Source: an uncultured Candidatus Saccharibacteria bacterium (GTDB taxonomy: Bacteria > Patescibacteriota > Doudnabacteria > UBA920). Taken from it: DNA of 64,000 nt. The position numbers were made by a program, and so were the translations under genes. Shown piece after piece: positions 1-64,000 of this stretch. Numbering within the stretch: the first letter of the stretch is position 1; each line of letters begins with the position of its first letter. The stretch spans positions 964,048 to 1,028,047 of the forward strand of contig CAYYWQ010000001.1 in the NCBI GenBank assembly GCA_964474825.1. Direction: 5' to 3'. The notes below the pieces were generated by a model. That model was not told where the DNA came from and did no database searches. It saw only the letters and a list, made by a program, of their open reading frames with translations.

Positions 1-1327
1 CCGGGGGCTCGCTTTGCAGCAAGGCGTTTACCAATCCAAAAAATAAATCAGTGTCGCTTAAAGCCTGGGTAACCAAATCTTTAAATTCTAAATTACCGGA
101 ACCGGTTTCCGGATTATAAAACGAGCGGAGCAGGTAACCTAAATAACCCCAGCTGACTTTGGTGCTAATGTTGTTACTGACCGCGGTTTCAAATTCATTC
201 AAGCCGACAATTACCGCCAAGCGGTTTTGGTACAACCCCAAAGAAGAAAGCAAACCAAAAGTTGCCTGGTCTGTACAAACAACGGCAGGCTTGGAAAATT
301 CCCGGAGGTCGTCGCCGCTTATAAGTTCACGGAACTGCCCCCCGGAGAAAGATAAGTTTAAATCTAAAATTACAGCCTGCTGCCAATTAGTGTATTTCCA
401 AACTAAAATTTTTAAAAGAAACCTAACCTGCTCAGTGCTTAAATCCGATTTTTTTAAAATGGCCTCGAACTTCTTTTCGTTAAAAAGCATTTCCCCGGAA
501 AAAACCGGTTGCCAGCCAAACTCTTTCCATAGCTCCATGACCTGCTGGATCTTAGGCACAACCAATAAAACTTTCTGACTACTCCCTTGCAGCCGCTTTG
601 CCGCCGCCTCTACTGGATTATCACTAGGCGGCAAGTCGTAAACCGTTTCGTTGTTAAAAACAAACTTAGTTTTTTCATTTTTAGTTTTTTTTGTCTTATT
701 TTCCTTTTTTTCAGTCTTTGGGGCACTAGCTTCCGCCAAAAGTAAACTTTGCCAGGAAAAATTACAAGGCTCAATTAATTTTTGAATTTCCTCTTTTAAA
801 TCTTCCGGAAACCCGGCGTATTTTTGTAGCAATTTCTCCAAAACTTCCAAAGCAGCCTTACTGTCTGCTAAAGCCCTATGGGCATTGGGGTGTTTAATTC
901 CAAACGTATGCATTAAATTTTCCAAATTATAGCTGTGGTGTGTGGGCAGAAGCCATTGCACAAGTTCAAGAGTATCAACCACCGGCCCCGAGAACTTTAT
1001 GCCCTGGCTTTCCAAAAATTTAATGTCAAAAATAACATTGTGCCCAACAATGCAGCAAGCGCCAATTTTTTCCTGTAAAAATTCCTTAAACTCGCCAAAT
1101 TGTGGCGCTTTATCCAGCTCCTCCTGGCTTATGCCGGTCAAGCCAAAAATTTGCGCTGACACGGGCTTACTGGGCTTAAAAACCTGAGTCCACTCCTCTG
1201 TTATTTCTAACTTACCTCTCACAGCCTCAAACATCACAAAACCTACTTCCAGAATCTCTTCCTTCAAAGGGTCAAAGCCGGTAGTTTCTATATCCAGGCT
1301 GCAATAAATTTTCTGTTTTGAATTCAT
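1..1327 (-). CDS. DnaQ-family 3'-5' exonuclease domain protein (C-terminal part runs off window; >=442 aa)
   Basis: Hand-translated the minus strand from the ATG at 1327 to position 1 without a stop. N-terminus carries exonuclease motifs: DIETTGFD (Exo I), HNVIFDIKFL (Exo II), HRALADSKA (Exo III). The downstream ~270 aa have no Walker A motif, so this is not clearly a DinG-type helicase. Plus-strand ORFs 159..578 and 942..1187 are antisense artefacts. Confidence 0.6.
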   Translation of the reverse strand, partial: MNSKQKIYCSLDIETTGFDPLKEEILEVGFVMFEAVRGKLEITEEWTQVFKPSKPVSAQIFGLTGISQEELDKAPQFGEFKEFLQEKIGACCIVGHNVIFDIKFLESQGIKFSGPVVDTLELVQWLLPTHHSYNLENLMHTFGIKHPNAHRALADSKAALEVLEKLLQKYAGFPEDLKEEIQKLIEPCNFSWQSLLLAEASAPKTEKKENKTKKTKNEKTKFVFNNETVYDLPPSDNPVEAAAKRLQGSSQKVLLVVPKIQQVMELWKEFGWQPVFSGEMLFNEKKFEAILKKSDLSTEQVRFLLKILVWKYTNWQQAVILDLNLSFSGGQFRELISGDDLREFSKPAVVCTDQATFGLLSSLGLYQNRLAVIVGLNEFETAVSNNISTKVSWGYLGYLLRSFYNPETGSGNLEFKDLVTQALSDTDLFFGLVNALLQSEPP

Positions 1328-1353
1328 GCTGTTTATTTTAACATTTTCCACCA

Positions 1354-1390
1354 TTTACAAAAAGCCCTCCTTTTTAGGGAGGGCTTAAAA
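1354..1390 (-). terminator. Rho-independent terminator after recA
   Basis: Hairpin AAGCCCTCC-TTTTTA-GGGAGGGCTT with flanking T/A runs. Confidence 0.6.
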
Positions 1391-2461
1391 TTATTCCGAT
1401 TTTTCCCCGTCATCCTCTACTGTTTTAGCAGGCAGAGCCACTTCCCCGCTTTTTACTTTTTCCCGTACGGCTTTGTCTATATCTTTAAAAGTTTTGGCGT
1501 TTTCCCGCAAAAAAGTTTTGGCGTTTTCCCGGCCTACCCCGAGTTTAATGTCCCCAAAACTAAAAGTATTACCGTTCTTTTCTATAACCCCAAAAGCCGC
1601 GCCCGTGTCCAATAAATCTCCGGCAGCGGAGATCCCCTCGTTATACATAATGTCGAACTCAGCGGTCCTAAAAGGGGGAGCTACTTTATTTTTTACTATT
1701 TTAACTTTAACGCGGTTGCCCACAATTTTTTCGGCGTTCTTTATTTGTGCGCTGCGACGCACTTCAATGCGCACAGAAGCATAAAATTTTAAAGCGTTTC
1801 CACCGGTAGTGGTTTCCGGATTACCAAACATTACGCCGATCTTCATTCTAATTTGGTTAATAAAGACAACTGTAGTTTGGGTCTTGCTAATAATAGCAGT
1901 AAGTTTACGGAGAGCCTGGCTCATTAAACGAGCGTGTAGCCCCATATGACTGTCGCCCATTTCTCCTTCTATTTCATTGCGAGGCGTAAGAGCGGCTACG
2001 GAATCTATGACAATTAAATCCAAACCGTTGGAACGAACCAAAGTTTCCACAATGTCTAAAGCCTGCTCGCCGTTGTCAGGTTGGCTAATAAGCAAGTCTT
2101 CCAATTTTACGCCAATCCTTTTAGCGTACTCCGGGTCAAGCGCGTGCTCCGCGTCTATAAAAGCTGCCAAGCCGCCGCGCTTTTGCACCTCGGCTATCAT
2201 ATGCAAAGTCAAAGTGGTTTTACCCGAAGATTCCGGACCATAAATTTCCACCACACGGCCTTTTGGAAAACCCCCTACCCCCAGGGCTAAGTCTAAAGAA
2301 ATTGAACCTGTCGGTATGGCTTCCACGTCCATAGTCTTGGAGTCAGAGAGCTTCATAATACTTCCGTCGCCAAACTTGTCTTTAATTTGGTCTAAGGCTG
2401 ACTCGACAGCTTTCCATTTCCCAGTATCTTGAGGCAAGGCTTTTGTTGTTGGTTTAGGCAT
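1391..2461 (-). CDS. recA: Recombinase RecA
   Basis: [12 protein letters not shown] Walker A and the canonical RecA core ([39 protein letters not shown]). The likely ATG start is MPKPTT at 2461; the ORF-track start at 2482 is a TTG. The C-terminus contains a tandem duplication, RENAKTF x2. Confidence 0.95.
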
Positions 2462-2592
2462 AAAATTATTTACAGGTAACAAGTAATTAATAACTAATTA
2501 CTCTTACTTGTGATAAATTATAAATTACTTGTCTTATATAATAGTATAGTAAACAATCGTTCACCTTAAGTCAAGCCTGCGCTGTGGATAAG

Positions 2593-3546
2593 TTAGGGAG
2601 TGGTGGTACTGGCATTACTATTGGCAAAAAACGGGATATTTTCCAGCTGTTCCCCAGCCCTTCCCAAGGCCCCCAATTTTTTCCCGTCAAAAGTAGCCAC
2701 AGTCGCGCCAGCGTTGGTAGTGGAAACCGTAATCTTTTTTTGTGCAGTTAAAACCTTAATGTCGCCGTTATGAAAGACAAGGGATTCCTTTATTCCGTCA
2801 TCCAGCACAAAACCTAAAGTTCCCTCCGCGGAAAATTCCAGCTTTAAATTAACTTCTCCTGTTAAGGGAACCGCGTCAACCTGCCCAACCACAGTAATAT
2901 CTTTAACGGTTGTCTTGCCAAACTTGTTACTGGCAACAATATGCAGCAGTTTTGGCCCGGCCTCCATGCCGAGTTGGGTTTGGAACTTGCCGCTTTTGTC
3001 CACAAAGACCTCCTGGCCGTTCACAGTCACATTCATTTCTGTATCAGTACTTCCTACCACCTTAACAAAAGATTCCGCCACGGCTTGCCTGTCCACCGGC
3101 TGACTAACTTCCAAAAACGGAGTTTTGTTAATGGCCAAAACCTGCCAAACAATATAACCCAAAGTTAACAAAATAAATGCGCTACCCGCGACTACGGCTA
3201 AAATTTTTGGCGTAATAACAAGATGGTTAAAAAATTTACGTGTTAAATTATTCTCACTAACCGACCTCTTCTGGATTTGGTTGGTAATATTTTTTTCTTT
3301 CTTATACTGATCGGCCAAAATTTCCGGCGGCACACCGTAAATTTCCGCCAACTGCCTCAAAAAACCCAACACATAAACATCGGGTGGCAAAATTCTAAAA
3401 TCACCGCTTTCCAAAGCTTGAAAAAACACAGGCTTAATGTGCGTTTTACCGGTTACTTCTTGCTGGGAAAGGCCCAAACCCTCCCTGACTTGGCGTAAGT
3501 ATTCGCTTAGAGTTTCCGCCTGAATTTTTTTCTGTTCAAAAACCAT
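2593..3546 (-). CDS. rodZ: RodZ-like cytoskeletal protein (XRE-type HTH, one TM segment, DUF4115-like C-terminal domain)
   Basis: N-terminal HTH (LSEYLRQVREGLGLSQQEV...ALESGDFRILPPDVYVLGFLRQLAEIYG) resembles the RodZ N-terminus. It is followed by a TM helix (ILAVVAGSAFILLTLGYIVWQVL) and a beta-rich C-terminus. Confidence 0.55.
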   Translation of the reverse strand: MVFEQKKIQAETLSEYLRQVREGLGLSQQEVTGKTHIKPVFFQALESGDFRILPPDVYVLGFLRQLAEIYGVPPEILADQYKKEKNITNQIQKRSVSENNLTRKFFNHLVITPKILAVVAGSAFILLTLGYIVWQVLAINKTPFLEVSQPVDRQAVAESFVKVVGSTDTEMNVTVNGQEVFVDKSGKFQTQLGMEAGPKLLHIVASNKFGKTTVKDITVVGQVDAVPLTGEVNLKLEFSAEGTLGFVLDDGIKESLVFHNGDIKVLTAQKKITVSTTNAGATVATFDGKKLGALGRAGEQLENIPFFANSNASTTTP

Positions 3547-3631
3547 TGTTATAAATTACAAAATCCCAATGACCAATTTTTTATTTTTGACATTAGGATT
3601 TTTATTTGAAATTTGATATTTGGCATTACGA

Positions 3632-5866
3632 TCAAACTAAATTCTGATCGTCCTCAATCCCATACTCTGCCTTCTCCTCCGGCGGCACAACTCCGTAAAC
3701 TTCCCGAGGCTTGGCGCCTTCGCCGGGACCAATAATTCCCTGCTGTTCCATAATGTCGAGCAGGCGCGCTGCACGGGCATAACCTACCCGCAGCCTGCGC
3801 TGAAGCAAGCTTGCCGAAGCTTTGCCGGCTCGCCGCACTTCTTCCGTGGCCTCTTGCAAAAGAGGATCGTCGTCGTCACTGCCCTCGCTTTCAAAACCTG
3901 GAATGCCTAAATTGCGCTTGGGCTTTTCTACTATATCTTCATTATAAATTACCGCGCCAACCTGGACTTTAAAGAAATCCACCACTTTTTTAACTTCTTT
4001 TTCACCAATAAACGCGCCCTGGATGCGCTTGGGTTTGTTAAACTCGGCCGATGTAAAAAGCATGTCGCCATTGCCCAAAAGTTTTTCCGCGCCAGAAGAG
4101 TCTAAAATAGTTCTGCTGTCTATTTGGCTAGCTACGGCAAAGGCTATGCGCGAAGTTATGTTGGCTTTAATTAAACCCGTAATAATATCCACGGAAGGAC
4201 GCTGAGTAGCTAACACCAAATGAATACCCACAGCGCGCGCCATTTGCGCCAAGCGCACAATTGCCGCTTCTACGTCTGCCTGGGCCACGGCCATAAGGTC
4301 TGCTAACTCGTCTACCAAAATTACAATGTAAGGCAAAGTTAAAGTATTCTCTGCGTTGTATTCTAAAATATTTCGTTTGCCAACTTCGGAAAGCAATTTA
4401 TAGCGCCTGTCCATTTCAGCCACTGCCCACTTTAAGGAATTCACGGCTTTTTCCGTTTCCGTAATTACGGGCGTGAGCAAATGCGGGATGCCGTTGTACA
4501 AATTCAGCTCAACTCTTTTTGGGTCAATAACAATAAACTTAACGTCTTGCGGTGTGTTGCGGTAGAGCAAAGAAATAAACAAACTATTTATAGCCACACT
4601 TTTCCCGGTACCCGTGGCGCCCGCAATAAGAAGATGCGGCATTTTAGCCAAGTCCACGACCATAGGCAGACCCGCAACATCGCGACCTAAAGCCAAAGCA
4701 AGCTTGCTTTTGTGGTCCACAAATTCTTTGCTTTGCATAACCTCGCGCAAACGGACAATAGCAGTAGACCTGTTTGGCACCTCAAGTCCAACCAAAGCTT
4801 TTCCCGGAATTGGCAATTCCATTCTAATGGAATGCGCGGCCAAAGACAGCGCGAGATCGTTTTGCAAAGCAGCAATTTGGGAAAGCTTAATGCCAACAGA
4901 AGGGCGCAAAGTATACTGCGTTACCGTAGGGCCGACATTAACCTCACCCATTTCTACTTCTATTCCAAAATCCGACAAAGTTTTTTTAACAATAGCCACA
5001 TTGGCTTCTATGTTGCCGCTGTCGACTTCTGTCTGGTTGTCGTCAAGTAAATCAAAACTCGGCAATTTCCAGTCCTTGCGTTCAAGAGGCATGGTTTCTA
5101 TATGCGGGCCTTTAATTTTTTGGGCCGCGTTTATTACAGTGTCTTTGGGTTTAGCCGGAACTACTTCTTCTTCAGTTTCATCGTCTGTTATTTTAGGGTT
5201 TTTATTCGCCACTTTCTCACTAACAAAACCCTGGCTTGCCGGAGTATTTATTTTTAAAACCGGGGTCGGCATTTTTTCCGCTAAAGCCAAAGCTTCGGTG
5301 GATTCTTCTTTCTTTGGCAAAAAAACTTTAAGCGGCACATCAAAAGTAACCAAAATCCCCACAACAAACAAAGCGAACAAAACCAAACTTCCTGCCCAAA
5401 AACCTAAAAATGTAAAAGTCGGATAAGAAAACAAAGCCCCAAAATAGCCGCCGCCCTGGCCTTCAAGCGCCAACTCAAAAGCGCTCACTCCGTCTCCTAA
5501 ACGGAAAAGGTGAATGAGTCCGGTAATGCTCCCGGTTAAAAGCACCGCGCCCAAGTAAGTTCTAAAATAAACACCGCGATGTTCCAGTTGCTGCTCTGTC
5601 TGGCGGTATAAAGAAATGGCTACTATTAAAAATAGCACCGGGACAATATAAACCATTATGCCAAAAACCTGGGACAAAAATTTAAATAAATAATTGCCAA
5701 AACCACCGGCTAAACCCACTAGCGACAAGAGCGACAGCAAAGCTAACAGAACAAAGGCAACAACAACAATGCCGCGCTTTGTCTCATGCGACAAATCCAG
5801 CGCCGGCCCTTTAGCCTTCCGCTCTTTTTTTTCTTCTTTGTCGTAATCCTTTTTGTTTCTACCCAT
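3632..5866 (-). CDS. ftsK: DNA translocase FtsK/SpoIIIE
   Basis: N-terminal multi-TM region, a linker, then a C-terminal motor domain with LLIAGATGTGKSV Walker A and VILVDELADLM Walker B. Confidence 0.9.
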   Translation of the reverse strand: MGRNKKDYDKEEKKERKAKGPALDLSHETKRGIVVVAFVLLALLSLLSLVGLAGGFGNYLFKFLSQVFGIMVYIVPVLFLIVAISLYRQTEQQLEHRGVYFRTYLGAVLLTGSITGLIHLFRLGDGVSAFELALEGQGGGYFGALFSYPTFTFLGFWAGSLVLFALFVVGILVTFDVPLKVFLPKKEESTEALALAEKMPTPVLKINTPASQGFVSEKVANKNPKITDDETEEEVVPAKPKDTVINAAQKIKGPHIETMPLERKDWKLPSFDLLDDNQTEVDSGNIEANVAIVKKTLSDFGIEVEMGEVNVGPTVTQYTLRPSVGIKLSQIAALQNDLALSLAAHSIRMELPIPGKALVGLEVPNRSTAIVRLREVMQSKEFVDHKSKLALALGRDVAGLPMVVDLAKMPHLLIAGATGTGKSVAINSLFISLLYRNTPQDVKFIVIDPKRVELNLYNGIPHLLTPVITETEKAVNSLKWAVAEMDRRYKLLSEVGKRNILEYNAENTLTLPYIVILVDELADLMAVAQADVEAAIVRLAQMARAVGIHLVLATQRPSVDIITGLIKANITSRIAFAVASQIDSRTILDSSGAEKLLGNGDMLFTSAEFNKPKRIQGAFIGEKEVKKVVDFFKVQVGAVIYNEDIVEKPKRNLGIPGFESEGSDDDDPLLQEATEEVRRAGKASASLLQRRLRVGYARAARLLDIMEQQGIIGPGEGAKPREVYGVVPPEEKAEYGIEDDQNLV

Positions 5867-5945
5867 ATACTGTTTATGTGTTTATTATTTATGCCTTTTC
5901 TTTAGCCTGTAACAGATTTATTCTACCATTTTTTTGATTATTTTA

Positions 5946-5972
5946 AAATCCCGCCCTTTTGGGGCGGGATTG
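5946..5972. terminator. Bidirectional hairpin terminator
   Basis: AAAATCCCGCCC-TTTT-GGGGCGGGATT between hsp20 (minus) and ftsK. Confidence 0.5.
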
Positions 5973-5986
5973 GCTTATTCTATTCT

Positions 5987-6574
5987 CTATAGACCTTTTA
6001 CCTTCACCTTCTTAGTCTTTGCCTTGGCGGCCTTGGGGACTATGACTGTAAGGATTCCGTCTTTAAGGTCTGCTTCAATATTTTCGCTGTCTATGTCTAC
6101 CGGCACAATTACTGAGCGGGAAAAGTTTCCCCAGTAGCATTCCTGGTAAAAATAGTCTTCCTGGGTAATTTGTTCTTCTTTCTTGCGTGCGCCGCGAATG
6201 GTCACCATGTCGTTGGCTACGGTAATGTCTATGTCTTCAGGCTTCACTCCGGCAATGGTGGACTTTATTATAATATTGTCCTTGGTCTGGTACATGTCTA
6301 TGTTCAGCTGGCCTTCAAAGTCCGACATCCATTCTTCACCGTTACCGTTGCCATTAGCAGCCACAGCCTTAACCGGAGCCGCAACAGGCACCTCTGTTAC
6401 CTGTTCTTCTATAATAACTTCCTCCTGGTCGTCGTCTACTTCCGGGGCCAATTCTTCGGCTTCCATTGGCTGCTGCGCAATCATCCGTGAAACCTGGACG
6501 GTTTGTCCGTCCTCGTCAGTTACATTGCCTCCCATAATTTTTCCGAAAAATGATGTCCGTTCTTTCTTAGCCAT
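5987..6574 (-). CDS. Hsp20/alpha-crystallin family small heat-shock protein with long acidic N-terminal extension
   Basis: Alpha-crystallin domain ending GILTVIVPK. Preceded by a sigma70-like promoter on the minus strand (TTGACG-17-TATTAT, plus coordinates ~6630-6658). Confidence 0.85.
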   Translation of the reverse strand: MAKKERTSFFGKIMGGNVTDEDGQTVQVSRMIAQQPMEAEELAPEVDDDQEEVIIEEQVTEVPVAAPVKAVAANGNGNGEEWMSDFEGQLNIDMYQTKDNIIIKSTIAGVKPEDIDITVANDMVTIRGARKKEEQITQEDYFYQECYWGNFSRSVIVPVDIDSENIEADLKDGILTVIVPKAAKAKTKKVKVKGL

Positions 6575-6701
6575 AATATTGTAATTACTGATAATACTGC
6601 TTTGCGGTTTTGTTTTAGTGCTTTCCCCTATAATAAATCATATTAAATATTCCGTCAAACAGCGTGTAACAACCCCAAAATGGCCCATAAGCAGGTGAAA
6701 C

Positions 6702-7778
6702 CTAAGGACGAATTAAACTGGCAGCTTTTGGGGTGTTAACTACCCGAGCAAGCACAGGATTAGACTGCAATGATTCACAAAAGTCATTGTTCTCCAATTC
6801 CGATGCAATTTGCCCAATAATATTCTTTTGTCTTGGCATAACCAATTTCTCCTTAAGCAAAAAGTTTAAATTTAACTCTTCCTGTCCGGGCAGCATGGAA
6901 ACAATAATCATGGGAAGGTGTTTTTGTAATGCTTCGGCAACAGAAAGCCCACCCGGCTTGGTTAAAAAAATGTTGGCAATGGCATAGAGCTCTTCCATGG
7001 GCTTATAGAACCCGAGTATGGAAATATTAGGCTGCTTAAATCTTTCTGCTAATTTTGCTGTAACTTCTTTATTGTTACCGCAGACAACAATTGTATGCCA
7101 ACTTTGTTGTTTAACTAATTTTTCAAGCAATTTATAATTTAATCCAATACCGAGCGACCCCGCGGCAACCAAAATAACTTTACTTTCCAGCGCAATATTA
7201 AGCTTGCCGCGAACAACTTCTTTATTTATGACTGCTGCTGGTTTTAAATTAAAACCTGTAACAAAAATTTTCTGCTCCGGCACTCCCAAAGCAAGCATCT
7301 CCTGTTTTTGCTCTTGAATGTTTACCAAATAAAAATCCGCCTGGTCATAGAGCCAATATTTATGCAAATGAAAGTCGCTAAAAGCAATACCAAACTGTCC
7401 GGTAAAAATTTTCTGTTGTTTTAAAAACGCTACCACGCCCGAGGGAGCGGTTTGGGTGGTAATTATAACGTCTGGCTTAAATTCCAAAATAATTTTTAAA
7501 GTTTCTTTGTAATTTCTGGCTGCAATTTTTAACCGAAACGGCATACTAAGCTTGATAAATAAACTGTTCTTGTAAAAAAACCGCCACAGCCATGGCGCTT
7601 TGCTAATCATAAAAATATGAATCTTGGCGCTAATACTAATTAGCATTCCTTCCTGTGCCTTGTATACATCTGTTAAACGAACTTCAAGGCCGGCATCCGT
7701 AAAAGACCTGCCGATATTCTCGGCAATGGATTTGTGCCCCATTCCAACCGCAGTATATAAAATTAGAATTTTTTTCAT
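6702..7778 (-). CDS. GT28-family glycosyltransferase (MGDG synthase / UgtP / MurG-like)
   Basis: N-terminus MKKILILYTAVGMGHKSIAENIGRSF is typical of the diacylglycerol glycosyltransferase/MurG superfamily. It has a C-terminal glycosyltransferase half. Confidence 0.55.
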   Translation of the reverse strand: MKKILILYTAVGMGHKSIAENIGRSFTDAGLEVRLTDVYKAQEGMLISISAKIHIFMISKAPWLWRFFYKNSLFIKLSMPFRLKIAARNYKETLKIILEFKPDVIITTQTAPSGVVAFLKQQKIFTGQFGIAFSDFHLHKYWLYDQADFYLVNIQEQKQEMLALGVPEQKIFVTGFNLKPAAVINKEVVRGKLNIALESKVILVAAGSLGIGLNYKLLEKLVKQQSWHTIVVCGNNKEVTAKLAERFKQPNISILGFYKPMEELYAIANIFLTKPGGLSVAEALQKHLPMIIVSMLPGQEELNLNFLLKEKLVMPRQKNIIGQIASELENNDFCESLQSNPVLARVVNTPKAASLIRP

Positions 7779-7843
7779 ATGATAGATAGGAAAATCCCGT
7801 CCTTAATGCTAGGACGGGATTATTTTATCAAATATTCTAGGAA

Positions 7844-8719
7844 TTAGCGAGCGGGCAACAACTCTACATACCTGCCAATTACCCAACCTTGGCTTTTATC
7901 CGCCAGAGTAATGTAATACCAGCCGTTTTGGGTTTTGGTATACACATAGGTTTCGCCGGGGTGCACCTGGGTCAACTGCTTTCCGCTGGTAGTCGGCGCG
8001 TTCCTAACGTTCAAATAACCGGTTGGTGTATTGGTAACTTTAAGCTCTAAAGCGGCGCTCGCGGCCGGAGTCGGGGTAGTAGAAGGGGTTGTGGTGGCGT
8101 TCTGCGTGGGGGTTGGGGTCGGTGTAACTATTGGTGTCGGGGTAACTGTAAGCTCAGGCCTTGTTGGGAACAAACTAAAGCCTCCGCCTGACTGTTTTTT
8201 GCCTTTGTTGTTATACCATAGAAGCACCCCAAAAACGACACAAACCGCCAAAAGTGACATAAGCAAACTCAAACCAATTTTTTTGAAGGAAGATTTTTTC
8301 CCGGGCAAGCTAAGTTTTTGGGCTAAAGGAGCCGGGAAAATTTTTGGTTTAGAAAAAGTAGGCGCGGAGGCAACTTGGGAATCCGCAGGTAAAGTTTCTT
8401 CTATTAATTGTTTCTCAGAGTTGGTTAAAGTAATTTTTGGCGGCACCACCGTACTCTGACTTTGCATCATCCCCTGGTCGGAAATAGGGGTGGTCAACGA
8501 AGGTTCTGACGATTTACCCGCTGAAACATCTGTAACCGGAGTATTGATCCCTTCTACCAAAGGCTTGGGGGTCTTGCGCGCGCGCACCGGCTTAATGTCT
8601 CCGGTGTTAATGGCTTTTGATGGGGCCGCGTCGACTTCCGGAATTAAATCCGACTGGCTATTTTTGTCTTGGCTGTTTGTGTCGTTATCCATACGAGGGA
8701 TAAAAATAATTTTGTTCAA
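7844..8719 (-). CDS. Membrane-anchored protein with Pro/Thr-rich linker and C-terminal SH3b domain
   Basis: Central TM segment (LSLLMSLLAVCVVFGVLLWY), a TPTPTPT linker, and a C-terminal SH3_3-like segment (GYLNVRNAPTTSGKQLTQVHPGETYVYTKTQNGWYYITLADKSQGWVIGRYVELL). Confidence 0.5.
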   Translation of the reverse strand: MNKIIFIPRMDNDTNSQDKNSQSDLIPEVDAAPSKAINTGDIKPVRARKTPKPLVEGINTPVTDVSAGKSSEPSLTTPISDQGMMQSQSTVVPPKITLTNSEKQLIEETLPADSQVASAPTFSKPKIFPAPLAQKLSLPGKKSSFKKIGLSLLMSLLAVCVVFGVLLWYNNKGKKQSGGGFSLFPTRPELTVTPTPIVTPTPTPTQNATTTPSTTPTPAASAALELKVTNTPTGYLNVRNAPTTSGKQLTQVHPGETYVYTKTQNGWYYITLADKSQGWVIGRYVELLPAR

Positions 8720-8767
8720 TAAGTTATAACAATATTATACCACTGTTTCTTTAAAAAAAGAAAAGTT

Positions 8768-9385
8768 TTACAAAATTTCAGCAATAACGCGGCAGGGAGC
8801 GGCTTCGGCTTTAAGTTTGGCGGGTAAAGCCGTGATTTTAAAATTTTGCTGACCAATAAGCGTTTCAAGGTTGCTTAGGTTTTCAACAATTAAAACGTCG
8901 CTTTTAAATAAAATTTTGTGCGCGCTATAAGGCGCGCGGTCCGGGCTCGGCGTGTCCATGCCGACAATTGACACCCCAAGTTCCCCAAGTTTTTTTGCCA
9001 GGCCCTCGCTAATTTCCGGATAGTTCTGGTAATATTCTTCCTGTTCATATTCCGTGGACCAGCCAAAGCAAACCAGGACAATATCGCCTTTCTGAATTTG
9101 AACAGTTGACAGTAACTCCGGACCAGCCGCTGCTTTTCCGCGGGCGTCTATAATAACGCCGCGGCCAAAAAATTTCTCCGGTGGGTACTCGTCTAAAAAT
9201 TTTCCGCCGGCCAGCATATGCGCCGGCGCGTCCATATGAGTGCCAATATGCATCCCGGTTTTTATTTCAAAATGCACTATCCCGTCCTGTCCAATAGTGG
9301 AAACCTGTTTTAGCTCAGGCGCCGGATCCCCTGGAAACACGGGCATGTGGTTTGTAAAAGTATGGGTTAGGTCTATGTATTTCAT
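8768..9385 (-). CDS. Cyclase-family protein (kynurenine formamidase-like)
   Basis: HIGTHMDAPAHM motif (HxGTHxDxPxH), characteristic of the putative cyclase / arylformamidase family. Confidence 0.7.
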   Translation of the reverse strand: MKYIDLTHTFTNHMPVFPGDPAPELKQVSTIGQDGIVHFEIKTGMHIGTHMDAPAHMLAGGKFLDEYPPEKFFGRGVIIDARGKAAAGPELLSTVQIQKGDIVLVCFGWSTEYEQEEYYQNYPEISEGLAKKLGELGVSIVGMDTPSPDRAPYSAHKILFKSDVLIVENLSNLETLIGQQNFKITALPAKLKAEAAPCRVIAEIL

Positions 9386-9387
9386 GT

Positions 9388-10713
9388 TTATAGATGAACT
9401 GATTTTACTAATACATCAAATTCTTTATTCGTCAAAAGTTTTCTCTCAATCAAAACTTCCCTCAAAGTTTTGCCGCTGGCCACAGATTCCTTAACCACTT
9501 CAGCCATAACATCGTAACCAAATTTGGGAGTTAGTAGCGTAGCGTAAGCAGTGGATTTTTCAAGCAATTCCTTACAGCGCGCTTTATTTACTTTAACCCC
9601 GGCCACGCACCGGGTCGCAAACTGGTAAATTAATTCGTCCATTAATTTTAAAGACTCAACTAAACGGTCAGTCAAAACCGGCAACATAACACCCAATTCC
9701 AGCTGCGCGCCCTCGGCCGCGTGCTGAATGGTTAAATTATTTCCGCTAACCAAAAAATATAACTGGCTAATGGCTTCTGGCAAAACCGGATTAACTTTTC
9801 CAGGCATTATGGAAGAGCCTGCCTGAAGTTCAGGAATTGTAATTTCCCCTATGCTCCCCTTTGGTCCGGCAGAAAGCCAGCGTAAGTCATTAGAAATTTT
9901 GCTTAAATCCACGCAAAGAGAAGTTAAAGCTTGCGACAAAAATACAAAGTCTGTGTCGCTGCTGGTTTGCGACATCATATTTTTTGCCTGCCTGACTTTA
10001 AGCTTGGTAACTTTTTGTAATTGCGAATACAAAAGCTGGATGTATTTTGGAGAAGCATTTATTGCATTACCCACGGCACTGCCGCCCATATTCAAATCTA
10101 GAACATATTCCAAAGCCTGCTCAATCCGGCTTTGCCCGCGTCTGATGTATTCAGAGTAAGCCAAAAACTCCCCTCCTAAAGTTACGGGAACTGCGTCCTG
10201 TAAATGCGTGCGCCCTAATTTATAAACGTCTTTATTGTCTTTAGCTTTATTTTCTAAAGCTTCAGCTAATATATTTAAGGTTGATAATAATTTTATAGTT
10301 AGTCTGTACGCCGTAATTTTTAAAGCCGAAGGCATTACGTCGTTCGTGGAATGCGACATGTTTACATGATCGTTCGGATGCACGGTAATTTTCTTGCCTG
10401 CTTTTTCTAAAAGTTCTGTTGCCCTGCCCGCAATAACCTCATTCACATTCATGTGGTTAGAAGTCCCAGCACCACCCTGAAACGCGGGCAGCACAAACTG
10501 GTCGTCCATTTTTCCTGACAAAATTTCGTCACACGCTTTTACAATTGCAATTTTTCTGTTGTTGTCCAATTCCCCGGCCGCCGCATGAGCCATGGCGGCG
10601 GCTTTTTTTATTTCCACAATTGCGTACATAAACTCCCTGGGAGTCTTGCGAAAAGAAAACGGGAAATTTTTTATGGCTTTTTGTGTTTGCGCGCCGTAAT
10701 ATTGTTTGTTCAT
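9388..10713 (-). CDS. aspA: Aspartate ammonia-lyase (class II fumarase/aspartase family)
   Basis: GSSIMPGKVNP signature. N-terminus (KKAAAMAHAAAG, FQGGAGTSNHMNVNEVIAG) and C-terminus (SGKTLREVLIERKLLTNKEFD) align better to AspA than to FumC. Start set at MNKQYYGAQ (ATG at 10713) to avoid overlap with the upstream gene. Confidence 0.8.
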   Translation of the reverse strand: MNKQYYGAQTQKAIKNFPFSFRKTPREFMYAIVEIKKAAAMAHAAAGELDNNRKIAIVKACDEILSGKMDDQFVLPAFQGGAGTSNHMNVNEVIAGRATELLEKAGKKITVHPNDHVNMSHSTNDVMPSALKITAYRLTIKLLSTLNILAEALENKAKDNKDVYKLGRTHLQDAVPVTLGGEFLAYSEYIRRGQSRIEQALEYVLDLNMGGSAVGNAINASPKYIQLLYSQLQKVTKLKVRQAKNMMSQTSSDTDFVFLSQALTSLCVDLSKISNDLRWLSAGPKGSIGEITIPELQAGSSIMPGKVNPVLPEAISQLYFLVSGNNLTIQHAAEGAQLELGVMLPVLTDRLVESLKLMDELIYQFATRCVAGVKVNKARCKELLEKSTAYATLLTPKFGYDVMAEVVKESVASGKTLREVLIERKLLTNKEFDVLVKSVHL

Positions 10714-10777
10714 AATTTCTCTATTAATTGCGGCTCTGTAGGCCTTAGTTAAAGCTATTATATTATTATTTGCAATA

Positions 10778-11911
10778 TCAAACAATCGCGGAAGCAACCG
10801 CGGCCACAGCCGATTTATCCAGTGGGTCTGGAATAATATTTTCCGGACTTAAATCTTTTACGCATGCCGCTAAATTTTCCGCAGCTTTTATAAGCATGTC
10901 TTGCGTTATCTGCCGAACTTTATTATCAAGCGCGCCACGGAATACCCCAGGGAAGACTAAGGAATTATTTAATTGATTCGGCAAATCCGCGCGCCCTGTG
11001 GCAACTATAAAAGCTCCTGCTTCTTTAGCAACCTGCGGCTCCACTTCCGGCACAGGGTTAGACAGCGCAAAAATTACCGGGTCTTTGGCCATGGCTTTAA
11101 TCATTTCCGAAGTTAAAATATTTGGCGCGCTTACTCCAATGAAAATATCAGCAGATTTTAAAGCATCGGGAAGGCCTCCTTGCTTATCGCATTTAGTCAA
11201 ATTAGCTAAGTCTTGCTTGTTCCCCTTTAAGTCTTTCCGATGATTACCTATTATCCCTTGGCTGTCACAGACTACTATATTCTGTATTCCATATTCTATT
11301 ATCAGTTTCGTAATTGCTGTTCCGGCAGCGCCAGCGCCGCTTATTACTATTTTAATATTTTCTGATGTTTGCTTTTTAAGTTTTAAAACATTTATAAGTC
11401 CGGCTAAAACTACCACAGCTGTGCCATGCTGGTCGTCGTGCATTACCGGAATGTCTAATTCTTTTTTTAAGCGCTCCTCTATTTCAAAACACCTGGGCGC
11501 GGAAAAATCTTCCAAATTAATTCCGCCGAACACAGGTGCAATGTTTTTTATTGTGCTAATGATTTCTTCAACATCCTGCGTGTCCAAACAAATCGGAAAA
11601 GCGTCTATGTTGGCGAGTTCTTTAAACAGCGCGCACTTACCTTCCATAACCGGTAAGGCAGCCAAGCCTCCAATATTGCGCAGACCCAAAACCGCGCTGC
11701 CGTCTGTTATAACCGCAACGCAGTTCTTTTTAATAGTGTAGATTTTGGCAAGAGCAGAATCAGCGGCAATAGCCTTAGACACCGCAGCCACACCTGGCGT
11801 ATATGCCAAAGCTAAATCGTGCCTATTTTTTAGCGGCACTTTGCTTTTAACTTCCAACTTGCCGCCAAATTGTTTATGCAGGTCTAAAGACTTTTGTCCT
11901 AAATCTTCCAT
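10778..11911 (-). CDS. NAD(P)-dependent malic enzyme
   Basis: LAYTPGVA, DQHGTAVV and GAGAAG motifs of the malic enzyme family. Confidence 0.9.
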   Translation of the reverse strand: MEDLGQKSLDLHKQFGGKLEVKSKVPLKNRHDLALAYTPGVAAVSKAIAADSALAKIYTIKKNCVAVITDGSAVLGLRNIGGLAALPVMEGKCALFKELANIDAFPICLDTQDVEEIISTIKNIAPVFGGINLEDFSAPRCFEIEERLKKELDIPVMHDDQHGTAVVVLAGLINVLKLKKQTSENIKIVISGAGAAGTAITKLIIEYGIQNIVVCDSQGIIGNHRKDLKGNKQDLANLTKCDKQGGLPDALKSADIFIGVSAPNILTSEMIKAMAKDPVIFALSNPVPEVEPQVAKEAGAFIVATGRADLPNQLNNSLVFPGVFRGALDNKVRQITQDMLIKAAENLAACVKDLSPENIIPDPLDKSAVAAVASAIV

Positions 11912-11923
11912 AAAATATCCGTT

Positions 11924-12024
11924 GTCATCCCGACCGAGGCCGAATGCATCTGAGGCTGAGTGGAGGGATCCCTTTTTATGATTATTATTACCAAGGGATT
12001 CCTGGGCTGCACTCGGAATGACAA
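11924..12024. repeat. GC-rich imperfect palindromic element (copy 1 of 2; see 61566..61636)
   Basis: Arms are GTCATCCCGA...GGAGGGATCCC and GGGATTCCTGGGCTGCACTCGGAATGAC. The arm GTCATTCCGAGTGCA.CC.AGGAATCCC is shared with the second copy. Local GC ~58% against a ~38% background. Confidence 0.6.
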
Positions 12025-12037
12025 ATATTTAAAATTA

Positions 12038-12724
12038 TTATTTAAACAACTTCTCCAATTTTTCTACAGTCAACCCCGAAAAATCTTTTACCACCAAATT
12101 CGCGTGTTTTAAATCTTGCGGTTTGTTGGTGGTAGCTATGGCAACCACTTTCATTTTGGCCCGCTGCGCCGCCTTTATACCATTAAGCGCGTCCTCAAAT
12201 ACCACGCAGTTCTTTGGTTTCATATTTAAAAGACCGGCAGCCTTTAAAAAAACTTCCGGATTGGGCTTGCCTTTGGTTACGTGGGAAGCATTTACAATAT
12301 GTTTTAAAAATTTCCGTGTTTTTGTGCTGCCCAAAACAAAAATAACATTTTCGTGCGGCGCCGAAGTTGCCAAAGCCCTTTTCACGCCGTGTTTTTCTAA
12401 ATTAGCTAAAAAATTCACCAGCCCTTTTACCGGGCGAATGTGCGGACGGAAAAGTTTCCTGTATAAAGCGTCTTTTTCTTTTCCTAATTTTTTTATTTCC
12501 TGTTCCGAAAGTTTAGTTTTAGAAAAACGTTTAATAATTTCAGATCCAACCCTGCCGTTTAAGTATTGTTTGTAGTAATGCAAAGTTAAATTAAAATCCA
12601 ATTTCTTAGCTATATGCACCCAAGACTTAAAATGATAATCAGAATTGTCAACCAGCACCCCGTCCATGTCAAAAATTACCGCGAACTCGTTTTTATTAGT
12701 TGTAACTTTTTTACCCGTTCCCAT
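12038..12724 (-). CDS. HAD-superfamily hydrolase (beta-phosphoglucomutase-like subfamily IA)
   Basis: FDMDGVLVDN motif I plus downstream HAD motifs. Confidence 0.8.
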   Translation of the reverse strand: MGTGKKVTTNKNEFAVIFDMDGVLVDNSDYHFKSWVHIAKKLDFNLTLHYYKQYLNGRVGSEIIKRFSKTKLSEQEIKKLGKEKDALYRKLFRPHIRPVKGLVNFLANLEKHGVKRALATSAPHENVIFVLGSTKTRKFLKHIVNASHVTKGKPNPEVFLKAAGLLNMKPKNCVVFEDALNGIKAAQRAKMKVVAIATTNKPQDLKHANLVVKDFSGLTVEKLEKLFK

Positions 12725-12924
12725 TTTTTTACCTCAGCCTCTCTTTTTAATGCTTTACTTAAACTCCTAAATTTTTCAAAGTAGATTATTTTCCCACCTC
12801 CTCTACTCCTAACATACTTAGACCCCTTGCCACTATTGTGAATCAACTCACGATGCTTCAGATCATTGGTGCTTCCGCAATACAAGCTCTTGTCTTTACA
12901 ACGAAGAATGTAAAAATAATGCAT
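12676..12924 (-). CDS. GIY-YIG nuclease family protein
   Basis: YFYILRCKDKSLYCGSTNDLKHRELIHN...YFEKF pattern. Its 3' end overlaps the annotated HAD start by 49 nt. Confidence 0.7.
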   Translation of the reverse strand: MHYFYILRCKDKSLYCGSTNDLKHRELIHNSGKGSKYVRSRGGGKIIYFEKFRSLSKALKREAEVKKWERVKKLQLIKTSSR

Positions 12925-12932
12925 TTATTTTT

Positions 12933-13613
12933 CTATTTTGATACCCTTTCGCCCAAATGAGTTTCTCGAGGATACCTGAACATCGGCTTTAGAGAACTTA
13001 TTAACCAATCTACATCTTCCTCAGTAGGCATTTGCCTTGCATAGATTTTAGTATTATCTCTTCCCGCTAAAATCACTTGATCAGGCCCTTGAAACAAAAA
13101 TCCATACACATAAATACTATTTTCTTCTTTATTAAATTCAAGTTGGAATATGACATTGCCTTTGGAATTTTTTACCTCCATTCCTTGTTCATCATAGTTA
13201 AACTCTTTACCATCTAAATTTTTCCAATCAGTTCCATCTATATAAAAAATTTTATCTCTATTTTGGTCACGTACAACTGCTTGTAAATTTAATTTTCCAT
13301 TCTCAGACCATGCTGACCACTTATCGTCTCCTAAAATATACTCTTTTGCATTTATTAAACCCAAATGTAAAGTTGGTGGGGTCGTAGTACTAGTTCGAAA
13401 ATCAAACTTACCAAAATCTTTTGAATAATTTTCCTTTTTTATACTCTCAAGTTGTTGACTAAGGACAAGCCAGTTTACTATAAAAAGTACAAGAACAAGA
13501 ACTATTAAATTCCACGCGCTTTTTGAATTTTCCGATGTTTTTTTAAAGTTTTCCCAATACCCCCACGCACCAAGCAATGAAGACAAAAGAAAAAAGGAAA
13601 TGGCTTTAATCAT
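12933..13613 (-). CDS. Hypothetical secreted/membrane-anchored protein
   Basis: N-terminal signal/TM sequence (MIKAISFFLLSSLLGAWG) and a second TM segment. No recognisable domain. Confidence 0.4.
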   Translation of the reverse strand: MIKAISFFLLSSLLGAWGYWENFKKTSENSKSAWNLIVLVLVLFIVNWLVLSQQLESIKKENYSKDFGKFDFRTSTTTPPTLHLGLINAKEYILGDDKWSAWSENGKLNLQAVVRDQNRDKIFYIDGTDWKNLDGKEFNYDEQGMEVKNSKGNVIFQLEFNKEENSIYVYGFLFQGPDQVILAGRDNTKIYARQMPTEEDVDWLISSLKPMFRYPRETHLGERVSK

Positions 13614-13627
13614 AGGTTTGTTATTTT

Positions 13628-13717
13628 TGGCGGAGAGGGAGGGAGTCGAACCCTCGAACCCCTTGCGGGGTTACTGGTTTTCGAAACCAGCGCACTAGAC
13701 CACTATGCGACCTCTCC
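13628..13717 (-). tRNA. tRNA-Ser(CGA)
   Basis: Cloverleaf with a long variable arm, anticodon loop TTCGAAA, and encoded CCA. Confidence 0.8.
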
Positions 13718-13743
13718 GCGTAGTCCTTTGTCTATTATAAACA

Positions 13744-13776
13744 AAAAACCGCTCTTTGTCAGCGGTTTATGTTTGA
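13744..13776. terminator. Bidirectional hairpin terminator
   Basis: AAAAAACCGCTCTTTGTCAGCGGTTTAT, with CTGTAGGCATCTGTAGTTCTGTAG repeat units next to it. Confidence 0.5.
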
Positions 13777-13873
13777 TATTAAACAGGCAGATTTTCTTTT
13801 CGTTTCACCGTCGAATAAGGAAATTTTGATGAAACAACAAAATTCTTTTCTGTAGGCATCTGTAGTTCTGTAG

Positions 13874-15058
13874 CTATAGCTTAGAACCTTTGAGTTTGCT
13901 TCCGCGGAGCTGGGTTAATACGCTGGATTCAAAAGTGAAATTAATTTTTCTTTTTTCCTCGTATTTTTCTTCCGCGAATGTAATGAGCTTTTGCAGCAAA
14001 TGGTCCAGTTCAATACCGCTGGCTTTCCATAAATGATGATACAAGGTGCCAGGCAATGGGTTAACCTCGTTAGCATAAAATTTACCGGCAGTTTTATTCA
14101 CCAAAAAATCCACCCGGGCAATACCGCTACAGCCAAGCGCTTTGTAAACTTCCTTAGCGGCATTTTGAATGGCAACAGCCATTTCCGCGTCCAACCTGGC
14201 CGGAATAACTAAAGAGCCCTGCCCTTTGCCCAACTGCGCGCCGCCGCCGCTCAAATATTTTTCCTCAAACCCAAACATGTCACTGTTAAAAACAGATTCC
14301 TGTAAAACTGAGGCAATTGGCTCGCTGTTCCCTATTAAGCAACAAGTTGTGTCTGTAACATTTTCCACACCTTCTTCTATTACCACCTTGTTGTCATAAT
14401 GCAGGGCAACTTCAATCTTATTTTCCAAATCTTTTAAATCCTGGTTTTTTACTTTGCCAATGCCTATGGATGAGCCCAAATGCACTGGCTTTACAAACAA
14501 AGGCCACTGGAACTGATTTTTTGCGCGGTCTAAAATTACTTGCTTGTTTTTTTCCCAATCCTGCTTGTAAAAATAGAAAAACTTAGTGGTAGGGATATGA
14601 TGTTCTTCAAACATCATTTTTGTCAGTGCCTTGTCCATGGAAAGAGCCGAAGAAGCTACATCACAACCCACATAAGGAATGCCAAACATTTCAAACAACC
14701 CCTGAATAGTTCCGTCTTCGCCGTAAGAGCCATGGAGTGCCGGGAAAGCTAAATCGATTGTAATAGATGAGCCCATTAGTCCTTTTCGCTTAAACACCAT
14801 TTTACCAACCGATTCTTCCAAGTCTAAATAGTATTCAGAATATTTTTTGTCGTCTTCAACTTTTTTGCTGCCATCGGTAAACAATTTCATATTCCCCAAA
14901 TCTCCCCCAATCATCCACTTCCCCTGTTTGGTAATATAAATAGGCGTGACTTGGTAATTCAAGCCTTTAAGTCCTGCAATTATGAGCTGGGCAGTAATAA
15001 TAGAAATATCATGCTCCGGGCTGCCGCTGCCAAAAAATACCCCGATGTTTTTTACCAT
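13874..15058 (-). CDS. ddl: D-alanine--D-alanine ligase
   Basis: N-terminus IGVFFGSGSPEHDISIITAQ followed by an ATP-grasp domain. Confidence 0.85.
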   Translation of the reverse strand: MVKNIGVFFGSGSPEHDISIITAQLIIAGLKGLNYQVTPIYITKQGKWMIGGDLGNMKLFTDGSKKVEDDKKYSEYYLDLEESVGKMVFKRKGLMGSSITIDLAFPALHGSYGEDGTIQGLFEMFGIPYVGCDVASSALSMDKALTKMMFEEHHIPTTKFFYFYKQDWEKNKQVILDRAKNQFQWPLFVKPVHLGSSIGIGKVKNQDLKDLENKIEVALHYDNKVVIEEGVENVTDTTCCLIGNSEPIASVLQESVFNSDMFGFEEKYLSGGGAQLGKGQGSLVIPARLDAEMAVAIQNAAKEVYKALGCSGIARVDFLVNKTAGKFYANEVNPLPGTLYHHLWKASGIELDHLLQKLITFAEEKYEEKRKINFTFESSVLTQLRGSKLKGSKL

Positions 15059-15061
15059 ACT

Positions 15062-15283
15062 TTATATAATTAAATTAGCAGACTCATTGTAGGCATTTTG
15101 CCACTTTTCAAATTCTTCTCGGGTCACTCTAAAATTTGATTCTAGAGTTTTAAAAGGAACGTCCTTTAACACTACAAAAGCAGAAATCTCCCCGCCACGG
15201 CAGTCGTTTACTTTCTGCTTAATCATTACTCTCTCATATTCCTCGTCAGTGACAAATGTTTTGTCAGTTTGTTCCCGATTCAT
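15062..15283 (-). CDS. Hypothetical small protein between murF and ddl
   Basis: ORF tightly packed into the apparent murF-ddl operon. No recognisable motif. Confidence 0.35.
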   Translation of the reverse strand: MNREQTDKTFVTDEEYERVMIKQKVNDCRGGEISAFVVLKDVPFKTLESNFRVTREEFEKWQNAYNESANLII

Positions 15284-15301
15284 AATTCAAAATTCTTAAT
15301 T

Positions 15302-16714
15302 CTACAAATACTGATCTCCCCAATCATTTTGAAACAAAATTACATCCCCTGGTTTTAAAATATTTTTTAATTCCGCGTGTGCTTCCTGCGCGGTATTAAA
15401 CCAAATAACTTTTGCTTTGTTTAATATCTGCTCAGCTATCCATGGAGTAACGCTGTTCTTAATTAGTATAACAACATCCGCCACCCCGGCCAACTGCTTG
15501 CCGATTTCCTTATGGACTTCAGCGGAGTTTTTTCCCATTTCAACCAAACCCGGAGTAATATAAATTTTTCGGCGGCTAGTAAAGCGCGATAAAACTTTTA
15601 TAGCCTCAGCAACTCCTGCCGGATTACCGTTATAAGCGTCGTCAACTACCAAAACGTCGCCGGAAGATTTAATAGGTTGCAACCTATGTTCAACTGGCTT
15701 AATATTTTTTACACCGCTGATAATTTGCTGGTTAGTCATTCCTAAACTTTCTGCAATTTTAATTGCGGCATCTACGTCCCCAAGCGCATACTCCCCCAGT
15801 AAATTAATTTCGAGCTTTCCGATATTTTCAAATTCCACTACCCAAAGCAATTTTTCTTGGTCAAATACTTTATACTTTATACTTTCCACTTTATACTCTT
15901 GTAGTTTATGATCTGGCCAAATAAACTTCTGATAATTCCCCATAACCAACCTATCGTCCCCATTCACCACCACCATCCCCGCTTCCTTGGTATTTGAAAC
16001 AATTTCAAAAATAGTAGCAACAATATTGTTTAAAGTTTTCATCCGCTCCAAATGCGCTTCGTTAATTCCCGTAACTACCGCAATGTCCGGCTTGGCAATT
16101 TTACAAATCTGTTCAACATCGCCTTTATAATGCTCCCCCATTTCTACAATTGCAATTTCAACCGATTCATCAATTTTATTTAAAACCCACCGCGCAATCC
16201 CCACCGGAGTGTTCACACTCTCCGGTGTACTTTCAACTTTAAACTTTTCACTTAAAACTTGGTTTAACACTTCTTTCATTGTTGTCTTCCCGTAACTTCC
16301 AGCAATACCAATAATCTTTAAATCTTTTAATTTTTTAACCTTCAGACGAGCTCTTGTGACAACAATTTGTTTTGCAAAAAAATCTATGGGCAATAAAAGT
16401 ATTACGTATATTGTATAAAGTATAAAGTAGAAAAACACTGCGGCTATACATAATACTAAATACAGAATACTTAATACTGAAAGCCCGTTCTGGATAATAA
16501 AATAAATTGATGCTGCCAACAAAATCAGCTGGGTCAAGAAAGCCAATGTAAAAAGTAATCGGGCTTTCATGGTCCAAACCAAATCTTTTCTCTGCTCTCC
16601 CCGTTTAGAAGGCCACAACCCTTTTTTTAAAAGCAAAACAAAATACCGCCCGAGTTCGTAATTTTCAAGCTGCAAGAGATAAAGTTGGTATTTAATTATT
16701 TTAAAAATGTACAT
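15302..16714 (-). CDS. murF: UDP-MurNAc-pentapeptide synthetase MurF-like ligase with N-terminal transmembrane extension
   Basis: Mur ligase P-loop IIGIAGSYGKTTMKEV. The ~110-aa N-terminus has 3 hydrophobic helices where the usual MurF N-domain would be. Sits next to ddl. Confidence 0.75.
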   Translation of the reverse strand: MYIFKIIKYQLYLLQLENYELGRYFVLLLKKGLWPSKRGEQRKDLVWTMKARLLFTLAFLTQLILLAASIYFIIQNGLSVLSILYLVLCIAAVFFYFILYTIYVILLLPIDFFAKQIVVTRARLKVKKLKDLKIIGIAGSYGKTTMKEVLNQVLSEKFKVESTPESVNTPVGIARWVLNKIDESVEIAIVEMGEHYKGDVEQICKIAKPDIAVVTGINEAHLERMKTLNNIVATIFEIVSNTKEAGMVVVNGDDRLVMGNYQKFIWPDHKLQEYKVESIKYKVFDQEKLLWVVEFENIGKLEINLLGEYALGDVDAAIKIAESLGMTNQQIISGVKNIKPVEHRLQPIKSSGDVLVVDDAYNGNPAGVAEAIKVLSRFTSRRKIYITPGLVEMGKNSAEVHKEIGKQLAGVADVVILIKNSVTPWIAEQILNKAKVIWFNTAQEAHAELKNILKPGDVILFQNDWGDQYL

Positions 16715-17481
16715 TATTTCAAAAAACTTAATAACTCTTTTACAAATTCCTCAGGCTTGTCTAGAAAACTAAAATGCCCGGCAGCTGCAAGAATTTTGAA
16801 TGTTGAATTTTGAATTAAGGAGTGCATTTTTTCACCGAATGACGGTGGAGTCGCTGTGTCTTGGTCACCGTAGATGATGAGCGTAGGCACCGCAATCTTT
16901 TTCATGTCTTCTGTTAAATCTTCGTTTATGGAATTTAAATAAATCTGCGTCATAACCCCCGGCGTGGCCACGTAATCTTCCGCGCCGATTTGTTTATATA
17001 TTTTTTTACGCAAACCCTGCATAAATTTTGGTTTAAAAAATGGCTTAGCAATTTTTGCCGCAATATTCATTGCGTTTTTTTTATCCGCTGCCATTGCAAA
17101 CCCCGCGCTGTCTACCAACACTAACTTTTCGATAGCTGATGGATACTTAGACGCAAGCTTAATCCCCACTCTCCCACCAAACGAATGCCCGATAACGACG
17201 ATATTTTTCAAATCCAATTTGTTTATAAACTCCCCAACAACTTCCGCGTAATCACTAACAGTCATTGGCGAAGATGAAACCTGCGATCCCCCAAACCCTG
17301 GTAGATCTAAGGCGTAGAGATTTAAGTCTTTAATCTTAAATCCTAAATCTTTAATCACCGACTGCCACACCCTCGCTTCGCTCCTCCATCCATGCAAAAA
17401 CAGCAAGGTTTTATTGCCTTGCTGGCTTTCTGTTTGAAAATAACTAATTAATAAATTTTTAACAACAACCTGCTTATTCAT
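16714..17481 (-). CDS. Alpha/beta-fold hydrolase
   Basis: GHSFGG nucleophile elbow and HGW oxyanion region. Confidence 0.75.
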   Translation of the reverse strand: MNKQVVVKNLLISYFQTESQQGNKTLLFLHGWRSEARVWQSVIKDLGFKIKDLNLYALDLPGFGGSQVSSSPMTVSDYAEVVGEFINKLDLKNIVVIGHSFGGRVGIKLASKYPSAIEKLVLVDSAGFAMAADKKNAMNIAAKIAKPFFKPKFMQGLRKKIYKQIGAEDYVATPGVMTQIYLNSINEDLTEDMKKIAVPTLIIYGDQDTATPPSFGEKMHSLIQNSTFKILAAAGHFSFLDKPEEFVKELLSFLK

Positions 17482-17539
17482 ATCTATATAATACCATTGA
17501 TAAATATCCTGTGAAAGGATATAATATATGGGATTTTAA

Positions 17540-17613
17540 CGGGATGTAGTATACCGGTAGTACGCGCGCTTCGGGTGCGTGAAGACAGGGTTCAATTCCC
17601 TGCATCCCGACCA
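17540..17613 (+). tRNA. tRNA-Pro(CGG)
   Basis: Acceptor CGGGATG/CATCCCG, anticodon loop TTCGGGT, T-loop TTCAATT, and CCA. Followed by a terminator hairpin at 17620..17650. Confidence 0.8.
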
Positions 17614-17665
17614 AAGAAAAACGCCCAATCTATTTGGGTGTTTTTCTTTTTTATGATAGTAGCCA

Positions 17666-17708
17666 TGCCCCTCGACTACGTCTTGCTTCGCAAAACTCCG
17701 CTCGGGAC
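17666..17708 (-). repeat. tRNA-associated short motif S (GTCCCGAGCG-N22-GTCGAGGGGCA), copy C
   Basis: Reverse complement of 17666..17708 reads GTCCCGAGCGGAGTTTTGCGAAGCAAGACGTAGTCGAGGGGCA. It lies downstream (minus strand) of tRNA-Ala(GGC), after an A/T-flanked hairpin at 17710..17745. Confidence 0.6.
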
Positions 17709-17746
17709 AAAAATAAAATACCGACCAAAGGTCGGTATTTTATTTT

Positions 17747-17820
17747 TGGTGGACCTGGGGGGAATCGGACCCCCGACTAATCCATGCCATGGATCCGTAT
17801 TACCATTATACTACAGGCCC
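17747..17820 (-). tRNA. tRNA-Ala(GGC)
   Basis: G3:U70 wobble pair in the acceptor stem, anticodon loop ATGGCAT, T-loop TCCGATT, and CCA. Confidence 0.8.
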
Positions 17821-17936
17821 TTATTGACTACATGTGATATTTAACTTTTGACTAACTAGAAGATTAAACGTCAAAGGTCACATGTTAAATGTTCTTCGTT
17901 ATTCTACTTCTTTTTTCCTAATTCGGCAAGACTCCC

Positions 17937-18299
17937 CTATTGCGGTGGGATTACAACCCTCACTTGTCTACCGTCCGGTAGAGTAATAACGCTTTCTTGC
18001 CCGCCATTGTTTTGGTTTGGTGTTTGCTGATTATTTTCCGGTACCATTAATTTTTTGGCAGAACTTACTAGTTCCGTAAAGTTCTTTAATTGTTCCTGGA
18101 AAGGCTTTAAAAGTCCGGTTTTTTGTAAAATCCAACCCATTACTACTATAACCAACGCTAGCCCCACAATATAACCAAAAGCTCCAAATATTCCGTTAAA
18201 AAAAGCTCTCCATATCCCGGGACTCCCCGTTTTCTTTTTAATCTCGCCTAAATTCTGGTTTATTGTGTCCAACTCACCTTTTAAGTCCGGGTCAATCAT
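17937..18299 (-). CDS. Hypothetical small membrane protein
   Basis: One or two TM helices (GIWRAFFNGIFGAFGYIVGLALVIVVMGWIL). Confidence 0.4.
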   Translation of the reverse strand: MIDPDLKGELDTINQNLGEIKKKTGSPGIWRAFFNGIFGAFGYIVGLALVIVVMGWILQKTGLLKPFQEQLKNFTELVSSAKKLMVPENNQQTPNQNNGGQESVITLPDGRQVRVVIPPQ

Positions 18300-18325
18300 A
18301 ATTTTTGTTTTACATAATAATTTTG

Positions 18326-18401
18326 TGGTGCCCTCGGAGGGAATCGAACCCCCATCTCATCCTTAGGACGGATTTGCTCTGATCCATTGAGCTACGAAGG
18401 C
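18326..18401 (-). tRNA. tRNA-Arg(CCT)
   Basis: Acceptor GCCTTCG/CGAGGGC, anticodon loop GTCCTAA, T-loop TTCGATT, and CCA. Confidence 0.7.
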
Positions 18402-18545
18402 AACTGCCAAAAAATTATAACATAAACAGCTATATTATGCTAAAATTAATTTAGACATAAAAAAGCTGGCACTTCTTGGGCCAGTTTAAGCATTATATCA
18501 TAGTTTAAGTCTGTTGTCAATATATTAAACAATAAACTTAAAGCC

Positions 18546-19874
18546 TTGTCAATATTGTTGCATATGGAACACTCTCAGTCTAAAAAACTTAGCTTTCTCA
18601 ATATTTCGGTCATTTTTTTATTTTTGGCCGTTTTAAGCCTTTTTTTCCCGATTCGCCATGTATTTCTGAGCCATTTCAGTTTTATAACTGGCGTTTACTC
18701 AGACTTTACCAGCTTTTCCCTATACTTAGCTGACATATTCTTGGGCCTCTCGGGTGGCTTTTGCCTAGCTGGGGCGGGGAGAGTATTACTCCTTTCCTTG
18801 AAACCCCTAAGGTGGCTGACCCTATGGATTTTTGTTGTTTTTTTGACTAATTTTGCCTTAAACAAGGGAGAAAGTGCCTATTATTTACTTAAGTTCCTGG
18901 AAATGATTGTTGCATATGGAACAATTGTAACCCTGTTCAAATTAAAGCCTATTAAAACAGCCTTTTCAACCTTATTTATAACCCTTTCTACCCTCCAAAG
19001 CCTGCTAGCTTTGCTCCAATTCTACCTTCAAAGGCCAGTTGGGCTGTTTAGGCTAGGGGAGCAGCAAATCTACCCCAATATGCAGGGGATTGCGAAACTA
19101 GTGGTAGATGGAACCACATATATTAGAGGTTACGGCACTTTCCCGCATCCCAACCTGCTTTCTGCCTTTTTAGTGGCCGGAGTCCTTTTAACCCTCTATT
19201 TATTCCAGACAGCCCAAAAAACCAGGGCCAAAGCAGCCTTAGCAATAACTTTAGCCATAAATATACTAGGCTTAACCGTGACCTTTTCACGTGCAGCATT
19301 TTTGGCTTTGGGAATTGGTCTCGTAATATATTTTGCCTATTTGCTCATCTCCAAGGTTAACATCAAAAAGATTTACATTAGTCTTGCGATAATTTTTGCA
19401 AGTTTATTAACCTCATCTATTATCTTCAGGCCATACTTACTAACAAGAGCCACAATTTCTGGTTCCGCCAGCTCCCAAAGAATAGCTTACAACAGAATCG
19501 GAGTAGAGATGATTAAAGAACATCCGCTCTTTGGCGTGGGACTAGGGGAGAGCGTACCATTAATGAACGAATTTTCAACTGTAAGATTATTACCCTGGGA
19601 CATTCAACCAATCCATAATTATTTTTTACTCACCGCCGCAGAAACAGGAATTATTGGCGCACTAATATTGATTTGGATATTCTTGTCCCACCTACTCACT
19701 ACTTACCACAAGCTACGAACTAGTTCCAATCCTTTTCTCTATTCTCTATTCGCTATTCTCTCATGCTTCCTAGTTCTCATGCTCTTCGACCACTACTTCT
19801 ACACCCTCCAGCAAACCCAAATACTCCTTTGGATAACTTTAGGGCTTATTGCGGCAGAAACAAAAAAAGTTTGA
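18546..19874 (+). CDS. O-antigen ligase (Wzy_C) family polytopic membrane protein
   Basis: About 10-12 TM helices with an RGYGTFPHPNLLSAFLVAG loop typical of the O-antigen ligase domain. Confidence 0.65.
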   Translation: MSILLHMEHSQSKKLSFLNISVIFLFLAVLSLFFPIRHVFLSHFSFITGVYSDFTSFSLYLADIFLGLSGGFCLAGAGRVLLLSLKPLRWLTLWIFVVFLTNFALNKGESAYYLLKFLEMIVAYGTIVTLFKLKPIKTAFSTLFITLSTLQSLLALLQFYLQRPVGLFRLGEQQIYPNMQGIAKLVVDGTTYIRGYGTFPHPNLLSAFLVAGVLLTLYLFQTAQKTRAKAALAITLAINILGLTVTFSRAAFLALGIGLVIYFAYLLISKVNIKKIYISLAIIFASLLTSSIIFRPYLLTRATISGSASSQRIAYNRIGVEMIKEHPLFGVGLGESVPLMNEFSTVRLLPWDIQPIHNYFLLTAAETGIIGALILIWIFLSHLLTTYHKLRTSSNPFLYSLFAILSCFLVLMLFDHYFYTLQQTQILLWITLGLIAAETKKV

Positions 19875-19945
19875 CATAAAATTGGGAAAATCTTAGTATG
19901 ACTTACCAATCGTGACTGAAAAGGTTGGTAGAAAATGGAGGGTGA

Positions 19946-20236
19946 ATGCTAAAAGAGCAAACACCAATGGACATTAGCGCGCTCCAAACGCTTGAAGCGT
20001 GCTGTAAGGGATTTTCGGAAAACTTCTACCTCAAGCGCGAGCGAATTGCCTGGACAGGTTCGCTGGCAACCAACGTGATGCTATTCGAACGGGTTGCCTT
20101 GGGGGGAGCACAACTCATCACGCTCAAACAAACCCTGACCAGACTTCGAAAACAGTACGGTCCTGGGGTCGTGGGTTCAGCTACGATTTGCAGCGCACTC
20201 GAGCAGATCGCGCGGACTCAAGGGGTGACGGTATAA
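19946..20236 (+). CDS. Hypothetical protein in GC-rich (~55%) mini-island
   Basis: Good SD (GGAGGGTGA, 4 nt before ATG). Composition contrasts sharply with the flanking DNA. A GC-rich hairpin terminator follows. Confidence 0.45.
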   Translation: MLKEQTPMDISALQTLEACCKGFSENFYLKRERIAWTGSLATNVMLFERVALGGAQLITLKQTLTRLRKQYGPGVVGSATICSALEQIARTQGVTV

Positions 20237-20250
20237 GCTCGGAAATAAAT

Positions 20251-20281
20251 AGAGGCGCGTCGGTCGAAACCACGCGCCTCT
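20251..20281. terminator. GC-rich hairpin terminator
   Basis: AGAGGCGCGT-CGGTCGAAACCAC-GCGCCTCT. Confidence 0.55.
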
Positions 20282-20296
20282 AAGACTTTTTAAAAA

Positions 20297-20767
20297 TTAT
20301 TTGTGATATTCTTTCCCATTCAAAATTGTGCACGCCCTATAAATCTGCTCTTCTAAAACTACTCTGGCCATATTATGCGGAAAAGTAAGAGGGGACAGGG
20401 AAATAGAATAATTAGAATACTGTTTTAAAGACTCGTGAAGCCCCACACCGCTACCAATAACAAAAACTAATTCTTTACCAAGACCTCCAACTCGCTCTAA
20501 AAACAAGGAAAAGTCCTTAGAATTACGCAAAGTTCCTTTTTCTTCCAGCAAAATTACTACTCCGTCTTTCGGCAACTGGGCTACAATTTTTTCCGCTTCC
20601 TGAAGCTTAATTTTTTCAACTTCCTGGTTTTTTCCATAGCCAACTTCAGCCAATTCTACAACTTTTATTTTGGCATAAGGATGCAAACGTTTTAAAAATT
20701 CCGCTTCCAATTCCTTGTAAGCTTTTTCTTTAAATTTTCCTAATGTGATGATCCTTATTTTAAACAT
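20297..20767 (-). CDS. rlmH: 23S rRNA (pseudouridine1915-N3)-methyltransferase RlmH
   Basis: SPOUT-fold protein of ~156 aa. The C-terminus LTFPHNMARVVLEEQIYRACTILNGKEYH matches the RlmH tail. Confidence 0.85.
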   Translation of the reverse strand: MFKIRIITLGKFKEKAYKELEAEFLKRLHPYAKIKVVELAEVGYGKNQEVEKIKLQEAEKIVAQLPKDGVVILLEEKGTLRNSKDFSLFLERVGGLGKELVFVIGSGVGLHESLKQYSNYSISLSPLTFPHNMARVVLEEQIYRACTILNGKEYHK

Positions 20768-20834
20768 AAGCTCCTTTACTTAAACGCATCTTTGAGTTAA
20801 AATTATTCACAGTTCTTATATCTTAAACTTATAT

Positions 20835-20908
20835 GGGCCTATAGTAAAGTGGTATTACGCGGCATTCGCATTGCTGAGGCGGGAGTTCGATTCTCCCTAG
20901 GTCCACCA
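20835..20908 (+). tRNA. tRNA-Ala(CGC)
   Basis: G3:U70 in the acceptor stem, anticodon loop TTCGCAT, T-loop TTCGATT, and CCA. Confidence 0.8.
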
Positions 20909-21038
20909 CTCGACTCCCTTTGGCTAACGCCAAAACTCGCTCGTGGCTTCGGCTTTTGGGAAGCCTCAACCAAACCACGATTGTTAGAGCGGGTCGAGTG
21001 TCCCGAGCGAGAAGCGCCAGCAACGAGTCGAGGGGCAA
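20909..21038 (+). ncRNA. tRNA-associated structured element, long form (copy A)
   Basis: Starts at CTCGACTC right after the tRNA CCA. Contains two hairpins that covary with copy B, a conserved CTCGCTCGTGG block, a long-range stem (5' CTCGAC pairs with a 3' GUCGAG), and ends in GTCCCGAGCGA...GTCGAGGGGCAA. Confidence 0.5.
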
Positions 21039-21108
21039 AAAAATACGTTTTGCGTTTATTCAATTCAAAAAATAAAATACCCAACCTTAAGGTTGGGTAT
21101 TTTATTTT

Positions 21109-21132
21109 GTCCCGAGCGAAGTCGAGGGGCAA
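21109..21132 (+). repeat. tRNA-associated short motif S (GTCCCGAGCGAAGTCGAGGGGCAA), copy A-short
   Basis: Preceded by the hairpin AAAATAAAATACCCAACC-TTAA-GGTTGGGTATTTTATTTT (21068..21108). Confidence 0.6.
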
Positions 21133-21167
21133 TGATATTATTTTTCTTTGGGCTAAAAAGTAAAAAT

Positions 21168-21881
21168 CTATCTAAAAAAAGTTTTTCTAATATTCTGCAC
21201 CTCGTGCATAAAGGCGGATTCTTGTTCGCGGCGGGGATAGGGGAGGGTAAGGTTAAAAATTTGTTCTAGCTGGCCGGCCTTCATTAGCATTATTCTGTCA
21301 GCGAGCGTTACAGCTTCTTCTATGGAGTGAGAAATCATGACAATAGTCTTTTTGGTTGCTTTCCAAATTTTATATAGATCTTTGTGCAGCTCTTCTGTGG
21401 TTACCGCGTCCAGTGCGGAAAAAGGCTCATCTAACAACAAAACTTTTGGGTCCACTGCCAAAGCCCTGGCCAAGCCCACACGCTGGCGCTGGCCGCCGGA
21501 CAATTCGTGCGGATACTTTTCCACTAAATCCTGAAGTCCCACCATTTCTATATATTTAAAACTTTGTTCCTGAACTTTTTTTGGGTGTGTATTTATAACT
21601 TTAAGGCCCAAAGCCACGTTTTCGTAAACATTTAGCCACGGAAAAAGCGCGCCGCTTTGAAAAACCATAGCAACGTCTGCGGGTTTTTCTACTGTACCAC
21701 TAGATTGCTCTTCAAGTCCGGCGATAATTTTTAAAATTGTAGATTTACCACAACCCGAAGGCCCAACAAGACAAAAAAATTCTCCGTCTAATATATTAAA
21801 ACTAACATCAACCAAACTTGGTTTGGGGTTATTAGAATAAGTCTTACTAACCTTGTCGAATTTTATTATTGTTTGGTCCAT
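21168..21881 (-). CDS. ABC transporter ATP-binding protein (nitrate/sulfonate/taurine NitT/TauT family)
   Basis: GPSGCGKST Walker A, LSGGQRQRV signature and LLLDEPFSALD Walker B. Confidence 0.9.
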   Translation of the reverse strand: MDQTIIKFDKVSKTYSNNPKPSLVDVSFNILDGEFFCLVGPSGCGKSTILKIIAGLEEQSSGTVEKPADVAMVFQSGALFPWLNVYENVALGLKVINTHPKKVQEQSFKYIEMVGLQDLVEKYPHELSGGQRQRVGLARALAVDPKVLLLDEPFSALDAVTTEELHKDLYKIWKATKKTIVMISHSIEEAVTLADRIMLMKAGQLEQIFNLTLPYPRREQESAFMHEVQNIRKTFFR

Positions 21882-21892
21882 AATAAGGAAAT

Positions 21893-21990
21893 AAACTACA
21901 GAAAACTATATTTATCTACAGATGCCTACAGAAAACTGCTGTCCTTCCGTAGGCATCTGTAGTGTGCCTACTCTGTAGTTCTGTAGATCT
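21893..21990. repeat. CTACAGA/TCTGTAG repeat cluster with 14-bp perfect inverted repeat (CTACAGATGCCTAC ... GTAGGCATCTGTAG)
   Basis: Intergenic between the ABC permease and ATPase genes. The same units (GTAGGCATCTGTAG, CTGTAGTTCTGTAG) recur at 13848..13872. Confidence 0.6.
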
Positions 21991-22813
21991 ATTCGAATTT
22001 GTATCGTTCTGCATATTTAAGCAGCCTTTGCCAAATTAAAAAATTCATTAAGCCTACAAAAATTACCAAAACAATCAAAGCCATTAAAAACCCCTGCTGC
22101 TGGCCGTTGGCCGCGGTAGATACTAACACATTGCCAATACCAAAGAGGTCTTGCGATGAAGTACCACCGGGAACGTAGGTGTGCAAAACCTCCGCTACAA
22201 TAATAATGTTCCAGCCTCCGGCCCAGGCAAGAAGCGAGCCGGTTACCAAATAGGGAACAACCGCGGGAAGCAGCACGCGGTCTATATATTTTATGCCCGT
22301 TAAATGAAAAATTTTTGCCGCTTCTTTTATGTCACTGGGAATAACACGAAGGCCTCCGACCATGCTAAAAACTATACTCCACATCATGGTAAGCATTAAA
22401 ATAAAAATCGCAGCGAAATTGTAAAGGCCATAATGCACAAACAAAACAATTATTACCGGGAAAAATGCCAACACCGGGACTGACTGAATTACATCGAACA
22501 ACGGAAATAAAATCCGCTCAGCCTTGGGGTTATGGTTAATTAGCAGCGCTAAAGGCACAGCTAAAATTAAAGCCGCAGCATAGGCAATGAACAAGCGGAC
22601 AAAAGTAACCAGAACCGCGCCCACTAAAAGTCCCCAAGTTATATGGGGCAACTCTGCCAAATTTTTCCCGCCAAAATGGGACAAGACAAAAGAAACGGCA
22701 AGCAAAACCAGCAAAGGAAAAACCACAAAACTGTAAATCCTTTGGCGGCCGGACACAGGATAACTAATACTCATGTGCCGGTGAAAATGATGTATGTGTT
22801 TTGGCTGTGACAT
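21989..22813 (-). CDS. ABC transporter permease (TauC/SsuC-like)
   Basis: 6-TM binding-protein-dependent permease with an EAA-like loop. N-terminal His-rich extension (HIHHFHRH). Confidence 0.85.
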   Translation of the reverse strand: MSQPKHIHHFHRHMSISYPVSGRQRIYSFVVFPLLVLLAVSFVLSHFGGKNLAELPHITWGLLVGAVLVTFVRLFIAYAAALILAVPLALLINHNPKAERILFPLFDVIQSVPVLAFFPVIIVLFVHYGLYNFAAIFILMLTMMWSIVFSMVGGLRVIPSDIKEAAKIFHLTGIKYIDRVLLPAVVPYLVTGSLLAWAGGWNIIIVAEVLHTYVPGGTSSQDLFGIGNVLVSTAANGQQQGFLMALIVLVIFVGLMNFLIWQRLLKYAERYKFE

Positions 22814-22853
22814 TTTTGTTTCGGAAAATTATACTACTTCTTTATTATATCAC

Positions 22854-23429
22854 TTATGAGTCTAAGTCATTCTCAAACCGTTTGGAAACAAAATATTCTG
22901 CAATAAAAAATGCTATTACCAGGCCGAGCAACACCAGCTCCGCGTATTTTATGTAATTTTTTAAAATATTATAGGAGTAACTAAAAACCAACCCTAAAGT
23001 GGAAATTGCCGTAAGCCAAATGGCAGTAGCCGGGACCGAGGCTTTAACAAATTCACGCACGCTGACTTTAAGCATGCCCAGGCGAATTAAAACTGCGCGG
23101 TGGAAGCCGTAAACAAATTTGGAAATTACCAAATAGCGAAAAGGGTTATGCTGTAAACGAGAGTCGTAACGGCCAGTTATTTTAGCAGCCCACCTGGTTA
23201 CGCGGTCATGCTTGCTTAAGTACAGGCCCAATAAATAATGCAAAAACTGTTCACCATAACCTCCACCAGCTATTAAAATTACTGCCAGTGCCGGATTAAC
23301 CCTTCCTTGGGTAATTAAAAACATTCCGGTTAAAATAGTAACATTGGCCTCAAAAAACATACCAAAAAACAAAGCGGCATAAATTAAGCCGTGAGAAGAA
23401 CTCATTACAAAATCCAAGAAAGATTCCAT
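22854..23429 (-). CDS. DedA/VTT-domain family membrane protein
   Basis: Multi-TM protein with a DedA-like core (GGYGEQFLHYLLGLYLSK ... RYLVISKFVYGFHRAVLIRLGML). Confidence 0.65.
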   Translation of the reverse strand: MESFLDFVMSSSHGLIYAALFFGMFFEANVTILTGMFLITQGRVNPALAVILIAGGGYGEQFLHYLLGLYLSKHDRVTRWAAKITGRYDSRLQHNPFRYLVISKFVYGFHRAVLIRLGMLKVSVREFVKASVPATAIWLTAISTLGLVFSYSYNILKNYIKYAELVLLGLVIAFFIAEYFVSKRFENDLDS

Positions 23430-23432
23430 ATA

Positions 23433-24953
23433 TTAAAACCCATGAAGAGTTTCTATCTTCGCTCCAAGTTTTTTTAAACGCGTAACTAAGTCTTCATACC
23501 CGCGGGCGATAGAATAAACATTTCGCAGAATAGATGTGCCATGCGCGGCAAGCATCCCAATTAGAATTATTGCCGCGGGCCGCAATGCCGGGGGACAAAT
23601 AACTTCCGCTCCTTTTAATTTGGTTGGGCCTTCCACGTAAACACGGTGCGGGTCTGCCAAAATTATATTAGCCCGAAGTTTTGTTAGTTCCATGTAGTAA
23701 ATAGCGCGGTTTTCGTAAACCCAATCGTGAATTAGCGTAGTACCTTTGGCCTGTGTGGCAATGGGCACAAAAAACGGCAGGTTGTCTATGTTAATGCCCG
23801 GGTAAGGCATTGGATGGATTTTTTCTTCCAGTGCGATTAGTTTAGAGGGGAGCGTTTTAATATCTACCAAGTTAACATAACTATTATTTGACTGATAGCG
23901 CTTTAAAATTTCATATTTAAAACCCATTTTTTCCAATTTAAGCAATTCCAATTCCAAAAAGTCTATTGGACAGCGTTCAATAACGAAAGAGGAATTGGTC
24001 GTGGCAGCCAAAGAAAGAAACATCATGGCCTCAATTGGATCTTCGCCTAAAAAATATTCTACATTGCGGTCAATGTCCGGCTGGCCATGAATGACCAAAG
24101 TACTGCTGCCAATGCCTTCTATTTTTACGCCCAAAGTTTTTAAAAAATAACATAAATCCTGGACCATGTAATTTCCCGAGGCTAGCTTAATGGTTGTTTG
24201 CCCCGGTAGTTTTGCTGCGGCCATAATCGCGTTTTCCGTAACCGTGTCTCCGGTTTCATAAAGCACAACTTCTGAAGCGGAAAGTTTTGCGGCTGAAACC
24301 TCGTAAGCGGCGTGTGTTGTTTTAACCCTAACGCCGAATTTTTCCAGAGCATACAAATGCGGCCTCACAGTTCGCGCGCCCAAGTGGCAGCCTTCAGGAT
24401 GGGGCAAAGAAAAACTTTTAGCTAAATGAATAAGCGGGCCCAAAAACAACAAAACACTGCGAGTCCTACCGGCGGATTCTTTGTTAAAATGCTGGAGCTG
24501 GAGCTTTTTTGGCGGAACTATTTCCACATCGCTATTTTGCCACTTAACACTGACCCCAATGCTGGTTAAAGCCTCAATTAAGCGGTTAACCTCTTCTATT
24601 TTAGGAACTCCGCGCAGTGTGGTTTTGCCTTTATTCAGGAGAGAAGCGCAAAGAAGCGCCACAGCCGCGTTTTTGGAAGTATTAACGCTTATAGTTCCGG
24701 ACAATTTATGTCCGCCCTCTATTTTAAAGTTAACGGAATTATTAGCAAGCTGGATAATTTCCTGCTTTAGAACACCGCTAATTTTAGACAATGTTTCCGT
24801 AGTTAAATTCTGCTGCCCTTTTTCCATTCTGGCTACGGCAGATTGGCTGGTTTTTAAGGCCTTGGCAAAAGCAGCCTGGGTAAACCCCTTGCTTTCTCTA
24901 AGCTGGCCTATAAACTGCCCTATTTTTTGCTGTTCTAACTGGAGGTTATTCAT
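23433..24953 (-). CDS. murA: XRE-family HTH domain fused to UDP-N-acetylglucosamine 1-carboxyvinyltransferase (MurA)
   Basis: Residues 1-60 form an XRE-type HTH (IGQFIGQLRESKGFTQAAFAKALKTSQSAVARMEKGQQNLT). The rest is a full MurA/EPSP-synthase fold, including the active-site Cys loop HPEGCHLGARTVRPH. Confidence 0.85.
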   Translation of the reverse strand: MNNLQLEQQKIGQFIGQLRESKGFTQAAFAKALKTSQSAVARMEKGQQNLTTETLSKISGVLKQEIIQLANNSVNFKIEGGHKLSGTISVNTSKNAAVALLCASLLNKGKTTLRGVPKIEEVNRLIEALTSIGVSVKWQNSDVEIVPPKKLQLQHFNKESAGRTRSVLLFLGPLIHLAKSFSLPHPEGCHLGARTVRPHLYALEKFGVRVKTTHAAYEVSAAKLSASEVVLYETGDTVTENAIMAAAKLPGQTTIKLASGNYMVQDLCYFLKTLGVKIEGIGSSTLVIHGQPDIDRNVEYFLGEDPIEAMMFLSLAATTNSSFVIERCPIDFLELELLKLEKMGFKYEILKRYQSNNSYVNLVDIKTLPSKLIALEEKIHPMPYPGINIDNLPFFVPIATQAKGTTLIHDWVYENRAIYYMELTKLRANIILADPHRVYVEGPTKLKGAEVICPPALRPAAIILIGMLAAHGTSILRNVYSIARGYEDLVTRLKKLGAKIETLHGF

Positions 24954-25057
24954 AATTTTGATATCATATGTGATATAACATTTACAGTATACCAGCTTAT
25001 TTAATCCATTTCAAGTTAAAAAGTGGATAAATATATCATATGTGGCAATATAAAAAG

Positions 25058-25092
25058 ATTACCCTTATAAAGGGGTAACCTTTTTATTGTTC
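25058..25092. terminator. Bidirectional hairpin terminator
   Basis: TTACCCTT-ATAA-AGGGGTAA with T-runs on both sides. Confidence 0.5.
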
Positions 25093-25101
25093 TAAAATTT
25101 G

Positions 25102-25317
25102 CTAAAAATGGAAAATTTTGGAAAACCAGTGTTCCAAATAATGGCTTTTTTGATTGGTAAAATATAAGGCCATTACCGCACCAAGATAAATGACATTCAA
25201 ATATACTACTTTCAGCAAATCGTGCTTAATAATCTTATATTCGGCCGCATGCGCGGAAGCACCACCTGTAAGAGAGTGGGAGACTGGTGTTTCGCTACCT
25301 TTTCTATTCTTTTTGGA
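25102..25317 (-). CDS. Hypothetical small membrane protein (72 aa from MSKKNRK)
   Basis: Internal ATG start, a C-terminal TM helix, and a terminator hairpin immediately downstream. I regard the longer 112-aa ORF-track version as over-extended. Confidence 0.3.
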   Translation of the reverse strand, partial: SKKNRKGSETPVSHSLTGGASAHAAEYKIIKHDLLKVVYLNVIYLGAVMALYFTNQKSHYLEHWFSKIFHF

Positions 25318-25500
25318 CATAAATAAATAATAGATTAAATTATCTTCTCTACAATATCTCAATATCTGTTTAATATCTACCAATATCAAAATGATATAAG
25401 ATATTAATCGATACTTATCGATATTATTGAATAGTAACAATAATTATAACAATTAAAGTCATTTGAACGCAAACGTCCGCAGTGCTACAATACCAAAGTT

Positions 25501-25989
25501 ATGAATCTTTCTATTGTTAGTACAGCCGCTTTAATAATAGCTTTCTTAGCTTTAGTGGGAGCTGTGGCGGCTTGGTGGGACTTACGGGGCTTAAATAAAA
25601 TGCGTAAAACTTTTTTCGCTGGCGAAGGCGGAGGCAGTCTGGAACCGGCCATTAACCACCTTGGCGAAAGTATTCAGCAGTTGCATGACCAACAAGTCGG
25701 GCAGGCTCAGGCCTTACTACAACTGCAGACTAACTTTAATTTCGCCCTGCAAAAAGTCGGAGTAGTGCGCTTTAACCCTTTTGCCGGCAGCGGCGGCAAC
25801 TTTAGCTTCAGCATCGCCCTGCTCAACGGCCACAACAACGGCCTGGTAATAACTTCCATGCACGGACGTGAGCAAAACCGAATTTATTCCAAAAAAATTC
25901 AGGATGGAAAAAGCGACACGCAGCTGACTGCGGAAGAACAGCAAGCAGTAGCGGAAGCAATACAAACCCACGACAAACAAATAATATAG
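25501..25989 (+). CDS. DUF4446-like membrane-anchored protein
   Basis: N-terminal TM segment, a coiled segment, and an RFNPFAGSGGNFSFSIALLNGHNNGLVITSMHGR core. Confidence 0.5.
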   Translation: MNLSIVSTAALIIAFLALVGAVAAWWDLRGLNKMRKTFFAGEGGGSLEPAINHLGESIQQLHDQQVGQAQALLQLQTNFNFALQKVGVVRFNPFAGSGGNFSFSIALLNGHNNGLVITSMHGREQNRIYSKKIQDGKSDTQLTAEEQQAVAEAIQTHDKQII

Positions 25990-26037
25990 GTTCGCATAAA
26001 ACAAAACCGATTGACCAACTAACCCGAAAGGAAAAAA

Positions 26038-26445
26038 ATGGACAAAATGTTAATGGACGAAAATTTAAGCCAGCAAGCCGAAACCGTAGTAGGTCCCAGC
26101 GTTAAAATTCAGGGGGACCTGAATTCCGAAGGAAATATTAGGATAGAAGGTCAGGTCAGCGGCAAAGTTAAGACCAGCCAGAGTGTTTTTGTTAATCATG
26201 GAGCTAAAATTGTGGCAGACGTTTTAGCCGGAAATGCCGTAATTGGCGGGGAAATCCAGGGTAATATTAAAATTTCCGGACATTTAATACTGCAGACTAC
26301 TGCCAAAATTGCCGGCGACATTTCCTGCTCCATTTTGCGCGTGGAAGACGGCGCCCAATTCACGGGCAAATGCTCCATGAACGGCGGCACCGCTCCGGCA
26401 ATCAACGGTAACGGAAAAAAAGCCAATTTAGAACCGGAAGAATAA
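26038..26445 (+). CDS. Bactofilin (polymer-forming cytoskeletal protein)
   Basis: Beta-helical repeat pattern (IEGQVSGKVKTSQSVFVNHGAKIVADVLAGNAVIGGEIQGNIKISGHLIL). Confidence 0.8.
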   Translation: MDKMLMDENLSQQAETVVGPSVKIQGDLNSEGNIRIEGQVSGKVKTSQSVFVNHGAKIVADVLAGNAVIGGEIQGNIKISGHLILQTTAKIAGDISCSILRVEDGAQFTGKCSMNGGTAPAINGNGKKANLEPEE

Positions 26446-26447
26446 CA

Positions 26448-26547
26448 CTAGTGATTAGTGCTTAGTGAATAGGCAATAGGAAAAAGCAGTTTTGCATTTT
26501 CCTATTTACTAATCGCTATTCGCTAATCACTATTTTCTATAAATAGC
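26448..26547. repeat. Heptamer-tandem palindromic terminator-like element (TAGTGNN units as ~32-bp imperfect inverted repeat)
   Basis: TAGTGATTAGTGCTTAGTGAATAGGCAATAGG ... CCTATTTACTAATCGCTATTCGCTAATCACTA flanking AAAAAGCAGTTTTGCATTTT. Confidence 0.5.
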
Positions 26548-26570
26548 TCCGAAGCCATCTGGCTCCGCCA

Positions 26571-27509
26571 GTGGCTGAGGAAACTACTCCGAAAAAGATA
26601 GGCTCCGGCTTAGCCGGAGAGGTTGGAAAGAAAAAACCGGTAGGTTTTGTCTTTCCAAAAATCTCTATGTATTATTACATTTTCGACCAAGGGAATTTAC
26701 CTTTGGAAAAATACGAAAAATTACAAACCCAGATGCTCGGGCTCCTGGCGGAATTTAAAATTGCCGGCGAAACCGCAAGGGTAACGCCGCTGCGCAGTAT
26801 TGCGGACTTAGTGGACACAGCCAGTCAGCGCGGAACAAAAACTTTAGTTGCCTGCGGCAACGACGACACGTTTAATTTAATGCTTGCCGCTTTAAAAGGC
26901 CGTGATTTTACTCTAGGCTTCATTCCCTTTGAAGAAGATTCCATTTTAGCCAGAATTTTAGGGGTGCCGGATTTGTATAGCGGTGTTAAGACCCTGGCTG
27001 GCCGCCGGTTGGAAAAAATAGACCTGGCGCGCATTGCCGGCAGTTATTTTATTAGCTTTCTTGAGTTTGGCGTTATGAGCCACCGCCTAGGGAGTGCCGG
27101 ACTTTTTCAAAGCATAAAACTCCTGTCCAGCGAATCTAAATCTTTCACCATTCGAGTTGACGATTCCTATACAGTTAATTTAAGCGGACTTGGAGGATTG
27201 GTTGCCAACATCCGTTCCAATTCCGGTAAAGACCAAAAAATTGCCAGCCCAACAGACGGCAATTTAGATTTACTTATGCTGGAAAAACTAACCAAAATGC
27301 AGGTCTTGGGCTTTCGCGGCGCAATTATAGACGGTCTTTTAGAAAAAGTTCCCAACACCACTGTAATTAAATGTAAAAAAATAGAATTTTTGGAACCGCG
27401 CGGCTTCCCGCTAACAATGCTAGGACGGATAGTTGCCAAGTTTCCGGCCACAGTGGAAATAATTCCGCAGCGGCTTAAAATGATAGTAGGAAAAAACAGG
27501 ACATTTTAA
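26571..27509 (+). CDS. Diacylglycerol/lipid kinase catalytic-domain protein (DAGK_cat/YegS-like)
   Basis: LVACGNDDTFNLMLAAL (GGDGT-like) motif with flanking DAGK_cat-like regions. The true start may be the internal MYYYIF. Confidence 0.6.
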   Translation: MAEETTPKKIGSGLAGEVGKKKPVGFVFPKISMYYYIFDQGNLPLEKYEKLQTQMLGLLAEFKIAGETARVTPLRSIADLVDTASQRGTKTLVACGNDDTFNLMLAALKGRDFTLGFIPFEEDSILARILGVPDLYSGVKTLAGRRLEKIDLARIAGSYFISFLEFGVMSHRLGSAGLFQSIKLLSSESKSFTIRVDDSYTVNLSGLGGLVANIRSNSGKDQKIASPTDGNLDLLMLEKLTKMQVLGFRGAIIDGLLEKVPNTTVIKCKKIEFLEPRGFPLTMLGRIVAKFPATVEIIPQRLKMIVGKNRTF

Positions 27510-27520
27510 ATTGATGATAT

Positions 27521-27554
27521 AAAAAAACCATCGCCGAAAGGTGATGGTTTTTTT
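27521..27554. terminator. Bidirectional hairpin terminator
   Basis: AAAAAAACCATCGCC-GAAA-GGTGATGGTTTTTTT. Confidence 0.6.
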
Positions 27555-27563
27555 ATAGACTGC

Positions 27564-27800
27564 TTAATGTATTGGTGGGCCGTCCGGGGCATTTCGGCCG
27601 TCTGTTACTACAAAACTCACGCAATCGCCCTGGTTCTTAAACATATCACCATAGTTGCGCCAGCCATTTTTTTTGCACTGGTCAACACTAGTGGGCTCAG
27701 TTGGAGCAGGGGGCGGGGTAAAGGCAGCCAAGGCTGTACCGGCAGCAACAAAGAAAGCCGCGGCAGCTAAAGCAGAAGAATAAATAATTTGTTTTTTCAT
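27564..27800 (-). CDS. Small secreted protein
   Basis: Signal peptide MKKQIIYSSALAAAAFFVAAGTALA, a short mature region with 2 Cys, and a terminator downstream. Confidence 0.5.
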   Translation of the reverse strand: MKKQIIYSSALAAAAFFVAAGTALAAFTPPPAPTEPTSVDQCKKNGWRNYGDMFKNQGDCVSFVVTDGRNAPDGPPIH

Positions 27801-27858
27801 TTTGTTTCTTTCTTAATATTTTAAAGCGACCTTTAAACCATTATACCATACAAAATTA

Positions 27859-29001
27859 TTACTCAAAAAAATTCTGAATAAGTCCGTTTTTAACAATTTG
27901 CGGCGTGTAACCGCCCTCCCTGTCGCCTGCAGAGTTAACGGTAATACTGCCCGAAGCACCCGGCCAATTTTTTATTGTTCTAGACCAAGCGGCTAATTTT
28001 TCCCCGTTATAGCCAACCTGCTGTATGCCAAATTTTAATAAATAAATGGAGTCGTATTCCGTATGCCCATAACTTTGGTAAGCTAATTCCACTCCATATT
28101 TTTGTTTGTAGTCTTCGAGCAGGTGTTTAGATTTTGGATTGGTTAAATCTAAGACAAACTGCGAGCCTAAGGATCCTTCCAAAAAATCTTTATGGTCTTG
28201 CAAAAACTTTTGATCACCAGCTTCTGTTTCGGTAATAAATAATTGCGGCTTCCAGGCAAGTTCCTCAACCTGCTTAATTATTCTTTCCCCGGCCGGGGGA
28301 GCCTGCGGGTCTATAAATAGAACATCGGGGTTCTGGTTCTTAAGCTTTATTAGCTGTGACCTAAAATCAGTTGAATCAACCGGAAACTCTTCTTTTATAA
28401 CCTCCCCTCCCAAAGCTTCAAAACGTTTTTTAAACGCGCCGTAAATCCCTAAAGGGTAATCTTTTTGCTCCACTATAAAAGCCACTTTGCGGAATCCTTT
28501 CCTGTAAGCGATTTCGGCATCAACCTGTCCCTGACTGTCGTCGCTTGCTACGTTGCGGAAAAAATACGGGCTTATGCCGGTCAACTCCGGACTGGTTGCC
28601 CCGGGCGAAAAAAATAAAACTTTATTTTGCTGCGCAATAGTCACGACTGGAATAGTCACACTGCTGCACAAACTGCCAAGCAGTATTTGCACTTTGTCTA
28701 CATTAATTAATTTTTGCGCGGCACTCGCCCCGTCCTTTCCGCTGCATTTATCGTCTTCAATTATTAATTCCAGTTTTTTGCCGTTTACCCCTCCTTGGCT
28801 GTTTATTTCTTCCACCGCCAGCTGGTAAACATTTTTTGCCGGCTCGCCGTAAATTGCCGCGTCACCGCTAAGAGGCAACAGCACACCAATTTTATAAATT
28901 GTGTCTTGGCTAGTCTGGTATGGTTTAGTTTTAGCTGATATTAGCCAAACCACCAAAACCAAGACAATAAAAATTGCCGTCACCTTCACTTGTTTATTCA
29001 T
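27859..29001 (-). CDS. ABC transporter substrate-binding protein, branched-chain amino acid (LivJ/LivK, Peripla_BP_6) family
   Basis: Signal/TM segment followed by IGVLLPLSGDAAIYGEPAKNVYQLAVEEINSQGGVNGKKLELIIEDDKC. No adjacent permease or ATPase gene. Confidence 0.85.
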   Translation of the reverse strand: MNKQVKVTAIFIVLVLVVWLISAKTKPYQTSQDTIYKIGVLLPLSGDAAIYGEPAKNVYQLAVEEINSQGGVNGKKLELIIEDDKCSGKDGASAAQKLINVDKVQILLGSLCSSVTIPVVTIAQQNKVLFFSPGATSPELTGISPYFFRNVASDDSQGQVDAEIAYRKGFRKVAFIVEQKDYPLGIYGAFKKRFEALGGEVIKEEFPVDSTDFRSQLIKLKNQNPDVLFIDPQAPPAGERIIKQVEELAWKPQLFITETEAGDQKFLQDHKDFLEGSLGSQFVLDLTNPKSKHLLEDYKQKYGVELAYQSYGHTEYDSIYLLKFGIQQVGYNGEKLAAWSRTIKNWPGASGSITVNSAGDREGGYTPQIVKNGLIQNFFE

Positions 29002-29118
29002 AGCATGTTCTTAATAATTAGTGTCATTGAATTTTACATTCAATAACATAACATTATAATAGCTTGATTTATATAGTCAATAATGTATACTAAAAGTGTC
29101 AGCCATAACAACACTTTT

Positions 29119-29856
29119 ATGATACCTATAAATTCGCTAACAAATTTAGGCCTTTCTGCTGTGGAATCTAAATTATATTTAGCGGCTCTTGAGCTAGGAC
29201 AAAGCCTGCCAAAACATTTAGCCGAAAAGGCCGCCATAAAACGACCGACACTTTATGAATTTTTACCTAAGTTATTAGAACAAGGACTGTTAAGCGAAAC
29301 AGTAATTGGCAAACGCAGATATTTAGTGGCGGAAGACCCTGAGGTGTTTTTAGATAAAAAACATTCTGACCTTGCCCAAATAGAGCTACTGGTACCTCAA
29401 CTTAGACTATTGCTGGCTACAGCATCGGTTAAGCCAAAAATAATTTTTTATGAAGGCGTCGAGGGGCTAAAAAAAATTTACCAAGACAATTTGCGGGAAA
29501 ATGAGCCCACCCTGGAATTAGTAGGCATAGACAAAATCCAGCCCGAAATAGAAACCTACATTAACCGTTATTATATTCCGAGCCGCGTAAAAAAACGCAT
29601 TGCTTTAAAAATGCTAATTAGCGGTTCAGAAAAAAATGATTCGTGGAATTACAAAACTGATCCTTATATGCTCCGCGAAACTAAGACAATTTCCAATAAA
29701 TTTTTTCCCATACCAATGGATTGCAATATTTACGGCGACACAGTGGCCTTAGCCGTCTACCGCAGCGACAGCGAACCGATTGGGCTAATAATAAGATCTA
29801 AAGAGATAGCCACAACCATGCGATCACTGTTTAATTTCATTTGGGAAAAGGCCTAA
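29119..29856 (+). CDS. TrmB-family transcriptional regulator (paralog 0)
   Basis: N-terminal winged HTH (ESKLYLAALELGQSLPKHLAEKAAIKRPTLYEFLPKLLEQGLL) plus a TrmB C-terminal domain. Homologous to the ORFs at 52844, 55298 and 58661. Sigma70-like promoter (TTGATT-16-TATACT) upstream. Confidence 0.7.
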   Translation: MIPINSLTNLGLSAVESKLYLAALELGQSLPKHLAEKAAIKRPTLYEFLPKLLEQGLLSETVIGKRRYLVAEDPEVFLDKKHSDLAQIELLVPQLRLLLATASVKPKIIFYEGVEGLKKIYQDNLRENEPTLELVGIDKIQPEIETYINRYYIPSRVKKRIALKMLISGSEKNDSWNYKTDPYMLRETKTISNKFFPIPMDCNIYGDTVALAVYRSDSEPIGLIIRSKEIATTMRSLFNFIWEKA

Positions 29857-31859
29857 AACCGCTTGATTTTATTGAAATTTGCGAGTATAATCAATTAGTT
29901 ATGAATTTGTCCTCACTGTCGTCCCAATTAAATATTTCCATTCAAGATCTTCGCACAAAAGCAAAAGAGAAGGGTTTTTTTATTTCGCCCAAGGCAAATA
30001 AAATAGACAACTACATGGCCAACAAGATTATGGAATCTTTAAGGCCTAAACCCGCGGCATCTCTTTCAACTGAACCTAAAGAAAAGAAAAAAATTCTTTT
30101 ACCCGGCTTTATTAAAGTCCGTGACTTTGCGGACTTATTAAAACTTCCTATTACGGACGTAATTAAAAATTTAATTAAAAACGGTGTAATGGCCACCATT
30201 AATGAAGAGGTGGATTTTGACACCGCGAGCATTGTGGCACAGGACTTAGGCTTTGAAGTTTCCACGGAAGCGGACAAAACCCAAAAAGAATTTGGTTTGG
30301 GTTTTTTGCAGGAAATTTTAGCGGCTGAAACAGAAGTCAACTTAAAACCGCGCAACCCAATAGTTACAATTATGGGTCACGTAGACCATGGTAAAACAAC
30401 ACTGCTCGACACCATTCGCAAAACCAAAGTGGCAGAAGGGGAAAGCGGCGGCATTACCCAGCACATTGGAGCTTACCGCGTAAAGAAAAACGACAAATGG
30501 ATTACTTTTTTGGACACCCCGGGCCACGAAGCCTTTTCTGAAATGCGCGCCAGAGGCGCGAATGTTACTGATTTGATCGTACTCGTTGTAGCCGCGGACG
30601 ACGGGGTCCGCCCACAGACTTTAGAAGTCATAAACCGCGCCAAGTTTACGGAAACGCCAATGATTGTGGCCATTAACAAAGTAGACAAGCCCGAAGCCAA
30701 TGTTATAAAAGTAAAGCAGGAATTGGCCGGAGTTGGGGTTCTTACAGAAGAGTGGGGCGGCAAAACTATAGCTTGCGAAATTAGCGCCAAGCAAGGTTTG
30801 GGCATAGACAATCTTTTGGAAATGATTTTGCTCACCGCGGAATTGGAAAACTTACGGGCTAACCCAAACGGCCAAGCTGTTGGTACGGTTATTGAATCTA
30901 AAATGACTCAAGGAAAAGGCGCCACCGCTACGGTAATTGTTCAAAACGGAACTCTAAAAATTGGCGACATTGTTGCAGCCGGAATTGCCTTTGGCCGCGT
31001 CCGCAGTTTAGACGACGAAAAAGGCCGCAAGCTAAAAGACGCAGGCCCTTCCACCCCGGTACAAATTTCGGGTTTGTCAGAAACTCCAAAAGCCGGAGAC
31101 ATTTTACAGGTTACGGAAACCTTGGACGAAGCAAGGCACATTGCCATGTCGGCTAAGAAAAAAGAACACTCCCACCGCTTTGCTCGTCACGGGTTGCAAG
31201 GGGATTTAACTACCAAGAGCTTAAACTTAATTTTAAAAGCAGACGTTGCCGGGTCTTTAGAAGCTATTAAGCAAAGCATTGCCAAACTAAAGAACGACGA
31301 AGTTAAAATCAACATTCTCTCTGAGGGCGTAGGGGAAATTACTGAGTCAGACGTCTTATTGGCCAGCAGTTCCAAAGCCACGGTTATAGGCTTCCGCGTT
31401 AAGACCAATTCCAAAGTGGAAAGTCTGTCCAAACAAAGCAACGTTGTCATAGACACTTATGACGTTATTTACGAACTTTTGGAAGATGTGACTACCGCGG
31501 TTATAAAAATGTTCACTCCGGAAACAGAAAAAATTGCCTTTGGTACAGCCAAAGTCTTGGCCATTTTCCGTACTGAAAAAGGCGTAATGATAGTAGGGGG
31601 CAAAGTTATAAACGGCGAACTAAAAAAGAACAGCCACATTGCCATTTTGCGCCACACACCTGTTGAAGGACAAGAAGGCAAGGGCGACTTAAAAGAACTA
31701 GGCAGGGCTGATATTATGGAACTTCAGCAAACCAAAGTAATGGCCAAAACGGTTCAGCAAAACGAAGAATTTGGAATTAAACTAAAAACCTCTGTCAAAA
31801 TTCTAGAAGGTGATATTCTGGAAAGTTTTGAAGAAAAAATTAAGATCAAGACACTCTAA
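29841..31859 (+). CDS. infB: Translation initiation factor IF-2
   Basis: [13 protein letters not shown]1 motif, [13 protein letters not shown], and IF-2 C-terminal domains. Confidence 0.95.
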
Positions 31860-31868
31860 ATCGCACAT

Positions 31869-31897
31869 AAAAGAACGGGCTTAAGCCCGTTCTTTTA
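31869..31897 (+). terminator. Hairpin terminator after infB
   Basis: AAAAGAACGGGCTTAAGCCCGTTCTTTTAA. Confidence 0.6.
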
Positions 31898-31975
31898 ATT
31901 GTTAAACGCACTCTTGCCGAAAGCTTAAAAATCGGGTATACTATTTAGCTGTTATAATATATGAATTGAACATAT

Positions 31976-32036
31976 ATTAAGACTCCTTAGACTCACTTAC
32001 CCGCAAGCGGGATAGACTCGCCTACGTCGCTAATAA
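31976..32036. repeat. Conserved ~62-nt element (copy 1 of 2; see 62398..62460)
   Basis: ATTAAGACTCCTTAGACTCACTTACCCGCAAGCGGGATAGACTCGCCTACGTCGCTAATAA. About 93% identical to the reverse complement of 62398..62460. Both copies are also preceded by TTGAAC-N4. Confidence 0.6.
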
Positions 32037-32047
32037 AACAAGCCATT

Positions 32048-32407
32048 ATGAAACCAGTAAAAAAAGACACGAACAGAATAGCGAAGGTTAACTCCTTAAT
32101 TCAGCTGGAATTAGGGAAAATTTTGCATGAATTTTTATACGAAGAAAAAGGTATTACCACTATTTCCAAAGTAGAAACCAGCAAAGACATGAAGTGGGCT
32201 AAAATTTGGATTTCTATTTTTAACGGCGACGACAATAAAATTTTGGCTTTGTTGAGCAAAAATATTTATTACGTACAAGGGGAAATGAACAAGCACTTTG
32301 CCACAAAAATTATCCCCCGCATTTCCTTCCACTTAGACACCAGTCCCCGTTATGTGGAGCACATAGAGGAAGTACTTAGGAAGATACACGAGGAAGACGA
32401 AAAATAG
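32048..32407 (+). CDS. rbfA: Ribosome-binding factor A
   Basis: About 119 aa, RbfA-like N-terminus (RIAKVNSLIQLELGKIL), and conserved placement after infB. Confidence 0.85.
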   Translation: MKPVKKDTNRIAKVNSLIQLELGKILHEFLYEEKGITTISKVETSKDMKWAKIWISIFNGDDNKILALLSKNIYYVQGEMNKHFATKIIPRISFHLDTSPRYVEHIEEVLRKIHEEDEK

Positions 32408-32410
32408 ATT

Positions 32411-33361
32411 ATGAAAGATGCATTTACAAAAGCAAAACAACTTATTGATTCCGCCGAACGCATTCTCCTTACCATGCACGAACGCATGGATGGGGACGAT
32501 GGCGGGAGTGTTTTGGCTTTGGCACTGCACTTAGAAAAACAGGGTAAAAATATTACTCTGGCAATTAAAAAAGGCGTACCGCCGAGTTTAAAATTTTTAC
32601 CAGGCAGTGAAAAAATTGCGGATGATATTGATCATGCAGATTTTGACCTTTTGATAACATGCGGCTGCTCCACCAAAGACAGAAGCGGCAGTGAAAATAT
32701 AATCAACCTAAAAATCCCAACCATTAACTTTGACCATCATCCGGACAACACTTTGTTTGGGGATGTAAATGTTGTAGATTCTGCCAAATCTTCTGTGGCG
32801 GAATTAGTTTACGACTTTTTTGTTTTCCATAACTGGACCATTACCCACGAAGTCGCCACTTGCTTGCTGACCGGAATAATTACAGACACAGGCGGTTTTA
32901 TGCATAGCAATACCCAAAGCAGTACGCTTAAAGCCGCGGCAACATTACTTAAAAAGGGCGCGCAGACTGCAAAAATTATTCGCCATACTTTTAAAGGCAA
33001 GAACGCCAACATTCTAAAAGCTTGGGGCAAAGCCATGGAAAATTCTTTTTACGATGCCAAGCATAAAATTATTTATGGCATTATGACTCAAAAAGATTTA
33101 GCCGAACTTGGAGAACTTCCTCAAGCCGCGTTTGAAGGCTTCGCGGAAACGCTAAATACTTTCCCAGGCGCCCGCTTTGCCATGTTTTTGCGCCAAGACG
33201 GGGACATTATTAAGGGCAGCCTGCGTAGCGACCCTTACAAAAAAACCGACGTTTCCGAAATTGCCAAAATCTTTGGCGGCGGCGGACACAAAATGGCCGC
33301 AGGATTTTCTTTAGCAGGGAAGCTAATGAGGGACGAACAAGGTAAATGGCGCGTTGTCTAA
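32411..33361 (+). CDS. nrnA: DHH-family phosphoesterase NrnA (oligoribonuclease/pAp phosphatase)
   Basis: DHH motif (FDHHPDN), a DHHA1 domain with GGGGHKMAAGFS, and a position downstream of rbfA. Confidence 0.8.
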   Translation: MKDAFTKAKQLIDSAERILLTMHERMDGDDGGSVLALALHLEKQGKNITLAIKKGVPPSLKFLPGSEKIADDIDHADFDLLITCGCSTKDRSGSENIINLKIPTINFDHHPDNTLFGDVNVVDSAKSSVAELVYDFFVFHNWTITHEVATCLLTGIITDTGGFMHSNTQSSTLKAAATLLKKGAQTAKIIRHTFKGKNANILKAWGKAMENSFYDAKHKIIYGIMTQKDLAELGELPQAAFEGFAETLNTFPGARFAMFLRQDGDIIKGSLRSDPYKKTDVSEIAKIFGGGGHKMAAGFSLAGKLMRDEQGKWRVV

Positions 33362-33462
33362 CAACGCCTCTACTAAATACTAAAACCACTAAAAGTACTA
33401 AATTTAAAACCCGGCAAAACCGGGTTTTAGTATTTTTAGTTTATTTCGTATTTAGCAAAGAT
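33362..33462. repeat. Heptamer-tandem (ACTAAAT units) palindromic terminator-like element
   Basis: CTACTAAATACTAAAACCACTAAAAGTACTAAATTT - AAAACCCGGCAAAACCGGGTTTT - AGTATTTTTAGTTTATTTCGTATTTAG. Confidence 0.5.
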
Positions 33463-33473
33463 TGTCTGCAGCC

Positions 33474-34052
33474 TTATTTATTCTTTTCTCTAATAACTTT
33501 CATACCCTCGGCTGCCGCGGACAAACTTTTAATTAAACCGTCGATCTTTTTTAAATAGGAATCGTCTATTAATTTACCCTGTTCGTCAAACGCTTTGGCA
33601 ATAGGCCCAAAAATTACATTTTCGCGAATATCAAAAGCGTTAAAAGCTCCAATAACGTTGCGTAGCTGGACAATGGCGCGACTGCCCCCGACTTGACCGG
33701 TGGAAACCCCAACAAAAGCAAAAGCCTTATGTTTAAATTCTGGCCATAGCCAGTCCAGAGCATTTTTTAAAACCGCGGAGTAACCATAATTATATTCCGG
33801 GACCACCAAAACAAAAGCGTCGGCCGCGTCCGCTATATTGCTCCATTTTTGCACGTTTGGATCAGGATAAACTTTTTTATAATCGCTCGGTTCTTTAGGG
33901 CAGTTAACAAAGGGCAGCGGTAATTCTATAAAATCTACCAATTGGGACTTATGCCCAGCCTCCACTAATTTTTGCACAATTAACTTAGCAGGGGCCTCAC
34001 TCCTCCTGCCTTCGCGCACACTACCTAGAATTACAGGGATATTCAATGGCAT
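33474..34052 (-). CDS. NADPH-dependent FMN reductase family flavoprotein
   Basis: Flavodoxin-like IPVILGSVREGRRSEAPAK...FVLVVPEYNYGYSAVLKNALDWL. Start set at MPLNIPV (34052), because the longer ORF-track version would overlap tRNA-Leu. Confidence 0.75.
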   Translation of the reverse strand: MPLNIPVILGSVREGRRSEAPAKLIVQKLVEAGHKSQLVDFIELPLPFVNCPKEPSDYKKVYPDPNVQKWSNIADAADAFVLVVPEYNYGYSAVLKNALDWLWPEFKHKAFAFVGVSTGQVGGSRAIVQLRNVIGAFNAFDIRENVIFGPIAKAFDEQGKLIDDSYLKKIDGLIKSLSAAAEGMKVIREKNK

Positions 34053-34113
34053 TTTTTTCCTTTCTAAGGCTAGATTTAATCCTAGATATATATTATAATA
34101 AGCAAGCAAATTT

Positions 34114-34200
34114 GCCCAGGTGGCGGAATTGGTATACGCACTACCTTGAGGTGGTAGCGGGAGCAATCCCGTGCAGGTTCGAGTCCTGTCCTGGGCACCA
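34114..34200 (+). tRNA. tRNA-Leu(GAG)
   Basis: Acceptor GCCCAGG/CCTGGGC, anticodon loop TTGAGGT, long variable arm, and CCA. Hairpin terminator follows at 34203..34232. Confidence 0.8.
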
Positions 34201-34225
34201 ACAAAAAAAGCCGATAAGGCTTTTT

Positions 34226-35305
34226 TTATTTTGTCTCTACCCCTACCGCTTCACTAATATTTTTAAACCCGTCGCGTTTTAGAAGCTCCACTAAACCTTT
34301 GTTTATTTTCTTTACGAGCCCCGGGCCTTCGTAAATCAGGCCTGTATAAATTTGGACTAGACTAGCTCCGGCTTTTATTTTTTCATAGGCATCTTCAGCG
34401 CTAAAAATGCCTCCTACTCCTATTATTGGCATACTTGGATGCTTCTGGTGAATGTGTTTAATAATAGCCGTAGACATTTCTTTTACCGGCTTTCCGGAAA
34501 GCCCTCCGATTTCTTTAGTTTCTGTCTTAAGACCAACCCGGCCAACTGTTGTGTTAGTTGCAATAACACCATTAATTTCATACTGCTTACAAACCGGCAC
34601 AAGTTCCTCGATGGCCTCAAAAGACAAATCCGGCGCAATTTTTACTAAAATTGGCTTGGCTATTTTTTGCTCGGAGCGATATTTTGTAAGTCCTGACAAA
34701 ATATCTATTAAAAAATTTTTATCCTGTAACTCACGAAGGCCAGGGGTGTTGGGAGAGCTTACATTTACAACAAAATAATCTCCATATTCATAAAGCCTGG
34801 TAAAAGAATATAAATAATCTTCCGCGGCTTTATTTAATTCAGTAATCTTAGACTTGCCCAAATTAACCCCGATGGGCGCTTTAGTTAAGTAAAGCGATGT
34901 CTGAGACAACTGTTTACTCATAGCATCTGCGCCATGATTATTAAAACCCATTCGGTTTATTAATGCTTCATCATCAACCAAACGAAAAATACGCTGGCGC
35001 GGATTGCCAGGCTGAGCGAGTTGGGTAACAGTTCCTACTTCCAAAAACCCAAAACCCAAATTAGCAAAACCCTGCAGTGCTTCGGCTTGCTTGTCAAAAC
35101 CGCCGGCAAGCCCCACAGGATTTTTAAATTCCAAACCAAAAATATTTTGCTTCAATCTTTCATCCTGAAAATCAAAAATCAACCTCTCTATCCAGGAAAA
35201 TATAGGGAAATTACCCACCATATGCAAAAGCTTCATCATGACCCCATGCATTGTTTCCGGGTCAGACGAAGCCTTAAAAATTAACGGGCGGATTAGTTTA
35301 TACAT
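34226..35305 (-). CDS. pyrD: Dihydroorotate dehydrogenase (quinone), class 2
   Basis: N-terminal membrane-association helix plus a TIM-barrel DHODH core (GLEFKNPVGLAGGFDK, GFGFLEVGTVT). Confidence 0.9.
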   Translation of the reverse strand: MYKLIRPLIFKASSDPETMHGVMMKLLHMVGNFPIFSWIERLIFDFQDERLKQNIFGLEFKNPVGLAGGFDKQAEALQGFANLGFGFLEVGTVTQLAQPGNPRQRIFRLVDDEALINRMGFNNHGADAMSKQLSQTSLYLTKAPIGVNLGKSKITELNKAAEDYLYSFTRLYEYGDYFVVNVSSPNTPGLRELQDKNFLIDILSGLTKYRSEQKIAKPILVKIAPDLSFEAIEELVPVCKQYEINGVIATNTTVGRVGLKTETKEIGGLSGKPVKEMSTAIIKHIHQKHPSMPIIGVGGIFSAEDAYEKIKAGASLVQIYTGLIYEGPGLVKKINKGLVELLKRDGFKNISEAVGVETK

Positions 35306-35999
35306 TCAAAGCTAATTTTAATTCATGTTCTAATTTATTTAAAGCCACTGCAACATCTGCTGCCTGCGTAAGCTGCCGCCCCATAACCAAGTAACTTGCT
35401 CCGGCCTTTAAGGCATTAAAAGGCGTATCAAAACGCTTTTGGTCGTTAACATCAACTCCGGCTGAACGAATTCCCGGAATAACTAATTCTAATTCGTTAA
35501 AGTCCGGATTTGAACGCACCAATTCCAATTCTTTTGGCGAACAAACCAGACCGTTAATCCCAGATTGTTTAATAAGAGGGGTTAAGCGGCCAACCAATTC
35601 CTTGGCATCAGCGGATTGATAAATATCTTTAATTGCCTGATCCGTTAAAGAAGTCAGTGCCGTAATTCCCAAAACTTTACCCGAACCAAACCCTTCTTTG
35701 GCGGCCGAGAGCATTTCCACCCCACCTGAAGCGTGAACACTTAAAATCTCACAACCCGAATTCGCAATCGCTTTTGCCCGAAGCCTTACTGTGTTAGGAA
35801 TATCATGCAGCTTAGCATCTACCCAAACCTTGCTGGCGCCAGCTTTTTTTAATTCACTAACAATTCCGGGCCCATACAAATCATATAGGCTGTGAATTTT
35901 TACGCAGTAGACCCGGCTTCCTACTTTACCAACAAAATCCAGCAATTCTTCCCTGCCAAATTCGTCCGTAGCTAAAATAATTTTTTGTTCTGTGTACAT
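35298..35999 (-). CDS. pyrF: Orotidine 5'-phosphate decarboxylase
   Basis: DAKLHDIPNTV motif within an OMPdecase fold. Confidence 0.85.
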   Translation of the reverse strand: MYTEQKIILATDEFGREELLDFVGKVGSRVYCVKIHSLYDLYGPGIVSELKKAGASKVWVDAKLHDIPNTVRLRAKAIANSGCEILSVHASGGVEMLSAAKEGFGSGKVLGITALTSLTDQAIKDIYQSADAKELVGRLTPLIKQSGINGLVCSPKELELVRSNPDFNELELVIPGIRSAGVDVNDQKRFDTPFNALKAGASYLVMGRQLTQAADVAVALNKLEHELKLALNV

Positions 36000-36005
36000 A
36001 TTTTA

Positions 36006-36647
36006 TTAGATTTTGCCCTGTTTAGATTCCAAATATTTTTTGCCGTGGCCGACTTTAGTGTTTATGGGCAGGCCGGCTTTACACATTGGGCAGTCTTTTT
36101 CTTCAAAAGTTTCCGCCGGGATTTCACACAAAGCTGAAAAGGGGACGCCAAGAGTTTCGCTATTTATATCTTTCGGAACCCGGTTAACCAGAACTCCCAT
36201 GGCCTGGATTTGGGTTTCAAACTTCTTTGCAACATCTATCATTTTATTCACCGAAAGCCCTGTGGCAACCGTGTCTTCTATAATTAAAACTTTTTTGCCT
36301 TTAACCAGCTCGTCATAGCCGCGCTTAAATACTAACGGACCTTCGTCTGTTTTGTCGGCATAAGCTGCCAAAACTTCCTTGCCCTGGATTTCACTTAAGT
36401 GCCTGGCCACTTCATGGCCTAAAATGGCTCCAGCCACCACCGGGGAAACAACTATATCTACTTCTAGATCTTTATGCTTTTCAGCCAATAAATAACAAAT
36501 ACGCGAGGTCGCGGCCGTATGGGGCAGTAAATAGTCTTTGTTTATATATATAGACATATGCCGGCCCGAAGTGCCCACAATATGACTGTCTGTAATAACC
36601 GCGCCGGTCTTTTTTAAAATGTCCAAAACTTCCTCTTCTACGTTCAT
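36006..36647 (-). CDS. pyrE: Orotate phosphoribosyltransferase-like type I PRTase with C-terminal CxxC zinc-ribbon-like tail
   Basis: PRPP-binding motif KVLIIEDTVATGLS. Lies in a pyrD-pyrF-pyrE-prs gene string. C-terminus CPMCKAG. Confidence 0.7.
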   Translation of the reverse strand: MNVEEEVLDILKKTGAVITDSHIVGTSGRHMSIYINKDYLLPHTAATSRICYLLAEKHKDLEVDIVVSPVVAGAILGHEVARHLSEIQGKEVLAAYADKTDEGPLVFKRGYDELVKGKKVLIIEDTVATGLSVNKMIDVAKKFETQIQAMGVLVNRVPKDINSETLGVPFSALCEIPAETFEEKDCPMCKAGLPINTKVGHGKKYLESKQGKI

Positions 36648-36664
36648 AAAATAAAGTTAATTTT

Positions 36665-44425: not shown

Positions 44426-45634
44426 TTAAGCCGTGGCTTCTTCTTTTTTTTCTTCCTTGGCTTCCGGCTCAACAGAAGCTTCGGCTTCTTTTTTAGGGGC
44501 CGGCAATAATGCTTTTAGGGACAGGCCTAAACGGTGCTCGGCCGGTTCAATGGAAATAATTTTGAATGATTTCTTTTCGCCGGGCTTTAAAATTTCCTCA
44601 GCGCTTTTTACGGCTTCGTGTGAGAGTTCCATAATATGGCACAAACCCTGGATGTCTTTGTCTAATTCCACAAAAACGCCGAACGGCATAATTTTGGAAA
44701 CAACGCCTTCTACTTCCTGGCCGATTTGGTATTTCTTTACAGCCTCCAGCCATGGATCAGCCTGAAGTTGTTTAATGGACAAAGATACACGACCCTTGTC
44801 TATAGATATAACTTTAGCCTGAACTTTTTGTCCAACTTTTAAGACATCGCGCGGATTCTCTATGCGCTGCCAAGCCATTTCGCTAATATGGACCAAGCCT
44901 TCCAGCTCGCCAAATTTTACGAAAGCACCGAAGTCTACAACACCAGTAACCATGCCTTCTACAATTAATCCGATTTTGAGTTCGGAAAGCTTGGCTTCGG
45001 TCTGTTTTTCAAATACAGCTTTTTCGCTGACGATTAACTTTTCTTCCTGGGCATCGGCAGTAATAATTTGCACGTCAAACGGCTGGCCAATGTAGCTGTG
45101 CAGGACTGACAAAATTTTATTCTTGTCACCGTCTTCTACGCGGGGGTAGTGCTCAAGTGACAACTGTGAAACCGGCAAAAACCCGGTAACGTTGTTAATT
45201 TCCACCATAAGCCCACCTTTGTTGGCTTCCAAAATTTTGGTGCGCACAATTTCTTTCTTTTCCATTTTGTCGCGCAGGGTCTGCCAAACGCGTTCCTGAC
45301 CGGCCTGTCTGAGGGAAAGTTCTACAATGCCGTCTTTGTTTTCCGGCTCAACTACAGAGACAAAAATTTTGTCGCCTGGTTTTTGGTTAGCCAAAGTGGC
45401 TTCGTCGTCGTAAAGCTCGCGGCCGCGGACTACTCCAACGCCATAACCTTCCAAGTCCACATAGACTTCGTTCTTGCCTACGCTAATTAAAGTACCTTCT
45501 ACCATGTCTCCGGCTTTGAGGACTTTAATTTCAATGCCGCTATTAACCAACTCGTCCATTGTTTGGGCGGTGGCTGCACCGGCTGGGATGACTGCCTGTT
45601 TTACTTCTTCCGTCATAAAATTAATTTTCTTCAA
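44426..45634 (-). CDS. rpsA: 30S ribosomal protein S1
   Basis: Four S1 (OB-fold) repeats with a GxV(T/S)G pattern (GDMVEGTLISV, GLIVEGMVTGV, GQEVEGVVSKI). Confidence 0.9.
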   Translation of the reverse strand: MKKINFMTEEVKQAVIPAGAATAQTMDELVNSGIEIKVLKAGDMVEGTLISVGKNEVYVDLEGYGVGVVRGRELYDDEATLANQKPGDKIFVSVVEPENKDGIVELSLRQAGQERVWQTLRDKMEKKEIVRTKILEANKGGLMVEINNVTGFLPVSQLSLEHYPRVEDGDKNKILSVLHSYIGQPFDVQIITADAQEEKLIVSEKAVFEKQTEAKLSELKIGLIVEGMVTGVVDFGAFVKFGELEGLVHISEMAWQRIENPRDVLKVGQKVQAKVISIDKGRVSLSIKQLQADPWLEAVKKYQIGQEVEGVVSKIMPFGVFVELDKDIQGLCHIMELSHEAVKSAEEILKPGEKKSFKIISIEPAEHRLGLSLKALLPAPKKEAEASVEPEAKEEKKEEATA

Positions 45635-45946
45635 TCTACCTTATTCAAATAAAAAATCGACTATCGCAGTCGAATTGAATTAGCAATATGAATAAGCATG
45701 ATTAATTATTAAAAAAGCGCTGTATAAAACTTATTTGGGGGTTAATGATTTAAATATTTTGTAGCGCTTTTGGGCCAAATAAGTACTAAGATTATACCTG
45801 ATTTTTAAGAGCTTGGCAAGTGCCTTTAGCCCTTTTCTTTTTGCCTAAAATCCGCTATAATTTAATGGAAGATTTAAGATTAATGATTAAAGATTTAGGT
45901 CAAAAAAAGCACCTTAATCTTAAATCCTAAAACCGCTAACTACCCC

Positions 45947-46573
45947 ATGCAAATACAGTATTTTGGACTTTCAAGCTTTAAAATCACTACAAAAGAAGCC
46001 ACAATTATAACCGACCCGTTCCATAAAGACAGCGGCCTTACCCCGCCTAGGGGAGCCGCCGATGTTTTAATTTTGGCCGAAAAAAACAAAGCCCTTTATT
46101 CCGCAGTTTCCGGCATTAGCGGCGAGCCGTTTAATGTTTCCGACCCAGGCGAATACGACATAAAAGGTGTAACCGTAACCGGCATCCCCCTAAAACAGGA
46201 AGACAAATACGTAACCGTGTTCTTAATAGAAAGTGAAGACATTCGCATTTTAAACTTAAGCCACATAAAAGATTTTAATTTAAAAGAAGACGAGCTGGAA
46301 GAGTTAGGGGATATAGACATTCTAATTCTACCTGTTGGCGGCAACACAGTAATGTCCGCTTCCACTGCCAGCAAAGCCGTAAATTCCATAGAACCGAAAA
46401 TTGTTATTCCTTCCCACTACAAAATGTCCGACTTAATAATAGACTTAGACGGCGTGGAAAAATTCATAAAAGAAATGGGTGGTAAAAAAGAAGAAATGGA
46501 CAAGCTGACGGTTAAGAAAAAAGATTTAGTGGAAGAAGGGACGAAAGTCGTAATTTTGGAACCGTTAAGATAA
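45947..46573 (+). CDS. UPF0173-type metal-dependent hydrolase (MBL fold)
   Basis: N-terminus MQIQYFGLSSFKITTKEATIITDPF and later His/Asp metal ligands, typical of UPF0173. Confidence 0.7.
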   Translation: MQIQYFGLSSFKITTKEATIITDPFHKDSGLTPPRGAADVLILAEKNKALYSAVSGISGEPFNVSDPGEYDIKGVTVTGIPLKQEDKYVTVFLIESEDIRILNLSHIKDFNLKEDELEELGDIDILILPVGGNTVMSASTASKAVNSIEPKIVIPSHYKMSDLIIDLDGVEKFIKEMGGKKEEMDKLTVKKKDLVEEGTKVVILEPLR

Positions 46574-46577
46574 CTTT

Positions 46578-46829
46578 ATGTCTTGGATTGAAAAAATCCG
46601 CCAAAAGCCGCAAGAGCAAAAAATTCGTTTGATTTGGACTGTAATAATTATTTCTGTAATAGTCCTAATTATAATTTGGGTTATAGCGGCAAAATTCTCC
46701 AAAAACCTTTCTGTAAAAGCCGTGTTCCAAAATATTGGAAGCAATATGCACCAGGAGCAGGATTTTTATAAGCAGGATCTTAAAAAAGACAACATTGAAT
46801 TAAAAGACCGGTTCCATTGGTTTAAATAA
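46578..46829 (+). CDS. Hypothetical small single-TM protein
   Basis: Begins 4 nt after the upstream stop. TM helix LIWTVIIISVIVLIIIWVIAA. Confidence 0.35.
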   Translation: MSWIEKIRQKPQEQKIRLIWTVIIISVIVLIIIWVIAAKFSKNLSVKAVFQNIGSNMHQEQDFYKQDLKKDNIELKDRFHWFK

Positions 46830-46835
46830 TTTATC

Positions 46836-46897
46836 CAGTAGGAAGTAGCGAGTAGCTTGTAGCAATACAAGGCCTACAAGCTACTCGCTAACTAAAT
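46836..46897. repeat. Heptamer-tandem (AGTAGNN units) palindromic element
   Basis: AGTAGGAAGTAGCGAGTAGCTTGTAGCAATACAAGGCCTACAAGCTACTCGCTAACT. Confidence 0.5.
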
Positions 46898-49361
46898 GCC
46901 CAAAGATTCATCACAAGAACTTTCCACAGACATTGGCGAAATAAAGCCACGGTTTTTGGAAAAGGAAATGCAGGACTCGTATTTAGACTACGCCATGAGC
47001 GTAATTGTAAGCCGCGCCCTGCCGGACGTTAGGGACGGACTTAAGCCGGTGCATCGCCGCATTCTTTATGTAATGCACGAAATGGGCCTGCGCCACAGCG
47101 TTAAATTCCGTAAAAGCGCGGCTGTGGTTGGTGATGTGCTAGGTAAATACCACCCCCACGGCGACATTGCCGTGTATGATTCCATGGTTCACATGGCGCA
47201 GACTTTTGCTATGCGCTACCCATTGATTGACGGCCAAGGAAACTTTGGCTCTATGGACGGTGACGGCGCGGCTGCCATGCGTTACACTGAAGCCCGCATG
47301 TCTGCGTTGGCAGAGGAACTTTTGGTGGACTTGGACAAAGAAACCGTGGAGTGGCGCGACAACTACGACGCTACGAGAAAAGAACCGGTTGTTTTGCCAG
47401 GCAAATTACCAAACCTGCTGCTAAACGGCACCCTTGGTATTGCCGTTGGTATGGCCACAGACATCCCGCCCCATAACCTAAGTGAAATTTGCGACGCTAT
47501 TGTAAAGCTTATTGAAGACCCGGAAGCCACCACAGAAGACTTAATGGAATTTGTTAAAGGGCCGGATTTTCCCACTGGCGGAATTATTTACGACGTCGCG
47601 GCCATAAAAAACGCTTACGCCACAGGCAAGGGCGGAATTGTTATGCGCGCCAAAACCGAAATAGTAGAAACCAAAACCGGCGCCTTTCAAATTTTAATTC
47701 ACGAAATTCCTTACCGCGTTAACAAAGCCACTCTACTCGAAAAAGTTGCTGAATTAGTAAGGGACAAAAAAATTGAAGGCATACGCGACGTGCGTGACGA
47801 GTCTGACAAAGACGGCGTGCGTATTGTAGTGGACTTAAAAAAGGATGCCCTGGCCAACAAGATTTTGAACCAGCTATTTTCCTACACCCAGCTGCAGGAA
47901 ACTTTCCATATGAACATGCTGGCTTTGGTAGACGGTATTGAGCCTCATGTACTGAACTTAAAAACAGTTTTGGAAAAATATTTGGAACACCGCCAAATAG
48001 TTATTCGCCGCCGCACAGAATTTGAACTCAAAAAAGCCAAAGAACGCGCGCATATTTTGGAAGGTCTTAAAAAGGCCTTGGACCATATAGACGAGGTAAT
48101 CAATACTATCCGCAAAAGCCCAACCAAAGAAGAGGCAAAAGCTAACTTAATTAAAAAATTCAAACTCACCGAAATTCAGGCAGACGCAATTTTAGAAATG
48201 CGTCTGCAGACTTTGGCTGGCCTGGAACGCAAAAAAATTGACGACGAATTAAAAGAGAAAAAACTTTTAATAGAAGAACTGGAAGGGATTTTACAGTCCA
48301 AAAAGAAAATTTTAGGGATTATAAAAAAAGAAGTGGAAGACATGAAGGAGCGCTTTGGCGACGAGCGCCGCACAGCCGTTGTTAAAAACGCGGTTGGCAC
48401 TTTTTCTGCCGAAGACTTAATCCCGGAAGCCAGCGTTATTATTACTATTACTAAATCCGGCTACGTTAAACGCCTAGCGCCTGACACCTACAAATCCCAA
48501 ACCCGCGGCGGCAAAGGCGTTATTGGCCAAACCTTAAAAGAAGAAGACGTAGTGGACAAACTAATTACCGCCACGACCCACGACGACATTTTGTTCTTTA
48601 CCAACAAAGGCCGCGTATTCCTAACAAAAGTTTACGAACTGCCCGAAGGCAGCAGGGTCAGCAAAGGACAGGCCTTGGTCAATTTCTTGCAGCTGACAGC
48701 CAATGAATACGCGACTTCCGTGTTAACCTTCTCCAAAAAAGACAGTGCCAAGTTCCTGGTAATGTCTACCAAAAAAGGCTTAATTAAAAAAGTTGAGCGC
48801 GAAGAGTTCACTAAAGTTCGCAGAAGCGGCATGATTGCCATTAACCTTAAAGACGACGACGAGCTCAAGTGGGTGGAAACCAGCTCAGGCGAAGACCAAG
48901 TAATGCTTAGCACAGAAAACGGCCAAGCCATTCGCTTCCAGGAAAAAGACGTGCGCGCCATGGGCAGAAATGCCTCAGGCGTTACAGGCATGCGCCTAAA
49001 GAAAGACGACCACATAATTTCCATGGACATTATTAAAAAGTCCATTGACGCCAAACAGCTCGAAGTTTTGGTTATTACAGAAAACGGACTGGGTAAGAAG
49101 ACTGAACTTGGTTATTACAAAATCCAAAAGCGCGGCGGCTCCGGAATTAAAACCTTAAAAGTTACTCCCAAAACCGGAAAAATTGTAACCATGTATATTC
49201 TAAACAACGGCGAAGAGCACGACCTGGTTATGATGTCCAAAATGGGCCAAACCATCCGTACTCCGTTAAACGCTATTTCTACCTTAGGCCGCGCTACACA
49301 AGGCGTGAGGGTAATGAGATTAGATGAGGGAGACAAAGTAGCAAGCGCGACAATTATTTAA
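46896..49361 (+). CDS. gyrA: DNA gyrase subunit A
   Basis: [10 protein letters not shown] active-site Tyr region, [14 protein letters not shown], and C-terminal beta-pinwheel repeats. Confidence 0.95.
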
Positions 49362-49436
49362 TTAGCAGGTAGCTAGTAGGCTGTAGTTAGTAGACAAACA
49401 AAATCCGCCCCATCGAATGACCGGGGCGGGTTTTTA
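49362..49436. terminator. Heptamer-tandem repeats (GCAGGTA GCTAGTA GGCTGTA GTTAGTA) followed by hairpin terminator
   Basis: Four tandem G.NNGTA heptamers, then AAATCCGCCCCATCGAATGACCGGGGCGGGTTTTT. Confidence 0.55.
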
Positions 49437-49455
49437 AATTTTATGAATAAACCTA

Positions 49456-50586
49456 CTATTTATATGGCTGCATTTTTCCGTTTCTGACAATTTCTGCGGA
49501 ATAAGCTGTGTCTCTGTCGCCGTCGGGCTTAATAGTAATTGCACCTGAAGCTCCTTGCCAATCTTTTACTGTTCGCGACCAGGCGGCAAGTTTTTGCCCG
49601 TTGTTTCCTACTTGCATTAAACCGTCGCGTAACAAATAAACTAAATCGTATTCATTTTGCGCGTAGCTTTGGTAAGGAAGTTCTTGTCCGTACTTGTCCT
49701 TGTATGCCTTAAGCAAGTGCTGAAATTTTGGGTTGTCCAGCCGCGCTACAAATTCCGCGCCAATGGCTCCTTCTAAGATATTTTTATAATTACCAAGCAA
49801 AACAACGTCCCCGGCAATTACTTCATTAATAATAATTTTGGGGCGCCAACCTAAATCTTTCAAATTTTTTAAAATTCTTTCGCCAGTAGGAGCATCAGCC
49901 GGGTCTAAAAACAGCGCGTCGGGATTTACTGCTTTTAGCTTTGTTAAAATTGAACGAAAGTCTGTAGTGCCTGCAGGAAAAGCTTCTACAATAGTTTTAC
50001 CTCCCAGAGATTTCATATTTTTATCAAACGCCAAATACAGGCCCAGCGGATAATCTAACTGCTCCTGTACAACCGCCACCGTTTTATAACCTTTTTGCAT
50101 AGCAACCTGCGCGTCTACCTGACCTTGGCTTGCATCGCTCGGGGAAGTGCGGAAAAAATAAGGGCTAATGCCGGCAAGCTTTGGGCTTGTAGAAACAGAA
50201 GAGGCCATTGCCACTTTTGCGGCCGCGGCCACCGGTATAGCTGCTAGGGATTCAGTACTGCACAAACCGCCCAAAATAAACTGAACCTTCTCAATATTAA
50301 CTAATTTTTGAACCGCATTCACCGCGGCACTGCCATTGCACTTTGAGTCTTCATAAACAAATTCCAAATTTTTTCCGTTAATGCCGCCGCTACTATTAAT
50401 TTCGTCCTTGGCTAATTCAAAAACATTTCTTGCCGGCTCACCGTAGCTCGCCCCATCCCCGGTTAGAGGCGCCATTACCCCAATTTTTATAGTATTTAAA
50501 TTGTCAGGAGTGTTTTTCTTTACCACAAAAACCAGAGCCAAAACAACTAATAAAACACTGGCAATCCACAATTTTTGTTTGTTCAT
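49456..50586 (-). CDS. ABC transporter substrate-binding protein, LivJ/LivK (Peripla_BP_6) family, paralog 2
   Basis: IGVMAPLTGDGASYGEPARNVFELAKDEINSSGGINGKNLEFVYEDSKC. Paralog of 27859..29001. Start at MNKQKLW (50586). No transporter partner genes nearby. Confidence 0.85.
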   Translation of the reverse strand: MNKQKLWIASVLLVVLALVFVVKKNTPDNLNTIKIGVMAPLTGDGASYGEPARNVFELAKDEINSSGGINGKNLEFVYEDSKCNGSAAVNAVQKLVNIEKVQFILGGLCSTESLAAIPVAAAAKVAMASSVSTSPKLAGISPYFFRTSPSDASQGQVDAQVAMQKGYKTVAVVQEQLDYPLGLYLAFDKNMKSLGGKTIVEAFPAGTTDFRSILTKLKAVNPDALFLDPADAPTGERILKNLKDLGWRPKIIINEVIAGDVVLLGNYKNILEGAIGAEFVARLDNPKFQHLLKAYKDKYGQELPYQSYAQNEYDLVYLLRDGLMQVGNNGQKLAAWSRTVKDWQGASGAITIKPDGDRDTAYSAEIVRNGKMQPYK

Positions 50587-50668
50587 AATTTTTAGAAATA
50601 TTATGCCAAAATTATAACACACTTAAGCCCTTTTAAAAATTTGTGAAATTGATTATAATATGGCATAC

Positions 50669-50745
50669 GGGCGTGTAGCTCAGCTGGTTAGAGCATCAAG
50701 CTTATACCTTGAGGGTCCATGGTTCGAGTCCATGCACGCCCACCA
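50669..50745 (+). tRNA. tRNA-Ile(TAT) (anticodon UAU)
   Basis: Acceptor GGGCGTG/CACGCCC, D-arm GCTC-AGCTGGTTA-GAGC, perfect anticodon stem TCAAG/CTTGA, loop CTTATAC, T-arm CATGG-TTCGAGT-CCATG, and CCA. Terminator hairpin at 50746..50775. Confidence 0.75.
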
Positions 50746-50781
50746 TAAACTCCCGCAATGGGATTTTTTTATTCAGTATTT

Positions 50782-51531
50782 ATGCACTTTATTCCAGTAA
50801 AAACCCGCTCCGTCTTGCCGCCCAAGGACGATCTTTATAAGCTGATTGATAATCATGTCCCCAAACTTAAAGAGGGCGATGTTTTGTTTATTACTTCAAA
50901 AATTTTAAGCATTCACCAAGGACGCTGTCTCAAAATACAAGATACAAAATACAAGATACAATTAATTGAGCAAGAGGCCGATTACAGTTTGCCCAAAAGG
51001 AAAGTTGGCGGGTCGGACATTATTTTAACCATAAAAGATTTTACTTTAATTCCCTCGGCCGGCATAGACGAAAGCAATGGCAATGGTTACACAATTTTGT
51101 GGCCTAAAAATGTGAATTTATTGTGCAAACAAATTTGTGAATATTTAAAAAAGAAACATAAAATAAAAAATCTTGCAGTGGTGGCAACCGACAGCCACAC
51201 TACGCCGCTGCGCTGGGGCACGCAGGGCATTGCCATTGGTTTTTTTGGACTACAGCCCAATTACGATTACCGCGGCAAAAAAGATATTTTTGGCCGCAAA
51301 ATGAAATACACCAAAAGCAATATTGTAGACAGCCTCTCTGCCATGGCCGTGCTCCTTATGGGCGAAGGCAGTGAAAGTATTCCCATGTTAATAGTACGCT
51401 CCGCGAAATTTATAAAATTTACGAACAAAGAAACTTACAAAAATTTTGTTATTGAACCAAAGAAAGATTTGTATTATCCGCTCTTAAAACAATTTAAAAA
51501 TAGAAAAATAAAAAGATTTAAAGATTCATGA
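50782..51531 (+). CDS. CofE-like (F420-0:gamma-glutamyl ligase family) protein
   Basis: N-terminus FIPVKTRSVLPPKDDLYKLI and an AGIDESNGNGYTILWP motif matching the CofE/FbiB ligase domain. Start at MHFIPV (50782). Confidence 0.6.
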   Translation: MHFIPVKTRSVLPPKDDLYKLIDNHVPKLKEGDVLFITSKILSIHQGRCLKIQDTKYKIQLIEQEADYSLPKRKVGGSDIILTIKDFTLIPSAGIDESNGNGYTILWPKNVNLLCKQICEYLKKKHKIKNLAVVATDSHTTPLRWGTQGIAIGFFGLQPNYDYRGKKDIFGRKMKYTKSNIVDSLSAMAVLLMGEGSESIPMLIVRSAKFIKFTNKETYKNFVIEPKKDLYYPLLKQFKNRKIKRFKDS

Positions 51532-51565
51532 GAATCTTTCTATTTTTAAATCTTTCAATCTTTAA

Positions 51566-52090
51566 ATGAATTTAATGCCTAAATTCCTTGCTATTGCCGC
51601 CGTAACCATTGACGGCAAAATTGCAAAAAACAGCAGCCATATGTCTGACTGGACTTCAAAAGAAGACAAGGTCTTTATGCGCGCGCTGCTAGATAAGTGC
51701 GATGTAGTGGTTGTGGGAAATAATACTTACAAGACGGCGGTTGGACCTTTGAGCAAGAGAAATTGCATAGTTATCAGCCAGTCAGCTGGTAAGCTAATAA
51801 GCAAATCAGCTAGACTAACTTACTGCAAACCAAATAAAACTGAACTTATGAAGCTCCTAAAAACTAAAAGCTACAAGCTAATAGCTATTTTAGGCGGAGC
51901 GCAAACTTACGCTTACTTTTTGGAAAATAATTTACTGGACGAAATATACTTAACTATTGAACCTCTAGTTTTTGGAGAAGGAATAAATTTATTCGCTTCC
52001 GGAAAATCTTTTTTAAAAAAATTCAAACTCGTTAGTGTAAAAAAACTGAACAAGCAAGGAAGCTTGCTGCTAAGATACAAAAAAGATTGA
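51566..52090 (+). CDS. RibD C-terminal/dihydrofolate-reductase-like domain protein
   Basis: AIAAVTIDGKIAKNS...DWTSKEDKVFMRALLDKCDVVVVGNNTY is the RibD_C/DHFR-like fold. Confidence 0.65.
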   Translation: MNLMPKFLAIAAVTIDGKIAKNSSHMSDWTSKEDKVFMRALLDKCDVVVVGNNTYKTAVGPLSKRNCIVISQSAGKLISKSARLTYCKPNKTELMKLLKTKSYKLIAILGGAQTYAYFLENNLLDEIYLTIEPLVFGEGINLFASGKSFLKKFKLVSVKKLNKQGSLLLRYKKD

Positions 52091-52103
52091 GAGAGGCCGC
52101 GTG

Positions 52104-52733
52104 CTACTTGCGGCCCCTCCTTAGATCAATACGCGCGCTGACGTTAAAGTATACCCGGCTTTCGCTTAGCCCGGTCAGGCTAAACCTATAAGCATACGCC
52201 CCGCCGTAGTCCACGCCCCGCCAACTGCCAAGACCAAGACTGAGCCTAGGCCCAAAGTTGTACTGCTTAGGGAGTGTTGAACTGGCTGGCCGCCAGACAG
52301 ACTCCTCTTCGCCGCCCAGCGAAAGCTTTTTCCACACGCGATACTCCACAATCGCGAAGTGGTAAACGCCCGGCTGGGTTACGAAGGCTGTCGGCTCCAC
52401 ATAGACCGAGAGCCGTTTGGTTAACTGCACGCGGCTGCGGACATCAAGAGCCCAAAACCCGCCCTTTTGGCTCCACTGCTTCTGGGCCATAACTTCAACC
52501 CAATTGTTTTTGTCGCCGCGGCCAACACCAAAAAAAATGTTGGCGTTATTTGGTGTTGCGGTGCGGAAGTTAGGAATTCCCCAAACTACTAAATCATAAC
52601 CCTTCCCAACCTCACCGCGAAAATGGAACGCGTCTCGGTTCTGCCAATCCTGGGCGTGTAGACGTGAACACAAAAACCAGGCCATTGCGATTAAAGCAAT
52701 AACTATCCAAACCAAACTTTTATTGCGTCTCAC
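52104..52733 (-). CDS. Signal-peptide protein with outer-membrane beta-barrel-like alternating pattern, in GC-rich (~57%) island
   Basis: Signal peptide MRRNKSLVWIVIALIAMAWFLCSRLHA. Amphipathic alternating-residue strands and a C-terminal aromatic-rich segment (GGAYAYRFSLTGLSESRVYFNVSARIDL). Composition is atypical for this genome. Confidence 0.45.
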   Translation of the reverse strand: MRRNKSLVWIVIALIAMAWFLCSRLHAQDWQNRDAFHFRGEVGKGYDLVVWGIPNFRTATPNNANIFFGVGRGDKNNWVEVMAQKQWSQKGGFWALDVRSRVQLTKRLSVYVEPTAFVTQPGVYHFAIVEYRVWKKLSLGGEEESVWRPASSTLPKQYNFGPRLSLGLGSWRGVDYGGAYAYRFSLTGLSESRVYFNVSARIDLRRGRK

Positions 52734-52843
52734 TGTTCCTCCTTGCCAGAGCCGCCTCTACTTGCCAGCGGATGGGAGTACAGCTTATAATATTTCTATT
52801 GAGTGGCCAACACCACCACAAGATAATATTAACCACCACAATT

Positions 52844-53590
52844 ATGCACCAAGAAATATTGGAAGAATTAGGACTTTCGCCTAACGAAGCAAAAATTTAC
52901 GAATCGCTTGTTGAAAAGGGAGAGTCTTCTGTTAGCGATGTTGCTACCAGTTCGCAAACCCACCGCAGGAATACTTACGACGCTATGAAGCGCCTTGTAG
53001 ACAAAGGCTTAGTTTTTGAAATTCTATCCAGCACCGGCAACCACTATAACGCGGTGGAGCCGGACAAACTTATGGAACTGGTGGCGGAAAAGGAAACTCG
53101 GCTGCGCCACATTTTACCAGACCTAAAAAAGAAATTTCATAGGCGCCTGGCACCGGAAGAAGCTTACATTTACCGCGGATTGGAAGGACAAAAAAATGTT
53201 TTGCGGGACGTGCTAAGAGTTGGTAAAGACAGCTATTTTATTGGCGCCAAAGGCGGCTGGTATGACCCGCGTTTGGAAACTACCCGCAAAGCTTTTTTTG
53301 CGGAAACCAAAAGAAAAAAAATAAAATTCATTCAGTTGTTTGACCACGAAATAAAACTGGAAAAAGATTTCCCTAAATATTTTGAAGGAAATTTAGAATA
53401 CCGGTTCCTGCCCAAACAATACTCCTCAACTTCTGCCATTCATATTTTTGGCGATTACGTGGTGACCTACACCGGAATGACAATTAAAAAATTGGCGGAC
53501 GACATTGTCTTTTTTGTAATTCGCAGTAGCAACTTAGCCGAAGGCTACCGCAAATGGTTTCGGTACATGTGGGACAAAGCGGAAAAATAA
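52844..53590 (+). CDS. TrmB-family transcriptional regulator (paralog 1)
   Basis: wHTH (ILEELGLSPNEAKIYESLVEKGESSVSDVATSSQTHRRNTYDAMKRLVDKGLV) plus a TrmB C-terminal domain. Start at MHQEIL (ATG at 52844). Confidence 0.7.
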   Translation: MHQEILEELGLSPNEAKIYESLVEKGESSVSDVATSSQTHRRNTYDAMKRLVDKGLVFEILSSTGNHYNAVEPDKLMELVAEKETRLRHILPDLKKKFHRRLAPEEAYIYRGLEGQKNVLRDVLRVGKDSYFIGAKGGWYDPRLETTRKAFFAETKRKKIKFIQLFDHEIKLEKDFPKYFEGNLEYRFLPKQYSSTSAIHIFGDYVVTYTGMTIKKLADDIVFFVIRSSNLAEGYRKWFRYMWDKAEK

Positions 53591-53620
53591 AAATTTTCAT
53601 TTTTACATCTCAAAGAAAAA

Positions 53621-53644
53621 GAGCAGGGCCGCGGGGTCCTGCTC
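53621..53644. terminator. GC-rich hairpin terminator (copy 1 of duplicated pair)
   Basis: GAGCAGGGCC-GCGG-GGTCCTGCTC. Near-identical to 56074..56098. Confidence 0.6.
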
Positions 53645-53682
53645 TTTAGAGTTGTGGGGTAAGGTCCCACGGGCCTGCCTTG

Positions 53683-55071
53683 TTATCGGTCGAAAGGCAC
53701 ACACCGGTTTATGAGTTTTGCAACCCAGGAAATGAGGCCGTGGCCGCCCTGGGGAACCAGAGGAGAAGTGGCGCAGCGGCCGGAAGGCGCGTATCTGACA
53801 ATGACAAACAGGTATGCCAGATTCACCAACCAACGCTGCCAGCGTCGCGGGTGAGTAGTTGAGTTCGCGAGCCCGCAAATGTCCAGGTCGTAGAACAGCG
53901 CGGGGTTTTGGATTAGCCCTTCCGCGACTTCAGGGTTTTCATACCAGCCATCATTTCCCGGAAGAATTCCCCGGTAAACATAGGGACGTAAAACCGTGTT
54001 TGGCCAACGGTCAACAAACCAGAAGAACTGAGCAATGGTCTGCAGCAGTCTGAGAAAAACCTTGTCGGAATGCTGACCCATAACAGTGAGAACCTCGGAA
54101 CGCAATCCGAGTTGGTGGGCGAGGTTGTAGGCAGCCTCTATGTCTTCCATCTTGTTTTGCGTTTTTCCTTCCTCATCCCATTCCTCCCTGCTTGTCCCGT
54201 CGACTCCGAACCCAGCGCACCACAAGCCGCTCCGCTGGACAAGTTCGGCAAAGTTTTCGTGCTGCTCGCTGGCAGCCAGAAATGTGCCCATGCAGGTCAG
54301 ACAGCGTGTCCGTAACTGCACACCGGTCTCTTCCTGTTCCTCGGCCATAGCTTTCATATACTGAAATATAGCCTTGGGTGTCTGAAAGAAGTCCAGGTTG
54401 GAAGCGTAGCACTCCAATTTGCAGATCCCAAAGCTCTGGGCCTTTTTCAAAAGGAACCGCAAGTCATTTCGAAAGGCAGTTAGGTCGCGGAAAGTTTCTT
54501 TTTGCCCCTTGGATGCGGAACACCATTTACATTTGTATATGCAACCCTGCGAGAGCACGAGAGAGAATTCGTGTTCCAAATATTTCCGCAGGCGTTCGTT
54601 ACCCATATGCTCCCAAACCGGTTGGTAAGGGATTTCGTAGGCAGAAGGCAACGCGCCGAATAGTTGCGCGTGGTCATTCTCGCTGGCGACCTGAAGAGCG
54701 GTAGTGCCGAACACAGTACGGAACTGCTCTTTGGAGAAATGAGATGTTACTTGGCCACCCAAGACAACTTTTGCGTGCGGATATCGACGTGAGGTTTGCT
54801 TGGCAAATTTGATCGCCCGCGGGATTCCAGGAGAACCCATGACCGAAGCGCCAATTACATCGGCACCGGAGAACAAGCTAGAGACACGCTCGTCGCCGGG
54901 CTTGTCGATGTTGAAATCGACAATATCCACCTTATGGCCAACGGCCATCAATTGCGCAGCTATAGCCACAACAGAACCGGACATGTAAACCTTTTTCCCA
55001 TAAGGGTACCCCAGATCCACCAGGACAACCTTTTGGGGTTTTACCGAAGACTGCAAAATCGTAAAGCTCAT
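53683..55071 (-). CDS. B12-binding domain / radical SAM domain protein (class B radical SAM), paralog 1
   Basis: N-terminal cobalamin-binding-like domain (VVLVDLGY...KVVLGGQVTSH) and a radical-SAM Cys triad GCIYKCKWC (CxxxCxxC). GC ~55%. SD AAGGAGG lies 7 nt upstream of the ATG. Confidence 0.8.
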   Translation of the reverse strand: MSFTILQSSVKPQKVVLVDLGYPYGKKVYMSGSVVAIAAQLMAVGHKVDIVDFNIDKPGDERVSSLFSGADVIGASVMGSPGIPRAIKFAKQTSRRYPHAKVVLGGQVTSHFSKEQFRTVFGTTALQVASENDHAQLFGALPSAYEIPYQPVWEHMGNERLRKYLEHEFSLVLSQGCIYKCKWCSASKGQKETFRDLTAFRNDLRFLLKKAQSFGICKLECYASNLDFFQTPKAIFQYMKAMAEEQEETGVQLRTRCLTCMGTFLAASEQHENFAELVQRSGLWCAGFGVDGTSREEWDEEGKTQNKMEDIEAAYNLAHQLGLRSEVLTVMGQHSDKVFLRLLQTIAQFFWFVDRWPNTVLRPYVYRGILPGNDGWYENPEVAEGLIQNPALFYDLDICGLANSTTHPRRWQRWLVNLAYLFVIVRYAPSGRCATSPLVPQGGHGLISWVAKLINRCVPFDR

Positions 55072-55148
55072 CTGAAGACCTCCTTAAGGTTTTCATAAGG
55101 CTTCTAGAATTGCCTTATCAAAACCCTTAGATTTTGCAGTCTTGGACT

Positions 55149-55182
55149 AGCTAATTTAGCATATTTTTGCTAGATTGTCAAT
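55149..55182. promoter_or_regulatory. Palindromic operator-like motifs AGCTAATTTAGC and ATTGTCAAT in divergent promoter region
   Basis: Both palindromes recur in the homologous intergenic region at 58521..58559. Confidence 0.45.
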
Positions 55183-55259
55183 CTATATGGTCAATTCGTA
55201 TTCTAAATTTCCTTTAAATAAAGCCTTAATTTGTATATACTAGATTTTGTTCAAAGGTG

Positions 55260-55288
55260 TTGACACAAATGAAAAAATAGGCTATACT
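55260..55288 (+). promoter_or_regulatory. Sigma70 consensus promoter TTGACA-17-TATACT (near-leaderless TrmB paralog 2)
   Basis: The -10 ends only 9 nt before the ATG at 55298. Confidence 0.5.
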
Positions 55289-55297
55289 TATATTGCC

Positions 55298-56068
55298 ATG
55301 ATAAATATTCCAAAAAACCTAAGAGATTCGCTTCTTTCTATGAATTTTTCTGAGAAAGAAGCAGACGTGTATCTTGCACTTTTGGAATTGGGCAAAGGAA
55401 CGGTTTCAGTTATTGCGCGTAAGGCAAATTTAAATAGAACCACTGGTTACCATATTTTGGACTCCCTAAGTGCCAAGGGTTTGGTTAGTGTGTCGGGGAA
55501 AGAACCTCTGCAAGAGTTTGTCGCTGAATCACCAGAAAAAATTACTGAACTGCTGCAAAAAAAATTTATTGAGTACGAAAATTATTTAAAGCAGGCCAAA
55601 GAAACTGTACCCCAATTAAAATCTTTTCATAATATTTCGGACAGGCCCAAGGTTAGATTTTACGAAGGCAAGCAAGGCCTAATAGATGTTTACGAAGACA
55701 CCTTAACCTCTCATGAACCACTGCGCGCTTTTGCTAATTTTGACGACATGCACAAAGCGCTGCCCGATTATTTCCCTTCCTATTATTTGCGTCGCTCAAA
55801 AAAAGGTTTAAATATTCGCGGAGTAGTACCAGTAACACCTCAGGCACTGGAACGACAAAAATTTAACAAGGAAGAAGCCAGGGAAATGACATTTGTGCCG
55901 TATGATAAATATTATTTTTCTCCCGAAATAGACATGTATGACAACAAGCTCATGATTGCTTCGTGGAAAGAAAAACTGGGAATAATAATAGAGAGCAAGG
56001 AAATAGCAGATGCCATGAAAAAAATATTTGAACTGGCATGGCTAGGAGCAAAAGCTTTAAATAAATAA
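55298..56068 (+). CDS. TrmB-family transcriptional regulator (paralog 2)
   Basis: MINIPKNLRDSLLSMNFSEKEADVYLALLELGKGTVSVIARKANLNRTTGYHILDSLSAKGLV. Highly similar to paralog 3 at 58661..59479 (for example VRFYEGKQGL..VYEDTLTSHE, MIASWKEKLGIIIESKEIADAMKKIFELAW). Confidence 0.75.
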   Translation: MINIPKNLRDSLLSMNFSEKEADVYLALLELGKGTVSVIARKANLNRTTGYHILDSLSAKGLVSVSGKEPLQEFVAESPEKITELLQKKFIEYENYLKQAKETVPQLKSFHNISDRPKVRFYEGKQGLIDVYEDTLTSHEPLRAFANFDDMHKALPDYFPSYYLRRSKKGLNIRGVVPVTPQALERQKFNKEEAREMTFVPYDKYYFSPEIDMYDNKLMIASWKEKLGIIIESKEIADAMKKIFELAWLGAKALNK

Positions 56069-56073
56069 AAACA

Positions 56074-56098
56074 GAGCAGGGCCGCGGGGGTCCTGCTC
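56074..56098. terminator. GC-rich hairpin terminator (copy 2 of duplicated pair)
   Basis: GAGCAGGGCC-GCGGG-GGTCCTGCTC. Confidence 0.6.
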
Positions 56099-56122
56099 TT
56101 AAAGTTTGGGGACAAGCCCCAA

Positions 56123-58267
56123 TTACAACAAAGTTTGTGCGAACTTGACCGCTTCGGGCCAAGTTTTAAAGTCAGCGTTAATGCCAAGCTCCGTCCGAAT
56201 AACCGTCCTAATTTGTCCGAGGCGGTCATTTAACAAATGCGGAACGTCGGGCTCGGGAGGGTATTGATCGGCCGCAATTGCGGCCATCTCCCGAAGCTCG
56301 GCCCAGGTAAAGCGTGAGCGGTTGACCCACCACGGAATAGTGGAGGTCACTTTATACGCCCAGTGGGTGCGACACGCCTGCTCGAGAATGTCACGGAGGG
56401 CGTCGACCTTGGTGATGGAAGTAACCCTAGTATTGGAAGTACGCAAGTAATCGAAATCACGATTGACCCGCATAGGCTTCTTGTCTTCCAAGACCCGGAT
56501 GTAGTCTGAGTGAGATCCGTTTATCTCCTCCGGTGACAACCGCATGAGGCGGTAGCGACCAGATTTGATAGTTAGGATAGAGTCGCCGTGTTCCGCAAGG
56601 AAACCAATCCACTTAAAACCAACGTGGAGAGGTTCGCCGGGAATACCCACCATGAGAAAGACATGGGTGTGGATTCCGGCATTCTTGAAATTGGCCAGAA
56701 TGGCCCCGTAGTTCTTGGGCTTGTTCCAACCCTTAAACTCCCGGAGCAGCGTATTTGGGTCGAGCGATTCAAGGCCGAGCTGCACTGAGCGGCAGCCGGC
56801 TGTGTAGAGGTCACGGGCAACGGCCGGATCGGTCAACTTACGATTGGCCGGATTCTCCATTGTCACATAGCACTGCCATGTTGCCTCGTAACCAATACGG
56901 CGAAGTTCGGCGCCGAGTTCCAGTTGGAAATCGTAACGGAAGAGCTCATCGACAATGTCGAACTTGCTCTCACCGGTCGCGGCCATGTCCTCCGCAATTT
57001 TCCGCGGCGACATAAAGCGAGGCGCTCCCAAATGCGTGTCGCTCTGCCCCGAAATGGCGCAGAAACCACAGCGCTTGCGACAATTGGAAGCGGTGTAGAG
57101 CGTAAGAACCGGATCGGGCGACCAAGGCTTTGCCTCGCCGTCGAAATGCGGCGTGGGCAAATCCTTAAACTCGGTTGGCGTAGCAGTTGGGGGATTAACT
57201 GTAACCACACCGCTATTCAGCCAAGCAGTTCCCGATGCCGCGCTAGGGTCAAGTGTTGAAACCAATTCCGTGAGTGGCTGATAGCCCTCCCGATAAACAA
57301 TGGCGTCTACGAAGCCGAAAAATTCGACAAACTCTTGCTCGCTAAACGCCTTAGTCAGTCTGGGCCAAATATTTCCGCCGAGAACCACCAGAGTATTAGG
57401 CAACGCTTCCTTTATTAGCGAAGCGAGGACCAGGCCCGGAATGAGTTGCCGTTCGTCGCTGGTAGAAATCCCATATACGTCCGGCTGAAAGTCGCGTGCG
57501 ACCGGCAGCTCAACGTTCATGAAATATTCGTACCAGAGATTCTTTTCGCGAGACATAAGGGCCTTAAGCGTACCCTCAATGCTGCCGTCTTGCGTCGCGC
57601 CTTGGTAGACGACATTATTGCGTTCATAAAAGAACCTGTCCTCTGTTTTTATGTCGCGCGAGATTTGTTCGAACCTGATGCGAGCGGCATAGTAACCCGC
57701 AAGAGTTGGCTTTGCGTTAGGGCCGCGGATGTTGTTGAGCAACTTCTCAACATCCTCCCCGCCGTGCGCCTTGAGCAAATACTCAAGGCCAATAATATGT
57801 CCGTAGCGCTGGCGTACATTGTGCCCCCGCTGGCGAAGCACTGCCGTAAGCTGCGTGGTCCCGCCCGGATGATGCCAAACGGAATACGCGGGAGCGTTAT
57901 ACAGAATGACTTTCCGCGGCTTCATGAGCGCCACCACGGAGAGCAGAGGTTCGGGCTTGATGGCCGTAATCTTGCGGAACGACATAGTAAGCTGTCTCCT
58001 TGGTGTAAGTGGTGTGCGTACATGAGTGGTGTCCAGGATCTGTCTAAAAACCGACACGGGTTCATAGTAAGTCCTGGATTCCCCGACCGGAACCTCGGCC
58101 GTAGCACGGCAGACGCCGTCCTTGTTGGGTGAGAGGCATACCCACGCGGGCACGTTGCCATTTGAGTTCCATCGGCTGTAATACTTCCAGTCAACGGTTA
58201 CCGCGCTCTTTACCTCAATGTTGAAGAGGTTTAGAACACAAAAGATCGCGAGAATTCTGATTTTCAT
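56123..58267 (-). CDS. B12-binding domain / radical SAM domain protein, paralog 2, with ~94-aa N-terminal signal-peptide-like extension and long C-terminal extension
   Basis: Radical-SAM triad NCRKRCGFC and a B12-binding-like region (TLVVLGGNIW). The N-terminus MSFRKITAIKPEP (ATG at 57985, SD AAGGAG 9-10 nt upstream) is homologous to the paralog 1 start MSFTILQSSVKPQ. The in-frame upstream segment starts MKIRILAIFCVLNLFNIEV (ATG at 58267), which overlaps the stop of the upstream small ORF as ATGA. GC ~53%. Confidence 0.75.
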   Translation of the reverse strand: MKIRILAIFCVLNLFNIEVKSAVTVDWKYYSRWNSNGNVPAWVCLSPNKDGVCRATAEVPVGESRTYYEPVSVFRQILDTTHVRTPLTPRRQLTMSFRKITAIKPEPLLSVVALMKPRKVILYNAPAYSVWHHPGGTTQLTAVLRQRGHNVRQRYGHIIGLEYLLKAHGGEDVEKLLNNIRGPNAKPTLAGYYAARIRFEQISRDIKTEDRFFYERNNVVYQGATQDGSIEGTLKALMSREKNLWYEYFMNVELPVARDFQPDVYGISTSDERQLIPGLVLASLIKEALPNTLVVLGGNIWPRLTKAFSEQEFVEFFGFVDAIVYREGYQPLTELVSTLDPSAASGTAWLNSGVVTVNPPTATPTEFKDLPTPHFDGEAKPWSPDPVLTLYTASNCRKRCGFCAISGQSDTHLGAPRFMSPRKIAEDMAATGESKFDIVDELFRYDFQLELGAELRRIGYEATWQCYVTMENPANRKLTDPAVARDLYTAGCRSVQLGLESLDPNTLLREFKGWNKPKNYGAILANFKNAGIHTHVFLMVGIPGEPLHVGFKWIGFLAEHGDSILTIKSGRYRLMRLSPEEINGSHSDYIRVLEDKKPMRVNRDFDYLRTSNTRVTSITKVDALRDILEQACRTHWAYKVTSTIPWWVNRSRFTWAELREMAAIAADQYPPEPDVPHLLNDRLGQIRTVIRTELGINADFKTWPEAVKFAQTLL

Positions 58268-58476
58268 TTTTTTACCTTTCCTAATCCTGACATGCTCACA
58301 GCAACAACACTTGCCAAGCCAAACGTAATACAAACTACTGCCACAGCAGCTCCCACTTGCTGCACAACGACCTCCGCTGTATGGCCGGTGAGCCACAACA
58401 CTGTTACACCTATTGAGAACAATACCCAACTAACCGACCGCAGATATGAGGCTAGCTTTTGTTCTAACTCCTTCAT
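58264..58476 (-). CDS. Small two-TM membrane protein, translationally coupled to radical SAM paralog 2
   Basis: MKELEQKLASYLRSVSWVLFSIGVTVLWLTGH...VVCITFGLASVVAVSMSGLGKVKK. Strong SD AGGAGG 5 nt upstream of the ATG at 58476. Its stop codon TGA overlaps the downstream ATG. Confidence 0.5.
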   Translation of the reverse strand: MKELEQKLASYLRSVSWVLFSIGVTVLWLTGHTAEVVVQQVGAAVAVVCITFGLASVVAVSMSGLGKVKK

Positions 58477-58520
58477 GTGGTCCTCCTTTAGGACTAAGCA
58501 ATCTAACATAAATTGTTAAT

Positions 58521-58559
58521 ATTGTCAATAGTTATTTACTATACTTAAGCTAATTTAGC
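58521..58559. promoter_or_regulatory. Palindromic operator-like motifs ATTGTCAAT and AGCTAATTTAGC (second copy)
   Basis: Same two palindromes as 55149..55182, in the opposite order relative to the flanking genes. Confidence 0.45.
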
Positions 58560-58607
58560 TTATAATTAAAGCTTAAATAGACATTAAAATATTATTGTGA
58601 ATAAATA

Positions 58608-58636
58608 TTGACACAATCTGTTATACAAGCTATAAT
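58608..58636 (+). promoter_or_regulatory. Sigma70 consensus promoter TTGACA-17-TATAAT for TrmB paralog 3
   Basis: Perfect consensus hexamers with a 17-nt spacer. ATG at 58661. Confidence 0.5.
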
Positions 58637-58660
58637 AAATAGGCCATTAATTACAAACAA

Positions 58661-59479
58661 ATGCCTCAGAATAATTTTGAATTACAAAAAGCCTTGCTTT
58701 CGTTAAATTTTACGGAAAAAGAAGCCAGTGTTTATTTGGCTTTGCTGGAACTGGGTCAGGGTAGCGTGTCGGAAATTGCCCGGAAGGCGAACATTAACAG
58801 AACTTACGGCTACAATATTCTTTCCACGCTGGCGGGGAAAGGCTTGGTAAATATTTCCGGAAAAGAACCTAAACAGGAATACGCGGCTGAGTCTCCGGAT
58901 AAAATTAAAGATTTGCTAAAAGCGGAAATTATTAAAAATCAGGAATTTTTAAAACAGGCCGACGGAGTCATTCCGCAGTTAAAATCTATTCATAGTATTC
59001 GGGGACGCCCACAGGTCCGCTTTTACGAAGGCAAGGAAGGTCTGCAACAAGTTTATGAAGATACATTAACTTCACATGGAACTATATTGGCTTACGCCAG
59101 CGTGGAAGACGTACACCAAACCCTGCCCGGCTATTTTCCAGATTATTATTTTCGCCGCGCGGACAAAGGCATCCCAATACGCGCAATTTTTCCCGATTCC
59201 CCCGAAGCCGAAGAACTTATTAAATCAAACAAAGCTCAAAAAAGAGAAACAGCATTAGTACCGCCGGACAAGTTTTCTTTTTCTCCGGAAATAAATATTT
59301 ACGACAATAAAGTCATGATTGCCTCTTGGCGGGAGAAGTTAGGGGTCGTTATAGAAAGCGGCGAGATTGCGGACGCAATGAAAAAAATATTTGAACTGGC
59401 GTGGGCTCAAGCGAAGAGTTTAGAAAAAAATATTAAAGCAAAAAATACCCCTAGACAACTAGGAAAAAATCTGCTATAA
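58661..59479 (+). CDS. TrmB-family transcriptional regulator (paralog 3)
   Basis: LSLNFTEKEASVYLALLELGQGSVSEIARKANINRTYGYNILSTLAGKGLV plus a TrmB C-terminal domain. Closest to paralog 2. Confidence 0.75.
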   Translation: MPQNNFELQKALLSLNFTEKEASVYLALLELGQGSVSEIARKANINRTYGYNILSTLAGKGLVNISGKEPKQEYAAESPDKIKDLLKAEIIKNQEFLKQADGVIPQLKSIHSIRGRPQVRFYEGKEGLQQVYEDTLTSHGTILAYASVEDVHQTLPGYFPDYYFRRADKGIPIRAIFPDSPEAEELIKSNKAQKRETALVPPDKFSFSPEINIYDNKVMIASWREKLGVVIESGEIADAMKKIFELAWAQAKSLEKNIKAKNTPRQLGKNLL

Positions 59480-59782
59480 TACATATAGAAAAGTGAGTTC
59501 TTCTTACGAAGAAACAAAAATAAAAAACAAATCAATAAAACTACTCAAGCAGTCACCTGCTCAATTTATCGCCCATATTTTTATGGCGATTGGCTATAAG
59601 GTCTGCTTATAGCTATATTCTTCTTCTAGCTTTTCTTGAAAGCTCCTACTCAAGCCTTTATTCCCCTGACGGGGTTGGCTATACGACTAGGGGCTTTTAG
59701 TTTGGCCAAATGGTGCAAATATCTTAGTTTTGTGCTAATCTACAAATTGCATTATCTAAAAAACCTAATCAAATACAAAAAT

Positions 59783-60061
59783 ATGGACCAAGACGACATA
59801 AAAGATTTATATAATGAAAAGTACCGCAAGCTTTTGGGCATTAAATACGAAGAATGGCAGGACACTGGTCCCCAAAACGAGGGGGAAGCTTACGCAAGAC
59901 TTCAAGAAATAGACGAAGAGTTAAAAAATTCCTACGACGAGTGGTATGAATCCGAAGGCGACACTAAAGAAGAGCTGGGCGAACACCGCGACAAATTAAA
60001 AGCAGAATACGACTTTTTGGAAGAAGCTTTTGGACTCGAGGCTCCGGACAAAAACTGGTGA
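59783..60061 (+). CDS. Hypothetical acidic protein (92 aa from MDQDD)
   Basis: Internal ATG start with acidic coiled-coil-like composition. The ORF-track 5' extension (TTG start) looks non-coding. Confidence 0.35.
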   Translation: MDQDDIKDLYNEKYRKLLGIKYEEWQDTGPQNEGEAYARLQEIDEELKNSYDEWYESEGDTKEELGEHRDKLKAEYDFLEEAFGLEAPDKNW

Positions 60062-60142
60062 TCTCTACTAAATACGAAAAGCACTAAAAATACTAAATCT
60101 GCTTTTTCGTACCTTTAGTATATTTTAGTATTTAGTAGAAAA
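60062..60142. repeat. Heptamer-tandem (ACTAAAT units) palindromic terminator-like element
   Basis: CTACTAAATACGAAAAGCACTAAAAATACTAAATCTGCTTTTTCGTACCTTTAGTATATTTTAGTATTTAGTAG. Related to 33362..33462. Confidence 0.5.
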
Positions 60143-60148
60143 CTTTTT

Positions 60149-60817
60149 ATGTTATATGTTGTTTCAACGCCGATTGGCAATCTTGGTGATATTTCAATAA
60201 GAGCAATAGATACTCTAAAAAGTTGTGCTTTTGTAATTGCAGAAAATCCCCATTATTCAAAAAGGCTACTAGAACATGTTGGCGCTTGGCCAAAAGAAAT
60301 GGTACAGTTTGCGGAATTTAACGAACAACAGGTTGTAAAAGAGCTAACACGCCGCCTTTCTAAATTAGATGGCGCACTAATTAGCGACGCAGGCACGCCG
60401 GGAATTAGTGACCCGGGGTTTAGGCTGGTAAGGGAGTGTGTTAAAGAACAAGTACAAATTGTGCCAATTCCCGGAGCCAATGCCGCCCTAGCCGCGCTTT
60501 CTGCTTCCGGCCTACCAACTGATAGATTTATGTTCTTGGGTTTTTTACAAAAAACCGCAGCAAAAACTTTGTCTGCCCTACAGGCCGCTGTGGACGCGGA
60601 AGCAACGGCAATTTTTTACGAATCCCCCGAACGGATAACAAAAACTCTAAGTTATGTGAGTAATGCATTTCCAACCTCCCAAGTTGTAATAGCAAGGGAA
60701 CTTACAAAGATGCACGAGGAATTCCTGCGCGGCACACCAATGCAAGTAATGGATTTGTTAAAAGAAAAAGCTTCAATCAAAGGAGAACTCACAGTTTTAA
60801 TTTCTTTCAAATCATAA
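60149..60817 (+). CDS. rsmI: 16S rRNA (cytidine1402-2'-O)-methyltransferase RsmI
   Basis: LYVVSTPIGNLGDISIRAIDTLKSCAFVIAE N-terminus, tetrapyrrole-methylase fold, and DAGTPGISDPG. Confidence 0.85.
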   Translation: MLYVVSTPIGNLGDISIRAIDTLKSCAFVIAENPHYSKRLLEHVGAWPKEMVQFAEFNEQQVVKELTRRLSKLDGALISDAGTPGISDPGFRLVRECVKEQVQIVPIPGANAALAALSASGLPTDRFMFLGFLQKTAAKTLSALQAAVDAEATAIFYESPERITKTLSYVSNAFPTSQVVIARELTKMHEEFLRGTPMQVMDLLKEKASIKGELTVLISFKS

Positions 60818-60845
60818 ATCCTAAATCTTACATCATAAATCTGTT

Positions 60846-61553
60846 ATGTCCGGTCACAGCAAATGGTCACAAATTAAAAGGACTAAAGGCGTTTTGGACC
60901 AAAAACGCGGACTTTTATTTTCCAAATTAGGAAAGAAAATAAGCATAGCTGCTAAAGACGGCGGGGACCCGAACAGCAATTTTAAACTAAAAAGCGCAGT
61001 GGAATATGCCAAGGCGCAGGGAATGCCCAACGACAATATAGACAGGGCAATAAAAAATGCGGCACAATCGGCTACCTCTACTAAAGAAGTGGTCTACGAA
61101 GGCTACGGGCCTTTTGGGACGGCGTTTTTAATAGAAGCGGCAACAGACAACACTAACCGCACCAGCAATGAAATAAAACATATTTTTTCCAAACACAGCG
61201 GCAACATGGGCGCGCAGGGAAGCGTGGCCTGGCAGTTTTCTACCAAGGGACAAATTTTAGTTGAGCGTGATGATAAAATTTCTGATATTGAAATGGCGGC
61301 GATTGATGCCGGAGCAGAAGACGTTCGTGAATCCGCGGAAGGCTTGGAGGTTTACACCAAACCGCTGGAACTACAAAAAATTAAAGAAGCTTTACTTTCT
61401 GCCGGAGCAAAAATTGCGCAGGCGGACATTATAAAAGAATCCTCTCAAGGCACAGACCTTACGGAAGAACAGAAACCAAAGGTAGACGCATTATTTGCGG
61501 AGCTGGAGAATGATGAAGACGTAATTGCGGTACATACTAGTGCAAATTTATAA
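60846..61553 (+). CDS. YebC/PmpR-family transcriptional regulator
   Basis: MSGHSKWSQIKRTKGVLDQKRGLLFSKLGKKI N-terminus. Linked to ruvC as usual. Confidence 0.9.
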   Translation: MSGHSKWSQIKRTKGVLDQKRGLLFSKLGKKISIAAKDGGDPNSNFKLKSAVEYAKAQGMPNDNIDRAIKNAAQSATSTKEVVYEGYGPFGTAFLIEAATDNTNRTSNEIKHIFSKHSGNMGAQGSVAWQFSTKGQILVERDDKISDIEMAAIDAGAEDVRESAEGLEVYTKPLELQKIKEALLSAGAKIAQADIIKESSQGTDLTEEQKPKVDALFAELENDEDVIAVHTSANL

Positions 61554-61565
61554 ACCATCACCAGT

Positions 61566-61636
61566 GTCATTCCGAGTGCATCCGAGGAATCCCTTTCTTT
61601 AAGGGATCCTTCGTCGGCTGCACTCCTCAGGATGAC
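61566..61636. repeat. GC-rich imperfect palindromic element (copy 2 of 2; see 11924..12024)
   Basis: GTCATTCCGAGTGCATCCGAGGAATCCC-TTTCTTTAA-GGGATCCTTCGTCGGCTGCACTCCTCAGGATGAC, between yebC and ruvC. Confidence 0.6.
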
Positions 61637-62159
61637 ACAGAAGGAAAGAATGGTCATACTCGGAATTGACCCCGGAACCGCCACAACTGGCTACGGAGTT
61701 ATTGCATCTACCAAGAAAAAGGACGAGTTCCAGCTCGTGGATTTTGGCGTAATTGCGACCAAAAAAGGGCTGCCTGACGCGGAACGGCTGGCAATTTTGG
61801 CTGAAGATTTAAACGAAATAATAAAAAAATATAAACCGGAATGCATTGGGGTAGAAAAACTTTTTTTAACTACTAACCAAAAAACTGTAATGACCGTTTC
61901 CCAAGCCCGGGGAGTAGTCCTGCTAACTGCCCAGCAGCACAATGCCTATATTTTAGAATTCACTCCGCTGCAAGTTAAAAATTTTATTTGCGGTTACGGC
62001 AAGGCCGAAAAAAAACAGGTACAGTATATTGTGCAAAAAACTTTTAAATTAAAAACCATTCCAAAACCTGACGATGCGGCAGACGCTTTGGCCATAGCTT
62101 TGTGTGCTGCATTCCATTTTCAAAAGCAAAAAAATTTATCCACACCTAGACACTTATAA
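61632..62159 (+). CDS. ruvC: Crossover junction endodeoxyribonuclease RuvC
   Basis: VILGIDPGTATTGYGVI N-terminus in an RNase H-like fold, with a conserved catalytic Asp/Glu pattern. Confidence 0.9.
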   Translation: MTQKERMVILGIDPGTATTGYGVIASTKKKDEFQLVDFGVIATKKGLPDAERLAILAEDLNEIIKKYKPECIGVEKLFLTTNQKTVMTVSQARGVVLLTAQQHNAYILEFTPLQVKNFICGYGKAEKKQVQYIVQKTFKLKTIPKPDDAADALAIALCAAFHFQKQKNLSTPRHL

Positions 62160-62244
62160 GGGCCGTGGTATACTATCTTTACTTCTGAAACTCAGAAGAC
62201 TAAGCAACCAATAAAGTTCCCGAGAGGAACTAAGGAGAAAAAAT

Positions 62245-62367
62245 ATGTTTTTTGACGACACAGCCATGGGCGGCGCGCCAGTCGACCCAACAATGCCAGA
62301 CGAAGAAGTAAAAGAAGGTGAAGGCGAAACAGAAAAAACAGGCGAAGACGCCGGCACCGAAGCCTAG
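62245..62367 (+). CDS. Small acidic peptide (40 aa) not in ORF track
   Basis: ATG at 62245 with SD AAGGAG 7 nt upstream. Encodes MFFDDTAMGGAPVDPTMPDEEVKEGEGETEKTGEDAGTEA. A strong hairpin terminator (AAAAAACCCTCCCAA-TTTT-TGGGAGGGTTTTTTT) follows at 62377..62413. Confidence 0.45.
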   Translation: MFFDDTAMGGAPVDPTMPDEEVKEGEGETEKTGEDAGTEA

Positions 62368-62397
62368 AGCCATTTAAAAAAACCCTCCCAATTTTTG

Positions 62398-62460
62398 GGA
62401 GGGTTTTTTTATTAGCGACGTAGGTGAGTCTATCCCGCTTGCGGGATAAGCGAGCCTAAG
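62398..62460. repeat. Conserved ~62-nt element (copy 2 of 2; inverted relative to 31976..32036)
   Basis: TTATTAGCGACGTAGGTGAGTCTATCCCGCTTGCGGGATAAGCGAGCCTAAGGAGTCTTAAT. Confidence 0.6.
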
Positions 62461-62514
62461 GAGTCTTAATACAGGTTCAATACCTCGTGGCTTGCGGTGG
62501 GGAACCTTTATTTA

Positions 62515-63678
62515 CTAAACTGCTTTTATTTTTTTATATTTTCTTCCTATGCGGATTAACACCGGTTCACTGCTAACTTCAATTTTTATATCGTCACTTA
62601 ACCTAACGCCGTCAACATCTACCCCGCCCTGAGCAATTAATCTTCGAACTTCTGATTTACTAACACCAAAAACCAAGGCGGCAATTCCTGAAATCGATTG
62701 CAGTCCGGCACCAACCTCTTGTACTTCTACGTCTGCCGGGACTTCGCCTTTACGGAATTGGTTAACAAAATTGTCTTTAGCCTCCGCGGCTTTAACGCCT
62801 CCGTGGTACAACTTAGTAATTTCTTCGGCCAAAATTACTTTTTGGTCGCGGGGGTTGGGAAGCTGCAAAATTTCGTCTATTTTTTCAAGCGGCACTCTGG
62901 TTGCCAGAACAAAATATTTTTTTATAAGCCCGTCGCCAATGGACATGACTTTACCAAACATGTCATTAGGTTCATCTAAAAGGTTAATAACATTCCCCCA
63001 AGAAGAAGACATTTTCCGTCCGTCTGTGCCTTCCATAAGCGGCGTCATTAAAATGTCCTGTGCTGGTTGTTTATACTGAGGCTGAATAACACGCCCGGCC
63101 AATAAATTAAACCTTTGGTCTGTGCCGCCAAGTTCTATATCGGCCTTAATGGCAACGGAATCATAACCCTGCATTATTGGGTATAACAACTCCCTTAAAG
63201 AAACCCTTTTGCCGGCCTTAAGCCTTTTGCTAATGTTTTCCCGAGCCTCAAACTCATGGAGGCCAAATAAATCCGTCATTTCCGCTATTTCTTTAAAGCC
63301 AAGTTTCTTAAGCCATTTTGAATTATAATGGATCTCTGTTTTCTTTTTGTCTAAAATTTTAAAGGCCTGGTCAGCGTAAGTTTTCATGTTGGCCTTAAGT
63401 ACTTTTTCGGCCATCATTGGCCTTTCCGCGTCCTTGTCCGAAGTGTCGCCAACAAGCCCGGTAAAGTCGCCAACAATCAAAACCGCCTTATGACCCAGCT
63501 CCTGAAACTGCCTAAGTTTCCACAACACCACAGCCCGGCCAATATGTAAATTTGGGGAAGTAGGGTCAATGCCTAACTTAACGCGCAGCTTTTTTTTGCC
63601 GCGCAGCTTTTGTTCTAAGCTGACTTTATTTATAACCTCGTCTACACCGCGGGTTAAAAGTTCTTCAATTGGATTCAT
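62515..63678 (-). CDS. tyrS: Tyrosine--tRNA ligase
   Basis: Class I synthetase with an LHIG HIGH-like motif, KMSSS (KMSKS-type) motif and a C-terminal S4 domain. N-terminus RGVDEVI...LKLGIDPTSPNLHIGRAVVL. Confidence 0.9.
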   Translation of the reverse strand: MNPIEELLTRGVDEVINKVSLEQKLRGKKKLRVKLGIDPTSPNLHIGRAVVLWKLRQFQELGHKAVLIVGDFTGLVGDTSDKDAERPMMAEKVLKANMKTYADQAFKILDKKKTEIHYNSKWLKKLGFKEIAEMTDLFGLHEFEARENISKRLKAGKRVSLRELLYPIMQGYDSVAIKADIELGGTDQRFNLLAGRVIQPQYKQPAQDILMTPLMEGTDGRKMSSSWGNVINLLDEPNDMFGKVMSIGDGLIKKYFVLATRVPLEKIDEILQLPNPRDQKVILAEEITKLYHGGVKAAEAKDNFVNQFRKGEVPADVEVQEVGAGLQSISGIAALVFGVSKSEVRRLIAQGGVDVDGVRLSDDIKIEVSSEPVLIRIGRKYKKIKAV

Positions 63679-64000
63679 GATATATTGTTTTAATTAACTA
63701 TATAATAGCACTTTTTTACCTATTAAAGAATTTGAAGGTACTACTCTCAAAACCTGTGTTTACATGCATAGAAATATTCTTTTTTTCTTGTGATTTTAAT
63801 TGTTTATTAATTTGTCTTTTCTGTACTGAAATTAAATTCTCGACTTGCTTTGGTGACTTCTTTACAAATTCCTTTAAGCTTTTATTAACAGACAGCAACA
63901 AGCCGCCATTGTCCTCAAAAACAAATTCCTTACGCAACCAGTCTGGAGAACTAATGACAGAATGAACACAAAACTCAAACAAAAAATTAGAAGCCGGGGC

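What the first reader, a model, noticed from the sequence alone, without database searches (positions are those of the whole stretch)
20909..21132. Conserved structured ~130-nt element that begins right after tRNA CCA (copy A, plus short motif copy)
Two ~130-nt elements (20909..21038 and 38054..38186) each start at CTCGACTC directly after a tRNA 3' CCA. They share a conserved block order with compensatory changes in two hairpins (CTTTGGCTAACGCCAAA versus GCTTTGACAAACGTCAAAGC; GGCTTTTGGGAAGCC versus GCCCTAAAGGGC). They also share a long-range terminal stem (5' CUCGAC pairing with 3' GUCGAG) and an invariant 3' module GTCGAGTGTCCCGAGCGA...GTCGAGGGGCAA. The covariation argues for a functional RNA structure and against a decaying repeat. 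The 3' module alone (motif S) occurs five times in the window, always within 100 nt of a tRNA gene: 17666..17708 (minus), 21001..21038, 21109..21132, 38141..38186 and 41551..41573. Two copies end 9-12 nt upstream of the next tRNA 5' end. Candidate roles are a tRNA-operon processing module, a ribozyme-like spacer, or a tRNA-targeting mobile-element footprint.
Basis: seen in the sequence. Interest (0 to 1): 0.7.

Follow-up and report, generated by a model that had tools for sequence, protein, structure and literature searches.

The report
Hairpin repeats of tRNA-linked GIY-YIG cassettes
The "structured RNA" after two tRNA genes is an inverted pair of a short hairpin repeat that, in many bacterial phyla, sits between a tRNA or tmRNA gene and a tiny GIY-YIG nuclease gene, so it is most likely the gene-less remnant of a selfish nuclease cassette rather than a tRNA-processing RNA.

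Summary
Two ~130-nt elements start right after the tRNA CCA, and motif S occurs four times exactly plus one variant (0 of 100 shuffles).

S is a hairpin. Its basal stem varies and covaries. Its core is invariant: GAGCG-NA-GTCGA, or GAGCGA-[hairpin]-GAGTCGA. The 5' half of the long element is the same unit on the opposite strand, so the element is an inverted doublet.

The exact motif occurs in more than 115 genome loci across many phyla. In CPR bacteria and Acidobacteriota it follows tRNA or tmRNA genes on the same strand, and the preceding stem begins inside the CCA. A small single-domain GIY-YIG nuclease gene starts about 10-70 nt downstream of S in at least 17 loci. In sphingomonads S flanks that gene on both sides as inverted repeats.

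The reciprocal test agrees. Of 73 loci chosen by the protein alone, 36% have a same-strand tRNA or tmRNA upstream and 22% carry the S core, against 2.9% background.

The closest known system is Ssn/NTS-SRM (GIY-YIG single-stranded-DNA nucleases with hairpin repeats; Chenal 2025). S fails the published SRM pattern, and the tRNA linkage is not mentioned in that paper.

All window copies lack the gene. A homologous gene lies at 12676-12924.

Verdict: new variant of a known kind. An RNA role is not excluded.

The parts
20835..20908 (+). tRNA-Ala(cgc). Its C75 and A76 (20907-20908) form the first pairs of the stem that closes copy A.
20909..21038 (+). Long element, copy A: an inverted doublet of hairpin units with no nuclease ORF.
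20905..20947 (-). Unit S' of copy A on the minus strand (gccacGAGCGA-[hairpin]-GAGTCGAgtggt).
20942..20979 (+).
20999..21038 (+). Unit S of copy A: TGTCCC-GAGCGA-[variable]-GAGTCGA-GGGGCA.
21066..21109 (+). AT-rich terminator-like hairpin (CAAAAAATAAAATACCCAACC/GGTTGGGTATTTTATTTTG) that ends on the first base of the next S.
21109..21131 (+). Short unit S (GTCCC-GAGCGAAGTCGA-GGGGCA). It is followed at 21133-21141 by TGATATTAT, which resembles an extended -10 box.
17666..17709 (-). Unit S with a distal hairpin, downstream of tRNA-Ala(ggc).
17708..17748 (-). Hairpin P1, AT-rich and terminator-like. It runs from C75 of tRNA-Ala(ggc) (gene 17747-17820, minus strand) to the first G of S.
37977..38053 (+). 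tRNA-Val(tac), immediately upstream of copy B.
38054..38186 (+). Long element, copy B. The minus-strand unit is degenerate (GAGTGA instead of GAGCGA). Unit S lies at 38141-38186. The element ends 9 nt before tRNA-Phe.
41531..41551 (+). Hairpin P1 (CAATCAGCC/GGCTGATTG), starting at C75 of tRNA-Cys (gene 41457-41532).
41551..41573 (+). Variant unit S (GCCCC-GAGCGTAGCCGA-GGGGC), 12 nt upstream of tRNA-Leu(taa).
12676..12924 (-). Single-domain GIY-YIG nuclease gene (82 aa), 54% identical to an S-linked gene of a Doudnabacteria genome. It is the candidate trans-acting partner. No S lies next to it.

Best explanation
Motif S is a hairpin repeat associated with a clade of very small (about 80-100 aa) single-domain GIY-YIG nucleases.

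The full unit seen in other genomes is: tRNA or tmRNA gene; a hairpin that starts inside the CCA; S; then the nuclease gene. In the long form, that first hairpin is a second S unit on the opposite strand plus a spacer hairpin.

The window holds four such tRNA-linked sites and one extra S. All lack the nuclease ORF, so they are solo or decayed copies. One homologous nuclease gene is present at 12676-12924.

By analogy with the Ssn/NTS system, I infer that the nuclease binds the S hairpin when the DNA is single-stranded and nicks nearby. I also infer that this activity, or recombination at the tRNA 3' end, spreads or maintains the cassette.

Shown here: the anatomy, the stem covariation, the association with the nuclease gene in both directions, the tRNA and tmRNA linkage, and the gain/loss differences between relatives.

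Inferred: recognition as single-stranded DNA, cleavage, and mobility.
For: **S is a hairpin with a covarying stem and a fixed core.**
- Stems include gtccc/ggggc, cgtctc/gagacg, cgtgcc/ggcacg and cgcact/agtgcg.
- The test set was 44 core matches taken regardless of their flanks.
- In it, 77.7% of cells pair versus 61.4% in shuffles.
- There are 49 versus 16 cells changed on both sides.
- 0 of 500 shuffles reach these values.

**The long element is an inverted doublet.** The 5' half of copy A is the same unit on the minus strand. RNAalifold pairs the two halves with each other.

**S is widespread.** The exact motif is in more than 115 genome loci across phyla.

**A GIY-YIG gene follows S.**
- A GIY-YIG ORF (PF01541, E 1e-14 to 1e-19) starts about 10-70 nt downstream on the same strand in at least 17 loci.
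- Several of these genes are pseudogenes.

**Sphingomonads** have S(+), the gene, then S(-).

**Reciprocal test on 73 loci chosen by the protein only**:
- 26 have a same-strand tRNA or tmRNA ending within 400 nt upstream.
- 16 carry the S core upstream, against 23 of 792 background windows (odds ratio 9.4, p 1e-8).
- 13 start with CCA-YTCGAYT.

**The first hairpin starts in the CCA.** It starts at C75 in 19 of 29 tRNA- or tmRNA-linked sites and at N72/73 in 6 of 29. Other registers give about 0-1 consecutive pairs.

**Orientation.** 28 copies lie downstream on the same strand as the tRNA; 4 have another relation.

**Gain and loss.** In the syntenic relative L005 (RlmH 85% identical), tRNA-Ala(cgc) has no element, while tRNA-Ala(ggc) has the long form plus a decayed nuclease gene. 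The window shows the opposite pattern.

**Duplicated tRNA or tmRNA 3' ends** lie beyond the cassette in L053, L021, L036, L094 and L023.

**Precedent.** Ssn nucleases bind and cut next to hairpin repeats that flank their own genes. They act only on single-stranded DNA and only on one strand (PMC11893778).
Against: - No window copy is next to a nuclease gene, and the window's own GIY-YIG gene has no S beside it.
- S does not match the published SRM search pattern.
- The S-linked proteins look closer to UPF0213 structures than the protein next to a canonical SRM does. Membership of the Ssn family is therefore unproven.
- In CPR loci the hairpins lie only upstream of the gene (0-1 of 63 downstream). 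This is unlike the both-sides arrangement in Neisseria, and it would also fit an RNA leader.
- In some loci S abuts the start codon.
- Predicted DNA hairpin energies are no better than shuffles.
- Only about a fifth of the protein-selected loci carry the S core.
- No cleavage, binding or transposition was or could be tested.
Confidence: 0.62

Rival explanations
1. The element works as RNA. It would be the 3' trailer of the tRNA and, in full cassettes, the 5' leader of the nuclease mRNA. It would sequester the CCA end and direct processing (for example by RNase III or RNase P), or control translation of the nuclease, possibly through the nuclease binding its own leader.
For: - Strict same-strand placement downstream of tRNA and tmRNA genes.
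- Two window copies lie between co-oriented tRNAs only 9-12 nt apart and so must be transcribed.
- The CCA is paired in the first stem.
- In CPR loci the hairpins lie only upstream of the ORF.
- In some loci S ends 0-3 nt from the start codon.
- G.U pairs occur in the sense strand.
Against: - Units occur in both orientations and flank the gene as inverted repeats in sphingomonads.
- In several CPR loci an extended -10 box lies between S and the start codon, which places S outside the nuclease mRNA.
- The 17666 and 21109 copies follow terminator-like hairpins.
- Neisseria SsnA does not bind RNA.
- No Rfam family matches.
Confidence: 0.22
2. The element is a self-cleaving ribozyme that cuts right after the CCA to make the tRNA 3' end, as the HDV-like theta ribozymes of gut phages do.
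For: The element starts exactly at the CCA. It has conserved internal loops rich in G and A. A precedent for ribozymes downstream of tRNAs exists (PMC10879173).
Against: - No match to any Rfam ribozyme model, even at E up to 10.
- The fold is an inverted repeat, not the nested double pseudoknot of HDV-like ribozymes.
- Short forms replace the whole 5' half with an unrelated AT-rich hairpin.
- The same unit occurs far from tRNAs and on both strands.
Confidence: 0.03
3. The element is an ordinary extragenic palindrome or terminator family (REP/BIME-like), spread by some other means and only incidentally near GIY-YIG genes.
For: It forms inverted doublets like REPINs. It shows mosaic and tandem sub-modules in Acidobacteriota. 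It lies in intergenic regions, often beside terminators.
Against: - The association with GIY-YIG genes holds in both directions and across phyla.
- No other protein family recurs in the loci.
- There is no GTAG head as in REPs.
- S is not followed by a T run.
- The core is conserved across phyla while the stems vary, unlike species-specific REPs.
Confidence: 0.08

Closest known systems
Ssn nucleases with NTS/SRM hairpin repeats (Chenal et al. 2025, Nat Commun 16:2388, PMC11893778)
   Same: - A single-domain GIY-YIG protein of about 90 aa.
- 20-50 nt hairpin repeats next to its gene and scattered as solo copies.
- An oriented repeat with a GCGAAGC-like tip.
- Inverted copies flanking the gene in sphingomonads.
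- Sphingomonads are named in the paper as rich in such repeats.
   Different: - S fails the published SRM pattern (0 matches).
- S has its own core, with apparent tandem G.A mismatches and a bulged T.
- The proteins resemble UPF0213 more than the SRM-linked protein in L058 does.
- In CPR bacteria and Acidobacteriota the repeat abuts tRNA and tmRNA CCA ends and lies only upstream of the gene.
- The paper does not mention tRNA, tmRNA, Patescibacteria or Acidobacteria.
REP/REPIN elements with RAYT transposases
   Same: Short imperfect palindromes, inverted doublets that can form long hairpins, mosaic clusters, and a presumed single-strand-specific enzyme encoded next to some copies.
   Different: No Y1 HUH transposase was seen. 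There is no GTAG head. The core is conserved across phyla rather than being species-specific. REPs are not linked to tRNA 3' ends.
Free-standing GIY-YIG homing endonuclease SegB in the phage T4 tRNA cluster (PMC2330249)
   Same: A GIY-YIG gene lodged among tRNA genes and inherited preferentially together with its flanks.
   Different: SegB has a separate DNA-binding domain, cuts double-stranded DNA and has no hairpin repeats. The proteins here consist of the catalytic domain only.
Genomic islands that integrate at tRNA or tmRNA 3' ends
   Same: A position exactly at the 3' end of tRNA and tmRNA genes, with duplicated 3'-end segments beyond the insert in several loci.
   Different: No integrase is present. 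The insert is only 0.1-0.5 kb. The window copies have no direct repeat.
HDV-like theta ribozymes downstream of phage tRNAs (PMC10879173)
   Same: A structured element that begins immediately after a tRNA.
   Different: No sequence or structure match, and no evidence of catalysis.

Membership tests
Ssn / SRM system | The nuclease is a single-domain GIY-YIG protein shorter than about 150 aa. | tested here: met
   PF01541 covers nearly the whole of the 82-96 aa proteins (E 1e-14 to 1e-19).
Ssn / SRM system | The protein falls in CDD cd10448 and hits N. meningitidis SsnA (CAX49033.1) by blastp at E below 1e-10 with at least 75% coverage. | not testable with these tools
   Neither CDD nor the SsnA sequence was available. 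Indirect evidence: 32% identity to the GIY-YIG protein next to a canonical SRM in L058. The best solved-structure hits are UPF0213 proteins, at E 2e-8 for the S-linked protein versus 4e-4 for the L058 type.
Ssn / SRM system | Hairpin repeats lie in the flanks of the nuclease gene. | tested here: met
   S lies about 10-70 nt upstream in at least 17 loci. It lies on both sides in sphingomonads. In the CPR clade it lies upstream only: 16 of 73 upstream versus 0-1 of 63 downstream.
Ssn / SRM system | The repeat matches the SRM pattern HGTCWYN(0-2)YYVSBRHN(0-5)WNVSBRGN(0-2)RNCYNB. | tested here: not met
   No S unit and no window position matches. The pattern does find canonical SRMs in L058, L082 and L100.
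Ssn / SRM system | The nuclease binds the hairpin and cuts upstream of it on one strand of single-stranded DNA only. | not testable with these tools
   This needs biochemistry.
REP / RAYT | A Y1 HUH transposase gene is flanked by the repeats. | tested here: inconclusive
   ORF clustering of 115 loci found no recurrent protein other than translations of the repeat itself. No dedicated transposase profile was run.
REP / RAYT | A conserved GTAG head precedes the palindrome. | tested here: not met
   The bases before S are GAGT, GAAT, TGGT, TTTT or GTTC.
Known self-cleaving ribozymes (HDV-like, hammerhead, twister, pistol, hatchet) | The sequence matches the family covariance model. | tested here: not met
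   Rfam 15 scans at the gathering threshold and at E up to 10 gave only the tRNA and terminator-like chance hits.
Intrinsic terminator | A GC-rich hairpin is followed by a run of T. | tested here: not met
   S is followed by A-rich or mixed sequence. Only the AT-rich hairpins that precede S at 17708-17748 and 21066-21109 look like terminators.
tRNA/tmRNA-integrating island | A direct repeat of the tRNA 3' end lies at the far junction, and an integrase gene is present. | tested here: inconclusive
   Repeats of 11-18 nt occur in L053, L021, L036 and L094 but in none of the four window sites. No integrase recurs.

The most novel reading that the evidence does not exclude
A second, undescribed family of nuclease-plus-hairpin pairs may exist alongside Ssn/SRM. 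It would consist of UPF0213-like mini GIY-YIG nucleases with their own GA-rich hairpin, forming tiny cassettes of 0.1-0.5 kb. These cassettes would home to the 3' CCA end of tRNA and tmRNA genes in CPR bacteria, Acidobacteriota and other phyla, perhaps by recognising the folded tRNA gene end plus the hairpin in single-stranded DNA.
Probability: 0.4. Interest if true: 0.65.

Novelty: new variant of a known kind. Interest (0 to 1): 0.55.

Why it matters
- It replaces an attractive but unsupported "new tRNA-processing RNA or ribozyme" reading with a testable one.
- It extends the newly described pairing of mini GIY-YIG nucleases with hairpin repeats to CPR bacteria and Acidobacteriota.
- It adds a distinct hairpin core and an unreported, precise linkage to tRNA and tmRNA 3' ends.
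- If the nuclease cuts single-stranded DNA at S, it would add a new specificity to the small set of site-specific single-strand DNA nucleases.
- It would also explain a class of repeats that generate spurious ORFs (such as PFVPSEVEG) in many genomes.

Tried and rejected
**Rfam scans** (gathering threshold, and E up to 10 on 20800-21200) gave nothing for the element.

**Literal sequence searches in papers** returned only unrelated primers.

**Viral contig scan.** Hits were mostly chance matches in GC-rich coding DNA plus alphaproteobacterial-type copies. No tRNA-linked phage copies were seen, so I dropped this line.

**HDV-like, hammerhead, hairpin-ribozyme and kink-turn readings of the core** were considered by inspection and rejected as not fitting the consensus of any of them.

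**ORF clustering for a linked transposase or integrase** found none. It used a 90-aa cut-off, which hid the GIY-YIG gene until a motif search found it.

**Target-site duplication.** CCA or ACCA after S appears in some Acidobacteriota but not consistently.

**Profile search in metagenomes.** A four-sequence CPR alignment worked.

**A second motif** (AGCCTTGGCGRAG), seen upstream of tRNA-Ala in relatives, is not enriched in the window.

**DNA and RNA folding energies** gave weak or no support.

Full report
**1. Checking the observation**

The window carries 11 tRNA genes called by ARAGORN, plus one more, tRNA-Phe(GAA) at 38196-38501. ARAGORN missed that one because it holds a group I intron (Rfam RF00028, 76 bits; exons checked).

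Copy A (20909-21038) and copy B (38054-38186) start at CTCGACTC directly after the CCA of tRNA-Ala(cgc) and tRNA-Val(tac). They align at 81% column identity.

The pattern GTCCCGAGCG-N(2-30)-GTCGAGGGGCA occurs four times, and no shuffle out of 100 gave a match.

Small corrections are needed. Coordinates are off by 1-2 nt. The 21109 copy is 200 nt from the nearest tRNA, not within 100 nt.

**2. Anatomy of the unit**

S is a hairpin. A basal stem of 5-6 bp closes one of two cores:
- a 12-nt core, GAGCG-NA-GTCGA; or
- GAGCGA-[variable distal hairpin]-GAGTCGA.

Across loci the core is constant while the basal stem changes with compensation: gtccc/ggggc, cgtctc/gagacg, cgtgcc/ggcacg, cgcact/agtgcg, gtcct/aggac.

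I tested this on an unbiased set: every GAGCGNNGTCGA match in the genome loci, excluding those that matched the search pattern itself, with no condition on the flanks.
- 77.7% of cells pair, against 61.4% after shuffling.
- 49 cells are changed on both sides, against 16 after shuffling.
- 0 of 500 shuffles reach these values.
- All slid registers score far lower.

The core can be read as two tandem G.A mismatches around G-C and C-G pairs with a bulged T, topped by a GNA triloop. That is my own reading and was not tested.

The 5' half of copy A is the same unit on the minus strand (20905-20947: gccacGAGCGA...GAGTCGAgtggt). Its basal stem uses the tRNA's ACCA. In copy B that unit is degenerate.

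The "130-nt structured element" is therefore an inverted doublet of units with a spacer hairpin. RNAalifold pairs the two halves with each other. Four pairs in the two internal hairpins show changes on both sides among five CPR copies.

**3. Relation to the tRNA**

I examined 29 tRNA- or tmRNA-linked sites from the window and the genome loci. The helix that precedes S starts at C75 of the CCA in 19 of them and at position 72/73 in 6. It ends on the base just before TCCC. Other registers give about 0-1 consecutive pairs.

In AT-rich genomes this helix looks like the tRNA's own terminator. Window examples are 17708-17748 and 41531-41551.

S lies downstream on the same strand as the tRNA or tmRNA in 28 cases, against 4 with any other relation.

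**4. Distribution**

About 20-25 of these are chance hits in GC-rich coding DNA.

The rest come from:
- Patescibacteria (Doudna-, Saccharibacteria and others);
- Acidobacteriota;
- Sphingomonadales;
- gammaproteobacterial MAGs;
- Chloroflexi, Planctomycetota, Omnitrophota, Verrucomicrobia and Armatimonadota.

In CPR bacteria and Acidobacteriota the motif follows tRNA or tmRNA genes. Long forms begin CCA-YTCGACTC in 11 or more loci.

In sphingomonads the motif is preceded by CCGTTC, forms convergent doublets and is not tRNA-linked.

**5. The key association**

A motif search found small GIY-YIG genes immediately downstream of S, and a profile built from those hits confirmed it.
- A GIY-YIG gene (PF01541) starts about 10-70 nt downstream of S on the same strand in at least 17 loci from three or more phyla.
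- Several of these genes are frameshifted, truncated or carry an in-frame stop (L005, L043, L046, L070, L085, L021, L096).
- In sphingomonads the gene is flanked by S(+) upstream and S(-) downstream.

For the reciprocal test I took 80 metagenome loci chosen only by similarity to the CPR-type protein. Of the 73 with enough upstream sequence:
- 26 have a same-strand tRNA or tmRNA ending within 400 nt upstream;
- 16 carry the S core in the sense orientation within 250 nt upstream, and 16 in the antisense orientation;
- the background is 23 of 792 windows (odds ratio 9.4, p 1e-8);
- 13 begin CCA-YTCGAYT;
- only 0-1 of 63 have the core downstream.

Reading the spacers shows complete long forms between the CCA and the start codon in many of these loci.

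**6. Signs of gain and loss**

L005, a Doudnabacteria contig, is syntenic with window positions 16.7-20.8 kb (RlmH 85% identical).
- In L005, tRNA-Ala(ggc) carries the long form plus a decayed GIY-YIG gene.
- In L005, tRNA-Ala(cgc) has only CCA-CTCG followed by a terminator.
- In the window, tRNA-Ala(cgc) carries the long form.
- In the window, tRNA-Ala(ggc) carries only a hairpin plus S.

Copy B, which follows tRNA-Val, is closer to the L005 and L096 elements, which follow tRNA-Ala, than it is to copy A.

In L053, L021, L036, L094 and L023, an 11-18 nt copy of the tRNA or tmRNA 3' end reappears beyond the cassette, sometimes followed by another hairpin unit. The window sites show no such repeat.

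**7. The window's own gene**

The window encodes one GIY-YIG protein (12676-12924, minus strand, 82 aa). It is 54% identical to the S-linked gene of L011. No S lies next to it. All five S sites in the window lack an ORF.

**8. Comparison with what is known**

Chenal et al. 2025 (PMC11893778) describe the Ssn family.
- The proteins are single-domain GIY-YIG nucleases of about 94 aa (CDD cd10448).
- They bind hairpin repeats: NTS in Neisseria, and SRM (Ssn-related motifs) more generally.
- These repeats flank the nuclease's own gene in 71% of homologues.
- The nucleases cut just upstream of the hairpin, on single-stranded DNA and on one strand only. They do not act on double-stranded DNA or RNA.
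- The authors compare the NTS-gene-NTS layout to insertion sequences and to REP/RAYT.
- They list Sphingomonas among repeat-rich genera.

The system here works like that one in layout. Membership is not established, for four reasons.
- The published SRM pattern matches none of the S units and nothing in the window. It does find canonical SRMs in sphingomonad locus L058, next to a different GIY-YIG protein.
- The S-linked proteins are 32% identical to that L058 protein.
- The S-linked proteins match UPF0213 structures better than the L058 protein does (E 2e-8 versus 4e-4).
- The CDD assignment could not be made with these tools.

The paper never mentions tRNA, tmRNA, Patescibacteria or Acidobacteria. 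Further searches found no paper describing a tRNA-linked mini GIY-YIG cassette.

The nearest thematic precedent is T4 SegB, a GIY-YIG homing enzyme in a tRNA cluster (PMC2330249). Theta ribozymes are a precedent for RNA elements after tRNAs (PMC10879173). No Rfam ribozyme model matches here.

**9. DNA or RNA?**

Evidence for a DNA-level role:
- The units occur on both strands.
- Inverted copies flank the gene in sphingomonads.
- In several CPR loci an extended -10 box (TGNTATAAT, typically 15 nt before the start codon; 13 of 73 loci versus 2.5% background) lies between S and the gene. S is then outside the nuclease mRNA.
- A similar box follows the 21109 copy.

Evidence for an RNA-level role:
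- The orientation relative to tRNAs is strict.
- Copies lie between closely spaced co-oriented tRNAs.
- The CCA is paired in the first stem.
- In CPR loci the hairpins lie only upstream of the gene.
- In some loci S abuts the start codon.

Predicted hairpin energies do not settle the question.

I therefore put 0.62 on the nuclease-site or cassette-remnant reading, 0.22 on an RNA trailer or leader role, and little on a ribozyme or a generic REP.

**10. Verdict**

The finding is real and leads to something more interesting than a local repeat, but not to a new class of RNA. It is best filed as a new variant of the recently described pairing of mini GIY-YIG nucleases with hairpin repeats. Its features are a distinct core, a different protein subgroup, and a precise, previously unreported attachment to tRNA and tmRNA 3' ends. 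In this window only gene-less copies are present.

Noticed in passing
window 38196-38501: tRNA-Phe(GAA) is interrupted in the anticodon loop by a group I intron (RF00028, 76 bits, about 38218-38468). ARAGORN does not call this tRNA. It starts 9 nt after copy B.
   Followed up: partly
window 38519-39274: A 251-aa ORF lies just after the intron-bearing tRNA. It has only weak N-terminal helix-turn-helix matches (E about 1e-3). It could be a homing-type or transposase-like DNA-binding protein.
   Followed up: partly
L058 328, 2633, 4985, 7585: Canonical Ssn-type repeats (CGTCATTCCGGCGAAAGCCGGAATCCAC and CGTCACCCCGGCGAAGGCCGGGGCCCAG) coexist with S units in one Sphingomonas MAG. One of them lies next to a different GIY-YIG gene (2697-2942). 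Two repeat/nuclease pairs may therefore share a genome.
   Followed up: partly
L009, L019, L061, L076 (sphingomonads): The S-flanked GIY-YIG gene sits, in conserved synteny, directly upstream of a gene whose translation looked to me like a TrmJ-type tRNA methyltransferase (not checked with any tool). In the six-frame translation no stop separates the two in that frame.
   Followed up: no
L027 about 1759-1810; L250, L251, L261 (between the tRNA and the gene): S units are nested. A short S forms the distal hairpin of a larger S, or several cores are stacked inside one long hairpin.
   Followed up: no
L033 about 7080-7200; L001; L021; L306: In Acidobacteriota and in one tmRNA-linked metagenome locus, the CTCGCTCRTGG-hairpin sub-module is repeated two to four times in tandem inside the long element, giving it a mosaic structure.
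   Followed up: no
metagenome loci L236, L237, L240, L241, L244, L246 and others: Many CPR-type GIY-YIG genes have TGNTATAAT starting 15 nt before the ATG, which suggests leaderless transcripts.
   Followed up: partly
tRNA and tmRNA T-arms versus the element start, e.g. L021, L053, window 20880-20916: The first bases of the long element after the CCA (YTCGACTC) repeat the T-loop/T-stem sequence of many tRNAs and tmRNAs (GGTTCGACTCC). This may be chance, or it may be a clue to how the site is recognised.
   Followed up: no
L005 1130-1170; L096; L007: Another conserved GC-rich hairpin (…CCCTGCGAAGCCTTGGCGGAGCAGGG…) lies just upstream of tRNA-Ala or a tRNA-like end in related CPR genomes. It is not enriched in the window.
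   Followed up: partly
window 17614-17660, 41673-41710, 21066-21109: tRNA genes in this genome are followed directly by AT-rich terminator hairpins whose 5' arm starts within or right after the CCA (AAAATAAAATACC…GGTATTTTATTTT type). S, where present, begins at the last base of that hairpin.
   Followed up: partly
window 37635-37937: A small RNHCP-domain zinc-ribbon protein (PF12647, E 1e-29) is encoded just upstream of tRNA-Val.
   Followed up: no

Follow-up and report, generated by a model that had tools for sequence, protein, structure and literature searches.

Organization of the locus

The DNA analysed here, a stretch of 64 kb referred to as the window, belongs to a small-genome CPR/Patescibacteria bacterium, Doudnabacteria-like and with a source genome of 1.21 Mb, and carries three GC-rich genes on the minus strand, each of which adjoins one gene for a TrmB-family regulator, so that three tandem modules are formed (Table 1). 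The array has the order gyrA…DHFR-[TrmB<->cargo]x1-3…RsmI-YebC-RuvC and is syntenic in Doudnabacteria-like relatives, whose loci are designated by L numbers. Each module is composed of a resident platform, the TrmB gene with a bidirectional promoter in an AT-rich region of ~150-230 bp, and a variable divergent cargo unit, which begins with the 5' UTR, includes the ORF(s) and is closed by a conserved 3' element of two hairpins with a T-tail. In the window, the cargo genes encode two radical SAM enzymes, class-B-like and unrelated to each other (rSAM1 and rSAM2), as well as two small proteins, one a beta-barrel and the other a membrane protein. A tRNA-Ile gene is located at 50669, 1.4 kb upstream.

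Table 1. Features of the three TrmB/cargo modules, with positions in the window
Feature	Position	Strand	Evidence and remarks
Cargo gene 1, beta-barrel	52104..52733	-	ORF; 209 aa, GC 0.532
Divergent promoter region, cargo 1/TrmB1	52734..52843	.	Promoter scan; contains SD of cargo 1
TrmB1, TrmB-family HTH regulator	52844..53590	+	PF01978, 54.8 bits
Bipartite 3' element, copy 1	53612..53672	-	R1, 66.6 bits
Cargo gene 2, rSAM1	53683..55071	-	462 aa, GC 0.523
rSAM1 5' leader, conserved	55072..55150	-	Contains SD, palindrome/hairpin and complementary segment
Bidirectional promoter platform, rSAM1/TrmB2	55153..55288	.	Promoter scan
TrmB2, TrmB-family regulator	55298..56068	+	PF01978, 51.5 bits
Bipartite 3' element, copy 2	56065..56125	-	Sequence, fold; R1, 61.1 bits
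Cargo gene 3, rSAM2	56123..58267	-	714 aa from ATG at 58267, GC 0.538
Small membrane protein gene	58264..58476	-	70 aa, two hydrophobic stretches (predicted transmembrane)
Bidirectional promoter platform, small-TM+rSAM2/TrmB3	58500..58636	.	Promoter scan
TrmB3, TrmB-family regulator, divergent from small-TM + rSAM2 operon	58661..59479	+	PF01978, 55.5 bits

The first cargo protein is predicted to possess an N-terminal signal or transmembrane helix followed by an 11-12-strand beta-barrel; its AlphaFold2 model, built on a 46-sequence alignment, shows one helix and 11 DSSP strands at a pLDDT of 93.6. While searches of Pfam and NCBIfam gave no match for this family of ~70 cluster representatives, the best Foldseek PDB matches of the model are the 12-strand porins KdgM/NanC (TM about 0.5, E about 2e-3). 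Orthologs of the beta-barrel gene adjoin TrmB1 orthologs in L008 and L055, while the first slot of L004 and L110 is occupied by a 159/200-aa protein. The TrmB1 ORF opens at 52772 with the ATG at 52844 as the likely start, and the promoter scan placed a sigma70-like promoter (TTGCCA-18-TATAAT) at 52762-52791, in a region that is orthologous in L110 and L008 despite the different cargo in L110. TrmB1 is 62-65% identical to its orthologs in L004, L008 and L110, and 24-25% to TrmB2 and TrmB3.

In the second slot, rSAM1 combines a B12-binding-like domain (PF02310, 35.7 bits) with a radical SAM core carrying the motif CIYKCKWC, which scores 20.9 bits against PF04055, under the family cut-off. Those of its homologs with an organism named in the source are Patescibacteria, such as Doudnabacteria, and orthologs of 64-65% identity reside in the same slot of L004, L055 and L110. 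The 5' leader, for which no Rfam family match was found, contains a palindrome or hairpin of 39 nt (55088-55126, inverted repeat I13) and a segment (55130-55143) complementary to codons 4-9 of rSAM1 (55047-55060), and is nearly invariant in six rSAM1-type genes with proteins just 41-75% identical. Promoters predicted by the scan face both ways, towards rSAM1 at 55181-55153 (TTGACA-17-TAAATT) and towards TrmB2 at 55260-55288 (TTGACA-17-TATACT), and this platform is orthologous in L110, L004, L008 and L056 irrespective of cargo. TrmB2, with an ORF that opens at 55247 and a likely start at the ATG at 55298, is 84-89% identical to the orthologs in L004, L008, L055, L056 and L110, themselves 84-94% identical to each other, beside which are found rSAM1 (L004, L055 and L110, as in the window), a gene of 189 aa (L008) or one of 125 aa (L056).

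The third slot holds rSAM2, with a signal-like helix and a variable, Cys-containing stretch of ~95 aa at the N-terminus, an extension kept in the closest homologs, followed by a class-B-like radical SAM core which starts at 57985 (motif CRKRCGFC; PF04055 43.8 bits, PF02310 weak). The PhpK and RiPP C-methyltransferase subfamilies, as well as TokK, are matched only weakly. Homologs have a patchy distribution across CPR classes, Woesearchaeota and actinomycetes, the latter at 44-47% identity; across CPR classes a TrmB gene is situated directly upstream, divergent in all but one case. A close paralogous relationship of rSAM1 and rSAM2 was ruled out, as BLASTP aligns 56 residues only (E=0.004); the earlier note's labelling of the two as paralogs is corrected accordingly, and they do not represent copies of a single cassette. 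The small membrane protein gene, translationally coupled to rSAM2 via an ATGA overlap and with its own SD (AGGAGG), encodes a protein 37% identical over 40 aa to the product of the 87-aa gene that L056 has in this position. Predicted promoters are found at 58528-58500 for the operon (TTGACA-17-TAGATT) and at 58608-58636 for TrmB3 (TTGACA-17-TATAAT, a 12/12 match) in a region orthologous in L056, L002 and L006, although the palindrome AGCTAATTTAGCT which it contains (58548-58560, repeat D13) is not conserved in the relatives examined. TrmB3 is 61% identical to TrmB2, and 88% and 79% to its orthologs in L056 and L002, respectively.

Composition of the cargo genes

The cargo genes reach a GC of 0.52-0.54 and a GC3 of 0.59-0.61 (beta-barrel 0.532 and 0.590, rSAM1 0.523 and 0.594, the rSAM2 segment 56123-58429 0.533 and 0.609), compared with a window mean of 0.42 (0.424), 0.38-0.42 for the TrmB genes and mostly 0.33-0.48 for the remaining ~55 ORFs. 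The three segments of raised GC described in the earlier note are thus real, with z = 3.3, 4.5 and 6.3 when compared with stretches of the same length taken elsewhere in the sequence, none of which reaches the island values; the contrast with AT-rich surroundings holds as well, but the background lies at ~42% and not at 36-40%, and the small membrane protein gene, which had been included in a GC-rich island, is not GC-rich at its synonymous (4-fold degenerate) sites. The dinucleotide signature of the two rSAM segments is likewise deviant (delta* = 133 and 146; null 54-65; p<=0.005), while the beta-barrel segment (p=0.56) is, at 630 bp, too short for this test.

The GC excess arises in about equal halves from amino-acid composition (Lys 9.0 in the background to 4.9% in the cargo, Ile 7.9 to 4.7%, Arg 3.4 to 7.1%) and from synonymous codon choice (AAG.25 to.63, GAG.21 to.54, TTC.18 to.51, CTC.06 to.29). 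By leave-one-out codon log-likelihood, no genes score as island-like apart from rSAM1, rSAM2 and a small ORF at 19946. One non-host codon and amino-acid signature is common to the cargo of every Doudnabacteria-like host (host GC3.31-.53), with RSCU correlations of.78-.94 among cargo genes and of.43-.75 between cargo and host. Genes adjoining TrmB homologs are not GC-rich in general (n=33, mean difference +0.004, p=0.83), which counts against the exchange of cargo proposed below. Synonymous sites are saturated between orthologs of the relatives and the source genome, yet cargo GC3 is high in every host, a persistence which is not predicted by pure neutral import and amelioration unless import is continual.

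The bipartite 3' element

The hairpin noted earlier at the end of both rSAM islands is the second hairpin (H2) of a two-hairpin 3' element. Copy 1 (H1 53654-53670; H2 53621-53644, with a T-run after it on the minus strand; folding energy -29 kcal/mol) is situated in between the stops of the convergent genes rSAM1 and TrmB1, while copy 2 (H1 56106-56122; H2 56074-56098, then a T-run) extends into the rSAM2 stop codon and borders on that of TrmB2. Both islands do end in the hairpin, but the two are near-identical rather than the same, since H2 of copy 2, GAGCAGGGCCGCGGGGGTCCTGCTC, has one extra G compared with the exact string of copy 1. The 64 kb contain no further H2 copies (0 expected by chance).

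A covariance model of the bipartite element (R1) matches downstream of a cargo stop and on the sense strand in 13 of 14 cases at E<0.001 and in 15 of 16 at E<0.01. Compensatory changes occur in 10 of its 14 base pairs, and the covariation score of 0.578 (0.20 for shuffles, 0.05-0.21 for slid controls) supports both helices. Many cargo genes that are unrelated to each other end in the element, which is also present between stacked ones, after a 126-aa gene in L002 and a 151-aa gene in L059. The suggestion that the hairpin is part of a transferred cassette holds to the extent that it belongs to this conserved element. Its near-identity in the window is no sign of a shared donor, since in L004, L055 and L110 the stem of the orthologous element behind rSAM1 is of another variant, and most likely reflects homogenisation within the source genome.

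Conservation and variation among relatives

One to three modules occur in the same neighbourhood in L002/L003, L004/L005, L006, L055, L056, L067, L099 and L110, between F420-ligase/DHFR and RsmI-YebC-RuvC wherever the contigs reach far enough. The regulators are indeed resident, as had been proposed, with TrmB orthologs 79-89% identical at the same place and orthologous promoter regions. The array is shared with these syntenic relatives, and rSAM1 orthologs with some of them, while the cargo in a slot varies beside a platform that is orthologous whatever it faces. The junction between platform and cargo falls just downstream of the cargo promoter, and several cargo genes are stacked in one slot in L057, L059, L099 and L110. 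On the other hand, the rSAM1 orthologs share a clade-specific 5' leader and 3' element, which argues that this cargo has long been inside the clade.

The history of rSAM2 matches that of TrmB only partly. As hosts, L056 and L110 are near relatives (TrmB2 93%, F420 ligase 84% identity) but carry rSAM2 of different sublineages, 56% identical to each other, with the L056 protein 74% identical to that of the window, and L002 and L006 take different positions with TrmB than with rSAM2. The distance matrices of the two proteins correlate moderately (Mantel r = 0.53, p = 0.013); the pairing is ancient and partly co-diverging. The GC3 of rSAM2 exceeds that of the flanks in 14/14 AT-rich hosts and that of the partner TrmB in 12/12 pairs across CPR classes (mean +0.137, p=0.0005). 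Its regression on host GC3, of slope 0.49, meets the diagonal at 0.61. In every actinomycete locus, overall rSAM2 GC is below the flanks, which makes actinomycetes no obvious sources, with GC3 not consistently lower but above the flank about as often as below.

Origin of the cargo

The TrmB/cargo locus is old and conserved, though hypervariable in its cargo, rather than a fresh foreign insertion, and the preferred reading is that of a long-lived site of gene swapping. Read from sequence comparison, the cargo units would have been exchanged horizontally into the resident TrmB platform, passing among CPR lineages from a pool with an inferred GC3 near 0.6, a proposal to which we give about an even chance. 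The route would most likely be homologous recombination, for which the conserved sequences on either side of every cargo unit (TrmB, promoter and terminator) would serve as anchors; once in place, the cargo may be expressed from the platform promoter under the control of the adjacent TrmB, and the near-identical hairpins probably result from homogenisation between two family members of the 3' element within the source genome. The earlier proposal of horizontally acquired cargo is supported by the non-host composition, the differing slot cargo and the rSAM2 sublineages, while an integrase, a transposase and a phage or plasmid link were not found. No integrase or other recombinase turned up among those genes of the window that were examined or, for L002-L006 and L055, in the precomputed Pfam annotation of the +-10 kb around the locus, and no transposase or further mobile-element gene was seen there; direct repeats flanking the cargo were not found, and rSAM2 had no match in virus and phage collections and only distant matches, with no plasmid copy, on plasmids.

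A recent and repeated insertion of islands from a remote GC-rich donor such as an actinomycete, with the hairpin carried along, which is a strict reading of the earlier note, would account for the atypical composition, the actinomycete rSAM2 homologs and the upstream tRNA-Ile gene, but is very improbable and largely refuted by synteny: relatives with saturated synonymous sites have these genes, with leader and 3' element, in the corresponding slots, the closest homologs are all CPR, and neither an integrase nor flanking repeats were found at the locus. A more serious, if still doubtful, alternative is that the cargo genes are long-term, essentially vertical residents of the TrmB modules with a composition held by selection, such as Arg/Trp-rich enzymes with host-rare codons (AAG, GAG, NTC) that limit or condition translation, a codon-based control which would supplement TrmB and the structured 5' leader. 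This agrees with the GC3 excess over every partner TrmB, the correlated TrmB/rSAM2 distances, the half of the GC excess explained by amino acids, the survival of the signature beyond synonymous saturation, the leader and 3' element of rSAM1 kept with the cargo across relatives and the lack of mobility genes at the loci examined. However, protein-specific needs are hard to invoke for families as unrelated as two rSAMs, a beta-barrel and several ORFans which have the same signature, selection for non-optimal codons across a gene set is rare, and neither the different cargo in the slots of relatives nor the rSAM2 discordances of L056/L110 and L002/L006 fit vertical residence. The slope of about 0.5 of rSAM2 on host GC3 and the actinomycete genes with overall GC below their flanks (GC3 mixed) rather resemble regression to a pool mean.

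Besides exchange by homologous recombination, capture in the manner of an integron can be considered, in which a putative recombinase would insert and excise promoterless ORFs downstream of the platform promoter, with the ~60-nt two-hairpin element of the cargo ORFs in the role of attC. The architecture of a platform promoter and variable ORFs, each with a terminal, conserved imperfect hairpin element, the stacking of cargo in one slot and the element between stacked genes are in line with it. We nevertheless regard it as unlikely, as the searches mentioned above revealed no recombinase, neither free or circular cassettes nor duplicate cassettes elsewhere were seen, and the element is built like an ordinary intrinsic terminator, a GC stem and then a T-run. 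In contrast to an integron, where one platform serves an array, each slot here has its own TrmB and promoter.

The conserved array and its changing cargo

Each of the three TrmB-family regulator genes of the array (see table) is transcribed away from one cargo gene, the two being separated by an AT-rich stretch with strong back-to-back sigma70-like promoters as predicted from consensus, and converges with the next cargo gene, a hairpin lying between both stop codons. The cargo includes two radical SAM proteins, rSAM1 and rSAM2. The closest named relatives are Candidatus Doudnabacteria and other Patescibacteria. Among the loci from other genomes and metagenomes used for comparison (handles L002, L055 and so on), the syntenic order gyrA … F420-ligase-like – (Vut_1) – DHFR-like – one to three modules of TrmB with divergent cargo – small ORF – RsmI – YebC – RuvC holds in L002/L003, L004/L005, L006, L055, L056, L067, L099 and L110, and the relatives' GyrA is 86-89% identical to that of the window. 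Among L002-L006, L008, L055, L056 and L110, the syntenic site holds the array with rSAM1, rSAM2 and the first-slot beta-barrel gene, and individual slots alone differ. Since the array is shared with relatives against which synonymous sites are near saturation (identical-codon fraction just 0.03-0.13 above chance), it is old and not recently inserted in this genome; a recent insertion, the strict reading of an earlier note on this DNA, is not supported, the array being present at the same site in relatives.

The TrmB genes together with their promoter regions are orthologous among relatives regardless of the gene across, with TrmB2 orthologs 84-94% mutually identical, which bears out the proposal that the regulators are resident. 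Homology between relatives with different cargo stops just downstream of the consensus-predicted cargo-side promoter. On the TrmB2 side, the cargo is rSAM1 in the window, L004, L055 and L110, a 189-aa ORFan plus a toxin-antitoxin pair in L008 and a 125-aa ORFan in L056; on the TrmB1 side, it is the beta-barrel gene in the window, L008 and L055 and an unrelated signal-peptide protein (159/200 aa) in L004 and L110; the third slot holds rSAM2 in the window, L002, L006, L056 and L110 and a distant rSAM1 paralog in L004. A single module with membrane proteins and HTH proteins is present in L067 and L099. Pfam searches with the other cargo families gave one EamA transporter match and none for the other nine queries. 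By comparison with known exchangeable loci, the architecture appears to work like a cassette site, and the locus is best described as hypervariable and cassette-like.

TrmB1-3 match the N-terminal winged-helix DNA-binding domain PF01978 at 51-55 bits (cut-off 25.6); TrmB2 and TrmB3 are 61% identical and TrmB1 shares about 25% with either. NCBIfam equivalog models of the sugar-sensing TrmB, TrmBL1 and TrmBL2 reach only 17-31 bits, far from their cut-offs of 500-650. Across relatives, no conserved operator was identified. The palindrome AGCTAATTTAGCT was considered as a conserved TrmB operator and rejected, having no exact match in the 135 loci examined; besides its one-mismatch copy, two-mismatch matches in the window are near chance. 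A fourth TrmB paralog of the window is divergent from a Peripla_BP_6 solute-binding gene of ordinary GC, and this pairing of TrmB with a binding protein is also seen in the metagenome loci L060 and L116.

Features of the window and of the loci used for comparison
Feature	Sequence	Positions	Strand	GC/GC3
Small gene, 96 aa	window	19946-20236	+	0.533/
Peripla_BP_6 solute-binding gene	window	27859-29001	-	
Fourth TrmB paralog	window	29083-29856	+	
tRNA-Phe(GAA), apparently split	window	38196-38510	+	
Rfam Intron_gpI match, 76 bits	window	38218-38468		
T4SS-pilin-like gene (PF18895)	window	41725-42123	-	
tRNA-Ile (anticodon UAU)	window	50669-50745	+	
GC plateaus	window	52050-52650; 53550-55050; 56100-58200		0.50-0.59/
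Beta-barrel gene	window	52104-52733	-	0.532/0.590
TrmB1	window	52844-53590	+	
3' element, copies	window	53612-53672; 56065-56125		
Hairpin GAGCAGGGCCGCGGGGTCCTGCTC	window	53621		
Copy of the hairpin, one extra G	window	56074		
rSAM1	window	53683-55071	-	0.523/0.594
rSAM1 codons 4-9	window	55047-55060	-	
39-nt palindrome / 15-bp hairpin, rSAM1 leader	window	55088-55126	-	
14-nt segment, rSAM1 leader	window	55130-55143	-	
AGCTAATTTAGCT, one-mismatch copy	window	55149		
TrmB2	window	55298-56068	+	
rSAM2 ORF	window	56123-58429	-	0.533/0.609
Small TM gene	window	58264-58476	-	
Palindrome AGCTAATTTAGCT	window	58548		
TrmB3	window	58661-59479	+	
First-slot cargo, signal-like N-terminus	L004; L110	12330-12809; 4921-5523		
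GCS2 gene	L044; L030	8210-9616; 8231-9580		
43-aa peptide ORF	L055	4790-4925	+	
Hairpin in TrmB2 and TrmB3 ortholog 5' UTRs	L056	~3120-3160; ~7950-7990		

Composition and codon usage

In a 300-bp sliding profile the three GC plateaus are separated by stretches of GC 0.30-0.45; the window has a mean GC of 0.424, and outside the plateaus no 1-kb bin exceeds 0.49. Measured against equal-length windows, the three segments exceed the mean by 3.3, 4.5 and 6.3 sd, 0 background windows reaching them, and the dinucleotide signature of the rSAM segments deviates with delta* of 133 and 146 versus a null of 54-65 (p<=0.005). The GC3 of the other window ORFs is mostly 0.30-0.54. Sliding GC, per-gene GC and z values of 3.3-6.3 thus agree on GC-rich segments in AT-richer DNA as claimed previously, though the background put at 36-40% GC measures about 42% and the small TM gene, counted within a GC-rich segment, shows no GC enrichment at synonymous sites.

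Amino-acid bias alone was rejected as an explanation, as cargo recoded with background codon preferences has GC 0.47-0.49, while 0.52-0.54 is observed and the background mean is 0.42; roughly half of the excess is thus all that such bias accounts for. In this half, Lys and Ile are down and Arg, Trp and Pro up in the cargo. In the synonymous half, codon fractions shift from background to cargo for AAG (.25 to.63), GAG (.21 to.54), TTC (.18 to.51), ATC (.08 to.29), CTC (.06 to.29), GTC (.10 to.28) and TTA (.31 to.05). Island-like scores in a leave-one-out codon log-likelihood test are confined to rSAM1, rSAM2 and the small ORF at 19946; the ratio is positive for both rSAM genes, and the beta-barrel gene ranks near the top of the background range.

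The signature extends over hosts. TTC, CTC, AAG and GAG are low in all Doudnabacteria-like backgrounds (GC3 0.31-0.53) and high in the cargo of those hosts, with RSCU correlations of 0.78-0.94 between cargo genes versus 0.43-0.75 between cargo and host. Over 31 CPR and DPANN loci, the GC3 of the rSAM2 homolog against that of its flanks has a slope of 0.49 and crosses the diagonal at 0.61; the homolog is GC3-richer than its flanks in 14/14 AT-rich hosts, and rSAM2 exceeds its partner TrmB in GC3 in 12/12 pairs. Overall GC of actinomycete rSAM2 homologs is below that of the flanks in 17/17 loci listed, their GC3 being mixed. That cargo beside the regulators is compositionally foreign, as the earlier note proposed, and swappable is supported by the slots differing among relatives and by a codon signature unlike the host's.

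GC-richness as a general trait of the neighbours of TrmB homologs was dismissed on 33 independent pairs of TrmB and divergent neighbour (mean difference +0.004, p=0.83). Two further genes of the window deserve mention. No gene of the window is more island-like in codon usage than the 96-aa gene at 19946 (LLR +0.175), which has a TTGACA promoter of its own and a terminator in the form of a GC-rich hairpin, with no adjoining TrmB gene and no Pfam match; the T4SS-pilin-like gene has a codon log-likelihood ratio of -0.007, near the island range and unlike its neighbours.

The cargo proteins

rSAM1 (462 aa) and rSAM2 (714 aa) each have a B12-binding-like domain and a radical SAM core with the motif CX3CX2C, reading CIYKCKWC and CRKRCGFC respectively in the translations, and the three motif cysteines are invariant across the rSAM2 alignment. 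The radical SAM family PF04055 matches rSAM2 at 43.8 bits and rSAM1 at 20.9 bits, under the cut-off of 29.5; PF02310 matches rSAM1 at 35.7 bits (cut-off 32.1) and rSAM2 at merely 19.7 bits. Neither protein reaches a curated cut-off of the named class B subfamilies PhpK, rSAM_ocin_1, HpnR and TokK, the best scores being 55 bits for PhpK, where 600 is required, and 51 bits for the RiPP C-methyltransferase rSAM_ocin_1, where the cut-off is 282; rSAM2 is faintly like TokK (E=0.005) and rSAM1 has no match in the PDB. Judged by sequence, both are predicted class-B-like radical SAM proteins outside every named subfamily. Described earlier as paralogs, the two turn out to be barely related, with a 56-residue match at E=0.004. 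The start of rSAM2 overlaps the stop of the small TM gene as ATGA. In Kitasatospora and Actinomadura (L044 and L030), a GCS2 gene (glutamate-cysteine ligase family 2) stands immediately 5' of the rSAM2 homolog, with no TrmB neighbour; this conserved actinomycete pair gave no usable functional lead on rSAM2.

The beta-barrel gene has no Pfam or NCBIfam match and belongs to a family of about 70 cluster representatives. A model of the 209-aa protein, built on a 46-sequence alignment (pLDDT 93.6), displays an N-terminal helix and an 11-12-strand barrel (11 DSSP strands); among solved structures it comes closest to the 12-strand porins KdgM and NanC, at a TM score of about 0.5 and a Foldseek E of about 2e-3. 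CPR bacteria are generally regarded as lacking an outer membrane, and the beta-barrel envelope protein that the model suggests would be unexpected in a CPR genome. The unrelated first-slot family of L004 and L110, with 159-200 aa and a signal-like N-terminus, ends in a C-terminal GYTW.

The 3' element and the rSAM1 leader

The hairpin beside the ends of rSAM1 and rSAM2 has no third copy in the window. It forms the second part, H2, of a bipartite layout in which a short hairpin H1 (consensus GTGGGAGCCTCATCCCYGC) and the linker ACTTAAAAAG precede the stronger H2 and a T-run; H2 has a 10-bp stem with an invariant core CAGG…CCTG and a 4-5-nt loop, after which the minus strand reads TTTTTCTTT or TGTTTTTATTT. 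With its GC-rich stem-loop and the U-run directly after, the predicted transcript would carry the hallmark of a Rho-independent terminator, and in relatives a GC-rich stem-loop with a T-run is found at the end of every cargo gene. A covariance model built from seven copies finds 8 further copies at E<0.01, which follow unrelated cargo genes of 125, 126, 131, 149, 151, 189 and 190 aa and an rSAM1 paralog. All but one of the 16 matches (E<0.01) lie on the sense strand downstream of a cargo stop codon, 13 within 50 nt of it (3 begin at or just inside the ORF end) and 2 at 152 and 221 nt; the single exception overlaps a tRNA gene. In the 14 best matches, aligned by fitting to the model, 88.8% of cells pair versus 68% in shuffles, with compensatory change in 10/14 pairs; the covariation score, from an alignment likewise fitted to the model, is 0.578 versus 0.20 for shuffles and 0.05-0.21 for slid controls.

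That the "same" hairpin follows both rSAM genes is right as to its presence and inexact as to identity, one copy having an extra G. The two H2 copies of the window, GAGCAGG…CCTGCTC, are alike at 24/25 positions. Because the elements of rSAM1 orthologs in L004, L055 and L110 carry another stem variant, AGACAGG…CCTGTCT, this near-identity is best explained by a probable homogenisation of the two copies, which belong to one family and lie 2.4 kb apart in this genome; it does not show that one donor supplied both cargo genes. The 14-mer GGGAGCCTCATCCC gave at least 120 single scattered matches in viral contigs, which were taken as chance and as uninformative. In L056, the TrmB2 ortholog and the TrmB3 ortholog have the same GC-rich hairpin (…CCCTCCC…GGGAGGG…) in their 5' UTRs, so that here too a short hairpin rich in GC is present twice inside one array, and in L055 an ORF for a 43-aa hydrophobic peptide with its own SD, absent from the window, lies between the stop of the rSAM1 ortholog and the 3' element.

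At the other end of the unit, the leader of about 80 nt is almost invariant in the rSAM1-type genes of six loci, whose proteins are 41-75% identical. Its palindrome lies directly 5' of the SD, and the hairpin loop reads TTCTAGAA or TACTAGTA, the palindrome being kept either way; the 14-nt segment is the perfect complement of rSAM1 codons 4-9. The leader is a candidate operator or translational control element. It matches no Rfam family, nothing in the array region reaches Rfam gathering thresholds, and a 36-mer from it has 0 matches in viral contigs. Elsewhere in the window, a tRNA-Phe(GAA) gene is apparently interrupted by a group I intron 3' of the anticodon, its 5' exon reading GCCTCGGTAGCTCATTGGTAGAGCGTCGCCCTGAA and its 3' exon ending in …TCAGTTCGATTCTGACCCGAGGCACCA; ARAGORN makes no call of it.

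Exchange or constraint

No integrase or transposase Pfam domain was detected in the window genes examined or within +-10 kb in relatives, no IntI-type tyrosine recombinase in annotated neighbourhoods or the window ORFs scanned, and no flanking direct repeats around the array. Phage carriage was discarded, rSAM2 being without relatives in IMG/VR and without match in GenBank phages, as was plasmid carriage, for which PLSDB gives matches to rSAM2 of at most 28% identity, mostly generic radical SAM or unannotated genes. In the literature on Patescibacteria/CPR with radical SAM, TrmB or B12, no description of this locus was found. The tRNA-Ile gene, whose UAU anticodon is uncommon in bacteria, closely precedes the F420-ligase-like gene and is 1.4 kb away from the array, with two housekeeping genes in between.

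The best reading, with about an even chance in our estimation, is continual exchange, in which the resident platform receives cargo from a pool that spans CPR and has a GC3 near 0.6; it would likely proceed by homologous recombination in the conserved sequences flanking each cargo unit. It is favoured by different relatives holding different cargo per slot, by the close hosts L056 and L110 (TrmB2 93%, F420 ligase 84%), whose rSAM2 proteins are only 56% identical, by TrmB and rSAM2 placing L002 and L006, and likewise L019 and L012, discordantly, and by the patchy distribution of the rSAM2 family over CPR classes, Woesearchaeota and actinomycetes; the rSAM2 of L056 is 74% identical to the window's. 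Gene-specific selection on composition is a less probable but serious rival. Constraint and long residence would accord with TrmB lying next to rSAM2 on its upstream side in Uhrbacteria, Parcubacteria and Paceibacterota too, with the correlation of TrmB and rSAM2 distances (Mantel r = 0.53, p = 0.013), with the near-invariant leader in six rSAM1-type loci and with the lack of an integrase, transposase, phage copy or close plasmid copy; the discordant placements and the changing slots speak for exchange.

An island recently acquired from a foreign source would account for a base composition and codon usage unlike the host's, but in its strict form this reading is essentially refuted by the synteny in relatives. 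A site-specific mechanism like that of integrons is improbable and unsupported, its defining test having failed as no IntI was found in the neighbourhoods and window ORFs covered. It is likewise improbable that Doudnabacteria-like CPR bacteria have a cassette system, integrase-less or with an unknown recombinase, in which TrmB platforms dock swappable GC-rich units. In such a system, units may be captured, stacked and swapped between lineages while keeping a pool-specific non-host codon signature, may be bounded by the transcription start and the conserved, covarying two-hairpin element of about 60 nt, and this element may, besides being a terminator, act as a site of recombination or recognition. 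The remaining puzzle is that the non-host codon signature persists despite saturated synonymous divergence.

Significance and comparison with known systems

CPR/Patescibacteria have tiny genomes, and little is known on how they acquire and regulate accessory functions. Here, at a fixed chromosomal site, regulators and promoters stay while enzymes and envelope proteins turn over, and the cargo has a common composition that looks foreign in hosts whose GC3 values span more than 0.2. Should exchange be real, the locus would allow gene flow among CPR lineages to be followed with a simple marker and would supply novel genes under shared regulation, namely two radical SAM families and a beta-barrel; should it not be, the locus would be an exceptionally clear example of a gene-specific codon composition that is maintained despite mutational bias. 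In both cases, two new conserved non-coding elements come to light, the 5' leader palindrome and the two-hairpin 3' element.

With known TrmB regulators, the window's TrmBs have in common the PF01978 domain, a divergent presumed target and a common promoter region; the characterised TrmB, TrmBL1 and TrmBL2 are archaeal sugar sensors, of which the proteins described here are not equivalents. rSAM1 and rSAM2 resemble class B methyltransferases (TokK, PhpK, HpnR, RiPP C-methyltransferases) in a putative N-terminal Rossmann-like B12-binding domain followed by the CX3CX2C core, but, unlike these, the closest rSAM2 relatives have an N-terminal signal-like helix and a variable Cys-containing segment. 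The modelled 209-aa cargo protein would share with KdgM and NanC a signal-like helix, an antiparallel barrel and a similar size, and differs from them in the lack of a sequence-family match, a TM score of merely about 0.5 and a CPR host.

Like integron arrays (IntI, attI, Pc, ORF plus attC), the locus has a conserved platform with a promoter and variable, mostly single-ORF, stackable cargo, and, as in integron cassettes, cargo composition is unlike the host's and an imperfect-hairpin element of about 60 nt ends each unit. Unlike integrons, it has no integrase that was found, and every slot comes with a regulator gene and a bidirectional promoter of its own; unlike attC, the 3' element of the window looks like an intrinsic terminator with a T-run, and the regulator is a TrmB-family HTH protein. 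The O-antigen (galF–gnd) and pneumococcal cps (dexB–aliA) loci likewise hold interchangeable genes of atypical composition at a fixed site between conserved flanks, through which homologous recombination presumably brings about their exchange. Polysaccharide loci are typically AT-rich in GC-richer genomes and encode one coherent pathway, whereas the TrmB cargo is GC-rich in AT-rich genomes and functionally heterogeneous, in small units each with its own regulator. By analogy, the TrmB array would resemble the polysaccharide loci in keeping an atypical composition while its content is swapped between conserved flanks.

Follow-up and report, generated by a model that had tools for sequence, protein, structure and literature searches.

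The archaeal regulator TrmBL2 has been reported to bind DNA largely non-specifically. Both TrmBL2 and TrmB of the Thermococcales (PDB 5bpd, 3qph and 2f5t) contain an N-terminal wHTH (PF01978), a long coiled-coil helix and a PLD-like domain common to the two. The class I cobalamin-dependent radical SAM enzymes, which include TsrM, OxsB and TokK (PMC12931638), place an N-terminal Rossmann domain of the B12 type ahead of a CX3CX2C radical SAM barrel, and the same order is found in CysS and in the look-alike AprD4, which does not bind cobalamin (PMC12931638). In leaders that sequester the translation-initiation region, and in riboswitch expression platforms, a long-range helix of a conserved leader encloses the Shine-Dalgarno sequence (SD) and the AUG. 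Likenesses to all of these are found in an array within the 64,000-nucleotide stretch of DNA analysed here (the window).

The array comprises three TrmB-family genes, two class-B-type radical SAM genes (rSAM1 and rSAM2), a coupled 70-aa ORF, and common hairpins and intergenic motifs, with a DHFR-like gene on one side and rsmI/yebC on the other. ORFs, Pfam scores and repeats all confirmed the genes and elements at the positions given by the initial annotation. The repeating module had been described as a TrmB gene, a terminator and a convergent radical SAM gene; the conserved unit is instead a divergent pair with a common promoter region. In each unit, a plus-strand TrmB-family gene and a cargo gene diverge from the intergenic region that they share, pairing TrmB1 with a secreted β-rich protein, TrmB2 with rSAM1, and TrmB3 with the small ORF and rSAM2. 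This TrmB/cargo alternation is found again in syntenic Doudnabacteria genomes. With moderate confidence, we favor an explanation in which the array is made up of three units that are independent of one another, each a regulator with its cargo, at a variable position in the chromosome of a Doudnabacteria-like member of the CPR (Patescibacteria), with palindrome control, leader control and modular cargo.

TrmB1 (52844..53590), TrmB2 (55298..56068) and TrmB3 (58661..59479), all on the plus strand, score 55.0, 51.6 and 55.5 bits, respectively, for the Pfam TrmB wHTH (PF01978; cut-off, 25.6 bits). With a further TrmB-like gene at 29083-29856, they account for the three tandem genes and the fourth elsewhere that had been proposed. 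TrmB2 and TrmB3, the partners of rSAM1 and rSAM2, are 62% identical and TrmBL2-like, and the CPR family of regulators to which they belong is very conserved; TrmB1, ~30% identical to them over ~125 residues, belongs to another subfamily. TrmB3 models as a TrmBL2-like protein: its predicted structure is composed of a wHTH, a coiled coil and a PLD-like domain, without a sugar-binding subdomain, and resembles TrmBL2 and the effector-binding domain of TrmB. The length of TrmB2 and TrmB3 (~260–270 aa) is also like that of TrmBL2. On the other hand, the window regulators are bacterial (CPR), whereas TrmBL2 and TrmB are archaeal. Their sequence similarity to Thermococcales TrmB is confined to the wHTH, they lack the sugar-binding C-terminal subdomain of TrmB proper, and the genes beside them encode radical SAM enzymes, not sugar ABC transporters.

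The tie between TrmB-type regulators and radical SAM genes, already noted in the initial annotation, is kept far beyond this genome. A TrmB2/3-type gene lies directly upstream of, and divergent from, an rSAM1-family gene in 37 of the 42 loci with enough flank to judge, as tallied by hand from neighborhood listings, and no other neighbor of the rSAM1-family genes is conserved. These TrmB partners are 38–89% identical to TrmB2/3, but only 20–34% identical to TrmB1/4; in L007 and L045, TrmB2 orthologs (86–89% identity) sit with rSAM1 orthologs. Recurring across the phylum, the pairing is an undescribed CPR regulator–enzyme module, and a literature search found no paper describing it.

Almost every locus has a 22-bp palindrome, TTGTGTCAAT-N6-TTCCACAA, over the −35 element of its trmB promoter. 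Its PWM has just two matches in the window, both on the minus strand: the operator-like motif TTGTGTCAACACCTTTGAACAA (55247..55268; 24.8 bits), over the −35 of the trmB2 promoter (55260-55288), and TTGTGTCAATATTTATTCACAA (58595..58616; 29.2 bits), over the −35 of the trmB3 promoter (58608-58636). In ~0.6 Mb of related loci, part of which had seeded the PWM, every match fell in an intergenic region between a TrmB gene and its cargo, and all had one orientation. The promoter-like sites overlapped by the palindromes are strong, that of trmB3 matching 12/12 positions. Since the left arm of the palindrome includes the sigma-70 −35 hexamer, its conservation may partly be plain promoter conservation. 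As a candidate site, this specific and conserved palindrome sets the window regulators apart from TrmBL2. The two divergent promoter regions also have GCTAATTTAGC in common (at 55150 and 58549, nowhere else in the window), in keeping with the shared palindromes first annotated there. On the cargo side, the rSAM1 promoter-like site (55153..55181, minus strand; TTGACA-17-TAAATT with TG) has a −10 that overlaps the window-specific palindrome GCTAATTTAGC (55150-55160), and a TTGAC(G/C)-N9-TTGACAAT arrangement is seen again in related loci. The small ORF-rSAM2 operon has a promoter-like site at 58500..58528 (minus strand; TTGACA-17-TAGATT with TG). Counted from the site coordinates, the spacing from operator to cargo transcription start is ~111 bp in unit 3, equal to that in unit 2.

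The rSAM1 gene (53683..55071, minus strand) encodes a radical SAM enzyme of 462 aa that starts with a Rossmann domain of the B12-binding type; its family is uncharacterised and almost confined to CPR. The rSAM2 gene (56123..58267, minus strand; 714 aa) is composed of a ~620-aa catalytic body of the class-B type (56123..57985) and an N-terminal extension (57986..58267). Of the B12 domain and Cys triad initially assigned to both, the CX3CX2C motif stood in each enzyme (C177/C181/C184 in rSAM1, invariant in 32 homologs; CRKRCGFC in rSAM2), while the Pfam B12-binding score exceeded the cut-off of 32.1 bits in rSAM1 (35.7 bits) but not in rSAM2 (19.7 bits). For Radical_SAM, rSAM1 scored 20.9 bits, below the cut-off, and rSAM2 43.8 bits. 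The presumed paralogy of the two gave way to a remote similarity between different families (best BLASTP segment, 30% over 56 aa, E=0.004). Their placement outside well-characterised families withstood a profile search, with best NCBIfam scores of 27–55 bits against cut-offs of 282–650, and a PDB sequence search with both yielded no match below E=0.007.

Structural modelling predicts the class I B12-dependent radical SAM fold for both enzymes, with the same domain order at a sequence identity of 10–16%. Unlike the class I enzymes, they reach no named-family threshold, invariant motifs of its own (THPRRW, TSPLLPQG and NRxMPFDR) mark their C-terminal helical region, and many members bear a signal-like N-terminal extension. 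The MiaB/RimO methylthiotransferases, suggested at the outset as a housekeeping alternative, differ from these enzymes, in which the N-domain has no conserved Cys triad and the C-terminus is helical rather than a TRAM β-barrel, and neither Pfam nor NCBIfam gave a sequence-level match. The rSAM2 body is closest to the cobalamin-dependent methyltransferases, with weak sequence matches to PhpK (NCBIfam, sub-threshold; E=4e-15), to TokK (E=0.007) and to HpnR. It has homologs in actinomycetes and a Woesearchaeota MAG as well as in CPR; the family is broader than that of rSAM1 and is related to the cobalamin-dependent methyltransferases. Alignment divides the extension into a helix resembling a signal peptide, a stretch of ~60 aa that is hypervariable and contains two Cys, and the junction RKITAIKPEP, which is conserved. 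The 70-aa hydrophobic ORF (58264..58476, minus strand) is translationally coupled to rSAM2, as had been proposed, with an AAGGAGG Shine-Dalgarno sequence and an ATGA overlap with the rSAM2 start codon. It is specific to this lineage: related loci yielded no homolog, nothing in L019 corresponds to the region, and Pfam, NCBIfam and PADLOC gave no family match.

The rSAM1 mRNA has a structured 5′ leader (55035..55148, minus strand; predicted fold −44.1 kcal/mol, z=−5.9). In helix P1, 55130-55143 pairs with 55047-55060 (codons 4–8), enclosing the P2 hairpin (55086-55127), the SD (55079-55085) and the AUG (55069-55071). Both P2 and the long-range helix are retained in 13 distinct homologous leaders; 84.6% of cells are paired, as compared to ≤51% when slid, and the covariance model matches a single position per locus, the rSAM1 leader. 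The covariation score, taken from 13 related sequences that also served to derive the structure, was equalled by 3/500 shuffles. These comparisons indicate a conserved, structured leader that is predicted to enclose the ribosome-binding site, as in known sequestering leaders. However, the 3′ arm of the helix lies within the coding sequence (codons T-I-L-Q), and unlike known riboswitches the leader matched none of 4227 Rfam families.

In the explanation that we favor, a regulator dimer would bind the 22-bp palindrome over the −35 of its own promoter and repress its own gene and, judging solely by adjacency, might also control the cargo promoter ~110 bp away. A ligand bound in the PLD-like C-terminal domain would lift the repression. 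The rSAM1 leader helix, formed by the 5′ end with codons 4–8, could add a second layer of control, in which translation should require helix opening. Units would be gained, lost and recombined, and one regulator, promoter and N-terminal module could precede an rSAM1-type or an rSAM2-type body, depending on the genome. It is an rSAM1-type body, not an rSAM2-type one, that is fused in L019 to the N-terminal module, with its promoter and the ortholog of TrmB3. Nucleotide homology between the window and L019 (76% in trmB3 and the intergenic region, 71% in the N-extension) ends where the enzyme bodies differ, and the rSAM2 N-extension is 59% identical to that of the L019 rSAM1-family protein, P0020.

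The cargo of unit 1 (52104..52733, minus strand) is a β-rich protein of 209 aa with a signal peptide, divergent from TrmB1; its N-terminal hydrophobic segment was seen, and Pfam, NCBIfam and PADLOC all gave no match. A homolog, 42% identical, adjoins a TrmB gene in L008, and in L001, L045 and L008 the gene divergent from the TrmB1 ortholog encodes a small secreted protein. This 'OMP-like' gene is simply the cargo of the TrmB1 unit, and the idea of envelope modification, for which it had been cited, is still a guess.

The initial annotation had read these genes as one multi-component system, a single pathway in which the two radical SAM enzymes act together with the small membrane protein and the OMP-like protein on a metabolite or a component of the envelope, and which the three regulators co-ordinate. 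The clustering of the genes, found again in related genomes including L045, the signal-like helix of rSAM2, the signal peptide of the OMP-like protein, and the N-terminal module shared by members of both enzyme families are consistent with this. We consider it unlikely, because the units are found singly and in varied combinations: in the syntenic slot, L001 has two rSAM1-type genes, L061 has rSAM2 with unknown proteins, and L069 has just one unit. Moreover, rSAM1- and rSAM2-family genes are found apart, and the TrmB2/3-type regulator family adjoins different cargoes (rSAM1, rSAM2, a mini radical SAM protein or proteins of no known kind) and is also found without a radical SAM neighbor. The rSAM2 relatives in other CPR genomes and actinomycetes have no TrmB, rSAM1 or OMP-like neighbor, the 70-aa ORF is confined to the lineage of the window, and TrmB is the sole conserved neighbor found. 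A RiPP-type locus, in which rSAM2 would C-methylate the 70-aa ORF product or the hypervariable N-terminal extension as in proteusin-type pathways, is very improbable: although rSAM2 does match the RiPP maturation C-methyltransferase family TIGR03975 (E=7e-14, 51 bits), the score is far under the cut-off of 282, and the small ORF, although coupled and rich in Val, Ala and Gly in its C-terminal half, matches no leader family in Pfam or NCBIfam and is missing upstream of the rSAM2 orthologs in L061, L064 and L019. The ORF list and Pfam revealed neither a protease nor a transporter near the array, and the actinomycete homologs adjoin a GCS2-type ligase and a P450, suggesting a small-molecule pathway. 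As to the chemistry, our best guess is that the enzymes carry out a radical methylation or rearrangement on either a small metabolite or a molecule associated with the envelope, and that forms bearing the N-terminal extension do so at the membrane.

Base composition bears on a further reading, in which the cargo genes are recent high-GC imports that TrmBL2-like proteins silence locally as foreign DNA, without responding to a ligand. Among the 57 window genes, GC3 is highest in the three cargo genes (z=2.3–2.7; 0.59, z=2.3, for the 209-aa protein gene), whereas the regulators look like host genes. This contrast is repeated in many related loci, relatives differ in unit content, and PDB entry 5bpd calls archaeal TrmBL2 a chromatin protein. 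However, the contrast lasts between orthologs only ~50% identical and is not seen in other subclades, and the N-extension, which was retained, is no less GC-rich than the body that was swapped. The putative regulator site is a specific and conserved palindrome rather than a non-specific one, and a search of viral contigs found no copies. We therefore regard silencing of imported genes as improbable, and retain independent, ligand-responsive units as the preferred explanation.

Unit 1 has elements of its own. A promoter-like site of trmB1 (52762..52791, plus strand; TTGCCA-18-TATAAT) matches 11/12 positions, and downstream of its −10 lies a candidate TrmB1 operator, TTGAGTGGCCAAC.CCACCACA ... 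ACCACCACA (52798..52840, plus strand), which is kept upstream of TrmB1-type genes in L045, L001 and L008. The common terminator hairpins of the initial annotation were recovered as GAGCAGGGCCGCGGGG(G)TCCTGCTC, found in the window at 53621 and 56074 alone (chance expectation, 0.02). The GC-rich copy between the convergent trmB1 and rSAM1 (53621..53644) is likely a bidirectional terminator, and the second lies between the convergent trmB2 and rSAM2 (56074..56098). In L009 and L045, the stem of the trmB1/rSAM1 hairpin is kept with a different loop.

The array comprises three plus-strand regulator genes, TrmB1 (52844-53590), TrmB2 (55298-56068) and TrmB3 (58661-59479), interleaved with minus-strand genes for a 209-aa beta-rich protein with a signal peptide (52104-52733), the 462-aa radical SAM protein rSAM1 (53683-55071) and the 714-aa radical SAM protein rSAM2 (56123-58267). 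Upstream of rSAM2, on the same strand, lies a 70-aa hydrophobic ORF (the small ORF, 58264-58476), which overlaps the rSAM2 start as ATGA. The calls of the three TrmB and two radical SAM genes are borne out by Pfam matches. As initially annotated, a terminator hairpin, GAGCAGGGCCGCGGGG(G)TCCTGCTC, is shared by the 3' sides of trmB1 and trmB2, with no other copy in the 64-kb window. Given the Pfam matches, the CX3CX2C motif in both enzymes and the two hairpin copies, the underlying observation is therefore confirmed. A TTG start for rSAM2 (768 aa) and an 81-aa start for the small ORF were dropped in favor of 58267 and 58476, respectively, on the basis of the Shine-Dalgarno sequences, the ATGA overlap, the N-termini of homologs and the promoter position. 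The window belongs to a CPR/Patescibacteria genome, and the closest named relatives of both radical SAM proteins are from Doudnabacteria.

To define the conserved unit, rSAM1-family loci were taken from species-representative genomes and metagenomes, and their ORFs were scanned with profiles made from the window's proteins. Of the 42 loci in which the upstream sequence was long enough, 37 have a TrmB gene just upstream of, and divergent from, the rSAM1-family gene. These partners are all of the TrmB2/3 type, most being 50-89% identical to TrmB2/3 and three about 41%, and clustering of all flanking ORFs revealed no second conserved neighbor. The window pairs are therefore rSAM1/TrmB2 and small ORF-rSAM2/TrmB3. 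The conserved unit is thus a divergent pair, and not the repeating module of a TrmB gene, a terminator and a convergent radical SAM gene that the initial annotation had proposed. Its suggestion that the genes form one modification system is not supported.

By position, the secreted 209-aa protein pairs with TrmB1, and the pairing of TrmB1 with a small secreted beta-rich protein recurs in three related loci. The divergent cargo genes of the TrmB1 type lie at 52104-52733 (minus strand) in the window, 5320-5808 in L045, 12330-12809 in L001 and 12003-12617 in L008. Two of the small signal-peptide beta-rich proteins terminate in GYTW, an ending reminiscent of outer-membrane barrel proteins. The CPR phylum is thought to lack an outer membrane, and barrel-like protein ends are odd there. 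A fourth TrmB paralog had also been counted; the gene, TrmB4, is present at 29083-29856, but it stands outside the array. In its region (27859-29856) it is divergent from a Peripla_BP_6 solute-binding protein gene, while its end overlaps the start of infB. TrmB4 and the solute-binding gene are a separate regulator-cargo pair, of the more classical TrmB kind.

The winged-helix (wHTH) domain PF01978 is recognized in TrmB1, TrmB2 and TrmB3 at 55.0, 51.6 and 55.5 bits, respectively (cut-off 25.6). TrmB2 and TrmB3 are 62% identical, whereas TrmB1 and TrmB4 each share about 30% identity with them. The TrmB2/3 family has at least 1993 members (E<1e-10), many of them about 64% identical across CPR lineages, and a mean column identity of 69% in a 35-sequence alignment. 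By these sequence measures it is a very large and unusually conserved family. In the AlphaFold model of the regulator (pLDDT 89), the wHTH is followed by a 30-residue coiled-coil helix and then by an alpha/beta domain, and the regulators thus have the coiled-coil helix and the PLD-like N-subdomain of the effector-binding domain in the expected order. The C-terminal sugar-binding subdomain of TrmB sensu stricto is absent from the window's TrmB proteins, which are only 248-272 aa long. The NCBIfam equivalogs for TrmB, TrmBL1 and TrmBL2 gave only 18-37 bits against cut-offs of 500-650, and the alignment to 3qph is limited to the wHTH. The model suggests that the TrmB2/3 regulator works like a TrmBL2-type protein, and it should not be named a sugar sensor. 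PADLOC matched the regulators solely through the generic wHTH of CasR/Csa3. The TrmB2/3 family also occurs beside other cargo, such as a 213-aa mini radical SAM-like protein or function-unknown proteins, or without a divergent partner. The 213-aa protein (L065, 5831-6472, minus strand) has a CPVTCSFC motif and a weak Radical_SAM match, represents the divergent cargo of a further TrmB-like gene, and is encoded directly next to an rSAM1/TrmB unit.

The divergent intergenic regions have in common a 22-bp palindrome, TTGTGTCAAT-N6-TTCCACAA. A different sequence, GCTAATTTAGC, had been singled out as the shared palindrome; it does occur twice in the window, but is not conserved in the related intergenic regions, and was rejected as the operator in favor of the 22-bp element. 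A weight matrix made from 16 instances of this element found exactly two sites in the 64-kb window, at 55247-55268 and 58595-58616. Across about 0.6 Mb of related loci, including non-seed loci, its sites fall only in TrmB/cargo intergenic regions and always in one orientation. Each window palindrome overlaps the -35 hexamer of a strong promoter-like site, one for trmB2 and the other for trmB3, and by our count is placed about 111 bp upstream of where transcription of the cargo is inferred to begin; the left arm is partly plain -35 consensus. This layout is that of a classic autoregulated local repressor, with a conserved palindrome where an operator would be expected, and from it we infer that the regulator binds the palindrome. 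TrmB1-type genes have a different conserved element, located downstream of their -10.

Both enzymes carry the CX3CX2C cluster motif in a partial TIM barrel, as in the radical SAM superfamily. The B12-binding domain PF02310 scores 35.7 bits in rSAM1, above the cut-off of 32.1, and 19.7 bits in rSAM2, below it, although some rSAM2 homologs have a precomputed B12-binding domain; conversely, the Pfam Radical_SAM match is above the cut-off for rSAM2 and below it for rSAM1. The two had been regarded as paralogs, yet they are only remote relatives, their best BLASTP segment showing 30% identity over 56 residues (E=0.004). The rSAM1 family is almost confined to CPR metagenome proteins (61 matches), and a full HMMER scan gave 166 clusters at 50% identity (E<1e-30), while the rSAM2 family is broader, extending to a Woesearchaeota MAG and actinomycetes. 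The C-terminal helical region of rSAM1 contains family-specific invariant motifs and three more near-invariant Cys residues. The enzyme fold matches TsrM, OxsB and TokK, and equally AprD4, with a sequence identity of 10-16% throughout for rSAM1. The rSAM1 matches thus cover the class I B12-dependent radical SAM architecture as well as the look-alike AprD4, which binds no cobalamin (PMC12931638). We therefore describe rSAM1 and rSAM2 as uncharacterized radical SAM enzymes, apparently of class B type, with putative cobalamin use.

Assignment to a known family or system was considered from several sides. Neither enzyme is a housekeeping methylthiotransferase of the MiaB/RimO type, the identity that would have undone the initial reading: profile searches in Pfam and NCBIfam gave no such match, the N-domain of rSAM1 has no conserved Cys, and its C-terminus is helical, without TRAM. 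The hopanoid methylases HpnR/HpnJ fell far under the cut-off (HpnR 30.5 and 26.9 bits against 650). The sub-threshold matches of rSAM2 are to the cobalamin-dependent methyltransferases PhpK, TIGR03975 and TokK, and curated NCBIfam cut-offs were unreached by PhpK (55.2 bits against 600), TIGR03975 (51.2 against 281.85) and BzaD (18.8 against 450). A defense system was rejected, as PADLOC had no match for either radical SAM protein, the small ORF or the OMP-like 209-aa protein, and so was phage or viral carriage, as a search of IMG/VR gave no relatives of rSAM1 or of the regulator. The hydrophobic small ORF beside rSAM2 could recall a RiPP precursor and its maturase, but it has no family match and is missing from orthologous loci. 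In two actinomycetes the rSAM2 homologs adjoin a GCS2-family ligase and a P450, a neighborhood that gives a weak hint of small-molecule chemistry. In these Saccharothrix and Streptomyces loci (L004, 10001-13531; L075, 2968-7764), the homolog, the carboxylate-amine ligase and the cytochrome P450 may together make up a small, conserved set of three biosynthetic genes.

Related genomes differ in the units that occupy the slot between the DHFR-like gene and rsmI/yebC: two rSAM1-type units and one other in L001, rSAM2 and a unit with two function-unknown proteins in L061, rSAM2 and a split rSAM1 in L064, and a single rSAM1 unit in L069. In the most informative comparison, between the window and L019, nucleotide homology amounts to 76% over trmB3 and the intergenic region and 71% over the N-terminal module of rSAM2 (59% at the protein level; hereafter the N-extension), which includes the conserved junction RKITAIKPEP (about 57986-58030). 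The small-ORF segment has no counterpart in this homology and so represents an insertion in the lineage of the window; the homology stops at the start of the catalytic body, which is of the rSAM2 type in the window and of the rSAM1 type in L019. The body thus appears to have been replaced while the regulator, promoter and N-terminal module stayed constant, and the comparison gives direct sequence evidence for such an exchange. The three cargo genes (52104-52733, 53683-55071 and 56123-58267) have the highest GC3 of the 57 window genes (0.59-0.62, the mean being 0.43; z=2.3-2.7), whereas the regulators between them look host-like, and this contrast is seen again in many, though not all, related loci. 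Since the retained N-extension equals the swapped body in GC richness, a simple recent import of the body is no explanation. The N-extension resembles a signal anchor with a hypervariable segment after it, a topology that is implausible for an iron-sulfur enzyme.

The 5' untranslated region of rSAM1 folds at -44.1 kcal/mol (z=-5.9 against shuffles). In this leader (55035-55148, minus strand), a 16-bp helix pairs the 5' end with codons 4-8, around a 15-bp hairpin, the Shine-Dalgarno sequence and the AUG. All 13 distinct homologous leaders keep the hairpin and the long-range enclosing helix, the latter with shifted or changed arms in L036 and L037. In the alignment of the 13 sequences, 84.6% of cells pair, against at most 51% in slid controls, and ten pairs are changed on both sides. 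A covariance model of the leader matched only in front of rSAM1-subclade genes. A known riboswitch was rejected, as the Rfam 15 covariance models gave no match in 55035-55148, even at E-values as high as 10. Drawn from few related sequences, these data are suggestive of a conserved leader structure. The loop of the hairpin (55086-55127, minus strand) is an 8-nt palindrome, TACTAGTA or TTCTAGAA depending on the locus but always palindromic, which could serve as a kissing loop in the RNA or be recognized by a protein in the DNA. Just 3' of the rSAM1 stop codon (about 53645-53682, minus strand), a conserved block, AACAAGGCAGGyCyGTGGGAsCCTyAyCC, common to L007, L045, L008 and L009, may be a 3'-UTR element.

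Overall, the CPR module of a TrmBL2-like local regulator and an uncharacterized class-B-type radical SAM enzyme, arrayed at a variable locus, is real and conserved. No description of TrmB paired with radical SAM, or of TrmB in CPR, was found in the literature, and the module is, as far as we found, undescribed. A more ambitious reading, which we consider rather improbable as a whole, is that the locus is a cassette-exchange hotspot, in which rSAM1-type and rSAM2-type bodies would be swapped by recombination or horizontal transfer into a fixed socket of TrmBL2-like regulator, operator, cargo promoter and N-terminal membrane module, diversifying surface or metabolite modification in episymbiotic CPR, and that the enzyme's cofactor or substrate would be sensed by the rSAM1 leader, acting as a novel riboswitch or protein-responsive element. 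The CPR account for a large fraction of bacterial diversity, yet hardly anything of their regulation and accessory chemistry has been charted. The very conserved archaeal-type (TrmBL2-like) family, with its predicted operator, would be among the first regulons of the phylum that can be tested. The radical SAM family that is nearly restricted to CPR has a cobalamin-enzyme fold, in bacteria that are not expected to produce cobalamin, and the rSAM1 leader is a candidate for a novel cis-regulatory RNA. Should the enzymes turn out to modify the cell surface or a scavenged metabolite, they could be relevant to the interaction between episymbiont and host.

Several other features of the window deserve mention. 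An ORF listed as 141 aa at 59783-60061 (plus strand) probably encodes a 92-aa acidic protein (MDQDDIKDLY...), without a family match, which has counterparts of 66-75% identity beside rsmI in L001 and L069. A group I intron (Rfam RF00028, 76 bits) lies at 38218-38468 (plus strand), about 165 nt after tRNA-Val(UAC) (37977-38053), and is directly followed by a 251-aa ORF (38519-39274) with weak HTH matches and low GC3. Finally, a tRNA-Ile with the anticodon UAU, which is uncommon in bacteria, is encoded at 50669-50745 (plus strand), adjoining an F420-ligase-like gene.

Follow-up and report, generated by a model that had tools for sequence, protein, structure and literature searches.

The two short words shared by a pair of divergent intergenic regions are probably best explained by a regulatory system to which only one of them belongs. 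The 9-mer ATTGTCAAT would serve both as the -35 box of the cargo-side promoter and as the proximal half of a left operator (O_L), the regulator encoded next to each region binding O_L and its right counterpart (O_R) and repressing itself together with the cargo gene by -35 occlusion, and the 12-mer AGCTAATTTAGC would lie outside this system. The underlying conserved cassette, rather than the shared words, is the interesting object, and it is directly testable. What the computation shows is where the sites lie, how they are conserved and arranged, their dyad symmetry, their covariation with the protein and the fold of the latter; from this, we infer binding, repression, ligand response and cooperativity.

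The window, i.e. the whole stretch of 64,000 nucleotides that was analysed, contains four TrmB-family genes (29119-29856, 52844-53590, 55298-56068 and 58661-59479), the last two being designated here as paralogs 1 and 2. From 52.1 to 59.5 kb, three consecutive units of one form succeed each other. Paralogs 1 and 2, which are mutually 62% identical, are each divergent from their own B12-binding radical SAM gene, and the two radical SAM proteins show no close paralogy between them. The genes bordering the two divergent regions, hereafter regions 1 and 2, are the following, the stop of the 70-aa ORF overlapping the start of radical SAM gene 2:

55298-56068, plus strand: paralog 1, TrmBL2-like regulator, recognition-helix class T48/H52
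53683-55071, minus strand: B12-binding radical SAM gene 1, cargo gene of region 1
58661-59479, plus strand: paralog 2, TrmBL2-like regulator, recognition-helix class T48/N52
58264-58476, minus strand: 70-aa predicted membrane protein, first gene after the region 2 minus-strand promoter
56123-58267, minus strand: B12-binding radical SAM gene 2, weakly similar to the RiPP C-methyltransferase and PhpK-like families

The original prediction had reported both words in both divergent regions and in opposite order, and this holds to the nucleotide. Exact copies of each word occur twice and nowhere else in the 64-kb window, the gap between the two words being 13 bp in one region and 18 bp in the other:

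55174-55182: ATTGTCAAT, copy 1, with the minus-strand -35 box TTGACA at 55181-55176
58521-58529: ATTGTCAAT, copy 2, containing a minus-strand -35 box
55149-55160: AGCTAATTTAGC, copy 1, coincident with the extended -10 box in the promoter of radical SAM gene 1, minus strand
58546-58562 (12-mer at 58548-58559): AGCTAATTTAGC, copy 2, forming an 8-1-8 palindrome, TAAGCTAA-T-TTAGCTTA

The words had been presented as perfect palindromes; neither is strictly palindromic, both being odd-centred, with the symmetric cores ATTG-T-CAAT in ATTGTCAAT and GCTAA-T-TTAGC in AGCTAATTTAGC, the outer A and C of the latter remaining unpaired. In simulated regions of the same size and composition, a word of at least 9 nt is common to both regions by chance with P=0.70, and one of at least 12 nt with P=0.036; taken alone, the shared 9-mer is expected by chance and meaningless, and the shared 12-mer is marginal. 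Similarly, the longest perfect inverted repeats, with 7-bp arms in region 1 (P=0.12) and 8-bp arms in region 2 (P=0.07), are not unusual for such AT-rich DNA. When mismatches are allowed, neither AGCTAATTTAGC (15 matches vs. 11.0 expected) nor ATTGTCAAT (29 vs. 20.6) is enriched in the window, and the promoters of the window hold no further near-matches of AGCTAATTTAGC, which occur at chance level. The observation of shared words is real but overstated, and hence partly confirmed.

The reverse complement of ATTGTCAAT contains TTGACA, which is the -35 box of the cargo-side divergent promoter in both regions, and TGTCAA within ATTGTCAAT is kept in all related loci. The promoters on either strand read as follows:

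Region 1, minus strand: TTGACA at 55181-55176, 17-nt spacer, TAAATT at 55158-55153, with extended -10 TG
58500-58528, minus strand: region 2 promoter, TTGACA at 58528-58523, 17-nt spacer ending in TGT, TAGATT at 58505-58500
55260-55288, plus strand: paralog 1 promoter, TTGACA-17-TATACT, with ATG at 55298 and a nearly leaderless mRNA
58608-58636, plus strand: paralog 2 promoter, TTGACA-17-TATAAT, with ATG at 58661

Both minus-strand promoters score 10/12 in addition to the TG and conform to the sigma-70 extended -10 type (TTGACA, 16-18 nt, TGnTAnnnT), an arrangement that recurs in about 70 loci. The promoter of region 1 is predicted to drive radical SAM gene 1, and that of region 2 the 70-aa ORF together with radical SAM gene 2. 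On the plus strand, the sigma70 promoters assigned earlier to the two TrmB paralogs are real consensus matches in the promoter scan; the nearly leaderless mRNA is that of paralog 1 and not, as had been written, that of paralog 2, the ATG being 9 nt past the -10 box in the former vs. 24 nt in the latter. The original prediction had overlooked the role of ATTGTCAAT as -35 box of the divergent promoter, as well as the extended -10 box covered by the 12-mer in region 1. More generally, a short "palindrome" with TTGNCAA in a divergent region should be read first as an opposite-strand -35 box.

Aligned in the same orientation, the two intergenic regions are collinear homologs with the 9-mers at homologous position; alignment in the reverse orientation gave no better register. 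Beyond the window, 301 relatives were found in Patescibacteria genomes, the closest ones in Candidatus Doudnabacteria and other Patescibacteria; the organism itself is a member of the Patescibacteria (CPR) near Candidatus Doudnabacteria. An anchored profile of about 70 non-redundant homolog upstream regions, from many Patescibacteria lineages and with 60-65% protein identity, comprises the following blocks, positions being numbered from the T of TGTCAA:

-1 to 5: TTGTCAA, minus-strand -35 box
13 to 20: cGTCAAaa
about 35-50: central block, moderately conserved
69 to 80: ATTTTGTGGAAA
85 to 93: TTGACACAA, plus-strand -35 box
108 onward: -10 box

The blocks TTGTCAA, cGTCAAaa, ATTTTGTGGAAA and TTGACACAA reach up to 3 bits per position and the DNA between them is unconserved. 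With no prior applied, the -35 to -35 spacing is exactly 85 bp for 46 of the 70 exact TGTCAA occurrences, and the strongest long-range (global) dyad centre is the midpoint of the two -35 boxes. A good minus-strand -10 box is present at 16-17 bp in nearly all loci, and for 51 of 68 loci the distance from the start of the -35 box to the start codon is 35-38 bp, implying that the mRNAs are leaderless. The minus-strand cargo varies: 17 loci carry B12-radical SAM proteins, 10 a Cys-rich protein of ~560-590 aa and 7 solute-binding proteins, and there are many singletons besides. Each region appears to represent one copy of a bidirectional promoter, mirror-symmetric, about 120 bp long and widely conserved, which travels with a TrmBL2-like wHTH gene. 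That the shared words are instead functionless leftovers of the duplication from which the two regulator paralogs arose is hardly credible: collinearity and the homologous placement of the 9-mer would agree with it, but the blocks are kept beside regulators of 60-65% identity in many Patescibacteria lineages, with the DNA between them fully diverged, and shared descent is no explanation for the 12-mer either, its two copies being non-homologous in position. The central conserved block is found in the window at these positions:

55211-55225: region 1, CCTTTAAATAAAGCC
58557-58573: region 2, AGCTTATAATTAAAGCT

A consistent central palindrome was rejected, the best inverted repeats of individual loci being scattered over centres 32-50 and the short-range dyad score being weak.

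Each -35 box is probably the proximal half of a 20-bp imperfect palindrome with a 9-2-9 layout, a putative operator whose consensus is TTGTCAATA-nn-TATCGTCAA for O_L and TTGTGGAAA-nn-TATTGACAC for O_R. The candidate operators of the two paralogs are:

55175-55194: O_L of paralog 1, TTGTCAATC-TA-TATGGTCAA, proximal half being the -35 box of radical SAM gene 1 and distal half TTGACCATA on the minus strand
55247-55266: O_R of paralog 1, TTGTTCAAA-GG-TGTTGACAC, overlapping its own -35 box (55260-55265)
58522-58541: O_L of paralog 2, TTGTCAATA-GT-TATTTACTA, distal half being TAGTAAATA on the minus strand, kept in orthologs L004 and L005
58595-58614: O_R of paralog 2, TTGTGAATA-AA-TATTGACAC, overlapping its own -35 box (58608-58613)

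The local dyads at the centres of O_R (z=3.9) and O_L (z=3.1) are the top non-trivial short-range dyads, their half-site centres are about one helical turn apart, and the half-sites match at 4.9-5.0 of 9 positions in register vs. 1.7-4.1 in shifted registers. In the region 1 ortholog alignment, O_L of paralog 1 contains invariant blocks. Scanning the window with the consensus operator pattern returned four matches vs. 0.94 expected, three of which are these sites; a match at 36538, with three mismatches and inside an ORF (36006-36647, minus strand), was treated as chance. The 9-2-9 palindromes are imperfect, about 5 of 9 positions matching, and their proximal half-sites are inseparable from the sigma-70 requirement for a -35 box. 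Two other layouts were discarded: direct repeats of TTGWS units 13 bp apart, which fit the P48/H52 and T48/N52 classes less well (4-5/9) than the inverted 9-2-9 arrangement (6/8 and 7/9), and a local dyad TTGTG-N12-CACAA round the plus-strand -35 box, which is perfect in region 2 and lost in the P48/H52 class.

All the conserved blocks could be pure promoter architecture (-35 boxes, UP-like elements or other RNA-polymerase contacts) of two very strong divergent promoters with no dedicated regulator, a possibility we regard as rather unlikely. The perfect consensus of the -35 boxes, the near-consensus -10 boxes and the position of TTTTG and CAAAA at about -50, the location of UP-element subsites, are what such an architecture would look like. 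Nevertheless, the distal elements hold invariant or class-specific G/C, unlike A/T-rich UP elements, and form in-register dyads with the -35 boxes. Within the window, they are missing from other strong promoters: TTTTGT upstream of a -35 box is confined to the two TrmB promoters and absent from the remaining six strong ones. The distal elements also co-vary with each other over a distance of 64 bp and with the residues in the recognition helix of the regulator encoded alongside.

Regarding this covariation (residues numbered as in paralog 2), residue 52 tracks distal position 6, with D accompanied by G/G at 29 loci, H by C/C at 10, N by A/A at 4 and T by T/T at 2, and residue 48 tracks the base after the plus-strand -35 box (T with C at 46 loci, P with A at 18). 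Distal position 6 is the peak of the half-site mutual-information matrix and is identical in both half-sites, 64 bp apart, in 48 of 66 loci. In a tree of residues 80-255, i.e. without the DNA-binding domain, H52 is associated with C/C in at least three separate lineages. The sites behave in this respect as palindromic operators that vary together with their cognate regulator, the exceptions to the residue-52 rule being loci L012, L016 and L052 as well as TTGTTG variants in the P48/H52 clade. Both paralogs of the window follow the rule, paralog 1 combining H52 with C/C and paralog 2 N52 with A/A, which suggests that they tell their own operators apart. The covariation between sites and regulators is partly confounded by phylogeny. 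In the D52 class, the left and right half-sites differ at distal position 5 (C vs. G).

The 12-mer met a different fate. In the same-orientation alignment, its two copies do not correspond in position although the regions are homologous: they lie at -27 to -16 and +25 to +36 from the T of TGTCAA. In region 1, it lies over the extended -10 box (TAAATT at 55158-55153 and TG at 55161-55160, minus strand). Among the orthologs of paralog 1 (L084-L088, 78-90% protein identity), the left arm GCTAA turns into GTAAA, AAACA or AGAAA, and in those with 88-90% protein identity the invariant bases of the 12-mer are TG-n-TAnnnT only, namely the minus-strand extended -10 box. An ordinary extended -10 promoter suffices as explanation for this copy: extended -10 (TGn) sigma-70 promoters are of a known kind and nothing unusual, and like them the region 1 12-mer has TG-n-TAnnnT 17 bp from TTGACA. 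The copy of region 2 is lineage-specific and its right arm extends into the conserved central block (TAGCTTAT...AAGG). Among the paralog 2 orthologs, the motif is lost in the closest one (L004, 86% identity), replaced by GCCTAATTTAGC in L006 and by GCTAAGTTATTTTTAGC in L005, in which both arms are kept around a longer spacer, and the core GCTAANTTAGC was found in none of the 88 other related loci. The left arm being lost, the motif decaying in L004-L006 and the core missing from these 88 loci, AGCTAATTTAGC is no conserved operator, and its dyad symmetry is not conserved in the orthologous regions. Of the two words put forward as operators, ATTGTCAAT is retained as part of a probable one, namely the proximal half of O_L, and AGCTAATTTAGC, put forward as a candidate TrmB binding site, does not appear to belong to the regulator/operator system at all. 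The sequence identity of its two copies is most likely a coincidence.

It is nonetheless conceivable, if improbable, that AGCTAATTTAGC binds another, lineage-specific factor co-regulating both radical SAM units in this genome only, e.g. one of the two remaining, more distant paralogs of the TrmB family or some unrelated DNA-binding protein. The exactness of the word, its palindromic core and its confinement to these two regions of the window would fit such a factor, as would the 3.6% frequency at which a word of at least 12 nt is shared by chance, the growth of the region 2 copy to a perfect 8-1-8 palindrome, the retention of CTAATTTAG in L006 and the two arms kept in L005. All this is offset by the non-homologous positions of the copies, the loss in L004, the absence of the core from the 88 related loci and the reduction to extended -10 bases in the orthologs of region 1, to which must be added that such arm lengths are not out of the ordinary in this AT-rich DNA (P=0.07-0.12) and that the promoters of the window supply no more near-matches. 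Coincidence of an extended -10 box with a lineage-specific palindrome remains the preferred account of the 12-mer.

As for the regulator itself, PF01978 is matched with 51.6 bits by paralog 1 and 55.5 bits by paralog 2 (gathering cut-off 25.6), the Pfam matches being confined to the wHTH. In the AlphaFold (AF2) model (pLDDT 90.7; paralog 2 numbering), helices 19-31, 36-43 and 47-59 are followed by a wing (63-76), a long dimerisation helix (81-110) and an alpha/beta domain (118-262), residues 48 and 52 both falling within helix 47-59, the predicted recognition helix. Over the full length, TrmBL2 is the best structural match (5BQT, 5BPD; E=7e-14 to 2e-12, 259-271 columns aligned), with TM-scores of only ~0.4, as the domains are placed differently relative to each other; the C-terminal domain matches proteins of the PLD fold. 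At 256-272 aa, the regulators fall outside the sugar-sensing TrmB/TrmBL1 families, paralogs 1 and 2 scoring 18-37 bits with NCBIfam NF040851, NF047390 and NF047392, the cut-offs of which are 500-650. The modelled fold indicates that they are TrmBL2-like and devoid of the sugar-binding subdomain, which speaks against sugars, the ligands suggested at the outset. Also on this account, it is very unlikely that both words together form a composite operator bound by a sugar-responsive TrmB dimer, as initially modelled. Both words do occur in both regions, and TrmB-family operators are palindromes (PMC4158304), but a single composite site is incompatible with the reversed order and unequal gap of the words, the 12-mer is not conserved, and the protein is of the wrong type.

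The characterised archaeal TrmB/TrmBL1/Tgr operators, i.e. TACT-N3-AGTA, TGM TATCAC-N5-GTGATA and TACT-N7-8-GAGTA, are all palindromes, and those TrmB-family operators that overlap promoter elements are repressor sites (PMC4158304). Like the regulators of the window, these archaeal proteins combine an N-terminal wHTH of PF01978 with palindromic operators; they repress when the site overlaps the core promoter, and autoregulation is known or proposed for some of them. The present system differs from them by a bacterial sigma-70 promoter with an operator half-site apparently embedded in the -35 box, by the 9-2-9 layout TTGTnAATA-NN-TATTnACAA and by the missing sugar-binding subdomain, the NCBIfam equivalog scores being far under their cut-offs. 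A closer relative is TrmBL2, the chromatin protein of Thermococcales (PDB 5BQT, 5BPD), which shares the wHTH, the dimerisation helix, the PLD-like domain and the lack of a sugar-binding subdomain, the sequence identity to the window regulators being only ~17%. TrmBL2 is tetrameric and, without a sugar-binding subdomain, places its wHTH domains pairwise into neighbouring major grooves, at a distance of ~10 bp and spanning about two DNA turns (PMC4877046); a 20-bp operator whose half-site centres are separated by 11 bp agrees with this geometry. While TrmBL2 is an abundant, filament-forming protein with largely non-specific DNA binding (PMC4877046), the Patescibacteria proteins have conserved class-specific sites beside their own genes and several paralogs per genome. 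Such sites beside each gene argue for sequence-specific binding rather than coating of the TrmBL2 type.

Regarding the mode of action, a dimer of the adjacent regulator would bind each operator, contacting half-sites with centres 11 bp apart, and joint occupancy of O_L and O_R would hide both perfect -35 boxes, so that regulator and cargo would be repressed together until a ligand or signal acting at the PLD-like C-terminal domain relieves repression. The distal half-sites would hold the paralog-specific information, with C at position 6 in the case of paralog 1 (H52) and A in that of paralog 2 (N52). Both promoters, in full or nearly full agreement with the consensus, require no activator, and the operators lie over the -35 boxes; autorepression combined with repression of the cargo is therefore the most likely outcome. 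The fixed spacing of 73 bp between operator centres, ~7 helical turns, is compatible with cooperative binding as a tetramer, and two dimers may, though with low confidence, cooperate in this manner. Conceivably, the regulator could act instead as an activator, or a different protein could bind the conserved sites.

Repression by occlusion, the reading retained here, has well-known counterparts among local repressors of divergent promoters, the classical cases being TetR at tetA/tetR and the MarR-family members MepR and MexR (with two pseudo-palindromic boxes). As is proposed here, the regulator gene is divergent from its target, palindromic operators cover both promoters, and regulator and target are repressed together. 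The differences lie in the protein family, in a cassette conserved across a superphylum with variable cargo, in two operators at fixed 73-bp centres, in both -35 boxes being perfect and in a regulator mRNA that is mostly leaderless. What is apparently new is thus threefold: a bacterial, seemingly sequence-specific relative of TrmBL2, a putative operator sequence embedded in both -35 boxes and a cassette that seems to be conserved as a whole across the superphylum while its cargo varies. A search of the available library for literature linking TrmB-family proteins to Patescibacteria, CPR, Saccharibacteria or Parcubacteria, or describing bacterial TrmBL2 homologs, returned nothing relevant.

CPR/Patescibacteria have tiny genomes and almost none has been cultured; to our knowledge, their gene regulation is essentially unstudied. 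In a broader and more tentative reading, to which we grant somewhat less than an even chance, Patescibacteria would carry a modular, superphylum-wide cassette made up of a sequence-specific TrmBL2-like regulator, usually on a leaderless mRNA, and a bidirectional promoter with mirror symmetry, whose two perfect -35 boxes would be half-sites of two phased operators 73 bp apart, with variable cargo on the far side and a recognition code, residue 52 reading position 6 (D/G, H/C, N/A, T/T), that would insulate several paralogs from one another in a 1.2-Mb genome. If true, the cassette would rank among the main systems of specific transcription factors in these reduced bacteria, and an archaeal chromatin protein would have a sequence-specific relative in bacteria. 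A cassette with a predicted recognition code makes cheap direct tests possible, for which sigma-70 consensus promoters suit E. coli, and it opens a way to the B12-radical SAM and Cys-rich cargo genes, which are uncharacterised and apparently under the control of these regulators.

A degenerate motif had also been described in the promoter of the fourth paralog; ATAGTCAATAAT is indeed present there (29073-29084), but it belongs to a different, paralog-specific palindrome. This gene was therefore not retained as a member of the same motif group, ATAGTCAAT being an arm of a different 6-5-6 palindrome. Upstream of the B12-radical SAM genes, no known RNA or riboswitch was detected by an Rfam scan of the whole window at gathering cut-offs, the only hits being tRNAs and a group I intron elsewhere. 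The 5'-UTR of radical SAM gene 1 contains a hairpin of another sort, which is predicted by folding to sequester the Shine-Dalgarno sequence of this gene and is kept in the orthologous loci L085 and L088:

55083-55130, minus strand: hairpin in the 5'-UTR of radical SAM gene 1, MFE -23.9 kcal/mol, z = -3.35

Within the window, the regulator cassettes are clustered, with three consecutive units spanning 52104-59479, and in several other genomes two homologs likewise lie within about 1.5-4 kb of one another, as listed for the related Patescibacteria loci (homologs with their upstream DNA) L005, L011, L016, L024, L053, L076 and L082. Regarding the cargo, namely the gene transcribed divergently from the regulator, one recurrent product is a Cys-rich protein, uncharacterised and 560-590 aa long (L020, L021, L023, L026, L038, L055-L057, L067 and L072); it begins with MQKTCKNCKK, carries many CxxC motifs and, against Pfam, has a weak match to a treble-clef zinc finger as its sole hit.

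The third TrmB paralog of the window, whose start codon is probably at 52844, carries two direct repeats in its leader, 20 bp apart and downstream of a TTGCCA-18-TATAAT promoter:
52813-52821, first copy of CCACCACAA
52833-52841, second copy of CCACCACAA
Read on the opposite strand, these repeats are TTGTGGTGG. This regulator has D at the equivalent of residue 52, a predicted recognition-helix position, which agrees with the D52/TTGTGG rule of the main family of TrmBL2-like regulators.

As for the fourth TrmB paralog, with a start codon probably at 29119, the recognition-helix residues are P48/E52 and the upstream region contains two 17-bp palindromes with a spacing of 37 bp:
29027-29043, TTGAAT-TTTAC-ATTCAA
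29064-29080, TTGATT-TATAT-AGTCAA
The second palindrome overlaps the -35 box (TTGATT) and the spacer of this gene's promoter, with TATACT downstream at 29086-29091. On the divergent side, the gene at 27859-29001 codes for a solute-binding protein of the periplasm.

In the bidirectional promoters of the main family, the two operators flank a moderately conserved central block (consensus aGCTTATtttAAAGGt), which occupies positions about 35-50 of the related loci as counted from the T of TGTCAA (minus-strand -35 box) and is found twice in the window:
55211-55225, central block, first copy
58557-58573, central block, second copy
No consistent dyad was found in this block across the related loci; it could be a bending site or a site for an accessory protein.

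Radical SAM gene 1 has a 5'-UTR that can form a long hairpin, without any Rfam match, in which the Shine-Dalgarno region is paired according to the predicted fold:
55083-55130, minus strand, hairpin (MFE -23.9 kcal/mol, z=-3.35)
It is kept in L085 and L088, and in its place a CCCCGCCGGG element is found in other orthologs, namely L084, L086 and L061 as well as L005 and L011.

Elsewhere in the window, the word TTGTCAATA, identical to the proximal operator half-site, occurs twice (18514-18522 and 18547-18555) in the intergenic region from a tRNA gene (18329-18401, minus strand) to an ORF at 18546-19874, the first word forming a minus-strand TTGACA promoter-like site. Another tRNA gene (37977-38050) lies 168 nt upstream of a stretch at 38218-38468 that matches the group I intron model of Rfam (RF00028, 76 bits). 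After this match comes an ORF of 251 aa (38519-39274), which has a strong promoter-like site with TTGACA at 38541.
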